Source: Sphagnum compactum
Taxonomy: Eukaryota
NCBI GenBank assembly: GCA_965153455.1
Contig: OZ234494.1
Location: forward strand, 496,001 to 560,000
Reading direction: 5' to 3'
Length of the DNA stretch: 64,000 nt
In this document: piece after piece, positions 1-64,000 of the stretch
How positions within the stretch are numbered: position 1 is the first letter of the stretch
How the letters are laid out: every line of letters begins with the position of its first letter
Notes under the pieces: generated by a model
The model's database searches: none
What the model was told of the DNA's origin: nothing
Seen by the model: the letters and a program-made list of their open reading frames with translations, nothing else
Position numbers and translations under genes: made by a program

Positions 1-1010
1 CCAAAGTAATCATTCATATCAATGGTGCTCAAAATTATCATCCAAAGTAATCTTTCATATATCAATGGTGCTCAAAATTATCATCCAAAGTAATCATTCA
101 TATCAATGGTGCTCAAAATTCTCATCCAAAGTAATCATTCATATCAATGGTGCTCAACATTATCATCCAAAGTTATCACTCATATCAACAGTGCTTGAAA
201 ATGATCATCCAAAGTTATCATTCATAACAACGGTGCTTGAAAATGATCATCCAAAGTTATCATTCATAACAACGGTGCTTGAAAATGATCATCCAAAGAT
301 ATCATTCATATCAACAGTGCTTGAAAATGATCATCCAAAGTTATCATTCATATCAACGGTGCTTGAAAATGATCATCCAAAGATATCATTCATATCAACA
401 GTGCATCGAAAATGATCATCCAAAGTTATCATTCATATCAACGGTGCTTGAAAGTGATCACCAAAGATATCATTCATATCAACAGTGCATTGAAAATGAT
501 CATCCAAAGTTAGCATTCATATCAACGGTGCTCGAAAATGATCATCCAAAGTTATCATTCATATCAATGGGGCTAAAACTTTATCATCCAAAGTAATCAT
601 TCCTATCAATCATGCTAAAAGTTTATCATCCATATCAATGGCGCTCGAAAATTATCATCCAAAGTTACCATTCATATCAACAACACTAAAAAATGATCAT
701 CCAAAGTTATCATTCATATCAATGGTGCTTGAAAATGATCATCCAAAATGATCATTCACATCAACAGCGCTTGGAAACTCTCATCCAAAGTTATCATTCA
801 TATCAATAGTGCTAAAAATTTATCATCCAAAGTTATCATTCATATCCATGGTGCTGGAAGATTATCATCTATAGCCATGGTGGTCAAAATCATCATCCAC
901 ATCAAATGGTGCTCAGAAATTTATCATCTTCATCAATAAATTTATCATCCACATCAATGGTGCACAGAAAAGTGTATCATCCAAATTTATCATCCACAGC
1001 AATGGTGCTC
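1..1010. repeat. 42-bp tandem minisatellite, >20 copies, degenerating towards the 3' end
   Basis: The unit AAAATGATCATCCAAAGTTATCATTCATATCAACGGTGCTTG recurs from the window start. Overlapping ORFs show the matching 14-aa period (LENDHPKLSFISTV). Confidence 0.95.
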
Positions 1011-1179
1011 AAGCTGCGTATCAAGAGAGCTCTCTCTGCTGCGTAGAGCCCTGGAGCTTAAGCTCGCAAGAGAAGAGTCCGGCTGACGCTTCTTCCCTTG
1101 TGATGATTCTCTGAGTGCCTGAGCATCGGATTCCTTTCCTTCCTTCCGTCGCCTCCGCCGGACGGTCCGAGTGTGAAAA

Positions 1180-4564
<3,385 letters not shown>

Positions 4565-5009
4565 ATTTGTCTTGTGATTGTAGTTTATTTCTGAAGGATG
4601 AAAGACATGAAGAAACAGAAGCTGATAAGGTAGTACAAAATGATGAGGACAATCATTGTTAGTTAAAGAAGCACACAACAGCAATCCTGGATGTTCAAAA
4701 CCAAAATGACATGGACTATATTTGCTGAAATGTTATTCTCAGGTGGGTCCAAAACTGAATCCAAGCTAAGTTTCAAAACCAGAACTGGAACCAGAATTAT
4801 TAAACTAATCTGTGTGCAACTGGGCCTGGAACTGAAATTGAATAGCCTGATTATCCCTGAAATAGCATTAGTCAGCTTTAGAACAACCTTAAGCAGCCCT
4901 GAAAATAATCTTGGTCTTAATTAATCTTAATTATACCTGAATTGCTTTTTTAATGTGAAGTTTAGTCATGTCCTGTAAACCTTACCGAAACCAACCAAAT
5001 TGATCAAGC

Positions 5010-5287
5010 GCATATACATGTGAAGACAAAACATATCTCTATATGCTTCTGCATTTTCTGGATGCATTGGATTCACAAAGAAGAGTCTCAACCAGGTCAA
5101 GAGCATGTAGATGTGATGACAAAACAGATATATCTATATGCTTCCACATTTTCTGCATTGGATTCACAGTGAAGAGGCTCGACCAGATCAAGTGCATGTA
5201 GATGTGAAGACAAACATATAACTATGTATGCTTTTGCATTTTCTGCATTGGATTCACAGAGAAGATGCTCAACCAGATCAAGTGCAC
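5010..5287. repeat. ~90-bp tandem repeat, 3 copies
   Basis: ATGTGAAGACAAAACA..TATGCTT..CATTTTCTGCATTGGATTCACA..ACCAGATCAAGTGCA occurs three times. Confidence 0.85.
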
Positions 5288-7618
5288 CTGCTATGTACAG
5301 ACCAATCATATTCATCAGGTTTTGTTCAGGAGCAGACAGAGGCTTTCGTTTGCCTCAAGTGGAGTTTGTTGCAAGAAAGTGAGCCACTGTGTTTGGACAA
5401 CTGAGACATTCAGCATTGATGGGGTTACACTAGATCAAATGGTGTAGACCTGTACATGTGTTTTGGGGTTTGATTCTCCTTCTCTCCTACATTGGCTAAT
5501 GATGATGATGATGATGATGAAGACATGTGTTGTTGACAAAAGTGAGCTGTGGATGGGCATTCATTGTTGAAGTCAGCATTTGGAAATCAGTCAGTAATCT
5601 CAGTGCTTTGCTTGCCTGGTAAAAATGCTGCTGAAGCCTACTGTGCGAGTATTGACATTGGATGCTGAAATCATATCAGTTTTTGCAGTGCAGGATGACT
5701 GTCCTTAGGAGGAAAGAGTTTGTCTGAAAAAGCAGGACAATGTCACTGATGAATGCACATCAGAGATTTGTTGCACTGCCACAATTTGTTGTATTTTTGC
5801 TTCATTTCAAAACTGGATTTTCGTGATTTGTATAGTTTCCTTCTGTTGGATTGAGCAGTTCAGAGGCAACAAGGTGTTCAAGAGTTGATACAAAATTGGG
5901 GAGTATGTGTGAAAACACCAAACATACACACCCACAAGACCTGGTGAAGATTTGTGGGAGTGATGAACACACCACCCCCCATCATCAGTGTTAAGAAGTG
6001 AACAAGAAACATATGAGGAAAGAGATGATGACTAATATACAGTCAAATCAGTGCACACAGATTATATCTTAGGGAGGAAATTAGTTTGATACCCATTTTG
6101 TGAAGGGATTACACTGAGTTCAAGAGTACAGCATACAGTTTGCAAGACAAACACAAATCTTGAGTATGCTCGAAAGTGTGTGGGTGGTTCTGTCAGCAGT
6201 TCTTGAAACTTGGGAATCATCCAGCACCATTAATAAAGCTCTTCCTTGAAAAGCACCTGCAGATGAATGCATACACTGGGTGCTTGCAACTAAACTTTTA
6301 CTCTATACTTGTGCTTCACTGCTGCTGCAGATTATGGTGCGGTGAAATCATTCAAAGCTCGAAGGGGAGGTTTTGGTATGTGAAGAGCACCACCACTAAG
6401 GGTCCTGTAGTACCTGCCAAAACAAGGAGAGTAAAAAATCATCATCATCATCATCATCATCATGCTGATGATCTTAGTTTTGAGCTTCAAAGTTCAAATA
6501 CTGTATTCTACAGGTCACACTCCTAGTAACAGCAATTGGGATGTCATGTGGAATTTGCAGATGGCAGAAATTTCTTCTTCTTCAAGTTTACTACTTTCAA
6601 GGAAGAACAACAAAAGCTGTGGAGTGGAGTGGAGGAGCACAACTCCAGACCAAATCATTCAACAAAAATGTTATGTTCGGAAAAAACAAGGACAAATTGA
6701 TTAATTGTCTTCTTCGAGACTGTGACTATTATGACAAGTCTTATCTTGAGAATCAAATGGCAGGTTCAATACCTTACCATGAACATTGTCCACTGTGTGT
6801 GAATTTTTCCTCTCCAACTTGGGGGTTCGTCTTTAAACCTTGGCCACATGAGAAGAAGAAGAGTTCGTCAAAAGCTGCAGATTGATGGATGGATGGATGG
6901 ATCGACTCGCAGTCTATCAGTTGCAAGACATATATGCAATTCAAGCTTGGTAACTGAAGCTTTGGTTGAGGCCAGACTTGCCATCTGCTGCTGCTGCTAG
7001 ATCTCTTTCTCATGATCTGTTTGTTCCTCTCATCAGGATCATAATTCTGCAACACTAGATTTGGACATGTGGGCCTGTGGGAGCAGTTGTTGTGTTGTGA
7101 AGAGGACCAAGTCTGGCTCTGAAGCTGTTCACTGGCTGCAAAAGTGCTGTAGCAGCAGCAGCAGCAGCAGCAGGAGGCTGGAGCATCATGGGCGAATTCG
7201 AAGCAGTTTGCTTTATCCTTGGCTGCACATTCTGTGACTGTTTATGGCGCTCTAAGAATGGCTGACACAGCAAATCACAGCCAGAATGCAGCAGATCAAT
7301 CATCAGAATTTAGGACATCTTCCCAACAGGCTGCTGTGATCACAGCAGCCTTCCATGATGTTTTTCCAACTAGCTGTGCTCACACTCATCTCATAGCTCT
7401 ACTGGTCAAGCAAGCACTGACCAATTGCAAGAGCTATGAGGACTGTGAGTCAAACTGTGACTCACCATACAACAACACCTGTCCTTTTCTTTTCCATGAA
7501 GACATGTGTTCCCAGAGTTCTTAACATGATTAATTACATATTTCCCATGCACTTGGATTCTCCAATGAAAATTGGCTGTCTCTACAGCAAGAAACAAAGC
7601 TCTATGTCAGTGGCTTTC

Positions 7619-7711
7619 CATTAGGCTGCTGTGATCACAGTTACACATTGTGTGTAACTATGAAAAATGTGTATTCACACAATGTGTAACTGTGATCACA
7701 GCAGCCTAATG
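7619..7711. repeat. Perfect 36-bp inverted repeat with a 21-nt loop (hairpin or MITE-like)
   Basis: 7619-7654 CATTAGGCTGCTGTGATCACAGTTACACATTGTGTG is the exact reverse complement of 7676-7711. Confidence 0.92.
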
Positions 7712-7868
7712 AAAAGAGACCCTTACTAGGTACTCTACTGCAGGCCAGTCAAGATTAAGCCTGCATGGAGCTCAAGGTAAACTAACTAAATTGCTTGCAC
7801 TCGACAATGCACAAATCATGAAGCAAGCACACTTCAGTGAAGGATTAAGTAGACTAGTGGTGTGTACT

Positions 7869-10445
7869 TCAAGCATCGTCAAATTGTACCATGCAAGGAG
7901 ATAACATCAAGCGCTTGTAGAAGCTGCGACGTCTTCTGGCACTGTTGATCATCCTGAGAGACCAAGTTGTTGTTGCTGTTGCATCACCTGCAAAAGCTGG
8001 GCTAGTAGAATTTGGACGTCTTATAGCACTACTGTTTTTGTATTCTAGTCGAGGACCCGCAGGTTGCAAATCCACCCTGAATCTACCGGAGCTGCCGTAC
8101 TCCAGAATATACCCACTCAAAGTAGCTCGACTTGTGGAGCTGATTCCAAGACTACTACGGTCAAGTACCTCAGTCGACGAGCTTGTGGAGCTGATTCCAA
8201 TACTACTACGGTCCAGTAGCTGCTCTTCCACAAGGTAGCAACTCCTAGAAGAAACCCAATGTGGCGGCTGATCTAGAAACCCTAAAGCGTCTTCTCCTCC
8301 ACTCAGCGGAGAGAGTTCTAGAGAGGAGCAGGTGTCGTCGACGTTGTCGCAGCAGCAGCTGTCTGTGCTCGTTCTTGCTGCATCCGAGTCTTGTTCGTAT
8401 TCCTTAACGAGAGGGCGACCCCCTGCTGCTGCTGCAGCTGCAGCACACATCATATAAGCCGGCAGGCTGCCGCCGGCAACTCGTCGAGCTGCAATCCAGT
8501 AGTCTAGTGCTGTGTCTGTCGAAATCCGATGTTTATCAGCAGCCGCATCAAAGACGAATGAGGATGCGATGGGAGAGTCGAATGGGAAATCGTCCTCGTC
8601 TACTTGAGCTTGGTCCTCCTGTCTCTCGACATAACAGCTGGTGGGTTGATTTGTATCTGTCTCATCCGAGTCGCACTGAAACGAGCTCTCGATCTGCAAC
8701 CGCCCTGAGCTCGTCGATTCGGATCTCCTCCTCCAGGACCTCAATCTGGACCACCTAGAGCCAGATAGCTGATCCGAGCTTCTGTCCGATCTTCCTGAGA
8801 CGGAGAGCAAGAAATCCTTAGCCAATAGTCTTAAATTATTTCTTCCTCTGGCACTACGTCCATGAGTAGTTCCAGAATTTACATGATTTTGTTGCTTGTT
8901 GTTGCGCGGTTGCAGTACTGCTGCTATACAACCTGCGGGTTTTCTACTCTTGGAAGGTTTTTGCACTAACGAGAGATTCCAAGAGCTGCTGTTGGAAGTC
9001 CACTGCTCGTGTGCGCCCGGGCAAGGTTTAGGCTGATCCTCCTCCTCATCATGTGCTGCTTGAATACAAGCTTGCACCACCGGATCTTGCCTTGGATGAT
9101 TGTGGTACTCATGATTTTGCTCTTCAGGTTGGTGCCAAGCAACCTCGCTGGGTCCTCGACTGGGACCCTCCGCCGCGAGTACAATATCATCGTCGTCTGT
9201 ACTTCCGTAATCTGTCACGGCATTGATCGCTATCAGGTACTGCGCTAACTGAGACTTGGGTCTCTCGACCTCGCGTCCCAGAGATCCTTGCAGGCCAAGC
9301 CCATGAGGAGCACCACCATCTCCAGCGATCAGAGATTGTCCAGCTCTAGTTGTGAGCCCAACTCCAAAAGATCTCTCAGAAGAAGAGGGCGAAGAAACTG
9401 GGAAGCTATCTTGCAAGCTTTCGTGAGTGCTCAGGGGCCGCGAAGTGCTTATATAAGCGACCTCTTCCTCCTCCTCCTCATCAAGACTTTCTCTCGATCC
9501 AGCTTCTCGTCTCTTCTGTCCCCTCATCTGCGATAACCTAGATCTCCCCAGGAGCAGCTGCTTAAAGGTTTTGTCGTTTAGAGCTGGAGCATCCCCAGCG
9601 GAGCTAGCAGTACTAGCTGAAGTGGTCGTCAATGCAGCTTCTTCCATGATCCCAAACTCTTGATCAGCATTCAACAGTCCACTATGGGCTGTAGTTCCAG
9701 GAGGAGTTTGCGGAGACAATATCCCATGACTCCAATAGCTGAGAATCCTGGAGGCAGAGCCGTCGCCAGGAGAAGCTGCTGACTGCAACAACATCGACCC
9801 ATTTATAACGCCAGCTGCAGCAGCGTTTCTAGCTCTTGCTTCTAGTGGTCCTCGAGAAAACACCGATGGATACAACACAGGCACTCCGCTGTGTGCTCTG
9901 CTTCGAGCTGCATTGGGACGTGGAGACTTCCCGTGAGCCGTGCTGCAACCAGGAGGCCGCTGATCAGCATGTGATCGAGCTGCTCCTGCAACACCCGCCT
10001 CACATTTTAAGTGAGCCATTGCAGCAACGTGATGAACCACTGCACCATGAGCTGCTGCAGTGCCGCTAGCTGCCCGCACACGTGGGAACTTCTCAGAGAG
10101 CATGGACGACATAGACGATTGACGGCTAAAGAACGTCAACTCCTGGTCGTCCACAATATGCACCCCCATTAGAATAGGTCTCAAATTGAGCTGCACCAGC
10201 CGCGGCTCGTGCAGCTGGGCCGCTGCTGCAGGCCGACCATCGCCCCTGGCGTCGGGAGGAGGAGGAGGAGGAGGAGGAGGAAATTCATCCACCACCTCCT
10301 CGTCAAATCCATGCTCGTGATCTTGTCTCACAATAGTATCACGCCCAACTACTGCATACATGACTCGACGATCCGCAGCACCTTCTTCGCCCATCGCAAA
10401 CCGCCGATCTCTTATACCAAAATTTATCCCTTCTCCCCGCTTCAT
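7869..10445 (-). CDS. Hypothetical single-exon protein, 858 aa, Ser/Ala/Arg-rich, probably disordered
   Basis: 2.6-kb uninterrupted ATG-to-stop ORF with raised GC relative to its flanks. No domain recognised. Confidence 0.7.
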   Translation of the reverse strand: MKRGEGINFGIRDRRFAMGEEGAADRRVMYAVVGRDTIVRQDHEHGFDEEVVDEFPPPPPPPPPDARGDGRPAAAAQLHEPRLVQLNLRPILMGVHIVDDQELTFFSRQSSMSSMLSEKFPRVRAASGTAAAHGAVVHHVAAMAHLKCEAGVAGAARSHADQRPPGCSTAHGKSPRPNAARSRAHSGVPVLYPSVFSRGPLEARARNAAAAGVINGSMLLQSAASPGDGSASRILSYWSHGILSPQTPPGTTAHSGLLNADQEFGIMEEAALTTTSASTASSAGDAPALNDKTFKQLLLGRSRLSQMRGQKRREAGSRESLDEEEEEEVAYISTSRPLSTHESLQDSFPVSSPSSSERSFGVGLTTRAGQSLIAGDGGAPHGLGLQGSLGREVERPKSQLAQYLIAINAVTDYGSTDDDDIVLAAEGPSRGPSEVAWHQPEEQNHEYHNHPRQDPVVQACIQAAHDEEEDQPKPCPGAHEQWTSNSSSWNLSLVQKPSKSRKPAGCIAAVLQPRNNKQQNHVNSGTTHGRSARGRNNLRLLAKDFLLSVSGRSDRSSDQLSGSRWSRLRSWRRRSESTSSGRLQIESSFQCDSDETDTNQPTSCYVERQEDQAQVDEDDFPFDSPIASSFVFDAAADKHRISTDTALDYWIAARRVAGGSLPAYMMCAAAAAAAGGRPLVKEYEQDSDAARTSTDSCCCDNVDDTCSSLELSPLSGGEDALGFLDQPPHWVSSRSCYLVEEQLLDRSSIGISSTSSSTEVLDRSSLGISSTSRATLSGYILEYGSSGRFRVDLQPAGPRLEYKNSSAIRRPNSTSPAFAGDATATTTWSLRMINSARRRRSFYKRLMLSPCMVQFDDA

Positions 10446-13400
10446 GTCGCGCTAAACCCAAAACCCCAAAAACAAGTCCAAATCCAAAAGAAAACTACCG
10501 AAACATCCGAGCAGCACTAGGATCAGGAGCTTCAGATCCCCACCATACTTGTCTCTTCAGACACTCGATCCTATTCTTCGCGGATCCAGTCCAAGTTATA
10601 AAAGTCTTCTCGATCCGGAACTGCTTCATGAGATCTGACTCCGAAGCAGCTGAAGAAGAGTCTGTCGATCAAGCGAGCTTGGGAGCTGCTGTGTGCGCCG
10701 AAAGGAAAGTGATCCCCGCCAGGAGAAACTTCATTTTATGCTACTATTATAAGTTAAGGACCTAGATTAGCAGCGCTTTTCTGGAAGCGATTCTTTTTTG
10801 CTTTGTTGTGCAAACAAAATTCATGCGAACGAAGGAAGACAGACTTGAATGTTCGGAAGAAATCGAAATTTGCGCGCGCGTGAGCGAGCGTGCGCGATCG
10901 CTTCGCTAGTTTTGTCAGGAATTGCGGGTTTTGTTGCGCGGCACTCGCGACAGGAAAGCCACCAGCAGCACCACCACAGACCGCCGTCCGTCCGTCTGTC
11001 CGTCGGTCGTCGAGTGATCGGACGTGATGAGGAGAGAACGAACGACATCCTACCGATGAAACCGAATTGGCCTCGGGAATTTTGTATGAAATTTGACATT
11101 AAAATAAATAAACCACTTTTTATTAGATGCATTTTTCCAATCATCTTGTATAATATCTTTTTCTTCCCCCTTTCCTTTTCCCCCCTTTTTAATGCATTTA
11201 AAAAATAACACAATGGATTTTTATTTTTTATTTTTTGTCTTTTGTGATTATTAGTAAACCATATTCTTTTAGATGCAAATTTCCAATCAATTTTTATGTA
11301 ATATCTATTATTATGTCAGACAACCAAATTTTGCTAAATCAATATTTTTAGCTCAGTATCCCACCTTTCCCAAATAATATTTTTAAAAAATGTTGGGGAA
11401 GTAGAAAAGCTTTGACCAATAAAAAAATAATATTTTTTCTTAGTTTTTTGCATTTTTGAGGCTAATAAATAGCCTAGATCATTTCATTCTTACTATGTTC
11501 CCAAAGTTTTTGACCAAAGAATGTCCTCACAAGATAGAGAGAAAAAAAACCAATCAAAACAACAACTAATGAATAATATTAAAGAACTAATAATATTAAT
11601 AATGTTAAATAACTAATGAATTATATTAATATTTAATTAAATATTATTCTTTAATTAAAGAATAATATTTACTATTATGCTTCATGTTTCCAATAGAAAG
11701 CTAGCTACTCATGTCAATGATGTTTTTTTTTACATATCTAAAGAATATCATGAATGATGGTTTTAGCAATTTTAATGCTTCCAAAATTAGTTTAGTTCCA
11801 ACTACTTAATTTTCCTTGAATTCGAGGATTAGGAATTCTTTTTGTTTTTTTTTTTTTTGGTTTTTTGGGTACAAAAATTTAATACTATAGGAATTAAAAA
11901 GTGGAAATAATGTGAAAACATGGATTCAAAAAGGTCTGAAAATAATAACAAGGTAATTGCACAACCTAAACCTTCAACTGAATTTCAAAAATAAATTTTG
12001 ATAGAAATATTTTAAAAATTATTGCTCGTAAGGACACTTTTAAAGACTCTTAGGACATCCTAAGAAAGTCCCTTCTTTGAACCTTGAATAAAAATTATCA
12101 AAGAAAATACTAGTTTAGCCATTGTTATAAGCCAAGTGTTTATTACTTACTTAAGAAAGGCTTTTACTCATTAGTTAGACTTTATTATATTTTATTATTT
12201 TAATATATTTTCTTCCAAGTATGGCCCGATTATTATTTCAGTAGTTGTTGATTTACAAACAATTTGACAAAACAAACATGTATGTCTATCCTACCTCTAA
12301 CATAAGTTTATTATTCATTCACGATTTTGTTGGAGTTGAATTTATAGTCATAGAAACACGTTTGGATAATTAAATCTAGGATTTAGTTTAGTAACATTTT
12401 AAAAAAAACTATTGATCAAACATTTTTGTTTGTCTTGAAGGTAGCATACTTTCTATAATCTAAAGTTATTGTACCTACAACTCATGTTTGGCATTAATTA
12501 AAGAGTTACCATTGATTTCCCAAATTTGATTTGATTATGTTCCATTTTTAATTTATTAAAACTTAGTTTTATTGAATTTTTTAATAGGATGCAAACTTGT
12601 AAGATGTTCAAGCAATGTGTTGAAAGCGGTCTTGATATGTAAGCAATGAATTAGCATCATCTGTGATGAAAGATGTAGCACTTGCTAGAATAGAAGCATC
12701 ACTGGCTAGAATAGGTGCGGCAAATGAACTTGTTAGTGCAAATGAATAAGTGCAATCAGATGTTGTATAATAAAGGAACACTAACGAGCAAATGTTCATA
12801 CAATGGAAAAGCAAGAGCAAAAGCTGCAAACACCGATGTCTTCAATTCTCCCACAAGTCAACACTAGCTTTTTACTTATGTTAATTCATTACCTTGCTCA
12901 CTTTCTCACATTGAGAGAGTGGGTGGGATATTGTTTTTGCCAATTTTCATTTAGCAATACTCCAAATGGTCAAATGTTCAATTCTATTAATAGTCACTAG
13001 TTGGTATGCAATACCTTCAATGTGTATGTAAAAACCTTATTAATAGTTATTATTGTGTATGCAATATCCTCATTTTCTATGTAACAACATTAATGATCAT
13101 ATATTGTTGTGTATGCAATACCTTCATTGCCTATGTAATAACCTTAAGAGTAGTCATTGGTGTGCATGTAAATACCTTCAGTTCCTTTGTAATATTTTTC
13201 ATCATAAATGTAATACCCTTGTATTTCATAATTTATCTAAACATCTTCATTTTTCTCCCCCCCCCCCCCCCCCCCCCCCCCTTTTTTTTTTGTTGGTTTA
13301 GGGGCAAATGTGTCGCATGGGGTTGCCAAGGAGGGCGTGACTTTGGAAAAAGATGAGCATAGGTTTATTTGCAAAGTGGAAACTTGCAATGCATTTTATT

Positions 13401-14559
13401 TGGCAGAATATTTGCTTCTAAATCATTTACACCAAAAGCATGGTCTTTCCACAATATCGGGGAAGCTTAAGTGCCCATCTATTTGGCAAGACGGGGTCGT
13501 GTTGCCAGATTGGTAAAAGTTGCATTTTCCAAGTTGTTCACTCTAATGGGCATTTTAGCATGGGGTGTGGGGTCCATCCACCCCTATGTAATTACCAAGT
13601 TAGAGAGGGATGAAAATCTTGCTGGTTTAATTCGAGCTAGCAAGGTCTCCTATGCAAAGGGCCTTAAAGATGTTTGGGATAATTAGAATTGGACGAGATC
13701 TTCATCCAAAAAGGAACACAAAAAGTAGATCACTCTACTTGTGAATATTATGAATTGGAGATTATTCATGATTAGTAAGTTCCATCACATTCAATTTTCA
13801 CTTCAAATTTGTATTGTGCTTCAAACATGTGTTTTCCAAATTATGCTCATTGGTTTGTGTGTATGTCCACTTTAGGATTTGAGGTACCACCCATATATAG
13901 CCGATGCACTGAAGATGTTTTGGCAAATCGATAATTATACATTCGACAATATGTTCAATTTGCACAAAATGCAATGGCACACTATCAAAATGCAAATGGA
14001 TTATCAACAAGATATATCAATGAAAGTTCTAATGAAAATGAAGGTGAAAGTGATTAAAGTATGGTCATAGATCATTTTTTGGGTTTTATCTTGACATTCG
14101 ATTTTTAGATTAATACACATTTTGTACCATGTGCATGGCCTCCATGAATTTTCCATGCCACATTTTTGTAAATTAATTTAGCTTCCGTGGATATAGCCCA
14201 TTGATATTGGATATGAATGTATGCAAAGATATCTACTTGTAAAAGTTTGAATTTTATTTGTACAAAAACAAGGTTACTAAGATCCATATGTAATATATAT
14301 GCATATTGCATTGAACAAAAAATTGATTGGATGTATTGCTAGTACATGAGGGTACTACAATTGTACTCCAAATGTTCATGCAAGTTCCATTAAAGTGTAA
14401 AGGCATGCTTTTGTGCAATAACCTCATTGTAAAAATAATCCCTTATTTCATGGTTAGAACTTTGAGATAATTTATATATGTATGATGAGGGTATTACAAT
14501 TGGATTAGATTTTTTTATCTTAGTCTTATGTGAGGCCACAATTAAAATATTGGTTAACA

Positions 14560-15400
14560 CCCATATTAGGGTATTGCATATAAGGTCAACATAAGTTATT
14601 TCCAATATGTCTATAGGGTATTGCATTGTTGAATTGAATAAGATGAAATAATTTCAAGTGGGCCTAAGGGCCTTGCAAAACACCAAAATGATCCAAAGGA
14701 TTTGCATTACCTAGATGAGGGTAATGCACATGTGAATATGGTTGGATATGAGATTTGTATGTTGTCCTTGGGGTATTGCATTGTTGTATTAGATGAAATG
14801 AACTAGATTACACTGGGTATGAGGGTATTGCATATCAACACAATAATCCAATGCATTTGTGATTGATGAAGGTAATGCATATGTGGATCGGGTTGGATAT
14901 GATATTGTCAATGTGTCTATAGGGTATTACACTAATAAAGTAGATGAAATAAAATAGTTACACCTAGGCCTAAGGGTATTGCAAAATAATAAGTTATTTC
15001 CAAAAATATGTTTTTAGGGAATTACATTATTCAATCAAATGAGATGAAATATAATTAAGGCATGAAGGTATTGCATAAGACCAAAATAATCAAATAAATT
15101 TGCATTGATTTTGATGAAAATAATGCATGTGTGAATTGGGGTGGATAAGTTATTTCTAGTAATTTCTTAAGGTATTGCATTTTTGAATCAAATGAGGTGA
15201 AATATATTATCTTGGGCATGAAGATATTGCATAACAATAAAATAATCCGGTGCATTTACATTACCTTAATGAGGGTAATGCATGTGTGAATTGAATCCTT
15301 GGGATATTGCATTGTTGAATTAAATGAGATGAAAGTAATTTACTACGATTGAAGATATTGCATTACAATAAATTTGTTGTGCTCAAGCATTAGTCTGATG
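14560..15400. repeat. Degenerate ~155-bp tandem repeats built on a GGGTATTGCA motif
   Basis: GGGTATTGCA / GAGGGTAATGCA / GATGAAAT blocks recur, with units starting at about 14617, 14772 and 14924. Confidence 0.65.
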
Positions 15401-17476
15401 AAAATATTGAGAAAAAAAATTAGGTACAATATGAATTTTTTTCTCTATCTTGGGGGCATTACATTTTAATAAAATCATCCAATGGATATGCATTACCTTT
15501 ATGAGGGCAATGTGATGATTATTTTATAATTATTAATAATTTTTTGCAAGTTGTGCTTAGTGTTGAGGGTATGGCACAGGGTTGAACTCTAATAGTTGTG
15601 AGAAAGTTCAATGATGGTATTGCAAGAATGGTTAGATCACTGTATTGATGTGGCTTGAGTTAAAATATCAAGTTCATTTGCAATGCCTTCATATGGGTAC
15701 GTGTTGCAACATAATTTAATTGTTGAGTTTTATGGAATTACAAAGAAGAAATCCAGTTTTATAGTTGCAATACCCTCATTTGGGTCATTGCAACATAGTT
15801 TTCAAGAGTTGCAAAGTTGCAAGGTTTGGTAGGAAGGTAGGAAGGGGCGGTAGAGCAAACTACCTCATATATTGCAATATCCTCAGCAACCTTTGTGTCG
15901 TCATTGCCTTGGTGGAGATTTAGTACTTAGGTACATAAGTAGATAGGTTGATGAGTAAAACCCATGAACAGAAAACCCTAGATTTCACTGAAATTTGATG
16001 ACAACCAACAATCACAAGGAGAATTTCACAGAGGAAAAGAGTCCTAAACCCGGGATGCTTTCAGTACCCTCCTGTCTACTATGTCTTGAATGATTTGAAG
16101 ATCTAGGGCTATTCTTGTTTGGACATTGCACACACCACTCTGGACACTCCTTGATACAATGCACAATTTCATTGGACAGACAAGATGGCAATCCTCCCTC
16201 GGCTTGTGGGATGGATTGGTTTTCACAGCTGAAGCACATTGCACAGCAAACCTGAGCCACACTGTCGGCACAACCGAGTCAAGCTCAGTGGCAGAGGGCC
16301 AGCAGGGCTTTCACCTTGCACACCAGTGAGATGGTTTTTGGAGTGGGTCTGTCTGTGTGATGGTTGCAGCAAAGGACCTTGTGCACTACATTTCATCTCT
16401 TGTAGGTTTTAAAGGTGAGTGATTGCAGCTCAGTGAGCTTTGGAGTATTGAGCTCTGGAGAGGTTTTGCCATGGGTTTTCAAACAAAGTGTGCAACAAAG
16501 AGGATTACTACTTTACACTGGATAACTTTATTAAATCAAACTTTACATTAAAAAAAAAGGTCATAACAACAAGTTCATGAAGATGTATGATCATGGCAAG
16601 TGAATTTGTAATATATTAAGTTTTCCATCACACATTAAATCAGAGTTTGCATTAAAAAAAAACTCTCGAAATTGTATCTTCTCAAGAAGTTCTCAGGATA
16701 TGCGACTTTGCATTAACTTCTTGCTCACACATTCAATCAAAGTTCAGCATCAAAAATGTCGCAAAAACAATGTAGAAGAAGATGTATACATGTCAATTGA
16801 CTTTGTATGAACTTTTTGGTCACACATTAAATTAGACATAATTTTTAAGCTCACAAGTTACAAGAGACTCTCATGAGCTTCTGATCTTCTCAAGATTTTG
16901 TATTAATTTTTTGGTTGCACATGAAATTTTAGGAAAATTTACAAGGAAATATTCATCTCCCATTCATGCAATTTCAATGAAATCAATTGACTTTTTTATT
17001 AGCTTTTTGATCTGCATTAAATCAGACAGAATTTCATCTGAAAGAGTTACAATCTGTAGACTCTCATCTCTTCCCAAGAAATTCGAGCATGATTTTGTAA
17101 ATTGATCTAATTTCAATTGCACATGAAATGAAATGAGATGAATTTCAGCAACAAGACTGGCAAGGAAATATTCATCTGCCACCATTTTTGGTCCACCCAT
17201 TCATGCATTTTCACCCACAACAATACTCATGATATGCTCACGGAGCTCATCAAGACTCTAATCTAGTTTTGCAGTGTGTTTTACTGAACAAAAAATTTTA
17301 GCTGCTTGAGGTTTTTGCCAGTTTCATGATGATCTCAGCATCAGGTTGTGACTGCGAGAGAGAAAGAGTCCAAGATGATCTCAGTATCTGATTCTGAGAG
17401 AGAGAGAGAGAGAGAGAATCCAAGATTCAAGAGTCCAAGATTGTGCTTTTGTGTTTGTTTTTTGGGGGTTTTCTTG

Positions 17477-19033
17477 TCAAATCTCCACAACACATGAGGT
17501 GAGAATCACTCCCTGGAATTTCTTGCCCGGTCTCAAAAACTCCCATTTTCCCCTGAAGAGATTTGTTGCAGTTGGAGAGATTTTCAGCTGCTGCTCATGA
17601 TCCTGCAGTTGCTGCTCCTCATGATCTTCTGGTGCTGGTGATGGGTGGTGGTGCTTCAGCTTCATCTTCTTCCTGGAACTGCTGGGACTAGTAGTTGATG
17701 ATCTAGTGTTCTTTGTACTGCAGCTCATCGTGGGAGTCGATGCAGCTGCTGCTGCTGATCTAGTGTTGTAGATCAAAGAGGTGAAAGAGTTGGTATCTTT
17801 GTTCTGAGGTCCAGTGACAAACAGCTTGTGAGAACCCAAAGCTGAGATACAAACGGGTGCAATGATGCTGTCGTCTCCCTCAGGCAGAACATCAAGTAGT
17901 TGCCACTCGTCTGTCTCTGTAGAGTAGCAAACCAAGTCTCGCTTGTGGAATCCAAAGAGCGGCAGAAGAGTTCTCCCTCGACGTAGTTGTTGAGCCGTAG
18001 TAGTAGCAGCCGCTGTACTAGTACTAGTACTAGTACCGGCAACGACAACAACATTGTTGTTGTTACAGTGCAGATTTGTTCGCGTCATTATAGTATTAGT
18101 CCTTGCACCAGCATCCGCAGCGATTCTGCTGCAACGACTTGCACTAGATGATCGAGTACTGCAAGAAGAGCTGGACCTTGATATAACGCCTGCTGCTGCA
18201 TGCGTGAAGACGATGTCAGTTCGAGTCCATTTGTTCAACTTCGGTTTGAAAATCTCGGAAGAACGCACAAACTGCAGGCATTGATGTGAAGCTGCAGATC
18301 TTAATTGGTTGTTATATACATTTCCGCTGACCACGTAAAACTCTTCGTCGATAACTGCTGATGAGCATTCGTCTCTGCTGTCGTTCATGTTAGGCAGCAC
18401 TTGCCAGCAATCTCGCTCGGTGTTATACATCTCGGCTGTAGACAAAGCGTTTCTAGCGTTGTCGTGACCACCAGCCACCAGAACATAGCTACCCATGAAC
18501 GCTTGACAAGCGAAGGAGGAACGAGTGCTCGGCATGTCGGCTCCTCGTTGCCATCTTCTAGTCGCGAAGTTGAACATGTACACAGTTCTTAGCGTCTCCC
18601 ATGTACGAGGATGCCAACCTCCGACGACCAACAACATCCCATTCACAGAAGCCAAACGACAGAAGAGAGGAAGACCATAATGCGAAAACTCGGGGATGGG
18701 TGGTAGCCATTCCCAAACCTGCGATTCCTCGTCCAACATGCTGACGCCGTATGTAGGATGTTGCAGTGAAGGATGCGTTCTAGGAAGCGCTTGTAGCATG
18801 CACACGCAATGTTTTGTCACTCCTTCCTGTTTCCTTTGCTCGTAAAACTCTCTGCTGCTGACGAAGTCTCGCCACTTGCGCGAGACGCCGTGAAGGTGTG
18901 CATGGCTTTGTATGGATACTCGGCTCAAACACCTGTACGCAACTTCATCAGGCAAATCTGGAATCAACCCCTGCTGCTGATGCTCCTGCTGCTGCTGATC
19001 ATGTTTTTCTTCCTCATCTTGCTGCAGCTCCAT
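17477..19033 (-). CDS. F-box/kelch-repeat protein (KFB/KMD-like), single exon
   Basis: F-box LIPDLPDEVAYRCLSRV, then kelch blades LPLFC..VVGGWHPRTWE, WQRGADMP, VAGGHD..NAL..AEMY, RDEC. The first ATG is at 19033; the ORF track start at 19042 is a GTG. Confidence 0.92.
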   Translation of the reverse strand: MELQQDEEEKHDQQQQEHQQQGLIPDLPDEVAYRCLSRVSIQSHAHLHGVSRKWRDFVSSREFYEQRKQEGVTKHCVCMLQALPRTHPSLQHPTYGVSMLDEESQVWEWLPPIPEFSHYGLPLFCRLASVNGMLLVVGGWHPRTWETLRTVYMFNFATRRWQRGADMPSTRSSFACQAFMGSYVLVAGGHDNARNALSTAEMYNTERDCWQVLPNMNDSRDECSSAVIDEEFYVVSGNVYNNQLRSAASHQCLQFVRSSEIFKPKLNKWTRTDIVFTHAAAGVISRSSSSCSTRSSSASRCSRIAADAGARTNTIMTRTNLHCNNNNVVVVAGTSTSTSTAAATTTAQQLRRGRTLLPLFGFHKRDLVCYSTETDEWQLLDVLPEGDDSIIAPVCISALGSHKLFVTGPQNKDTNSFTSLIYNTRSAAAAASTPTMSCSTKNTRSSTTSPSSSRKKMKLKHHHPSPAPEDHEEQQLQDHEQQLKISPTATNLFRGKWEFLRPGKKFQGVILTSCVVEI

Positions 19034-22000
19034 GATGATCACTAGATCTGCAACTGTAGTAGTACTACTACTTCTTTATCCGACTACTTCTTCCACTGCT
19101 GCAGCAGTCGTGGGATGATAATAATCTCTTCAGGCAGATCTAGTCTGGAATCAACCTCTCATGCTCATCTTCTTGCTCCTGATCTTGCAACTCCATGATC
19201 AGTAGATCAACTGTACTACTTCTTCGGCTGCTGCTGCTCCTGATGCAGATCTCTTCACGACAACAACGTCACAACCCTAGCAACCAGACCAGCTGCAAAA
19301 CTGCATGATATTTTTGAATCCAGACTGCAACAACAACAACAACAACAACACAACAAGAATCAAACCCACTCCAACAACAAAAATCCTCAACAAAAACAAC
19401 AACCCACTGCAATCAATCGAGAGAAAGAGAGAGAGAGAGAATTCTCAAGCAATTGTCGAACTCTCAATCGCCTTCATCATCTCCTCTCAAGAGCCATCCT
19501 CTCCTCTGGAGAGGACCGAGGAATCGGTTCAGGCCCGGTTCCGGTGGGTGGAATCAGCTTCTTTCCAAGTTTTTCTTCTTCTTTTCAGGAATCGATTCCA
19601 GGACAAGGAAGAAAGAAAGAAAAGGAGAAAAAGGAAAGTCGTCAGGATTCCAGAGATAGATTCCAGCACGCCAAAGAAAGAAAGAACCAAATCAAAGAAA
19701 GAAACAAAAAGACAAAAAGAAATGAAACAAAAGTCATCAAGATTCCGTAAAGATAAAAACGAACCCCCCAAAAAAAGATGATGAGGTGGGAGGTGTGAAA
19801 GTCAACAGTTCCAATTTCTCACAAATAAGGGAATAATTAATTAATTAAAAAAAGCATCTAGTACCTACTTTAATTAATTAATTAATTAATATTTAGGTGA
19901 TTGCAAGCAAGATATTTTGTACATATTTATTCAGTTTTTTACTAAGTGAAAACACCTCCCAAAAAAAAAAAAAAAAAAAATTCACCTTGTTCTAACATTT
20001 CAAAACAAATGAAATTTTGAATTTTTTTATAAATATTTTAAACGTTCTTTTAACTTTTTAAAATAATTTGTGTCATGTCATTTGAACTTTAAAAAATATT
20101 TCAAAAATATCTCCAACCATTATATCATTTTTCAAAGATTCAAAAATATTTTAATTATAAAAATAAACTTCATTAACCAATATATATATATAGAAATGTT
20201 CAACGCATCAATATTGAGATACTTGGAAAAAACAAAAAATCAGATATTTATAAAAACATTTCATTTATTTTCAAACATTTGAACTTTATTTTTTTAATTG
20301 TCACAAATTTTATTTAGGTACAATTCAAGTACTTGTAAATATTTTTTAAAAAACATGATTATAAAAATTTAATTTTTGAAATTCATGAAAATAAAAATTA
20401 AAAGATTAATATGCCCAAAAATATACGTTATAATTTCATACAAAATATCTATCTACTTGTTAGTTTTTTTAAATTTTCAAATCCCAACATTTTGTTGTTT
20501 ACATTATTTATGTATATTCCATTATGTAAAGTAGTGAAAAATATTAGATCTTTGTGATGGTAAAATGGATGCTTATTATATACTAAGTTCTTTTTAGATT
20601 CTTATACACTTAGGTTCTCCAACCCACTTGGATCTTCAAGTACTTAGTAATGGAACCTTTACTATTTTTTAAGAACTTAAACATCACAACTTTTGAAAGC
20701 ATGTTCCTAATGTATCAATTTTTTTGTCCCAATAGTAAGAAAGACTTTGTGCAATTGTGAACAATTATTTTTGAAAAGGTAAGTATCCAAAGCTACCATT
20801 CCAAACCCTAAACCCTAAACTATTGATAGTGGTACAAGAGTCATGGGACCAACCACTTATGCATTTGGGTACCCCAACTTTATGGTACCCGAACATGTAT
20901 TTTTTTACTTGGTAAAAATCTATTAATTTTTGCATTATTGTTGCCTTCTTCCTTCTAAAGGTTTTTATCCTCATTTCCATTTTTATTTTTCTTACAAAGC
21001 ATCATGAACATGAAATACTTACTAGTTAGGAACTTCAACACTTGCCTATGGGCTGATTGGAATAAGTGATTGTTGAATAAAAAATTTTGTATATGTGATA
21101 TTATACTATGCAAGGTTGAATGACATTTGGCTTCTCTAAAATGGGGCAAGCCTTAGGTATGGGTCCTAGGTAGATGGATAGGAACTTGATTCTCCCTCCC
21201 CCCCTTCCCCCCCATTACAAAATCACAATGTCATTTGGTTTTTGACTAGTTTTTGGGACCCATCACAAGTGGGCATGTCTTTACTTTTAAGCTTTGCTAT
21301 TGACCTTAAATGCAAAAAGCCTTTTATATGTCATGAGGTTTTGTCACTTAGTAGTAGTGACAAGAGTTTCACCCATTGTTCTATCAAGAAGATTAGCCAA
21401 CCCAAAACCTTTTTGAACTTTACTCATCTTCTCCCCCAATTTGCACCCTTGTAAATAACCATTGACCCACCACCCACACCCACAAACATGCTTTTTTTGG
21501 CCAAAACATGCCAATGGTGGTACACTCACCATTGGGTCATTGCATGTGGTGCTTCTTCCTACTTGGTGCTTGGCTAGTAGGAAAGCCAAGCCCCCATGAT
21601 AATAATAGGCACAAGGCATTGACTTGCAACTTTTAGAAGTTCATTTGCACTCGCTTGCATACATGATGACCATTTCATGAAAAGAGTGAGATGTGTGTGT
21701 GTTTTTTTTCATATGTAGATTTCTTTTTTTGAGTGAATAGAAGTTTTTGTGTTTCTTTTTTTGTTTTTTCTTTTTAAATTTATTTTTATTTAATTTATGA
21801 TTGGGGTCAACACAAGTGAAATCTCAACTACACAAATGTTAAGCATCCAAGTGAATTTTAAGACAAAAAAAGGCATTCTTTATACACCCCTTTGAGAACC
21901 ACGAAAATGGTATTATTTTTCAAGACATCATAATATCAAACCATATAGGTACTAGTTACAAACATATGTCCAATTTTATTTCATTTTAAAGATTGAAAAC

Positions 22001-23179
22001 CCACCCAATAAAACTTGTTGGAACATAAATAAATGAACATGATATTGATGAATTATTTATTTGTGAATTTTCATCGTCCAACATATATATGTCCATTTGA
22101 GCAAATGAGATGGTGAGGTGAAGATCGAATTCATGCACACCTACGTAAAAGCCCTTATTGTCTAATCTTTCAAAGCACCAAGCAATTTCTATGGCTTAAT
22201 ATCCTTCTCTTTTTAATCCCTCAAGACCTCCTCTAGTCTATGTAGAGAGTGGCTTGTAGAGCATAAAATCCCCTCGGGCTTTTTTTAATTAAATGGAAAG
22301 TTTTGCTCTTGTGGGCATTTCCAAATTTCTTTGGGTAAAGCCCACGACCGCGTCACCTAGGCACAACCCCCCTTGACACCAATGGTGGTGCAATTGCAAT
22401 GTGTATTGACGAAGAGTCCAAAAACTACATGGGTTGAAACTCGAAACAATATTTAATAATTTTTTGGTCCATGAATACATACGTGGTTTACTCTTGGCAT
22501 ATGATAATGAATTTTGGATTGGCTTTACACCGAGGAGTTTTTATTTGTGTCATCGGTGATGATGATCGACCCCCCACCCTCGACCCCGCCCACCCACCCC
22601 CCCAAGTCAAACACAAGCTCTCATACATCCTGGAATTTTTTTTAAAAAATTAAATATCCAAAATTATCTCCCCCTAAACCCTAAACCCTAAACCCGGCCA
22701 CTTGCCGGCGACTAGGTAGGTAGATGCATGCGAGTGGTTAATACTTAACCATGGTTAGTTGTGGGACAAAAATACAATGAAAAAGTGTTTTTCTGTCCGT
22801 ACACCATCCATCTTGCTATGGTGTGCTAGTGGGTGCTAAGTTGCCAATAGATGCCAAATGGTCTTTGGTCAGCATATATTGGAGGAACAAAGGAAACCAA
22901 AGACTTGACTAGGGATGATATAAGTATGTAAAAGCACCTTAAAAACAACCGTCTATGGACATTGAATTGTACCCAACCAACAACTACTATGGCCTCACAT
23001 AAGCATTCAAATATATGTGAATGAATAAGCGAATATTGTGGTATTTTTTTCCAATTTTTTTTGTAGTGTAGCAACATTGACAAACAAGCAGATTTTCAAC
23101 TTCATTGGCAAAACTTTTATACAAATTGTATGTGTACTTTGAATTGTGCCTTACCATAGCATCCTCATAACCATTCAAA

Positions 23180-23560
23180 TATGCTTATGAATAAGTGACC
23201 AATTTATTTATGTTTTCAATTTTGTAGTGTAGCAATAGTAATGAGGCTAGTAATATGCTTCTAAATAAGTGACCAATTTACTTAATTTTTTCAATTTTGT
23301 CGTGTAGCAATAGTGATGAGGTGAATAATATGCTTATAAATAAGTGACCAATTTACTTGTTTTTTCAATTTTGTAGTGTAGCAATAGTGATGAGGTTAAT
23401 AATATGCTTATAAATAAGTGACCAATTTACTTGTTTTTTCAATTTTGTAGTGTAGCAATAGTGATGAAGTTAATAATATGCTTATAAATAAGTGACCAAT
23501 TTACTTATTTTTTCAATTTTTAGCTTAGCAATAGTGATGAGGTTAATAATATGCTTATAA
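23180..23560. repeat. ~74-bp tandem repeat, about 5 copies
   Basis: AATAAGTGACCAATTTAC..TTTTGTAGTGTAGCAATAGTGATGAGG units start at about 23190, 23264, 23339, 23413 and 23488. Confidence 0.92.
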
Positions 23561-23699
23561 ACAAGATCTGCAAACAAAGAAAAACAAGGTGAAATTTGGT
23601 GACTTCCTTTTCTTTTTTTAAAATGAAATTTTCAAAAGAAAGAATGAATGAATTTTAATTTATTTAGGTTATTTCAAAAGGTTTTTAGAGGAAGGCCAC

Positions 23700-25600
23700 C
23701 AAAGCCCTTTGTTGACCACACTATGTTAACACATCAATGAAGAAAATCACCTATTTATTGTTGTAAGCAATTAAAAACTTCAACAACAAAGGAAAGAAAC
23801 ACATTTGTTGAATGCTGATCATGATAAAATCCTTCCTTTACTTAAGCTACCATTATCAGTGTCACCTCATGAAATGAAGCAACCCACACAACCAAATTTA
23901 CTTGAGTGGGATCAGCAATGATAACATTGGTCAAAGTGTGGATGCCATCAATCAATAACATGATATCAACTTATCAATGAAAAGATTAAAGGGATAGACA
24001 ACAAAAGGACATAAATTTGTTAATATGAAGCATGAAACCTCACACCTCTCATGATGAAGGTGAAAGCATCATAAGTGGCATCATGGGATGTAGTCTGTTA
24101 CCCCGTAATGGGAGCAATGAAAAAAATGGGTCGCTGCTAGATCCAAAGGTTGGCCACAAATGCATTAAATCAACTCGAGAGCTCAAGGATGGGGGAGGCC
24201 CAACATGGTGCATAACGCAAAAAAGAAAACATTCAAGGCCAAACAAAAAGATGGAATGACAAAACAAATAAAAAGTCAAGCACCCACCACCCAAGCCAAT
24301 GTAAGACTTTAAGCACACATGATGTTAATCAAAAGACATGTCAAAGATAATGTTGAAAAGGAAATGGTTGTGTAATTTATTATTAAACCTTTCCTAAAGG
24401 CAATCTACTCCCCTATCTACAAACTATGCAAAGGGAAAAACACAAGTTGTCACATTTGGGGGAGGGAGCTTTTGCTCCAACCTCAAATGGACCTAAAGAG
24501 GTAATAGACCAAAATTGTTAACATGTATCACCTCCAATAAGAATGGGCAACTATCTAATAGGAATCTAGGGGTGATGATTTGGGCAATCCAACAATTCTA
24601 GGGTTAAAATACACCCAAAAACTTTTATGAAAGTTACATCAAAAGAAGCGAACCTATGTTGAAAAGTTGATAAAGGAGGGAATGAATGGAATAAACAAGA
24701 AAGTCTATGGGCAAAACATTAAGAGAGTATTCTGAAAGCTACTTGGACATCCCCTAACCTTGAAAGCACATCTAGATGACAAACATCTTCATTCAACACG
24801 TCCTACAAAAAGGACTAGAAACAAAGCAAATGGAATGCCCAAAACCCTGATGCCATTTGAAAGGTAACAAAAATTAATTGGAATAAAAAAACTAAGAAGC
24901 AAATTAGAAGGTGACCAAGTCAAACACTTCTGAAGCTGGACCACAAGCCCCATAAAGGGCCAACTAAGACATATAATGTTCAAAAACAAAAAGAAACAAG
25001 AAAAGCAAGGCCAATGATGTGAGTGTCATTAATTAAGAAAGGAAAACCCTTGTGGAACATCATAATGAATGAAAATGGGCTAACATAAAAAGAGACCCAA
25101 TCAAGAGATCACTCTAATGCATGCCCACCAAAGAATGGATGATGGAAATTCCTCAAACTCCTAAAAAATGGCTCTCCAAAAAATGGTGTTGAAAACATCT
25201 CCTGTAAATTGCTTGCTAAAAACCATCACATGCATGTATTAGTCTCCTTATGACTAGTTGCACAACCCCGAGGTGGAGGAGAAAACACTAATATGGGAAA
25301 AATAAAAATAGATGTTAAGTAGCCATGTTGGATGGGTCCAAGCCAAATGATTCAGAAGAACACGAAAGGATAAATGTATTTCCCACCTCAAAATCGAAAG
25401 GATGCCTACATACAAATGAAGTCGAAAAAGACCCCAATGGAAAGCCTTGAAGGGGTCCAAAGCTAAAACCCAAGCCCAAGTCAAAGGTGAAGGAAAAAAG
25501 GCCAAAAAGGAATCTAAAAACCCTTACTCACTAGGTGAAAAAACCTAAAAAGCTTGACAATGCTTCTAATGACGAGCTCATGTCATGCTACAAAAACAAA
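23700..25600 (-). mobile_element. Degenerate non-LTR retrotransposon (RT + CCHC + restriction-like endonuclease; CRE/R2-like)
   Basis: Minus-strand fragments in order: GMH*SDLLIGSLFMLAHF (QGDPL motif, ~25100), FPFLINDTHIIG (YADD-type, ~25030), GIRVLGIPF (~24840), CICGQPLD..HFFHC (~24130), TLTNVIIADPT (~23920). Many stops and frameshifts. Confidence 0.75.
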
Positions 25601-27664
25601 GTTTTATAGCCAAAGCATGGGACATCACACTATATAGGAGGCCCCATAAGAAAAAGACTTTAAAATTAACTCCCGTGTCTCGAAAGGGGATGAAAATGAA
25701 ATAGACCAAAAATTAGGAACCTACACCATTTTCGTGTTCCATTTCAATACAATCAAAACTCTTGTGTTTCATTTTTGCAATTCATTTGAAAAGGAAAGAA
25801 GGCACATATGCACTAGGCTCTTCAAAATTAAGAAACACTCATAAGGTTATTCACCCAAAAGGTTCGTCATTCCAAAATTGTGTAAGGTGCCCGTCCTTTT
25901 GGGCTAGGGTGAACCAACACCCATGTTATCAACCTTCATCTTTTTGAGTGAGGCCTCTTGGTGGCCATATTAAACGCAAAAAATTGTTAGATTTGAAGTT
26001 AAAGACCTTGATTTAGTCTAAACATGGGATATTTGTAATATTTTTAAATAATTCAAATGGGTACATTTTTTTTCATAAAGAAACCTTATATGTGTTTTAC
26101 ACATTAATTATGTTGGCAATAGGTTGCAACTAGAATAGAAACATCACCTTTAGCTACCACTTCAAGCAATACCCTTATTCAAGTAAGGGCCTACTACTTG
26201 GGCCTTCTTTAGAATTGCAACCTCACTTTTCATGTTTCACCATGTGTTATGATAATGAGACATTTTATAACACGAGGATTATTATGTGCCAAAATCTTAA
26301 TGGAATGCCACTAGCAAATTAATACCATTCATTCTCTCATGACAAATGAACAATGAGAAGATCCATTTCGTAAGACCAAATCCACACAAATTATTAACTC
26401 AAATGAAGGCCGCTAGAGAACCCTATGTTTATCGTTTGTTGTTTAGCATTGGATTTGGGTTATAATGAAAACCAAAGGAGCTCTATCAAGTCCTTTATGT
26501 GTTTTGTTTTTTCCATTAGTGGCCCCTTTTTGAAAGCTTTCATATCACAAGTATTCCCATGATTTTTAACCACCATTTTGAAACCTTTTTTATCAAGTAC
26601 TCCAAGATTTTTAGGCGGCCTTTGAAGGAAGAAAATCTCACAAGTTTCGCATGATATTTAACATGGAAAGTAAGTACATCATGGCGCAAAATCTCCATTG
26701 ACTCAAGAAAGCTCTCAAAATGGCAAATGCACAATCACAATAACTTCATCAGAACTTGTCATAATATCTTTTCCATGAATCAACAAAAGGGAGTTTAAAC
26801 ATCCATACAAGCCACAAGGCAAATTGACAAGAAGCCCATACATAAACAATCGGACTAAGTGGCCAACTACTACTAATAAGCTTAGGAGGTGGCAATGGAA
26901 AGTTTCTCATTTTACGAAAATAACTAGTCATAATAATGCTTTCAAATCATAGTGTTCAACTAATGGATACGTCAAACTATGGACCCACACTTCGAAATCA
27001 ACTGTGTTTCATCTTAAAATCTTCATTGCATAACAAAAGATGCAAAATGCAGGGCTCACAAGGCGACTTTTTGATTATCTTATGTCCACCACCACATTGT
27101 GTATGTATGTCAAGTAGTAAACTTAGTTTTCCATGTTTTAAAAAAAACATCAGGCTCAAGTTATCTCTACCTCTTTAAAATTTAATTATGTTCAATATTG
27201 CAAGATTCTAACCACATTCCAATGCAGTTTTTGGGCTTTTTAAAAAGCTTGGAAAGTCAAGCTTTGGTTTTAATTTAATCAAATTTGTGCACTTTGGTTT
27301 GTACATTTTGATTCTCCTAACAAATGAATAAGAAATAAGGTTCAGTTGCTCATGTGGAAGTAGGAACCCAAATTAAATTATACTTCAAAGGATGTTAACT
27401 ATTGCCTTGATCTGCCTGGCACATCTTTTAAAGATGCTAAGTTTTTTGTTATCTAGCCACAACATGAAAAGTTGAAAGTGACATGGACATGGCATGGAGG
27501 ATCACGTGCAAATTGCAATGTCAAAGATGATGACATTCGTAACAAGGTCTGTCATCAGCAGCTGATTACACAGCTGATTACAGAAGACAATTTATTCCCT
27601 TTCTGTTATCAGCTGCTAATGACAACCAATGTTGACATACAACCTTTTTGAAACCCTGTGCTGG

Positions 27665-30600
27665 TTAAAAGTCACATACCAAGAAAGATGGTGTCTTTGT
27701 CCTCTTGGATTTTGACACTTGAAAAGAAGTTTTCTGGTCTTCTTGAAACTCAGAAAACATCTTGTGTACCTGCTTGAGCACCCAACACAAAAAGAATCAA
27801 TTTTCCAATCTGTGTATCATACTCCCAAATCTACACTCAATGCACAGGTTAACACAAGTACACACAACTTGCAGGCCTAACACAGGAATCCAAGGGTAAG
27901 AAACTTTTATCTCTTGCAGAAAATTCACACCTTCAACACATATAGGAGCAGGAGCAAAGACCCACCTTTTTAACACCACTTGTGAGTCCTAGACCATGGA
28001 TGCTGTCTCCATCAACCCACTTTGTGATCAAGCCATTGTGTGATTGCACTTTATGAGCACCATGGCCTTCAACAGCATCTTCTGCACATAATTGTGTTAT
28101 CAGTCTTCAGTCTCTTCCAAGCAGTGAGTAGAAACCTAGACAATAGACATTGAAGAAGACAGCAAACTAAAGCACAACTTTGTTCATCACAGATTGAACC
28201 TATTCTGCAACCCAACCATTTCAGTGACCACATGGTCAAATGTCACTGAAGTGGAAAAAACTTCAATGATTAGTCAGGCCAAATGTATGGAGGATCAGCT
28301 CCTCTATTTACAAGCTCACATCAAGTTTATCATAAGAGCTGAGCCTTGATGGTGAATAGGAAAAAACAAGTAAAGCTACAAGATCTCTCATATGATATAA
28401 AAAAGGCTTGACAAACTTGAAGGTGAGAAAACACTCTCAAATGACCCCCACTGTTGATTTTCAACACTCTCATTCCAAATTCAAATTTTACAGTTGGGAA
28501 GTTATCTGCCTTCCTTAAGAGGATGCAACAAGAGGAAGGAACTTACCAGAAGAATGAAGCAGCAACCATTCAATGGACATATGAAGGCGAATATGTGAAA
28601 AAACATGAGTGTAACATCCAATCTCCTGACGGTTCACCACCCATGAATCCCTTTGGATCTTCAACCCTAAAGTCTCTTCTAGGTATTTGTCCATTTCTGA
28701 CATCCGCATGCTTATTGAAGCATTTGGGCTCTTGAGTGGGGCTGATGGGAACTCCCACAGGCCTGCAAGTAAACCCTGCTGAGGCCTTTGAACCAAGAGG
28801 AACGAGGAGCTTGCATCACTACTATCCAAGTCGAAACTCCTTTCAACTACACATACTGTGACATACTCATTGCGAGGAATTGCCTTCACAACTTTTGTAG
28901 GAAATAGAGTAACTGAGGAGATTTTTTTCTCATTCTGCCCCACAAGGTCTAGCGCCTTGCAGTGGCTTGCAATAGGACAAGAAGCACAAGAAGGGCTGGT
29001 GGGGCTGCATATTGTGGCACCCAGCTCCATTAAGGCTTGATTGAAATCTCCAGGCCTAATTGCATCAACCAACTGTTTTGCCAGAGTCCTGCCATGAGCC
29101 AAGCAAGGAGACAAGGTCAAAATATACATTCTGCCAGATGTCTTTCAAGATGACCCATATTTCTGCAGTCTTGTGCTCTACAACTCATGTAAGTATAGAA
29201 CTCTCTGATTAACATTTTCTTTCTTTCTTTCATATGCCATCCTTCTGCAGGGACCACAATACTGTCTATGAAGGCAAACCCTAATCTGCCACTAGTGTAG
29301 TAAACAGAAAAGGCACTATACAATCTACAAGGCCCTTGAGACGACAACACTCAACAGTACTGTTTGAACAGGAAAGTTCATCATTCTAGTATCAAAACAT
29401 GGGTGTATAGGGCCCACATTGAAACAAATATTATACCAGAAAAGCTTGACTGTGGTGGAGGCTTTAGGGTTCAAAGTTATTGCCCGCAGCCTGCATAAAA
29501 CTCGAATGACATTTCCATCCACCACCGGGACAGCCTGCATGAGCATTTACAACATGCATCAATATGCCAGCAATGGTCTGATTCAAAAATAGCCCTATTG
29601 CAATCAACTCACATAGGTTAGTGGCTATATGTAAACCAACACGTATCTATCATGGTTGGACATCACACAATGGACTGAACTAGTTTCAAAACACCAACAG
29701 TGTTAAGGAGTAGAGAAGAAGACCAAGACAATCATGCCTGCTTGAATGCTATTGAGGCTATAGCACCAGCTGTATAGCTCCCAATTCCAGGTACTTTCTG
29801 CAGCTCCACCACAGTCCGTGGAAATCTTCCTCCTAGGTTGTGTACAATTTGTTTTGCCCCCTGTCCATCACCATTAAATTCAAATTGCTCCCCACTACAA
29901 CTGAATCCAAAGATTGAAATCTGAGAGCTGAAACCAGCAAAGCTGGTGAATTACCAAAATGGGTGGACTTAAGTCCTCCTAGACCTAGCTGTAAAGTACA
30001 TGAACTGGAGATGCTTACAAATTTTGTATAACTTTGGCACTCTCTTGTTGAACAGAATGAAGTGAAATTGGGACCCTGCTGAGAGTACCTCGAGTAGAAA
30101 ACGTGCACGCCGGTAGTAACCCAGCCCTGCCCATACTGCATTCACTTCCTGCCATCATCAGACCCATTCACCAATTTCATGTGTGTTTTGAAGCTAAACA
30201 ACACCTATTGACACTGAACTGTGAGACTCATCAGAAACATCAATCCTTGTTTAGTTTCAAATGTCAACCCCAGATGGATGTTTCAATTCAAGCCCACGCC
30301 CAGTAATCCTAAACCCTACATCACACCATACTTTTGAAACAATAGAACAACAAATTTGCAATTCACGCACACATGCATGCATGCATCATTATGTGCTTTC
30401 TTGAAGGAGATGAAAGGCTTATGATGATAATGACCTCTTGAGATGCTTGAGCAAGGTGAAAAATGCTTGGCCACTTCTCCATCCAGTTTTGGTAGTACAT
30501 AACAACAGTTGCTACCCTGGTTTGTTGGAGCATCATCTCTGACACCCATACTGCGTAAGCCCTCTGCTCTTGGACATCTATCTGCCAGCCAAAAAAAAAA

Positions 30601-31564
30601 AGAATGCTGGTCATTTCCCCATAGAAGCTTGCTGAACCCATGATGCTCATCATTTCAAAGTAGAAATCACTGCAACACAAGATGCTCATTATTTCCGTGC
30701 GGGATACAAGATATTGCAGAGGAGGATTTCCCTACTTTGATTGTATGAGCACAGAATTACCACAAATCTAAAGAACAGGAAAGGGCTTTGCAGGTTTCTG
30801 GAAGAGAAATTGATGCTTACCGGCTGATGATTGTCAGGCTTAGTCGTGGTCGACGTTGCAGCTTTAGGTTGCACATTCTTCTCCTGCTGTTTGACTCCAG
30901 TTCCATCAACAACTACAATAGGAGGAGCTTGCAGAAGAGAGTGAGGATTCAGCCGCCAAGGCAAAACACGATGGTTTCTATCGTACCAGCTCAACAAACT
31001 GCTTCTGATGTCAACAACCTCCTCTGCAGAAAAGGAAAAAGTTTCAAACGGCAGCTGCTGTTGCTGCTGCTGTTGCAAAGGCCAGAAATCTTCGATATCA
31101 TCAGCGGAAGACACCAATGCCAAATTCTCTGCTTCTTCTTCCTCTTCTTCATCTACGTCATCGTCCGCTGCATGACTCCTCGACTTCAGTCGCTTCTTAG
31201 CTGCTCTCAGACGTTTCTTCTCACCATGCTGCTGTTTCCTGTCCACCTTCACCGCCCGCGAAACCCTAACAAGCTCTTGCTTGCGAGTAGTTGTTATTTT
31301 CTCACCTACAAAAGAGGGAAGAAGAATATCATCATCTCCCTCAGCACCATGGCCAAGCTCACAAACCTTGCCACCGATTGAAGCTTTCTTCCCTGTAGTA
31401 CTAGCACTGGATCTACAGGAGCTTTGTGGTTGTTGTTGTTGTGTGGTAATAATTCTACAAGAGCGAGTGATAGGAGCCATAACTGAACCGATGATGATGA
31501 TGACGCTGTTACTTGCTTCCGATGCTGCTGCTGCTGCTGCTGCTGCTGAGACGGCGATTATCAT
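27665..31564 (-). CDS. MUTYH: A/G-specific adenine DNA glycosylase (MutY homolog), 8 exons
   Basis: Exons approx. 31564(or 31480)-30821, 30581-30435, 30148-30089, 29860-29738, 29534-29437, 29088-28547, 28081-27966, 27769-27665. Motifs: [36 protein letters not shown], Hh[43 protein letters not shown], 4Fe-4S Cx6Cx2Cx5C, NUDIX-like [19 protein letters not shown]. Confidence 0.93.
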
Positions 31565-31850
31565 CTCCTCTACTTACAAACTCCATTGTACAACAATTTC
31601 TTCCCTTCTATTTGCCCCTTTTCATTCTCTTCCTCGCAGTGCTGCTCTTGGAAACAAGAGTTCTTTGCCTTGTTTATTCCTCTGCATCCTTGTACTCACT
31701 CGCAGAGCTGCTATTCGGAAAAAAAACAAGGAGCGCATCATCACGTAAGGTATGACTCTCTCTCTCTCTCTCTCTCTCTGTGCCCTCCATTTTATGGCAA
31801 AGTTCAAACTTCAAACCAGAAACAGTTCTGGTTTAGCCAAAGAATGCAAT

Positions 31851-32270
31851 ATTTAGCCAAAAAGCCATATTAAAAAATTAAAACAGCTAAAAAAATCAAG
31901 TGTTTTCTTTAAACATTTTCAATAGCCATACATTGATCACAATTTTTTAAAAAATCGCCAAAATTCTCTACTCGATTCAAGTAGGGTAGCCAAGTGAAAT
32001 AGCAGGATGATGTTTAAGATTTTTTTGCTTTCATATTTCCAAAGAATGGAAAAGACAGTTTGAAACAGCCCTTTTTTTGGCTCTGGCTATATATAGTTAT
32101 TTATTTATTTATTTATTTATATTTATTTAGCCAAAACGCCATACTCAAAATTAAAGTAGCTAAAATCAAGTGTTTTATTTTTAAGATTTTCAATAGCCAA
32201 AAAATCAATCACATTTTCACAAAAATCGCCAAAATTATATATGGGATTCAAGTAGAGTAGCCAAAATTTT
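31851..32270. repeat. Two diverged copies of a ~150-bp AT-rich repeat
   Basis: TTTAGCCAAAA..GCCATA..AGCTAAAA..TCAAGTGTTTT..TTTCAATAGCCA..AAAAATCGCCAAAATT occurs at about 31851 and about 32126. Confidence 0.65.
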
Positions 32271-32699
32271 AAACCATGGAAGTAAATTGTTTCTTGTCCA
32301 CCTATTGCCATACTCCCTGATCGGATTTGGCAACAAGCTGCCGAATAATAATTAATTAATTTTTTTACATTTTAACTTCAACACTTGGTTTTTTTAATTT
32401 TAAATTTTTTTGGCAAGTAATAATAATGGCTATGAAAATAATAAACATATTTTTTGGCTATGTCTATGGGAGAGTCTAATGTGTCTAAACTGTCTCAAAA
32501 CTTGAAGATTCTTAATTTTACAAAAAATTATAAAAATTTCAACACAATTTTTTTAAAAATAAAAAATTCAGCAAAATGAAATTTTAATTTAATTTTTGCC
32601 TTAAGATGCATCTATCTAAGCTCATCTTTTTTTATAATTAATATATGATTTTTTTCACTCCTTAAAAAAAATGAAGGATCAATGGATGGTAGCATATAG

Positions 32700-33950
32700 C
32701 CTCTGACTATTGTCATACATATTCAAGAGTTGGGTGTTGCAACTTGAAAGAACTACCTTCATCTATTGGTCAAATAACAAGTGCTTGACATCTAAAACTT
32801 ACAAGTTGTAAGCTTCACATGTTTACAAATTCACCACTACCATCATCCCTCACCAACACCTTAGAATGGTGGTTTCTCACCTTGTGACATTGAGTGCACT
32901 TGTTACATTCCAAGACTTTTTCATGTGTAGGTAAAATGCTACAACTCTGGCTTGCTAGAAATTGTAATGTCTATCATTTTTTCGACCCAAATAATGCAAG
33001 ACCAACTAGGGTGTTAAAAAACTACAAAGTCATATGGAGTCCTAGCATTCGTAAGATTCACACCGAAATGGTTAATAGATTTACTTAAGGAAGAAAAACC
33101 CATTACCAACAAATCATGGGTTTACAAAACTATGGTAGGAACAGATGGTCAAGTGGAAAATTTGATGACTAGATTAGTAGTCCATGATTTTGAAAATATA
33201 ATCATACCTATCATGAAGTGGGATATAATTCAATTCATATGACTTTCATAGCCTGATGATAGTGGAAGATTTGATGTGTAAATACCAAAATCTAGGAGCA
33301 AATGGAAAGCTATTGAAGGAAAACTTTATGTAGCAACCATAAGGTTTCAAATTACAAGGTCAAGAACACAAAAGTTGTTTTACTTTTGAAAATATGGTAT
33401 GGTTTAGAGTAGGCCTCAAGAGCTTGGTATTCCTGAATCGATGCATCCTTGCACAATGTGGACATACTAGGAATATTGGTCACCATAACCTTTACTTCTC
33501 TGTTTGTAATGGTCTATGTCAATTTCATTTTGTATGTTGATGACCTCCTCTTCACAAGTGGTGAACATGAGTTGATGTTTCCAGAAGGAAACATTAACAT
33601 ATTATTTTGAAATGTCTCCTCTTCGTATCATGACATTGTATATAAGGATGCAATTCATATACCTACTAGAAGGAATCCTTATTTTACGACGTTGCCATGC
33701 CACGAACACTTTACATTACTCCAATGTGTTAAATTACCATTCCTCAATTACACCTATGAATGAAGGGGTTCAACTTTATATTGACGTGGAATTGGAAAAA
33801 ATTGATCCCACAAAATACCAACAACTTGTTGGGAGCGTCATTTTCCTGACGCATAAAAGGTTAAGTGGGTGTATTCACAATTATAAGAGCCACCTCAAGA
33901 GGTGCATAATCCTTAACATTGTATTTTCATTTCTTTGAAATAATGCCATA
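32700..33950 (+). mobile_element. Degenerate Ty1/Copia pol remnant (RT region)
   Basis: Fragments YGLE*ASRAWY (~33400), ILYVDDLLFT (~33530) and KYQQLVGSVIFLT (~33815). Heavily frameshifted. Confidence 0.75.
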
Positions 33951-34072
33951 AGAACACAACAATTTGGAATTTTCTTTTTGGGATGACTTTTATAATTTGT
34001 AAAGTTTCAACCATAGAAATTTAGTTCAAATTTATGAAATTAAAAAAATCTCTTTATATGTTTTAAGCATTG

Positions 34073-34975
34073 TAACATGCCCCCAAACTCTTTAAGAGAT
34101 TCAAATGTGGGTCCCAAAATGAAACAGTAAAAAAAAATAAAAATTGGGGCACACTTCTTACTCGCAACACTTTTAAAGTAGGAGGGCACGCTGAAGCTTC
34201 AAGATGGGATTACGAAGAGCTCACAAACAAAAATTCAAAATGAAATCAATTTACACAACCAAGGACAGAGGGTGATTAGTGTAAATTGAATGCAAATGGT
34301 GCAACAGATTTAATAGGGACAATCTCAAGCACAAGTTTTACATGGCCCACAACCTTTGGGACGAAGCACCACTCCCTTCCCTATAGTATATTTTATGATT
34401 CTTCGCAAGGGCTACATCTAAAAGGCATTTTTTTCTTGGGAGTCCCAAAATTGGGATTTTTACTGTTTCGAAACTTTGGATGTTCATATATTTATTAAAT
34501 CAATATTTTTTGGAGCATATGAAGGCAATATCTTATAGCCCTGAAAAAGATCTTTCCAATGGTGTATTACACATCCCAATTGGAAATGATTTGACCCTTA
34601 TTTTAAGGGGATTTGTGGTTGGGAGTCAAATTCTCAATTTAACTCCTAACCTTTTTTTGATCATAGCTTATGCATTTCAGGTTTAAATGAACAATGCAAG
34701 GGCACTTTAAGCATCTAAATTTCAAGACCTTTCCAATTGTATCTTGGGGGCTCAATTTGATGCTTGTTTGCCTTTTTAACTAAGGATATGAATATTTGAA
34801 ACTCTTATGTGAGTGCCACTCCCAAAGTGGGAATGCACTTGAGAGTCATTGGGCTCAATCTTTTGCATTTTCCCCCACTTGTGAAAGTGTGTTTCACTCT
34901 CGAATGCACTCTCTTGGGCCTTTTGTGCCCTTGCACTACACACTTAGTCACGAACCTGATGTTTGGGTTATGACA
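34073..34975. mobile_element. Old solo LTR, related to the element at 51298-52113
   Basis: Ends GGGTTATGACA (cf. GGTTGCGACA) and shares internal blocks (CACCAC..CCC..TATAGTAT, GGCTACATC, GATCTTT.CAA.GGTGT, GGGAGTCAAA) with 51298-52113. Flanked by ATTG on both sides. Confidence 0.7.
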
Positions 34976-35399
34976 ATTGAGTCGACACTAATTTGTTCAA
35001 AGCCTTAATATTTTGAACATGTTTTTTCTCACTAAAACATTCACCAAATGTTCTCAAATTTATTGTGGGCTCTAATGAACTTTATAAGAAGAGGCACATG
35101 TGTTGATTCTTTTAGGTGCATGTATTGTATTTTGACTTTAAATGTCATTAATGATTAAAATAGCTCAAAATTTGTGACCATGGTTAAAATCAAAGTTATA
35201 AATTTAATCATAATCTAGGACATGATGTAAAATTTTCAAATGTTTATTGTAGTATCTGTGATATTTCAAATTTCAATTGATTTTCAGTACAGAAATAATA
35301 TTTAAAAATAGAGTTTTGATATTTAATAAACCAATACAAAATAAAACCCACATATAAAATGTAGTCCCTGGAAAGAACTCTGACTTTGGCACCCTTGCT

Positions 35400-35760
35400 C
35401 CTTTGAGCGTAAAAGTAGCCTAGGATTGCCTACTTCAAGGTCAATGAGGTTTTGCAAGATTCATGTTGGCACCCCAAGTTGAACATTTTCAAACTAGCCA
35501 AACACATTTTCAAGTATGCCGGAAGGTTGATTGAACATGGGTGGATTCTTTTTAGGCATGAAACAAATGTTATACTCATTGGATACATGGATGTTGTTGA
35601 TTGGGCGCAAGGGGCTTAGAGATTCAACAATCAACACTGGGAATAGTTCTTAAATTTTGGTAGACACTGGTGATGTCGAACAACAAGCTACAATCCACAA
35701 ATGGTGTTTTTGAACATGAAAACAGAATGTCATTCACTTTGTGTGATGGAGTCAAGGACA
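35400..35760 (+). mobile_element. Copia RT-end/RNase H remnant
   Basis: An IGYMDVVDWA-like fragment (GYxDADWA motif, ~35580), followed by a degenerate KLQST..E.E segment. Confidence 0.5.
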
Positions 35761-36034
35761 TTATTGGTGTTTAGTAGTAGTAGTAGTAGTAGTAGTAGAT
35801 GTCTTTGGGGGTCAGATGTGAGAGGGGGGTGTTGTTTCATTTGTATCACCATAGCAAGAAATTGGCTAATGCATTTGTGCTCATGAACACAACTCATGAT
35901 TCTCCATGGCCACCTTTCCAATGGTACCACATCTACTAATGGTGTTGAACTTTGGTCATGTTAAAATACCACTAGACATGCTACCGTAAATAAAATGAAC
36001 TTGATCTAGTGATTGGCAAGTGGGACTAGAGGTA

Positions 36035-37913
36035 TCACCAATAGTCCATGCAAGAACAAACACCATCTTCAAAGTGATGAAAACGATTGGCATCCCGCAC
36101 CATGATGGCTCTCCCAACTATTTTTGAAATGAACTTTGTTGAAGTATGGCAATCATTGCAAACACACAGAGTTTTTTCTTATTCGAAGAGGAGCACCAGG
36201 AGCTGTGTTGATGAGCCTGAATGCAATAGCCAGTTTCTCGCTATTGTGACACAAATGAAATACCTTTCCTTCCTCTTCAACATCATCCAGAACAAATTCT
36301 GTACAAGGCGCATCATACCCAGCAGCATTTTCAGGATCTATTTCAAGAATTCGTTTTGCAATGCGTTCTGCCATCTCCACATTACCATGAATTCTGCAAG
36401 CGCCAAGCAAAGCCATCCAAGCAGCCACCTGTGGTTCACGGGGCATTGCCATGAGCATATTCTCTGCCTCCTGTAGATGGCCAGCATGGCCAAGAAGGTC
36501 AACCATGCAGGTGTGATGTTCCAATTTTGCAGGAATCATGTAGTCTTTTGTCATTGAAGCATACAAGCGCCTGCCTTCATCCACCAGACCTGCATGCTCA
36601 TGGGTACGAGCTGACAGAAGACAAACAAAAGTGACATCATCTGGCTGTCTACCTTCTTCACACATCCATTCAAAATGTTTTAAAGCTTCCTTACCGTGCC
36701 CATGCATGGCACATGCTCCAAGTATAGCATTCCAACTGACCACATTTCGAGATGGCGTCTTGTTGAACACACTCCAAGCATCCTCATTGCTCACACACTT
36801 TGCATACATGTCCACCAAGCTAGGCCCCACAAAGACATCAGACTCAAAACCACTTTGAATGATCTGCTGATGAACACACCTGCCCTCTTCAAGTGCAATC
36901 ATGCTGGCACATGCATTCATCACCCCAACAAAAGTGATAGAGTTTGGCCGCACACCTTCCTGTTGCATTTGTCGAAATAATTCCAGTGCCTTCTGCCCTT
37001 GCCTGCATTGCACATGTCCCAATTATCATGGTGGTCCAAGTGACAACATCTCGAGATGACATCTTGTTGAACACTCTCCAAGCATCCTCAATGCTGCCAC
37101 ATTTTGCGTACATGTTAACCAAGCTACTCCCGAGAAAGACATCAGATTCACAACCATTTTGAATGAGCTGTTCATGAACAAGCCTGCCGTCTTCAAGTGA
37201 TCCTAAACCAGCACATGCCTTGACTGCCTGAACAAAAGTGAATTTGTCAGGACTCATTCCTTCTTGTTGCATTTGTTGGAAAAGCTGCATTGCCTTCTCA
37301 TGTTGCCCAGCCTGTACATATTTTGTAAGCTTCCGATTCCATGCAAAAGGGTGCAATTGCACAATGTCTGGTGCCATTGCAGCCCTCTCTGCTGCCACCC
37401 ATGGTGGGTTTTGTTGGCATACAAGCCAGAGTGCTTCCCCTGTCGTCTTATGTTTGAAATCTGGGTACCTTTCATTTTGCTACAACAAAGATCCAGGTCA
37501 AGCTGATCAGCCATGCATTCTCCACATCCCAGGCATAACTATTAGCATAAGAACAGAAAAAAGGCTGCTCTGACCTTCTTCATCAGCATATTGCATCTAA
37601 TTACCTTCTCAAGCTTACTACAACTATCCCACCAGTGCAAATGATGTGAAAGAACTTCTGCCAACATTTAGCCATGGCATGATAACAACCAAGAGAGAGC
37701 AACAAAATTTGACATCAACAAGACATGTGAATTCTGACAGGATTGATGTCCAGTTACCTTCTCTGCTCTGTGATCCCACCATTGTGAAGGATCCAAAAAG
37801 AACTCCTGCCACTGTTTCTCTCTCGGACCTATAGGTACTGCAGAAAAAGTTCCTTTCAAATCATATAGTTTGATCACAAGGAAGCCATCTCTAGGTTCTG
37901 CGTCCCTGCACAT
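36035..37913 (-). pseudogene. PLS-class PPR-DYW RNA-editing factor with an N-terminal OSB-type PDF motif; frameshifted, with an internal deletion
   Basis: Exon 1 37913-37758 (donor AAG|GTAACT), exon 2 from 37479 (TAG acceptor). P-L-S motifs (LVNMYAKCGSIEDAWRVFNKM, VVSWNAIL..AMHGHG) and E1 (CMVDLLGHAG..WMALLGACRIHGN). The DYW domain ends [25 protein letters not shown] at 36035. One-base insertions at ~37022 and ~36170. Confidence 0.9.
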
Positions 37914-39115
37914 AAGGTGTCCAATTTTTCGATTGGCTTCTGACGGTTTTCAGGTCAAAATCTTTTGGCCAATAAACCAACCACACTTACTGTGAAAAGA
38001 TGCCAGTAGACACAGAGAGAGAGAGAGAGAGAGAGAGGAATAACGCAAGAAACTCACATCTATCTCCTGGTGCATTTGGACTAGTGAATAAAACGGTTGC
38101 CCCTCAGAATGTGTCATGCTTTTGTTTTGTCTGCAATACACTTTCCAGTTGATTTTCAGATTCTGAAAAAATTGGATCTGATAGCTGTCTCTATTGGTAC
38201 TCTGATTTTCTTTATGTCTGAGGAGATTTGCCAATTTGGTAGTGAAATGAGACACAGGCCAGGATGCAAAGTTTTGGGAGGCTGATGATGATGAAGTTTG
38301 CAAGAGATATGGCAGAAATGAGAATGCAGACGACTTTCTCTCTTCACTATCTTGCTCATGCAAATGTGGCTCCAACTAGCTTTTGTTTCTTTATCAGTGC
38401 AACAAGATCTCAAATGTTCTTGGCATAGAAACTTCAATCACAGGAGTCTTCATGCTGGAGTTTCCTTAAGAATTATTCAATTGAGGAAGAATGCTTGATT
38501 GTGGTCTGGCACTAAACCAAGATTGCAGAAGTTGGTCTGTCCAATTTACCCTGAAGTTGATTTCAACCAGCAACCCAAGCAGACATTTGTCTTTCAAAGA
38601 TCATGTACTCAAAGATGAGGGGAGGGGTTTTTGAAGTTATCTGCCCACTGGGATCAGGTCCTTTCTAATAGAGAACTGAAGTGAAGTGTCTAGAGAAGAT
38701 GATGCAATTAGTGACATGCCCCTAATCTGCAAATATGTCTAGCAAAGGCTCTATTGTTGTCAGCTGCCTTGACATTACTCAAGCAGAAATGCTCACTGAA
38801 AAATGCTCAAGGAAAGTGGGAGACATACCATTTGAACTTCACCAGCTTCAGTAGCACCTGCTCGAGTGAGAAGGCATCCTGAATCTTCAAGGACACCCCG
38901 TATTCTATTAGCATGCAATTCAAGGCTCCAATTCAAGAATTTTTGTTGGACAATGTTCTTGGGTGTTAAAGAGTACAACATGTATATACACCCCTAATGT
39001 TACTATTGACACAAATCTATTATAAACTAATCAAAGGGGGGGAGGAACAAAAACTTTGTCAGAACTCAAAAGGTAGCTTGTCTTTGAATGAATTAGCATC
39101 TTGTTAACAAACCCG

Positions 39116-39530
39116 TTTGCAAACTTGTACAAAGATTGAGCTGCATAATTGGTTCACGAAGTGGGTTTGGTTTTTGCTTTTGCTTTTGGGGGCTAGAGTG
39201 TGTGTTTTTTCAATCATGTGATCGAGTAATTTTGTATCACAATCGTTTTCGCAACTCACAATTCTACCATCGTGTTTGTGGTTATCTCAAATGTATTATT
39301 TTCAAGGTTTTGGTTTTGGTTTGCAAACTTGTACACATATTGAGCTGCATAATTGGGTTGTTCACGAAGTGGGTTTTTTTTGGTTTTGCTTTTGGGGTTA
39401 GAGTGTGTGTGTTTTTCAATCATGTGATCGAGTAATTTTGTATCACAATTGTTTTTGCAACTCACAATTCTACCATCGTGTTTGTGGTTATCTCAAAGGT
39501 ATTATTTTCAACGTTTTGGTTTTGGTTTTG
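39116..39530. repeat. ~205-bp direct tandem duplication
   Basis: TTTGCAAACTTGTACA..TTGAGCTGCATAATTGG..CAATCATGTGATCGAGTAATTTTGTATCAC..GTTTTGGTTTTGG occurs twice. Confidence 0.9.
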
Positions 39531-41094
39531 GTTTAGGTTTGTGTTTTGCTTCAAATAAAATTTTTGCTGGTATTGTGTTCCATCCTTTTGACTCGTGCTA
39601 AAACTTCTTAATTGGAGATCTTTATGCAACATGCGAAATTGGAGGGTTCAAAAGTCCTTGCAAGATCATAATCCTTGGTATGAAATAGTTCCATTCTATG
39701 GTCACAATCTTGAGTTTTTTTCATCTTGCATTGAAACATGAAACAATGTTTTCTCAAACAAGGATAGATTGAAGTGTAGTAGAATGGTGAAACAATGAAA
39801 GCCTTTTTTGAACAATGATAAATTGGAGCCCTAAAACAATGGAATTCTAAAGCTTATTAAAAAAGAGTGGACTTTTGAAACCATGATTTTTCAAAGTAAC
39901 ATATTCATGAGTTAGCCTTCTATTTGAAAGTGAAACGATTAAGCATTTTTAAGGTATGGTAATTTTTGGTAAAATTTTGTATTCATGTTTTTTCTTAATT
40001 AACATGAAATAATGAAGATTTCCTCCCTAATGTTTGTTCCATTGCAAGGATTAAATGTAAATGGTGTACAATAATTGTAATTAAATACTCCATAAAAATT
40101 TTTGGGGTTCAAGCTAGCTATGGCAAAGTCCTTTAGATGTGGATTCATTTGTTTGTCTTGTGATTGTGTCAATTGTTTATGTCAATGGGTCACAAGCTCA
40201 TTTTGTCCATGTTATACCTATAGTCCATCCCTTTGGAATGGATTGGCCATTCTTTATATGAATGACAAACAAGGTCAAGCCCATGTATTCAAAGGCAATA
40301 ATTAGGTTAGGTTTTCCTTTAAAACACTTTTTGTTCTTTGAATTTCATCACTTAGAATGAAAAGTTCATTTTTCTTTCAAGGTTGAGCTTCATGGGGTGA
40401 GGAGACACATTCTTTCACACATCCTACCTAAATTGTGTTTTAATCCTAATGCATTGCCATTGACTTGACTTAGATTACCCAAAAAAAAAAAAGTTGAATG
40501 TTGGTATAAGCATTTGTTTTCTACTTAAATAATTATCAAATTATTAATTACTCTTTAATTATCAAATAATTAGTCATTAATCATGGGACTACTTATTTTT
40601 ATATCCATACTTTACGGATTTAGCCAATTTGTGCATGGGTTTGGTTAAGATTAGTTTCAACCCACCTCCTCCTTTCCTTCATATGCATGGTTGAAAATGG
40701 CCACAACATATGCAAAGATACTACCAAACTTGAGCTCTTATGCAACTCTTTAATGAAGTGCTTCACTCGTCTATTGTTATTACCCTACACACACTAAAGT
40801 GATAATTTTGGCTAAAAAGGGTTATTGGGTGTTTGGATGATTTTTAAAAATTTTCATTCATCCACAAACTTTAGTAGAGGCTTGATTTTTAATTTCCCTT
40901 CCCCCTAATAATAATTGAATTTACCAAATTATTGCTCCTGAAACAATATAATTAGAATGGAAATTTTTTGCTAATTACTAGCTACTAAATGTCTTGTTAC
41001 AAGCTCCTCCTCCTCATCACTCCAGGTTATTATACTACCCAGTATCTAGTATCATAAATTAGGTCACTTGGGAAAAAAAAAAAAAAAAAAGAAC

Positions 41095-41330
41095 CCTAGA
41101 AGTTTGATGATTAAGTTTTTTTTATAAAAACCTATAAGTTTGATGATTAAAATCTATTAAAATTTTTTTTTTAAAAACCTTGAAGTTTGATGATAAAAAA
41201 TAAAAAAATAAAAAAACCTAGAAAGTTTGATGATCACAAAAGGACTTAGAAGTTTGATGATAAAAATTTAAAAAATAAAAAACCTAGAAAGTTTGATGAT
41301 CACAAAAGGACTTAGAAGTTTGATGATAAT
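41095..41330. repeat. Short repeat (AAGTTTGATGAT core), about 7 copies with A-rich linkers
   Basis: Motif recurrence seen directly. The last four copies form a ~66-bp duplication. Confidence 0.8.
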
Positions 41331-42055
41331 CAAATCAGCAGTGAGCATCAAAGTTTGGCAAGAATTGCAAAAGTCATTAGTGTTTTTGTTGTTGTTGTTG
41401 TTGTTGTTTGGTGTGATGAGTTTGTTAGTATTGTTGTTGTCTGGGTTGATCTGTCCCTGAATGGGTTTTGGGGGGTTGGGGTGGGGGTGGGGGTGGTGGT
41501 TTATGTGGAAGAATGCATGAAGAAGGCATGAAGAAGGATGGTGGGTTTGAAGTTTGAATGTTGGTGATTTGCAATTTGTGGTTTGTAATATGTTTTCATT
41601 AGTCTTTGTGATGTGATTTTGTGTTTTAGGTAGTAGCTGGTTTTGGCTTTCTGTGTTTTGGGTTCAAATCATCTATCACCAAGAGCTTTGAGAGCACCAG
41701 AAGATTGCTTGAAGATGCAAGCAAAAACAAGAGCTGGTGGTGCAAAAGCTGGAGCTGATGATACCCTACCAACACCACCACCACCACCACCACCACCACA
41801 ACATGCAGCAGCAGCAGCAATAGCAGCAGCTAGAACCAATCCAGGTGTGTTTGATCTGTGGGAACTAAAGCTTATGGACAATGTTGGGGAGTTTTTTAGG
41901 GCGGATTTGCATTGTGGGTCTCAGTCTAGGTTACTGTTCTTCAATCCTGTAAGGACTCAGGAGCTATGTTGTTGGTGTGTAGCAGCAGAAGCAGCAGCAG
42001 CAGCAGCAGTAGTTCTCTTGTATGAAGTGTGTAATTATGGGATGGTGGGGAAAGC

Positions 42056-44817
42056 ATGGGGTCAGGAGGAAAAATGAGGGATGGTAGACCTCCACTGCCA
42101 GTTTCGGTGGGAGCCCAGATGAAGGAGGATGGGGATGGTGAAGCAGCAAATGGTGGGGATGATGGGGAAGCATCCGAAGCTGTGAAGAACCATTTGAAAC
42201 AACAGGTGTTGGCCTTAACAACACAGGTGGAAGAGGTGTGGGCTTTCATAAACCCTAACCCCCTTGTTGCTTGTTTTTCCCAGTTTGCACTTCTAGTCAT
42301 TTAACCTCCAGATTTGCAGTTCCAACAAATGAGAAGTAAAAGAGGCTAATGCCCTGTACCTTCAAGATTTGGATGTGGTGTGGGAAAGGAAAAACAGGGG
42401 GAGGGGTGAGGGATATAACTGGTGCAAGAAGAACTGACAAGTGAAGAAAAGCTGGTGAGGAAAAGCAGATTGAGAAGAATGTCAATGAAGTGAGCAAGAT
42501 GCGGAGTATGGTGCGCAAGAGCAAAGGCAAGGTAGCCACTGCTGCAGCTAAGGAAAAGGAGCGCGATAAAGGAGGTAGCTCTGCAGCAAACAAGAAACAA
42601 CAACAGGTGGAGGCAGAGCGTCGAGAGGCTGCACGGGTTAAGCGAATGCAGGAGCTAATGCGGCAAGTAGGCACTGTACTTAGGCAGGTAAACACTCTGA
42701 TACCCACATTATACCCATGCTCAAGCTTAGCATGCAAAACATCACGTTATTGACTAGAGTTGAATCCTGCACCCTGCAAATTGATAGTCAGTTTTGCTGG
42801 CTACAAGTGGAGCGTCAATGAGTACGAAATATGTGTGTGTGTGTGTGTGTGTGTGTATTAAATTAGGGTTTAAGGTTTAGGAGTTTGGTTAAAATGGGTG
42901 TTTGGGTTTCAAAGCTGATGTGGTCAGGGAAGAGAAATAAATCTGGCTGCCTGCAGATAACCCAACACAAATGGGCATGGCCATTTATGAAGCCCGTCGA
43001 TGTGAAGGGCCTTGGGTTACATGATTACCATGAGGTCAGTATGTTTAACATATCTCTCAGTACTTGATCCTGAAACACACTGATGAGTGTATCTTGGGTC
43101 ATAGGAAGATAGAGGTGCCAGCTCTCTGCATGTGATCACAGTGCGTTCAGAAGCCCATGTTGTTTTGCGGTGGATTAGGGTTCTTTCAGCAGCATGGGTT
43201 GTATCTAGATTTTCAGGTTTTTATGTTACACACCACCATTCAGAACTCCAGAAACCACCGAGATCTTTCATATCAACGTATCCTAACATCTCTAGTCACA
43301 ATGGAGCAGGTGGTGAAGCATCCGATGGATTTGGGGACAATACGGGACAGAATGGATGCAAAGGATGGGACAGGATACAAGCACATCCAAGAAATTTGTG
43401 ATGATGTGCGCCTGGTTTTCTCCAATGCAACAAGTTATAATCAGGATGGCTCAGATGTGCATACGATGGCCAAGACCCTCTCAGACAAGTTTGAAGAGAA
43501 ATGGAAGGCCCTTGTTGAACCCAAACTAGCTGAGGAGGTACTTCCATTCGTTACCAAGAAGCATTTGCACAGACTCCTTTGTATTGGAGTATTGGATACA
43601 GAGATGTACAGTCTTTCCTGTATCAGACAATTGCCACATTGTTGTGGGGAACAAATCTAACTATGTTGGTTGTTGGTTACTCGATTTGCAAATTGCTAGA
43701 CTAGTGAGTTTGATTCTAAACCCTAAATGTTTCATCAGGAAGCAAAGCGGAAACAGGAAGACAAAGAAGCACAGACAAAAGAAGACGCAGCCATACAGGC
43801 AGCAGATGAGGCAGCTGCTGAAAGGATGGCTGACGATTTTGCTTGCCAGGTGCAATACTGGTAGCAAGTCTGATGATATGGGAAGCTCTTGTGGTCAGGG
43901 ATCAACTCCTGACTCTTGTTTGGAACTGTGAACTTTTGTTTTTGGCCCCCAAAAGACTTTCCCTCAGAGACAAATTCCTGGTGTTGTAAAGATCTAACGT
44001 ACTGCACCTGCTGTTTGCAGCTAGAGGAACTGGACAAGAAATTGGAAGACCTGAAGCAACAAACTACTCCAAAGAACAGGTATGTGGGTCTGAAATTCAG
44101 CATGTTTTCTGTTGCTTCCAGGTTGTTTTGGGTTTCCGTTCAGCTTGTGTGTTTCTTCATGAATCTGGTGGTTTTGTTTTTGATTCGTGTTTTTTGTAAA
44201 GCAGTCGGGCAATGTCAATAGAGGAGAAGCGGCATTTGGGTCACAGCTTAGGACGCCTACCTCCAGACAATCTCAACCATGTCATCCAGATCATTGCTCA
44301 AAAGAATCCGGAGTTCAATGCAACTGCAGATGAAGTGGAAGTTGACATTGATGCTCAGGTTTTGTCCCCTCTTCTTCTCAGACATACGAATGTACATAAT
44401 CACACACAAAAAAAAAACTTAACACATCTCTCCAATCTTCCAGACATAATAAAGAAGAGTAGATGATAAACACGTGACCCAAATGTGTGACGCTTTGAGT
44501 AAACAGTTCACATGGTATTCTATGTGACTCTATCACAGAAATGTGTTACTAAATCCACAAATACAACTTGGAAATAAAACAGGAGATTGAATGCCACCAA
44601 GTTGGCACAATCGGGCAGAGTTATTTCAAGATGGGTTTTGCTATGGTTGCAGGATCCTGCAACTTTGTGGAGGCTCCACCGTTATGTGCAAGCTGTGTTG
44701 AGTCCAAGAACTACAAAAACTGTCACTCCCCGCACACCTTCTGGTAAGCGAGCAGCATCGTCACCAGCACACAAGAGTCCAAGCAAGCGGAGCAAAAGAG
44801 TGGTGTCACCACCTTGA
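42056..44817 (+). CDS. GTE1: Bromodomain + ET-domain transcription factor (GTE1/IMB1-GTE6 type), 8 exons
   Basis: Exons approx. 42056(or 42074)-42235, 42469-42687, 42957-43034, 43310-43538, 43739-43849, 44021-44079, 44205-44358, 44653-44817. Motifs: KRMQELMRQ..LRQ|ITQHKWAWPFMKPVDVKGLGLHDY, PMDLGTI, DVRLVFSNA, and ET domain MSIEEKRHLG..L..VIQIIAQ..EVEVDIDAQ|D..TLWRL. Confidence 0.9.
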
Positions 44818-45220
44818 CAGAAATTCATTTTTGTGGTTAACTGGATTGAAGACACTTCTCCTTACCATCACATCCACGCAACTTCTCTAGGTACAAACCC
44901 GCCATGATAATTTTCGAATATGTGAATATGATTCAGCATAGTTCCCAACAAAGCGTTTCTCTCAAGAGAAACGGATTTTGGATTCATAGTGATGCTCTCA
45001 ACATTTTTGGGTGTGTATTACATTTGCTTAATGTCATTTTGCAAAGTAGAGTTACCCAACTTCTTATACTAAGGAGATCTTGATTTGTATGAGAAGAGGC
45101 ACAAATGGGATCCATCAAATGGGTCAGGTGCGGGATATTTTGTGATGTCACTGGTTGTTGTTGGTGTTCTTCTTTGTGTGACCTTCAAGGTCAGGTGTGG
45201 GATTTTTGCAACTTCCCTGA

Positions 45221-45251
<31 letters not shown>

Positions 45252-46427
45252 GTGGGACCTTCATGACTTGCAGCAGCTCAACACGATGGTACCGTGTGGT
45301 GCGATGGATCCAGTCAACATTCACAATAGAATTGCAACAAACGAAGAAGAAACATGTGAAACAAAAAAAACATTTCCCTTTCTTTTGGGCCTTTCTGATG
45401 CATATAATCTCAACAGAAATTTTCTTGGACCTTGGACAATGTTTTCTTAGACCTTGGAAAAAAAACAAAATACCATGGTCCTGAAATATTGTACATTTGT
45501 AATTTTGTTCTGGTCAAAACGAAAGACAACTAGTTGCTCTCAAAAACTAGTGTGCTTTTCTAAATGAGCATGACCTTTTGATTCTGGGAATGGGTGGTTG
45601 TCAGGGTGCAAGTTAGAGTTGTGAAACGCCCCTTCACAATCTATCTCTCTCACGGATTGGGTAACAATATTTTTTTTTTCTCATCAATCACAAATTGTGA
45701 AGGTTTTTTGTTTGGTTTTGCTTTCCCCTCCTCTTGACTATCATTCACAGTCTGTGATCAGCCTATGATCATGATGATCTTGTTGTGCTCTTTACATTTT
45801 GTGTTCAAAAGATTAGTGTCGGAGATGTTTTTGAGTTTTTAACTAGGAATAAAAATGTTCATCTTTTAGTACTTTTTCTCACAATTCCTCACATGAAGAT
45901 AGGGTTTAAGGGTTTAGGGTTTTCAACCCTTCAAAACCCTAAACTTTATTTATAGCTTCAAAATAAGACATCAAGTTAGTACCCATATTCTGGAAAAATA
46001 AAATAAAATAAAATAAGTCCTCTTACAAATAATTTGAATTATTTTCATTCTTAAATTAATTGCTTTTGTACATTCAATGACAAATATTCATGCAATAATG
46101 TTCAAATAATGCATAATTATGTTTCCAAATATTTTACAAAAAATCATTAGAGTTTAATATAATGTTCAAATATACAATCCAAATGATTTTGCAATCTTTG
46201 AATTAATTTTTTTTTAATGATTTTTTTTTTTTTGGTTCAATTTGTCTCACCAAAATGCAAACCCCTGATTTTCTTTTTTTTAATTATTATAAATATATGG
46301 GAAATGAAAATGAAGATGAAAAAAAACCTTCCATCCATGGCCCATTGTCAAGCCATTGTGTAAGATAATTCATTCATCCCTCTTTTTTGTTTTTTAATTA
46401 ATTGATTGAAATTTTCAAAAAGCAGTC

Positions 46428-47037
46428 GATCCCTGACCATCCACTCTCCACCTTTCCGATCGCCGGGTTTCTGGGTTTGACGGACCGAGTAAACACCGGG
46501 TGTGCTAGGACCTTTTTGAAAGTCTAGATCGCGCATCCTGACCATCCGCTATTGACCTATCCGATCACCGGGTTCATGAGAGTAGTGGACCGAGTAAACA
46601 TCGGGTGCTGCGAATATTTTTTCCCTTCTAGATCGCACATCCTGACCGTCCGGGTGATTGCACCTATGCGATCACCGGGTTGCTGGGAGTAACGGACCGA
46701 GTAAACACCGGGTGCTGGGAACCTGTTGCCCTTCTAATTCGAGCATCCTGACCATCCGTCTTGCACCTATGCGATCACCGGGTCGCCGGGACTAACGGAC
46801 CGAGTAAACACCGGGTGCTAGGACTGTCTCTACCCTCTCTAGATCGCGCATCCTGACCGTCCGCTTTCCACCCATGCGATCACCGGGATCCTCCGGGACT
46901 GATGGACCGAGTAAACACCGGGTGCTAAACCTTTCTGGACTGCGCATCCTGACCATCCGCTTTCCACCTATGCGATCACCGGGTCCCCCCGGGACTGACT
47001 GACCGAGTAAACACCGGGCGTGACTTGACCTTCTAGA
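46428..47037. repeat. GC/CpG-rich array of six ~105-bp units with conserved blocks and variable linkers
   Basis: Units start at about 46431, 46534, 46638, 46744, 46849 and 46945. Conserved blocks: CATCCTGACCRTCCG, ACCTATGCGATCACCGGGT, GGACCGAGTAAACACCGGGTGCT, TCTAGATCGC. Confidence 0.93.
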
Positions 47038-47332
47038 AGTCCCGACGACGCGCAAACGTGCTCTCCTGCGGACCCTTCTTCGTCGCGGCTCTTCCTTGCA
47101 TTGTGCTGTTTTTTTTCGCGGATTTTTGTCGGAGATTTTCACGACTTGATCGTGCCCAAAATAGAAGCTGATTGCTACTTGGAATGCGAGTAAATTTAGG
47201 AGGAAAAAAAACCAAAAAAATTGTGTATGTTTGACTGGAAAGTATGCTGCAGTAGGAGAAGACTTGTTACGTAGTCTCTGAGAGACACAGAGAGAGAAGA
47301 ACAAACAGTTTGACGAAAAGGAAAACAGCATT

Positions 47333-47333
<1 letters not shown>

Positions 47334-47378
<45 letters not shown>
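47334..47378 (+). repeat. (GA)n microsatellite upstream of the BTB gene
   Basis: A pure GA run. Such runs are common in plant promoters and 5' UTRs. Confidence 0.85.
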
Positions 47379-47380
<2 letters not shown>

Positions 47381-47821
47381 CAGACTGATAGTCCAAGAAT
47401 TGGGTCGAAGAATCTTGAAGCTAATGTTGTCTTCTGATTGCGAAACTCCCTGAAACTAGGGTTTGAAGAAGGAGCTTTGTGAGCAAGCAAGCAAGAGGAG
47501 GATGTCGCTATTGTCCTTTGAGCAACAACGCATGAGAGTGACTGAATGGGAGCGAGAGTAAGCACTGGAGTTGAAGCTTGAAGATAAGATTGTCTGCTCC
47601 TGCGAGAAACTGAGGCTGACTAGAAGAAGTGGGTGTTGCTGAAGATTGGAGACCCGAGAGAAACTTAGGGTTTACAGTAGCGAACTCGGGCTGGTGAGGA
47701 TTGTAGATCTGGGAGCAGCTCAGACTGACAGCAGCAGGAGCAGCAGCAGGAAGAAGAGGTGGGTTTGAAAATTGGGTCGAGTCTAGAAAGGCTGAACAAA
47801 CACGAGAGAAGCTCAACAGCC

Positions 47822-49231
47822 ATGGTTGGTGCAATGAATACAAACAAGAAAGTGCAGATAGATGTGGGAGGTACACTCTTCACAACAACTCTAGATACGC
47901 TGCAACGCGCAGGGAAGGACTCGAAGCTCTACCGTCAAGCTTTGGGAAGAGGAGGAGGAGGAGGAGGAGATTCGCCAGCTGAAGAGGAAGATTGCTTCTT
48001 CGACAGAGATCCAGAAACCTTCAAGGTTTTGCTCAATCTGTTGAGGACGGGAGAAGTGAACACGGCGGGTTTCGATGGGTACACTCGCGACAAGGTGATC
48101 GAAGAAGCGACCTACTATGGCCTGCTGGAGAAGCTCAAGAACGCCATGGCACCTGCGCAGCTGAATGGACTGGACTTACAGAAGGCGAAAGCGGTGATTC
48201 CTAATGGAATCGACATCCCCACGGCTCTTGCAGCAACAGAAGATGGGTCTCTTTGGGTGGCGCATGGAAGCAAAATCACAGTCTACGACTGGGCACTGCG
48301 GAAACAGCAGACGACTCTGACGGAGTTCAGCTCTATCGAAATTCTGAACCGGATGTCGGATACGCTCGTCGCGGCAGGCGCTTCCGACATGCCGGGACTC
48401 CATATCTACGACCCCATCAACGGCATGCACAAGAAGAGTGTCATCTGGACAGACGCCGACGACCCGCGAGTGTACAATCCAGTGGTGCGTGCGATTGCAT
48501 CCAACGATTCCTCAGTGTTTGCAAGCTTCGAGAGCGGACAGAAACTCGACAACGCGTTGGCGATCATCGACAAAACAACGCTACAAATCACTCGGGAATT
48601 TGGACGACAAAACGGCGCCACAGCACATGCGAAAGCGAGCACTAAGCTCCAATGGCTTGCTTCTAAGAGCCTCCTCCTGGTCGCCTCTGTACAAGGAGGC
48701 TCGTTCGGGTATGCTGGCTACATGCGCCTGTGGGACATTCGATCCGAGAAGCTGGTATGGGATTGGAAAGAGCCCAATTTCCAAAGTGCGAGAGCCGTGG
48801 ATCATGAGATGTTTTCCGACATGACGGCCAACGAAGGCCTCAGAGCCATTTTCAAGGTGAGCATCTCCTCTGGTTCTGTCTCTATGGCGGATTTGCGGCA
48901 TCTGGATACCAAGGATCCTTGGATTCCGTTGCTAGATACTAACCCGGCGCTGGAGAAAGCCCCTGGCGGTGCGGACAACAAGCTCTGCACTTACAACAAG
49001 CAGTTGTATCTGAGTCGTGGTGCCGATGTCGAGGTTTGGTCTGAGATCCCCTTGGCTGAAAGCTTCAAAGATCCTGATGAGAAAGAGTATTGGGATACTT
49101 CCTTTCGAAGGAACTTGCTAGAGAACCGCCGCCATAGCGCTCAAGAAGTCACACAGATGGTCGCTGCTGCTGATCGCCTCTTCATCACTCGCAAGGACTT
49201 GCAGGGAGTGGAAGTCTGGGAAACTAGATAG
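47822..49231 (+). CDS. BTB/POZ (KCTD-like) protein with a C-terminal WD40/YVTN-like propeller, single exon
   Basis: KVQIDVGGTLFTTT..L, FFDRDPETFKVLLNLLRTG, EEATYYGL, WVAHGSKITVYDW, KLQWL, LWDIRS..VW, DRLFITRKDLQGVEVWET match the plant BTB-WD family. First ATG at 47822. Confidence 0.9.
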   Translation: MVGAMNTNKKVQIDVGGTLFTTTLDTLQRAGKDSKLYRQALGRGGGGGGDSPAEEEDCFFDRDPETFKVLLNLLRTGEVNTAGFDGYTRDKVIEEATYYGLLEKLKNAMAPAQLNGLDLQKAKAVIPNGIDIPTALAATEDGSLWVAHGSKITVYDWALRKQQTTLTEFSSIEILNRMSDTLVAAGASDMPGLHIYDPINGMHKKSVIWTDADDPRVYNPVVRAIASNDSSVFASFESGQKLDNALAIIDKTTLQITREFGRQNGATAHAKASTKLQWLASKSLLLVASVQGGSFGYAGYMRLWDIRSEKLVWDWKEPNFQSARAVDHEMFSDMTANEGLRAIFKVSISSGSVSMADLRHLDTKDPWIPLLDTNPALEKAPGGADNKLCTYNKQLYLSRGADVEVWSEIPLAESFKDPDEKEYWDTSFRRNLLENRRHSAQEVTQMVAAADRLFITRKDLQGVEVWETR

Positions 49232-49269
49232 AGAAGGCTACATGACTTCCATCCTGCTAATCCTCCCCA

Positions 49270-49486
49270 AACCCTGATTCCTAACCCTAAATCCTAAACT
49301 CTGAATGCAGTTAGTTAGTTTGTGGCTGTTTGTAAAAACCCTTGTCTCCACAAACTCTCTTCTCCCTCCCTCTCTTGTAAATTTTGTTGCTGTTTGTGAA
49401 ACCCTAAACCCTTCTAGGATCCCCTTGTCTCCCTTCCATCCATCTTTTGTTGCTGTTTGTAAAACCCTAAACCCTTCTTGAATCTC

Positions 49487-49525
<39 letters not shown>

Positions 49526-49970
49526 TATGTATTTTGTTGCTGTTTGTAACACCCTAAACCCTAAATCCTTCTAGAATCTCCTCCCTCCTCTCTCTCTCTC
49601 TCTCTCTCTCTCTCCTTTGCAATTTTTTTGCTGTTTGTAAAACCCTAAACCGTTCTAGAATCTCCTCCTTTCCTCTCTTGCATGTTTTCTTGATGTTTGT
49701 AAAACCCTAAACCCAAGTCCCTTCTTCTCCCAAAAATCTCCTCCTTCAATCCTTCCCTCTCCCTTCCTCCCATATTTGTTTGGTTTGGAAACTCTAAACC
49801 CTTCTTCTCCCAATCCCCAAGACTAAAATCTCCTCTTACGCACCACCCTCCCTCGCTATTCGTTGCTGTTTTAAAAACCCTAAACCCTAACCCTTTCTTT
49901 TCCCAAAAGCTCCTTTCTCTCCCTCTCTCACATATGTGTCGCTCTTTGTAACCCTTAAACCCCTAGACCC
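49270..49970. repeat. Degenerate repeats containing telo-box AAACCCTA and CT tracts
   Basis: About 8 copies of TTGCTGTTTGTAAAACCCTAAACCCTTCT-like motifs with CT-rich linkers, 3' of the BTB stop codon. Confidence 0.7.
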
Positions 49971-50869
49971 TTCTTTTGTAACATTCTTTGAATCAAAGAA
50001 GCAAAACTCCAACAAGTAAAACTGGATAAATTCTTCCATGCTCACAGCCTTCAAAATAGTAGTAGTTGTTGTTGTTGTTGTTGTTGTTGTTGTAGTGTGT
50101 TGTTGTGGAGTTTTTCTCCAATATTTCATACCTCGGAGATTTTTTTTTCCCTAGGTTTTATTATAATGTTTTCATAAAACCCTAAACCTTTTGCATAAGT
50201 TGTTTTCAAATTTTATTTTATTTTAATTTTTTCCTTGGACCTTTTGTTTGGGCCAAGAATATTAGGGTTGAAACAAAGAACACATTCTTCTTCTTTTCCA
50301 CTTTCAATGCCATTGTAAAATGCTTATCCAAATCTCTTCTTGTTTTGAATAGTGTGGTGTTGTTGTGGAGTTTTTGGTGATGTTGTGGAGTTTTTTTCCT
50401 CTTCAATCTCATAGATATGTATTCCGGGGAGAGCATGTCGGGTAAAGGGGCCATTGTGATGGCACCTCAAATTGGGGTTTAGCCATGGGTTTAGCCATTG
50501 GAACAATATAAACCCCATGTTTAACAAAAAAAACTTGACATAATTTGAATTTTTGCCACCTTAGATTTGTTAGGTGTCTTGGAGGGTATGGAAGAAGATT
50601 ATGCAATGTAATAATATGTTCCTACAAATATAAAAGAAATATTAGGTCAAAACCATAATATCCCAACAAGGTTCAACCCTTGAAATCAAAGAGCATAAAG
50701 CTTTGACCTAATAATTGAAATGCCACCCAAATCCTCTAACCTTAAATTTGGTGATTTCCTATCAAATCTCTTTCTTGAATAAAGCTAATTCCAACTTGAA
50801 ATGCAATGCCGTTCATTCATGGGTCTTAATTCTTTTTTGTTAAATAATTAGATATAATGAATGTGAGAA

Positions 50870-52455
50870 CATGGATGGAAGAAAAAGAACATAAGAAGCT
50901 ACAAGTTGAATTCTCACCCACTCACCAACCATGTGTTTATGTACAAGGATTTGGTGTAAAGTAAAACCCTAAAATTTTATTTGAAAGGATGGAAGAAAAA
51001 GAGCATAAGAAGCTACAAGTTGAACTCTCACCCACTCATTCAACATGTGGTTTATGTGTGGTTATGTGCAAGTGTGGTTAAAAGTAAAACCCTAAACTTT
51101 TATTTGAAAGGAAGGAAGAAAAAGAGCATAGAATAAGAAGCTACAAATTGAACTCTCACCCACTCGCCCACCATGTGTTTATGTACAAGTTTGGTTTAAA
51201 GTGAAACCCTAAAATTTCATTTGAGAGGAAGGAAGAAAAAGAGCATATGACAAGAAGCTACAAGTTGAAATCTCACCCACTCACCCACCATGTGTTATGA
51301 CGCGCTCCCAAGTCCCTACTTAGTCCCAAGTTGGACTAGGTTGGATCAAGTTGCGGAAAAAGGAGGGACTCGAGGCATGCTCCCAGCCTTCAGCATTAAA
51401 AGGGGTAGAGGGTCGTGTTGAAGCCTCGGGATGGACTAGGAAGAGTGACAAGCTTTTCACCTACTCAAATCTGCATCAAAACCAACACAAGTTGGTTAGA
51501 CCACTTTTTGGATCACTTTGGTGCTAGGACAAGCCACGGGCAACCTTGGATTCACTTGACTCACAACGGCCCGGACTTGGGGAAGCCACCACCTTCCCCC
51601 ATATAGTATTCTGTGCAGCTCTCTGCCAAGGCTACATCCGAATGGCACTTTTTCCCGGGACTCCCAAGGAGGAGTCCCGAAATTGTCCCGGTTTAGACTC
51701 CCAGGACTTTGGGAGCTCATATCTCCCGGCTCCGATTTCTGATTGGAGTGAGGTCTAGACCAAAGCTGTAGCTCTCCTCGAGATCTTTTCAACGGTGTGT
51801 CGCACTCCACCTGCACATACCGGGATCAAGTCGATTCTCGACTTTTAGTGGTCGGGAGTCAAACTGCCAGTTTGATTCCCGGCCCTTCGTTTGCCCATAA
51901 CTTATGCTGCAGATCTTCAAATGGCCCATGCGAGGCCATTTTAGATATCTACTCTTCAAGACCTTTCTAATGGTATAAATAACTCTTCAAGGCAAGGTGT
52001 TTTGACCCTTGCAATTGACTTCTGAGTTTTCAAGAGTCCCAGAGGACTTCAAGTCTCCAACTTTGGGAATGTGAGTTGCATCTTCACACTTTGCCCAAAG
52101 TGCGGTTGCGACATGTTATGTACAAGTTTGGTTTAAAGTGAAACCCTAAAATTTCATTTGAAAGGAAGGAAGAAAAAGAGCATATGATAAGAACCTACAA
52201 GTTGAACTCTCACCCACTCACCCACCATGTGTTATGTACAAGTTTGGTTTAAAGTGAAACCCTAAAATTTCATTTGAAAGGAAGGTAGAAAAAGAGCATA
52301 TGATAAGAACCTACAAGTTGAACTCTCACCCACTCACCCACCATGTGTTATGTACAAGTTTGGTTTAAAGTGAAACCCTAAAATTTCATTTGAAAGGAAG
52401 GAAGAAAAAGAGCATATGATAAGAAGCTTCAAGTTGAACTCTCACCCACCATGTT
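50870..52455. repeat. ~117-bp tandem array, about 7 copies, interrupted by a solo LTR
   Basis: GGAAGAAAAAGAGCATA..AGCTACAAGTTGAACTCTCACCCACTCACCCACCATGTGTTATGTACAAGTTTGGTTTAAAGTGAAACCCTAAAATTTCATTTG units lie on both sides of the insertion. Confidence 0.92.
51298..52113. mobile_element. Solo LTR (816 bp) with a 5-bp target-site duplication
   Basis: TGACGCG...GCGACA termini, with TGTTA duplicated at 51293-51297 and 52114-52118. Removing the element and one TGTTA restores an intact array unit. Confidence 0.92.
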
Positions 52456-55400
52456 CACATGGGAAGCTACAAATTTCTAGAAAGCTTGTGGCACTTTGCC
52501 CATTTTGTGTGCGAGTATTTATCTTGTTAACCAACTATTTTGCAATTTTTCAAAATTAAAGAATGGTCAAAAACTCAAAGAATCGTGGGGTTTTCATGAA
52601 AGAACCGGCAAAGAACCGTGGGGTTTGTGGGTTCAAGTCATTCTCCTTGTTTATGTTTGTGATCATGAGTTATGGTTTTATACAAATTGTGCCTTTTCAC
52701 ACAACTTTGAAAGTGGGAGTTGGGTAGGTTTAGGGTTTAGGGTTTAGGGTCCTCTAAATGAAATTATTGGAAACATGTAATTTTGAAGTTTTTGATCGCC
52801 AAAAAAACCCCAAATTTCAACCCATTAAAAAGAAAAAAAAGGATGAACATATTATTAACCCCAAAATAACTAACTAATTACATAACCATCCATTTTTGTT
52901 TGTTTTATTGTTGGCTTGTTTTATAAATCCAAACATAAATCAAATAGGCTAAATCCAAATTTTGGATCTATTTTCTCAAACTACAAATTTGAACATTGAG
53001 TGGGAAATAAACCACAAGTTGCAATTCCTTAGATCTATTAAACTTGGATATAAATTTAATATCGATCAAATTTGTATATTAATTTCCGGTCAAATTATTT
53101 ATTTATTTTTTATTTTATTTTATTTTGTGGTTTGGAAATCCATAGCTTGATTTGAAAAATGGAATTTTAAACAACAGCCCATGAAATAAATTGAAGGCTT
53201 ATTAATTATCAGTCCAACTTCAGTGCTAGAAAAGCAAAGGAAGATTGAACATGAATTTAAAATGCCCACTTATAATTTATTTATTTAAATCAAAAGGTGA
53301 TTATGTCTAAAAGTCCCTACTTTAAATGGGCAATGTGCTATCAAAATAATTGCCCCAAATACTAAATGTGAAATGTTTGGCCTTGACATGATCGATCACA
53401 CATATCCATTCATCCATCGGTTCATCCATCCATCCATCTCTTCGTCATAAGAACAAATGTTATCAACTAGTACAAATCAATTATCTTATATCATCAACTC
53501 AAAATTGTTAACAATCTATTTATGAAAAAAAGTTGTTTGTATGTCATGTTAAGATCTCCTTAACCACAATGTCCCTCACCATGCTTTTAGTACTTTGAAA
53601 AGTCCTCAATGAGTTTGTAAGCATTTCCTCGTTTGAACCTTGCCATTAAAGGCTATACCATCGTAAGGCACATTGAAGTGGTTTGGTAATGTTTAAACCT
53701 ATGGCATTGGAGTGATTGAATATGGAACAATTTTGTCAAAGAAATTTCAAAAATTCAAAATTAAATATTAAAAAAATTGGGGGCAAGCTTTAGATAATGT
53801 TGGGAAGCTTTTAATGGTTGGATTTTTTGGAGGTGATTTTTTGTAATTTTTAGAACTAAGGTGGGTGGAATATTGAATTTTGAATAATTTTTGTCATTAG
53901 AAATTAATTTTAAATTTTACACAATCTTTTCACAATCAAACTCTATTGTCAAAGGTCATGTCCACACTTGGGCTAGTGACACATGTCACATTAATTATTA
54001 CTATAACTGCTTGTGAAAATAAATCTCCCCAAAAAAATAACTTGGATGATGTGAGTGGGTTGCCATCATGATATTAAACCCTTTCATATTAGATATATTT
54101 ATATATTTTTTAAAAAGAAGGTAGATTTACCAATACAAGAAATTAATCCCCTTAAAGAACACATCAAATCAACATACTAAACTAACAAGACTAAATGAGA
54201 ATGGAAATGGAAAAAAGAAACCCCAAAAAATGGCAAAGCAACACATACATAACACAAAATATGCCCCCAATTGATTTTATGCATGAATGAATGAATGAAT
54301 AGTGGGTAGTAATAATTATTTAATTATTTGATACCTCATGTGACATAAGTTTTTTTTTTTTTTAAAACCATATATGATCAATGGACCTACATGATATCAA
54401 TTTGCATTTTTGAACAATAACCTCAATTACCAATTTGTTTGAAAATATTTTTTGGAAATCATTTCCATTATGCCAACGGTTGGTTTTTTTAAATACTCTA
54501 CTTGAGAACCACTTAATATCATGTCAAGGTAGGTTTTACATGCTTGAGTTGTTTTTTTGGTTCTCAATATTCTCCTTGTTTGCTACCCTAAAATAAATAA
54601 TGAAAGGGTAGATTTGAAAAGGAAGTTAGTTTTTCTCAAAACCCCATGGGACAAAATACATAGGTGAAAAACATCAAATCATCATTATTGGGTAAGCAAA
54701 CTTGAAAAACTAAGGTAGTAATAAGTAGACTACTTAATGTAAATTCTAGTGCAACAAACCTCATTAGATTCTAAGCTATTGTCAAAGAGATGTCAAACGT
54801 GAAAGGATTCCAATAGTCATTGAAGTAATAGAACAAAAAACCAAAAAAACACTTTTAGATCTAAATTTCAAGAAAACATGTTGTATAATAGTTAAATAAC
54901 CTCGGTAGAAACTTATTGAAATTAACAACGATCAATTTTGGTTTACAATGACCAAGTTATGTTAAGGCAAGTGATTGTGGTAGTGAAAAACTATCAGAAG
55001 TAGAATTAAGAAATAATGATTACAAGACCAACAACATTGGGAAAACAATATATATAATAGTCAGATGATTTAGGTAGGATTTTATTGCAACAATCCATTA
55101 AAGGAATGGAGCTATTATGGTTGAGTTACGACTATGGTAAATAACTATTGAAGTCCTTTGCAAAATACGGTAAATCAAACACTCAACTCATACTATTCCT
55201 AATCCCATTCTAGTAGTGGGTAGAGGGTTCCATACATAACGATATCCACTCCTTGTATTAAATAAATGAGGCAAACCACATAACAATCCAAGGGTACTAT
55301 TGAACTCCCACACTAGTTGAATAGTCCTACTCCAACCTCCATTATAATACTTATACTTTATTTCAACACATTGTCGATCACGCACACACACACACACCCA

Positions 55401-56230
55401 TTTTCCCTCAAACTCTTGCACACATTTTCACTTGAATTCCCTAACCCTTTTAAACTAAAATTAGTTTCCTTTAATTAGTTTGAAATAATCTTTTACCTAC
55501 CTTGTATAAAAGTGACAAACAAACACATCACAACTATTTGCAATTCGTCCCAAGTTAACCAAAATCCCACTTTAGTGGCTAAACTTTAAATGCATGATTC
55601 CACTTAACTCATTATTCTAAAACACTAATTAAAAATAATAGAGGTAGTGACTTTTCAACAAGTCCTACCTACTATCAATAATGCATAATTAGTCGACTAT
55701 CACATTAGACAATAAAAATTAGAGAATGGTATGGTAATTTTTCACTTAATAGAGACATTATGGTTGACAATTGCTAAGCAAATATGCGACAACATTCATG
55801 GTTTAAAGTGGAAATTGATTACAAGAATGTCATAAGTCCCAAGTTCTCTAGATGCAAAAGCATAAAACATGTCTTAAAGCACCTTCCCACTTTCCTTTGC
55901 TTCTTTCCTCAGCAATAACACTATGTGCATTTCCTAAAATTAAGGAAGTAAAAGATATCGATACCACGTAAAAAGTCTTCACAAATTTCACATAATAACA
56001 AATAAATTGAGTTGCATTCCACAATGTTCACATTAATGAAGCTTCAAAATTCTAATATCAATGGGAGATGCAAATTTGAAAAGAAAGTTCAAATGTTCAA
56101 TGCAACAAAGGTTTAAAACTTAAACGTAACATACTTGGTTGAAATGAATATCTATTATTTTTGCACTTAATATAGGTAAGGTATCAAAAAAATTTCAAAG
56201 TCATATTAGCCAATTGACTTTTGAAGAGTA

Positions 56231-56655
56231 CAGTAAACTCTCTCTAAACTAATACTGTGTAAACTAATATTCTCTCTAAACTAATATGCGGGCACAGGCC
56301 CGTGGCGGGCCTCATACTTAATCTAATAATTCTCCATAAACTGATATTCAATAATTTTTTCCGGTCCCATAGCATTTTATAAACTAATACATCATACATA
56401 TGACACCAAAAAAGCGATGAAATCAGAAGAAACACCTTCAAAAGATGGGGACGTGATGAAACTGGCTCCACAAGGTTCCATTACCTTCCCCAATGATTCA
56501 TGACCTTCTACTAACCTCCATGACCTTCCATGCTGCTCTGGCAGGTTCCGGAATGATTTTTGTTACCCCCCATATAAGTTATGTAAACTAATATCCTCCA
56601 TAAACTACTATCTTCCGGCCGGTCCCAAGGATATTAGTTTAGAGAGAGTTTATTG
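56231..56655. mobile_element. Tc1/mariner (pogo/Emigrant-like) MITE, 425 bp
   Basis: 24-bp TIRs CAGTAAACTCTCTCTAAACTAATA / TATTAGTTTAGAGAGAGTTTATTG (1 mismatch), TA on both flanks, and internal TAAACTAATA subrepeats. Confidence 0.9.
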
Positions 56656-57094
56656 TATTTACAAAATTAATAGCATAAATTAGAGGAGGTAGGATTGTCT
56701 CTTGGTTTTGAATGAAATTGATATAGCTCAAGCCAATTTTCAATACCTTGTTGAAGACCTAACTAGTTAATTGGGTTATTTTCAATATCCAATCAACTGG
56801 TCAATTAGAAATTATCTATGTTGGTATGGTATCAACTTTTGAACAAATTTTTGAACTCTTAAAATTTTCATACTAGCTTGGTTTTGGTGTTGGATCCTAG
56901 ATTGTAATTTGGCTAGTATGAGGCAAGGATATATTTGGCATTCAAATTGGTGCAAGGCAATTATTACTTGAAGTTTGTACTAAGATGGTCCAAGTCTAAT
57001 ATTGCTTCACGTCATACCAACATGGTAAGGTCATTGATACCATTGTTGGTGTAGATTAAACTAGCATTTGTAATAATTATGATAATAATGGTGA

Positions 57095-58044
57095 TGTAGT
57101 GCGTAATTAGGTCGCCGCACAAATCTAAAACACTGACTGATTTTGGGGATTAGATTGTATTATCAGCCGTTATCTTAGTGCGGCGCCCCATTAATACTGC
57201 ATGGAGATGCATGGGTTGCCTGGTCTTTGTTGGTGTGTGCTAAGTGGTCCAGGAGAATTGGCGGCTGAAAATAATGAGGAAGTATGGAGCCGACTTGATG
57301 AAGAGGAGTAAGCGATGGCGGCTAACGGTCAGTGCTGGATTGAACGGAGCGGGAGAATCTTCGAGAGGCTTCAGGAGGAAGCTAACGGATGTCTGGTGTG
57401 CAATTGGAGGCTCGAAGAAACGGCAAGAGGGGGTGTGAGTAAGTGTAGGGAGCGAAGTGAGAGGAAAGGACACGTAGCTGCTAGAAGGGAAAGATCAAGA
57501 GATCTGATTTTTAGCAAGCAGGATAATTTTGGCAGTATGTTTAGTTGATGGGAGGAGGCATTCGAGAGGCAGAAGGTTGGCACTCTGGTAGGTGATCAAG
57601 AGAAGTTTTGTAAGTCAGGAGAGCTTGGCTGAATGCTAGAACTTTCCGCTGCGCCTGGTAATTAATCAAGCTGCTGTAGAAAAGTTAGAGGAACTGGACA
57701 TCACTAGGAATCTGGTGTTTTTGTGAACATTCGATGGGAATCCAGCTTGTGCTTTCGGGCAACGTATGTAGTCTGTAATGAGAGAGTTTCCCTGGCTGGC
57801 ATTTGTATGAATGACCGAGGCAGGAGGTGGATGTTATGAAATCTGCTCTGTTGTTTTGTGGAAGCAAAGCTCTTGTATGTTTGTGATCTTGTAACGTGCA
57901 TCTGAGAGAGTCAGTAGGCAGTTAATTGGTAAGGAAGATCAGAGTCTTGATCTGTGTGAAGAACATCAAGGGGACATGGACGCTGGGGTTCGTGCAGGCA
58001 GTCAGCGTGCTGTGTGATTTCGGACCCTCTCTTTTTTGGTTACA
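57095..58044. mobile_element. Probable solo LTR (950 bp) of a second family
   Basis: GC-richer block with TGTA...TACA termini, flanked by GTGA (57091-57094 and 58045-58048). No coding motif inside. Confidence 0.7.
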
Positions 58045-58329
58045 GTGAAACCTTACCAAACTTAATAAAATAAAAAGCACCCATTTGAAAGGAGAAAGGA
58101 AGGAACAACAAGAAAAGACCAACATCCAATAAAATGACAACACTCAAAAACACAAATGGGGCCCATAAAAAAGTACAATGTGAATTCACCAAAAGTGGGC
58201 AATCTAATGTAACCTATGTCTTAAACTTTCACCCGTCACATGAAGTAGATTAAATAATGTAAGAAGGGCAAGAAACTTTAAAAAACACCTAGTCTAGAAG
58301 AAGCTTTTTTGATAACAACACCTCATCTC

Positions 58330-59090
58330 AAAATGCAGGTGGCCTAAAGTTTTTGAAAGGTCATTGACACTTTTTGCCCATAAAATGAGTGTCAAATTAA
58401 TAGCATCACCTTCAAGACCTTTGATTAATCACACTATGTTAGCACATCAATGAAAAAAAATTTAGCTTGTTCATGCAAGCACCTAAACATTTCTATAGCA
58501 AGCAGGTGAAACACATCATTAGGTGTTGATCATGATATAGCTCTTCCTTTGTTAAGGCCCCAATTGTCGTAACCATTCTATGAAAATGTTAGTTCTAAAA
58601 ATTAATTCCATTTGAATGGGATCAATTATGACAACATCAATCAAAGTGTGAATCACATTTGTGATGAACACATTATCAATTTGTCGTTATGAAGATTGTA
58701 AGGATGATGATAGGAGAACATTTGTTTGTTCATATGAAACATAAAACTCAACATCTCTTACAATGAAATCAAAATCATCTCAAATGATGTCATAGGTTAC
58801 AATGTGTCCCCCCCATAAGAACATTGGAAACGTGTATTGTCATTGAGTCTATAAATTGACTATAGACGTAACAAGTCAAATCACTAGTTGTCAACTTGGG
58901 GAGGCCCAACCAATTGTGCAATGTTGAGAAGAAGATGCCTAAGACAATATGAAATAATGGAATGATTGAATGAATAAAAAATTAAACACTCAAACTCAAG
59001 CTTGTCCAAGGTCTTAGGTAGGCATGATAATTTTTTGAAAAACATATAAAAAATGACGTTAGAAAAAGAATTTTCATGAAATTTTTAAAA
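58330..59090 (-). mobile_element. Second degenerate CRE/R2-like non-LTR remnant (CCHC/endonuclease part)
   Basis: Minus-strand HTLIDVVIIDPIQ (~58630) and a FQCSYGGGHIVTYD-like fragment (~58810), collinear with 23700-24400. Confidence 0.65.
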
Positions 59091-60040
59091 AATAATCTTT
59101 TGAAAACAATTTGGGTGCCTTTTAGAAAGTTGCTTGAAAAAATATGCAAGCTTACACTATTTAAAAAGAAGCTTCAAATGTGCCTTAAAAAAGAAAAGTG
59201 AACTTGAATTATTAGCCTCTAATAAGAATGGATGATGATCCACTCCAAAATTGGAATCACTAATTGGGGCTTGTACTCCCCCAAGTAGACCATTGGAACT
59301 AAACAATAAGGAAAAATGGGAAATTACTAACAATACATAATAATAATAATAATAACAAAAAGGGAGTGGAGGAATATTTATTAAGGATGGCATACAAATC
59401 AATGCCCAAAAAATGAAATGAAATCAATCATTCGGGCTTTCCATAATCAAACCTCCCAAATATAAGTGAGATCACCCCAAATTCTAAAAGCACCAAATTT
59501 CCCCCAATACACAAAATTATATATATACACACCCATATATATAAATATATATATATATTTGGTGGGCCTTTTTTTCTTGTTTATACCTTTTTCTTTTTAC
59601 TCCTTCCTCTTTTGTTGGCCTTGCCTACTAAGGCAAGGATGTTGTGTTTAAATTCATTATAAAGTATATTAGCTTAAGGGATTTTGGCCCTTGGGTAACA
59701 ATAGGTATATTTTTATATGAGGATTTTGGAAAGATGATACTTTGGCTTGTGTTGAAACTTGAGATTAGTTATAGAGTTATAATATCTTGAAGGATTTTGG
59801 TTTCTTTTAGAGGATTTTTTTGAAGATTATATTTTTGCTATGGTGAAATATTTGAGTTTCCATAATTCTTCTTTTGCCTTCTTAAGATACCTTTTTAATA
59901 TAAATGCCAAGGCCACAGTGTAATTGACACACCCCTTGTTGTTGTTGTGATACAAGTGTCATTGTTGTTTTTTGGTTGTTGTGAGTGAAGTGGGTTTTCT
60001 TAAGAAAAATTTGTGGGTTGTTGTTGTTGTTGTTGTTGAT

Positions 60041-60225
60041 GGTGGTGGTGAAGTGTTTTTGTGATTGCAAGTGGTGGTGGTGGTGATGGTGGTGGTGAAG
60101 TGTTTTGGTGATTGCAAGTGGTGGTGGTGGTGATGGTGGTGGTGAAGTGTTTTTGTGATTGCAAGTGGTGGTGGTGGTGATGGTGGTGGTGAAGTGTTTT
60201 TGTGATTGCAAGTGGTGGTGGTGGT
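60041..60225. repeat. 47-bp tandem repeat, 4 copies, GGT-rich
   Basis: GGTGGTGGTGAAGTGTTTTTGTGATTGCAAGTGGTGGTGGTGGTGAT starts at 60041, 60088, 60135 and 60182. Confidence 0.9.
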
Positions 60226-60242
60226 GTTGTTGTTGTTGTTTT

Positions 60243-60273
<31 letters not shown>

Positions 60274-60492
60274 AATGAGATGTTGTTGTTATTCGAGTGT
60301 TGTCTTGTTGTGATTGCAAGTGTTGTGTCGTTGTGATTACAAGTGTTGTTGTTGTGATTGAGTGTTTGTTGTTGTGATGTTGATGTGACCCAAGTCTTCT
60401 CGTTTGTTTTTGGGGGGTGGAGGGGGAGGTTGTGGTGGTGGTGGTGGTGGTGGTTAGGGGAGAGAGAGAGCGGGGGTGGTGGGTGGGGGGAG

Positions 60493-63228
60493 ATGGCGGC
60501 AGCTCACTTCTTCCCCTCAGAGGTGACGAGGGGAAGAACAAGCAGTACTACTACTAATAAGCTCTTGTTGTTGCAGCGTTTTTGCGGTAGTGTGTTGCTG
60601 TTGGGGAGTAGAGAATTGGGTTGTGTTGCACATGAAGACACAGCAGTGGACGTGGAAGCATCATCATCATCATGGAGGGGAGGTGGAGAAGGAAGTGGAA
60701 TTGGAGATGGAGATGGAAGAGCAGGAGGAGGAACAAGAAGAAGAAGGGTAGATGGTGGTGGTAGTGGTGTGATGATGGTGGAGCAACAAGAGCAGCAAAG
60801 GGGAGGAGGAGGAGGAGGGCCAGGAGTGCAGGGGGTGTTTTTGGGATGTCCTGGAGTGGGCAAGGGAACATATGCTAGTAGGCTTTCCAAGCTCTGGCAA
60901 GTGCCACACATCGCTATGGGCGATCTGGTGAGACAGGAGCTTTCCAAATCTTCATCTATGGCAAAACAGGTGTGTTGCAAATGTTCCAGTCTTTGGGGTT
61001 TTTTCTTTCTTTGTGTTTCTCCACCCACCCACCCATCCTCTCCTTCTTCTTCTTTTTCTTCTTACAGAGGAATCACTGCTGGGTTTTGTTTTCATTGTAG
61101 AGATGCAGAAGCACCACAGCTTGTGTTTTCCTTCCCCCATTTTTTTCTCTCTCAACTGTCTCCCTGCTTGTTTGTTTGTTGTGTGTACTCAGAATCTTAC
61201 CTTTTGAAATCATGCCTTCTTTTTTCACAGATCGGTTCTATGCACCACCTTCCCCTTATCTTCCCTCTTGCATGTAGATGGAGTCTCCTTCTTACAAGCT
61301 GACTGTCTCTTGGATCGTTCAAATGGGATGTGGGGGGACAGCCATGGCTCTTCAGTGATGATGCACTTTCTTGCTTTCTTTCTGTCTGTAGCTAGGATGG
61401 CACCGGATTGATGTGAAGGAGAAATGGGAACACTGATACATAAGATATATATGCAAACCTTTCCCTTCAACCAATCATAAACAGAATTCAACTATCGACA
61501 TACATCTTCTGTACACCTGCCAGTGATGCTTTTGGATGGGGATCATATGCACCCAAAGGTAGGTGTAGCTCTTGGTTGATGATGATGATGTGTGGGATTT
61601 CTTCAGAAACATTTGCTGAACTCCCTCCCTCATGTTAAAGGATGAGAAAAGAATGAGTGTGGAATTTTGCAAATTCTTCAAAGTGTTGAAATAGAGCTCA
61701 GGTTTCAGATTTTCTGGCAATTGGCAATCAATTTTGCAGCTTGAAGCCTAATGATAAGTACTGAGTTTTTCAATTAGCTGTGTCTCTTTGAGCTGCTCGC
61801 CAACATCATGACCAAGTCTTCCCATTGCTTCCGGAAATTGCAACAGAAACAACTCTGCACACAGATTTCCTATAATGGTTTTTGCTCAGCTTTTGTGCTG
61901 ATTATTATTTTACTTATCTGTCAACACCCAACACCATCGGGAACTGATGAAGTCAGTGTGTAGTCATGGCAGCTCATCGCTGCTGTGATTTGTGATTGAA
62001 GGTGCCGGGATGTGCTGCTGAAGCCAGTGGGTTGATAAGTCATGGCAGCTTGTCACTGTGATTCATGATGAAGGTGGGTGATTGGTCTGACACTTTGTGA
62101 GCAACTCTCTCTCATAAGGTTATGACTGCATGCACTCTCATTGTTGTGCTACTGTCAAATTGTCTGTTGTTGTGGAGATTTCTCTATAGACTCTCTCTCA
62201 TCATCACTCTCCCCATGTAGTTCTTTTTGTTCCCTCCTCACAATTCTTGATCGTGGTGGTCGTGGTGGTGTTACAGTTGGCGACTTTGATGAGCCAAGGC
62301 CAACTGCTGCTGGATGACATTATCATCTGACTCTTATCCAAGCACCTTGAGGAGACCGTGGAACCTGGCCGATCAGGCTTCATCCTTGATGGATTCCCTC
62401 GCACACTGCATCAAGCAGTAATAATGTTTTCCTCTTTTTGGCAGTATTGCTTGATTTTTGCAGATTTATATGTAATATTGGGGTGGGTGGAATTATATTG
62501 AATTCTGCTGACTATGTTCTATGTGTGCCATGGTGAGCATGAAAGCTTTTAATCACTGGGAGAGTCTGAAATTGTGGGTGTGTAGGAAATGATGCAAGAA
62601 ATGGCAGATGTTAAATTGGTGGTGAATCTGAAGCTGAGGGAAGAGGCATTGATAGCCAAGTGTTTAGGCCACCGTATTTGCAGTCAATGTGGGGGCAATT
62701 TCAATCTTGCAGGATTAGAGATGGAGGAATCAAGTAGTGCACCTCGCATCTTCATGCCACCACCCTCCTGTGCCCCCAAAATGACCACCCGTGCCGATGA
62801 CACAGAAGAAGTTGTCCAGAGACGCCTACACATTTACTATGAAGTGGTTTGTTCATTGAATTTGGGACATTGACTACTAACTAGATCCAGGTTATAGATG
62901 TGCCTAGTAAGCTTCCTGCAGCTCTCATGACCCTTTAGTGCTAGAACAAAAGTGCTCATCCCCATGACTGCAACATGGCAACTGAAAAAGAATTTGATCC
63001 AAAGAACTTGAATCGACTTCCAAACTGATGCAGGGGTTTTTTTTTTTTTTGGGTTTCAATCTACGGAGCAAACCAGTGGAAGATTTCTAGTGCAGGAGTG
63101 GAAAGCTGCTGGATTTTGAGGTGTCTGGAGGGATACCCGAGATGTGGCCACATTTTCTGGCAGCGCTAAATATTGATGAGAAAGTACACACAAACAACCA
63201 TGACAACAGTCAGAAAATGGCAGTGTGA
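60493..63228 (+). pseudogene. ADK: Organellar-type adenylate kinase, 4 exons, inactivated
   Basis: Exons approx. 60493-60969, 62277-62417, 62586-62846, 63067-63228. Motifs: P-loop FLGCPGVGKGTYASRLS, HIAMGDLVR, GFILDGFPRT, CSQCGGNFN, RADDTEEVV, SKPVEDF, GGIPEMWP. In-frame TGA at 62328 and TAG at 63088. The exon 4 acceptor reads CGG instead of CAG. Confidence 0.88.
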
Positions 63229-64000
63229 TGACAATGGGCATTCCAAAATGTATCTTAGTAGTCCTTGCACTACAACTACTACTACTACTAAACACAATAC
63301 TACGATTGGGTATGTACCCATCATCAGATTCTTCCTCACAGTTTTCTTCTTCTTGGAGAAAAAAGAGGGAAAAAAATCTTGGTCTTCAGAGGTTGGTTCT
63401 GTTCTTTTGTGGATAATTTTATTTTCGTATAGTGGGAGGACATCCTTCCTTTTGTATTGCAGGAAATGCAAAAGCCCTTTCCCCTGTGATCTGATGATGA
63501 TGATTTCAGACAGTGTTGTAAATTATGTCAGTTCTTTTCCCCCCTCTTTCATTTGATTTATGGTCCAGTTTTGGGAGGGTAACGTCTTTCTCTTATGTAC
63601 CCTGAGGGTAAAACCCAATGACTGTATATTAACATACCCTACCCATCGCACTCAAACATGTCCTTGCCCTACCCGAACCAACGATTACAAAATAAAGTTA
63701 TACCCTTATTGGGTCTTACCTCAATGTCTGAAATTTGGCAGGGTGCCCTTACGCTGAGGATATATTTGTGAAATTGAAGGGTAAAAGACAAGCGTAACCA
63801 GATTAGACCATTACCTCTGCTGATGCCTGATTAGAGCTGAGATGTTGTGGATACCAGCATAATCAAAACAATCGCTGATAAACTCCTGGACACATAATGC
63901 TGTGTCCATTTACACTGTAGCAATGTGCTGAGGGTCTTACATGAGCAACGGAAGATGTTGAATCCATGACACAAGCTCATGCTGGGCTCCACGTTATTTT

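Follow-up and report, generated by a model that had tools for sequence, protein, structure and literature searches.

A dead gene copy in Sphagnum compactum joins an OSB-type PDF motif to a PLS-class PPR tract and belongs to an apparently undescribed protein family

In plant organellar RNA editing, PPR-DYW proteins both recognise the site and catalyse the reaction, and programmable RNA editors are built on them. To our knowledge, only a targeting peptide has been described ahead of the first PPR in known PPR-E/DYW editors. A sequence-specific PPR tract with a second, unspecific nucleic-acid module in cis is found in RRM-PPR and PPR-SMR proteins; for the PPR proteins of the moss Physcomitrium, RRM, LAGLIDADG, SMR, NYN, CBS and SAP are listed as extra domains, with no PDF among them (PMC9459714). 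RRM-PPR and PPR-SMR proteins differ from the gene described below in that they are P-class and act in splicing, stability or translation, and in their extra domains, which show no relationship to the PDF motif.

The PDF motif itself is known from the OSB proteins. These are nuclear-encoded and carry an N-terminal presequence, an SSB-like OB fold and, behind it, the PDF motif of about 50 residues in one to several tandem copies. The motif is held responsible for ssDNA binding in passages of two reviews that cite Zaegel 2006 (PMC6963530, PMC4166229). In a 2026 survey of 182 OSB genes, the presence of both domains was a requirement, and its text never mentions PPR (PMC13393729).

Here, we analyse a window of 64,000 nucleotides from S. 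compactum, in which an earlier note had proposed an OSB-type PDF motif spliced onto a PPR-DYW deaminase. The PDF motif was searched with an HMM built from OSB-type proteins only (10 PDF motifs from three proteins: one OSB3-like protein each of Chenopodium and Lupinus, and one SSB-domain protein), which was run over all 2715 six-frame ORFs of the window. The gene model comprises the following features, with the evidence for each:

37758 to 37837, minus strand: exon with the first half of the PDF motif (...REKQWQEFFLDPSQWWDHRAEK), 80 nt; sequence and OSB-only HMM (profile positions 4-25, E=1.1e-5)
37480 to 37757, minus strand: intron that splits the PDF motif, 278 nt, GT-AG, phase 0, with its AG at 37481-37480
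37596 to 37663, minus strand: decayed tandem copy, within the PDF intron, of the first-half exon with its donor site
37396 to 37479, minus strand: start of the large exon, with the second half of the PDF motif (QNERYPDFKHKTTGEALWLVCQQNPPWV); OSB-only HMM (profile positions 26-53, E=6.2e-11) and phmmer
37348 to 37395, minus strand: linker of 16 residues from the PDF motif to the first PPR; alignment consensus of relatives
36315 to 37347, minus strand: PLS-type PPR tract (P-L-S, P-L-S, P2-L2-S2, E1); Pfam PPR families and tblastn to three related proteins (P0040, P0177, P0353)
36035 to 36314, minus strand: DYW deaminase remnant; Pfam DYW_deaminase in two frames and comparison with P0040, P0353, P0346 and P0381

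The first-half exon is bordered by an acceptor AG at 37839-37838 and a donor GT at 37757-37756; its 3' end reads ...WWDHRAEK, with 37758 as last base. The large exon opens at 37479 with QNERYPDFKHK... in the same frame and stays free of stop codons into the PPR repeats. The proposed joint from 37758 to 37479 thus holds as a GT-AG, phase-0 splice in frame, but the first-half exon of about 80 nt, which had been read as the N-terminus, has its own acceptor AG and is not the start of the gene. A presequence exon further upstream was not found in the window by tblastn with the presequences of relatives (best E about 4). The explanation that the motif had escaped the ORF track because an intron splits it is correct. 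The duplicate inside the intron lies 147-153 nt from the original exon and carries a 1-nt deletion, a 6-nt insertion and stop codons ahead.

Joined by coordinates, the two halves match the OSB-only HMM with E=4.9e-21 over profile positions 4-53, and the alignment is ungapped at the junction. The third-best ORF of the window reaches only E=0.23, against 6.2e-11 for the ORF of exon 2 and 1.1e-5 for that of exon 1. The signature of about 50 residues, W..FF..P..WWD.R..K followed by PDFKHK..G..LW....P.W, is present, and so are, distributed over the two halves, all ten columns that are invariant in an alignment of 17 PPR-linked and OSB-type motifs (A2). The invariant W, D.R..K, PDF, LW and W are common to OSB proteins and the proteins described here. 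A phmmer search with the PDF piece of the window returns both OSB-type and PPR-type PDF proteins, including proteins that are named OSB3 and proteins with a Pfam SSB match. This is in good agreement with the assignment to the OSB PDF motif made in the earlier note, and on these sequence grounds a chance occurrence is excluded. Pfam holds no model for the PDF motif, and the ORF of exon 1 matches no Pfam family at E<=1. The other hallmark of OSB proteins is missing, as no Pfam SSB match was found in the window ORFs scanned.

Behind the linker, the PPR tract is clearly of PLS class. Two ORF pieces match the Pfam families PPR_2 (E=1.6e-19 and 9.9e-29) and PPR (E=3.2e-14 and 2.2e-18), and the tract aligns triplet by triplet with P0040 and P0177. 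DYW_deaminase matches in two frames, with E=3.5e-9 and 1.2e-20. Behind the PDF motif, the arrangement is that of a PLS-class PPR-E/DYW editor, whose P-L-S triplets, E1/E2 and DYW domain with HxE, CxDCH and terminal DYW are found in intact relatives and in orthologous contigs; the window copy departs from it in E2, the PG box and HxE.

These departures are part of a series of defects. A +1 frameshift lies near 37023 in the PPR tract, where 8 of 8 polyA-RNA reads are one base shorter; another is found in the A6 run at 36172-36177, ahead of CxDCH, and here all 14 RNA reads are one base short at 36171. By block structure, the PPR tract is about 606 nt, i.e. two PLS triplets, shorter than that of the orthologous contigs L001-L005. 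A further 225 nt or so (about 75 residues, comprising E2, E+ and the PG box) have been deleted between two GY codon pairs, so that the GY of E2 joins directly to the GY ahead of VP.T.FVL, as seen by comparison with P0040, P0353, P0346 and P0381. The tract and the deaminase are therefore not separated by E1 plus E2 as they are in L001-L003 and L005. In the HxE zinc site, the His is replaced by Asn (AAT at 36243-36245), giving HNSEK where relatives have HHSEK or YHSEK. The CxDCH motif is retained, as is the terminal ...CSCMDYW with its stop codon (36035-36037), but the deaminase is incomplete, as the PG box is gone, the His ligand is Asn and a frameshift precedes CNDCH. A tblastn alignment that extended past the 75-residue gap had raised the idea that the gap is a feature of the family; this was rejected, since the alignments show that the extension is spurious.

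The defects that can be compared in four orthologous contigs are absent from them: L001, L002, L003 and L005 contain the missing segment, HSE and an unbroken frame. The earlier note had called this copy broken and had pointed to intact paralogues; that the copy is broken and that intact relatives exist is borne out by the two frameshifts, the deletions and the exchange of His for Asn on the one side and by the intact relatives and orthologous contigs on the other. Having lost PLS triplets, E2 and PG box and the catalytic His, and with two frameshifts in addition, the window copy would not be able to edit. Judged from its sequence, the gene copy at 36035-37837 (minus strand) is dead.

Reads at the locus have to be used with care. 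The depth of DNA reads is 1300-12000 across the gene and 30-200 in its flanks; read mapping is mixed and dominated by paralogues, and was used solely for the strand, the two single-base differences and the reads near the junction. Most RNA reads are just 90-95% like the window and were therefore not taken as expression of the window copy. Seven polyA-RNA reads connect 37475 to 37758 with 5 unmatched letters where the window has 4; taken literally, the 5 letters would shift the frame, and the mismatch in number suggests that these reads come from paralogues or another strain. Another 13 RNA reads part from the window sequence at 37830, within the first-half exon. The RNA-seq check of the 37758/37479 junction that had been suggested thus has a divided outcome: splicing is evident in three paralogues with intronless contigs, but the seven reads near the junction do not match the locus cleanly.

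The evidence from paralogues is as follows. The intronless contigs L017/L027, L033 and L045 match the genomic contigs L020, L029 and L038/L039 at 99-100% (L017 at 92.8-100%), and the PDF intron and others are removed in them. They encode a Met, a Ser/Arg-rich presequence of 55-110 residues, the PDF motif and then PPRs. Homologous first-half exons are 79-83 nt long and flanked by removed introns (intronless L027 and L045 against genomic L020 and L039). A GT-AG intron of 86-330 nt interrupts the PDF motif at exactly the same point in 53 of 80 related metagenome loci. A copy of TGGTGGGA lies inside 11 of the 32 long PDF introns of related loci and in none of the 21 short ones. In the Sphagnum clade, a phase-0 GT-AG intron splits the PDF motif, and the first half is placed on its own exon of about 80 nt.

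How widespread the arrangement is was judged from protein searches. A phmmer search with the 75-residue piece of the window gave 1561 matches at E<=1e-3, and the PDFKH core occurs in 37 of the best 150. When 26 proteins with this core were scanned with Pfam, 14 matched PPR families (3 of these also DYW_deaminase) and 2 matched SSB, leaving 10 with none. Source names mark P0045 and the P0042 cluster as OSB3-like, and the OSB-type proteins P0045 and P0147 match Pfam SSB; none of the 14 PDF-PPR proteins does. A PDF profile found 628 proteins; among the 120 listed, about 30 are named OSB1, OSB2 or OSB3 and 17 have PPR families. The PDF motif plus linker of a Sphagnum fallax protein was a more selective query, yielding 80 matches from 89 candidates, all 80 with PPR families. 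The PDF core is present in 78 of these proteins, both motif halves are matched in 71, and 34 end in a DYW-like tripeptide; the complete set of deaminase features (PG box, HxE, CxDCH and terminal DYW) is found in 34-36 of the 80. Residues 1-40 of the exon-2 ORF, used as query in a word-indexed search of proteins of 344-2000 residues, brought up one candidate and no match; in view of the other searches, this marks a limit of that search and not an absence.

By source names, PDF-PPR proteins occur in seven Sphagnum species, the liverworts Calypogeia fissa and Riccia sorocarpa, the lycophytes Diphasiastrum complanatum and Selaginella moellendorffii, and the ferns Ceratopteris richardii and Pteridium aquilinum; in Sphagnum and Diphasiastrum, each genome has dozens of such genes. 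As in OSB proteins, the motif follows an N-terminal presequence and may be repeated, with one to three copies between presequence and PPR tract. Unlike OSB proteins, the family lacks the OB fold, has 55-110 residues ahead of the motif, and carries the motif in front of PPRs that are followed by E or DYW domains. Intact members can be as short as 564 residues, the length of the Sphagnum protein P0040. The linker consensus AAMAPGTVQ..SFSWN is kept in Sphagnum, Calypogeia and part of the Diphasiastrum members; linkers are longer and unconserved in P0010, P0015, P0053, P0100 and P0148, so the motif does not in general stand in a fixed geometry to the first PPR. A DYW domain is missing from the Riccia member, and thus the PDF motif is not tied to deamination. 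Many members are of E or DYW type and, by their domains, would be organellar C-to-U RNA-editing factors.

The fusion in one frame to PLS-type PPRs and a DYW domain, first noted at the dead copy, is therefore also the architecture of many intact proteins of other plants, and the proposed count of paralogues gave 80 PDF-PPR proteins together with 72 of 80 metagenome loci in the same arrangement. In literature searches we found no description of it, in line with the earlier remark that it appeared uncharacterised. The window gene thus belongs to a large family of nuclear PLS-class PPR proteins of spore-bearing land plants that is apparently undescribed.

Constraint was judged by protein conservation across phyla. 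Among 66 aligned PDF-PPR proteins, 13 columns are invariant, and 12 of them belong to the PDF motif. Pairwise identity averages 0.74 in DYW and 0.68 in the PDF part, compared with 0.53 in the PPR tract and 0.27 in the presequence; in its degree of conservation, the PDF part comes close to the deaminase. Resolution is poor in a tree built from 133 copies of the motif. On it, 5 changes of the PPR label are required, and the OSB copies include among them a second, small group linked to PPRs (Pteridium, Ceratopteris and one further). A single origin of the PDF-PPR fusion is possible on this basis.

AlphaFold2 predicts the PDF part as a small helix-strand-helix unit ahead of the PPR solenoid (pLDDT about 88-96) and the presequence as disordered (residues 1-83, pLDDT <50). 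Comparison with solved structures was negative for the PDF alignment profile against PDB sequences (no match at E<=1) and for Foldseek with a 147-residue model against the PDB (no match at E<=1e-3). VIA-align over 48161 chains reached a best Z of 2.8, by which no solved fold can be named; this is not evidence of a new fold.

PPR tracts bind RNA in parallel: the N-terminus points toward the RNA 5' end, and the site of DYW action is 3' of the PPR tract. With this orientation, a PDF motif joined by a short conserved linker to the first PPR would be placed over the nucleotides that immediately precede the recognised sequence on its 5' side. There, it might clamp the single strand irrespective of sequence and thereby increase affinity or residence time. 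As the mode of action of the whole family, such a putative clamp 5' of the PPR tract is proposed tentatively, and we would not call it probable. The preference of OSB1 and OSB2 for ssDNA over RNA, as given in one of the reviews (PMC4166229), favours a contact with DNA instead of an RNA clamp.

Such a contact would mean that the motif has kept its OSB function and binds single-stranded organellar DNA in transcription bubbles, R-loops or intermediates of replication and recombination, and PLS editing factors held on the nucleoid in this way would meet RNA while it is being made. In the two reviews, ssDNA binding by OSB1 is attributed to its PDF motif, which is called sufficient or responsible for it, and OSB1 and OSB2 are stated to prefer ssDNA to dsDNA or RNA (PMC6963530, PMC4166229). 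The presence of all ten invariant A2 columns in the window motif agrees with this, and one to three motifs on long variable linkers would suit a flexible tether. A mere tether would have no need of the short conserved linker of Sphagnum, Calypogeia and part of Diphasiastrum, however, and PPR-linked copies are only 40-47% identical to OSB-type copies, compared with 41-65% (mostly 48-65%) among themselves, so the ligand may have changed. A tether to nucleoids or R-loops had also been suggested in the earlier note, next to a non-editing role; both ideas are speculative, and we regard retention of the DNA tether as somewhat unlikely. Less likely still is its wider version, in which spore-bearing plants would possess a branch of PLS editors wired to ssDNA by the PDF motif, with editing coupled to the nucleoid and the motif serving as the cis counterpart of the trans-acting helpers of seed plants; in the extreme form, the DYW deaminase could also reach cytidines in ssDNA.

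The motif may also contact no nucleic acid at all and serve oligomerisation or the binding of organellar proteins, thereby taking the role of the trans-acting PLS helpers of seed plants. Its richness in invariant Trp, Phe and Pro would suit a protein interface as well, and the PDF-PPR proteins all come from spore-bearing plants; none is from a seed plant among the matches listed (120 of 628), a selection to which this absence is bound. OSB2 is reported as a tetramer, which the corresponding passage does not attribute to the PDF motif (PMC6963530). A module for protein assembly appears rather improbable. That there is no family at all, and the window merely holds a captured OSB fragment or chance look-alike beside a PPR pseudogene, would fit a scrambled region with a pseudogene copy and a decayed exon duplicate in an intron. 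This is refuted: the second half of the motif shares one exon and one frame with the PPRs, the spliced motif matches the OSB-only profile as given above, the arrangement recurs in 80 protein clusters and in nine tenths of the metagenome loci (72/80), and few parts of the proteins are as well conserved as the PDF part. Taking all observations together, the window locus is probably best explained as a dead copy of a PDF-PPR family gene, with the PDF motif as a putative unspecific single-strand clamp.

From this, the PDF motif emerges as a previously unnamed third module beside the PPR and E/DYW parts. Its history is altered as well, since surveys so far covered the motif only together with the OB fold. 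Because intact members of down to 564 residues exist, its function is directly testable. If the motif adds affinity, it would be a ready-made part for the engineering of short PPR editors; if it binds ssDNA, editing would be linked to the nucleoid and to OSB-type genome maintenance.

On the minus strand of the window, a reading frame ends in ...WWDHRAEK with its last base at 37758, followed by GT, and the next frame opens at 37479 with QNERYPDFKHK..., after AG at 37481-37480. The earlier note had described this as an OSB-type PDF motif spliced onto a PPR-DYW deaminase, and its coordinates, GT-AG pair and phase are correct in minus-strand reading. The frame from 37479 runs for 196 codons without a stop into Pfam PPR repeats; further downstream of these, Pfam DYW_deaminase matches in two different frames. 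The following features were located.

Features of the window's PDF-PPR-DYW copy (the last four by comparison with intact relatives)
37837-37758, minus strand: first-half exon, about 80 nt, with a pyrimidine run and CAG ending at 37838
37596-37663, minus strand: decayed tandem copy of the first-half exon and its donor site, inside the 278-nt intron
near 37023, minus strand: extra base
between two GY pairs, minus strand: loss of the E2, E+ and PG-box segment, about 75 residues
36243-36245, minus strand: zinc-binding His of HxE replaced by Asn (AAT), HNSEK versus HHSEK/YHSEK in relatives
36172-36177, minus strand: A6 run, frame shifted ahead of CNDCH

A profile HMM was built exclusively from 10 motif copies of the OSB-type proteins P0045, P0147 and P0042 and searched against all 2715 six-frame ORFs of the window. 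The exon-2 ORF (E=6.2e-11, profile positions 26-53) and the exon-1 ORF (E=1.1e-5, positions 4-25) rank first, and the next ORF follows at E=0.23. The product spliced by coordinates matches gap-free over positions 4-53 (E=4.9e-21), and therefore the splice restores the exact motif spacing. This match is far beyond chance and bears out the claimed OSB type of the motif.

The copy itself is broken, as had been noted, by the extra base, the A6 frame shift, the loss of about 75 residues and the His to Asn exchange. Over 38065 to 35902, a span that takes in non-coding flanks, five loci on metagenome contigs (L001-L005) match the window at 93-96%; they represent this locus in related plants. Each of the five carries about 606 nt (two PLS triplets) that are absent from the window, and in all four that extend so far the 225-nt E2/PG-box segment and HSE are present and the frame is unbroken at CxDCH. 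It follows that only the window's genome or assembly has these defects. A sequencing error could lie behind the A6 homopolymer in particular, but the deletions and the Asn codon are a different kind of change. L002 is open over 754 codons to DYW, and the other four have stops at other places. The window's copy is a pseudogene, and the interest lies in the family behind it.

The window is gene-dense plant nuclear DNA with 39% G+C.

Neighbouring genes named by Pfam
17480-19075, minus strand: F-box/Kelch protein
28518-30731, minus strand: MutY-like glycosylase, NUDIX_4 and HhH-GPD pieces
43136-43657, plus strand: bromodomain exon
47729-49228, plus strand: BTB protein with At2g24240-like beta-propeller
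60358-61299, plus strand: adenylate-kinase-like exon

Given these neighbours, the pseudogene sits in ordinary gene-dense DNA. A (CT)n microsatellite (38008-38045) lies directly upstream of it, and a (TAC)n run (35775-35800) downstream of its stop codon. The longest ORF of the window (860 codons, 7872-10451, minus strand) has no match in Pfam at E<=1e-3 and none in NCBIfam at E<=0.01.

From 35936 to 38041 there is coverage by polyA reads that carry the same species label, with the first mate almost solely on the plus strand, in keeping with a gene on the minus strand if the libraries are stranded in the usual way. Since 209 of the 368 reads show only 90-95% likeness to the window, and DNA depth is 1300-12000 across the gene versus 30-200 in the flanks, the reads derive mostly from paralogues. 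Seven reads join 37475 and 37758, with 5 unmatched letters versus 4 expected from the window.

Metagenome contigs were scanned with 75 residues of the window, which yielded 211 related stretches; 80 loci were kept, and half-motif HMMs were applied to them.

Motif structure in the 80 related loci
second motif half present: 80
first motif half present, at most 1.6 kb upstream: 72
intron of 86-330 nt with GT-AG precisely where the halves join: 53
contiguous motif without an intron: 8
boundaries decayed: 11
first motif half absent: 8

At 96% identity the loci form 38 groups, eight of which stay open from the start of exon 2 through to DYW; the others may hold further introns, so a stop in them is no proof of decay. 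Four of the eight contiguous loci are short contigs (L017, L027, L033, L045). The last three have their genomic counterparts in L020, L029 and L038/L039 (99-100% identity); for L017 the counterpart is L020 (92.8-100%). In these paralogues of the window's copy, the motif intron and others, including the one ahead of the 79-83-nt first-half exon, are precisely absent. We read the four contigs as probable assembled transcripts, while very young retrocopies could in principle have the same structure. Their products begin with Met and a Ser/Arg-rich presequence of 55-110 residues, followed by PDF motif and PPRs; there is no space for an OB fold ahead of the motif. A 101-nt intron within the PPR-coding part (L020:3250-3350) is absent from the intronless L027; a stop in a genomic PPR frame of the family is thus not necessarily a sign of decay. 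L060, L068, L078 and L080, which make up the rest of the contiguous loci, are long genomic contigs (4-42 kb) from a paralogue that lacks the motif intron. Two have an open 754-codon frame to DYW, and either the intron was lost or the paralogue is a retroposed one that is still intact. Motif-splitting introns are either short (86-179 nt) or long (258-330 nt), and the two classes differ by about the length of the 147-nt duplicated unit. A copy of TGGTGGGA occurs inside 11 of 32 long and 0 of 21 short introns, and the pseudo-exon duplication thus marks a subclade.

A phmmer search with the window's own 75 residues (second motif half, linker and first PPR) against 1.84 billion representatives gave 1561 matches at E<=1e-3, with the PDFKH core in 37 of the best 150. 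Among 26 proteins with this core, Pfam found PPR families in 14 (three also with DYW_deaminase), an SSB domain in two and no family in 10; P0045 and the P0042 cluster bear the database name 'protein OSB3, chloroplastic/mitochondrial-like'. A profile of 17 PPR-linked and OSB-type PDF motifs matched 628 of 3518 candidates at E<=1e-3. Among the 120 matches listed, about 30 are named OSB1, OSB2, OSB3 or organellar ssDNA-binding protein, and 17 have PPR Pfam families, mostly from Diphasiastrum. With P0177 of Sphagnum fallax as query (PDF motif and linker), 80 of 89 candidates matched, every one with PPR families: the PDF core is present in 78, the two-half pattern in 71, HxE plus CxxCH near the C-terminus in 36 and a terminal DYW-like tripeptide in 34. 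They come from seven Sphagnum species, the leafy liverwort Calypogeia fissa and Diphasiastrum complanatum; further taxa are Selaginella moellendorffii, Ceratopteris richardii, Riccia sorocarpa and Pteridium aquilinum, and no seed-plant PDF-PPR protein is among the matches listed. Sphagnum members have one PDF copy, those of Diphasiastrum and Pteridium two or three, and all are annotated as 'hypothetical', 'unnamed' or 'pentatricopeptide repeat-containing'. The family of PLS-class editing factors that bear an OSB-type PDF motif at the N-terminus is old, being common to bryophytes, lycophytes and ferns.

Multi-PDF proteins also occur among P0009, P0020, P0261 and P0270, with 8 copies in Kingdonia and 5 in the chlorophyte Sanguina, alongside a protein under the eukprot label PRCOL that contains SSB. 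PDF motifs were found in Chlamydomonas incerta; on their presence in chlorophytes, the available texts of two papers are at odds (PMC4166229 versus PMC13393729).

The family is numerous and strongly constrained. In an alignment of 66 PDF-PPR proteins, 12 of 13 invariant columns fall in the PDF motif.

Mean pairwise identity by region
PDF motif: 0.68 (2145 pairs)
DYW domain: 0.74 (665 pairs)
PPR tract: 0.53
E motifs: 0.54
presequence: 0.27

In terms of protein identity, the PDF segment thus gives no sign of neutral evolution, an outcome that the earlier note had named as refuting its reading. AlphaFold2, given the alignment of 66 rows, modelled P0040, an intact 564-residue Sphagnum member, at a mean pLDDT of 83.2, with residues 1-83 below 50 and the PDF part at 88-96. 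The latter is predicted as a helix (84-100), short strands and a helix (140-146), and is modelled alike in a 147-residue member. Neither sequence profile search nor fold searches returned a solved relative of the PDF unit.

The observation of the earlier note is confirmed and its interpretation supported. No report of a PDF motif or OSB joined to PPR proteins was found in the full-text literature, a coverage outside which subscription papers on fern and lycophyte PPR diversity fall. The available text of a 2026 survey of 182 OSB genes requires both OB fold and PDF motif and has zero mentions of PPR or pentatricopeptide (PMC13393729). The extra domains named in the available text of a Physcomitrium PPR review are different ones, namely RRM, LAGLIDADG, SMR, NYN, CBS and SAP (PMC9459714). 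As for function, we tentatively infer that the PDF motif in PPR proteins would clamp RNA or a single strand on the 5' side. That it is instead a DNA or nucleoid tether seems nearly as probable, and a role as protein contact would be rather unlikely. P0053 of the marchantiid liverwort Riccia sorocarpa (458 aa) combines PDF and PLS parts and lacks E and DYW domains. Marchantiid liverworts are said to be without organellar RNA editing; if this is true, the PDF motif of P0053 would be useful apart from editing.
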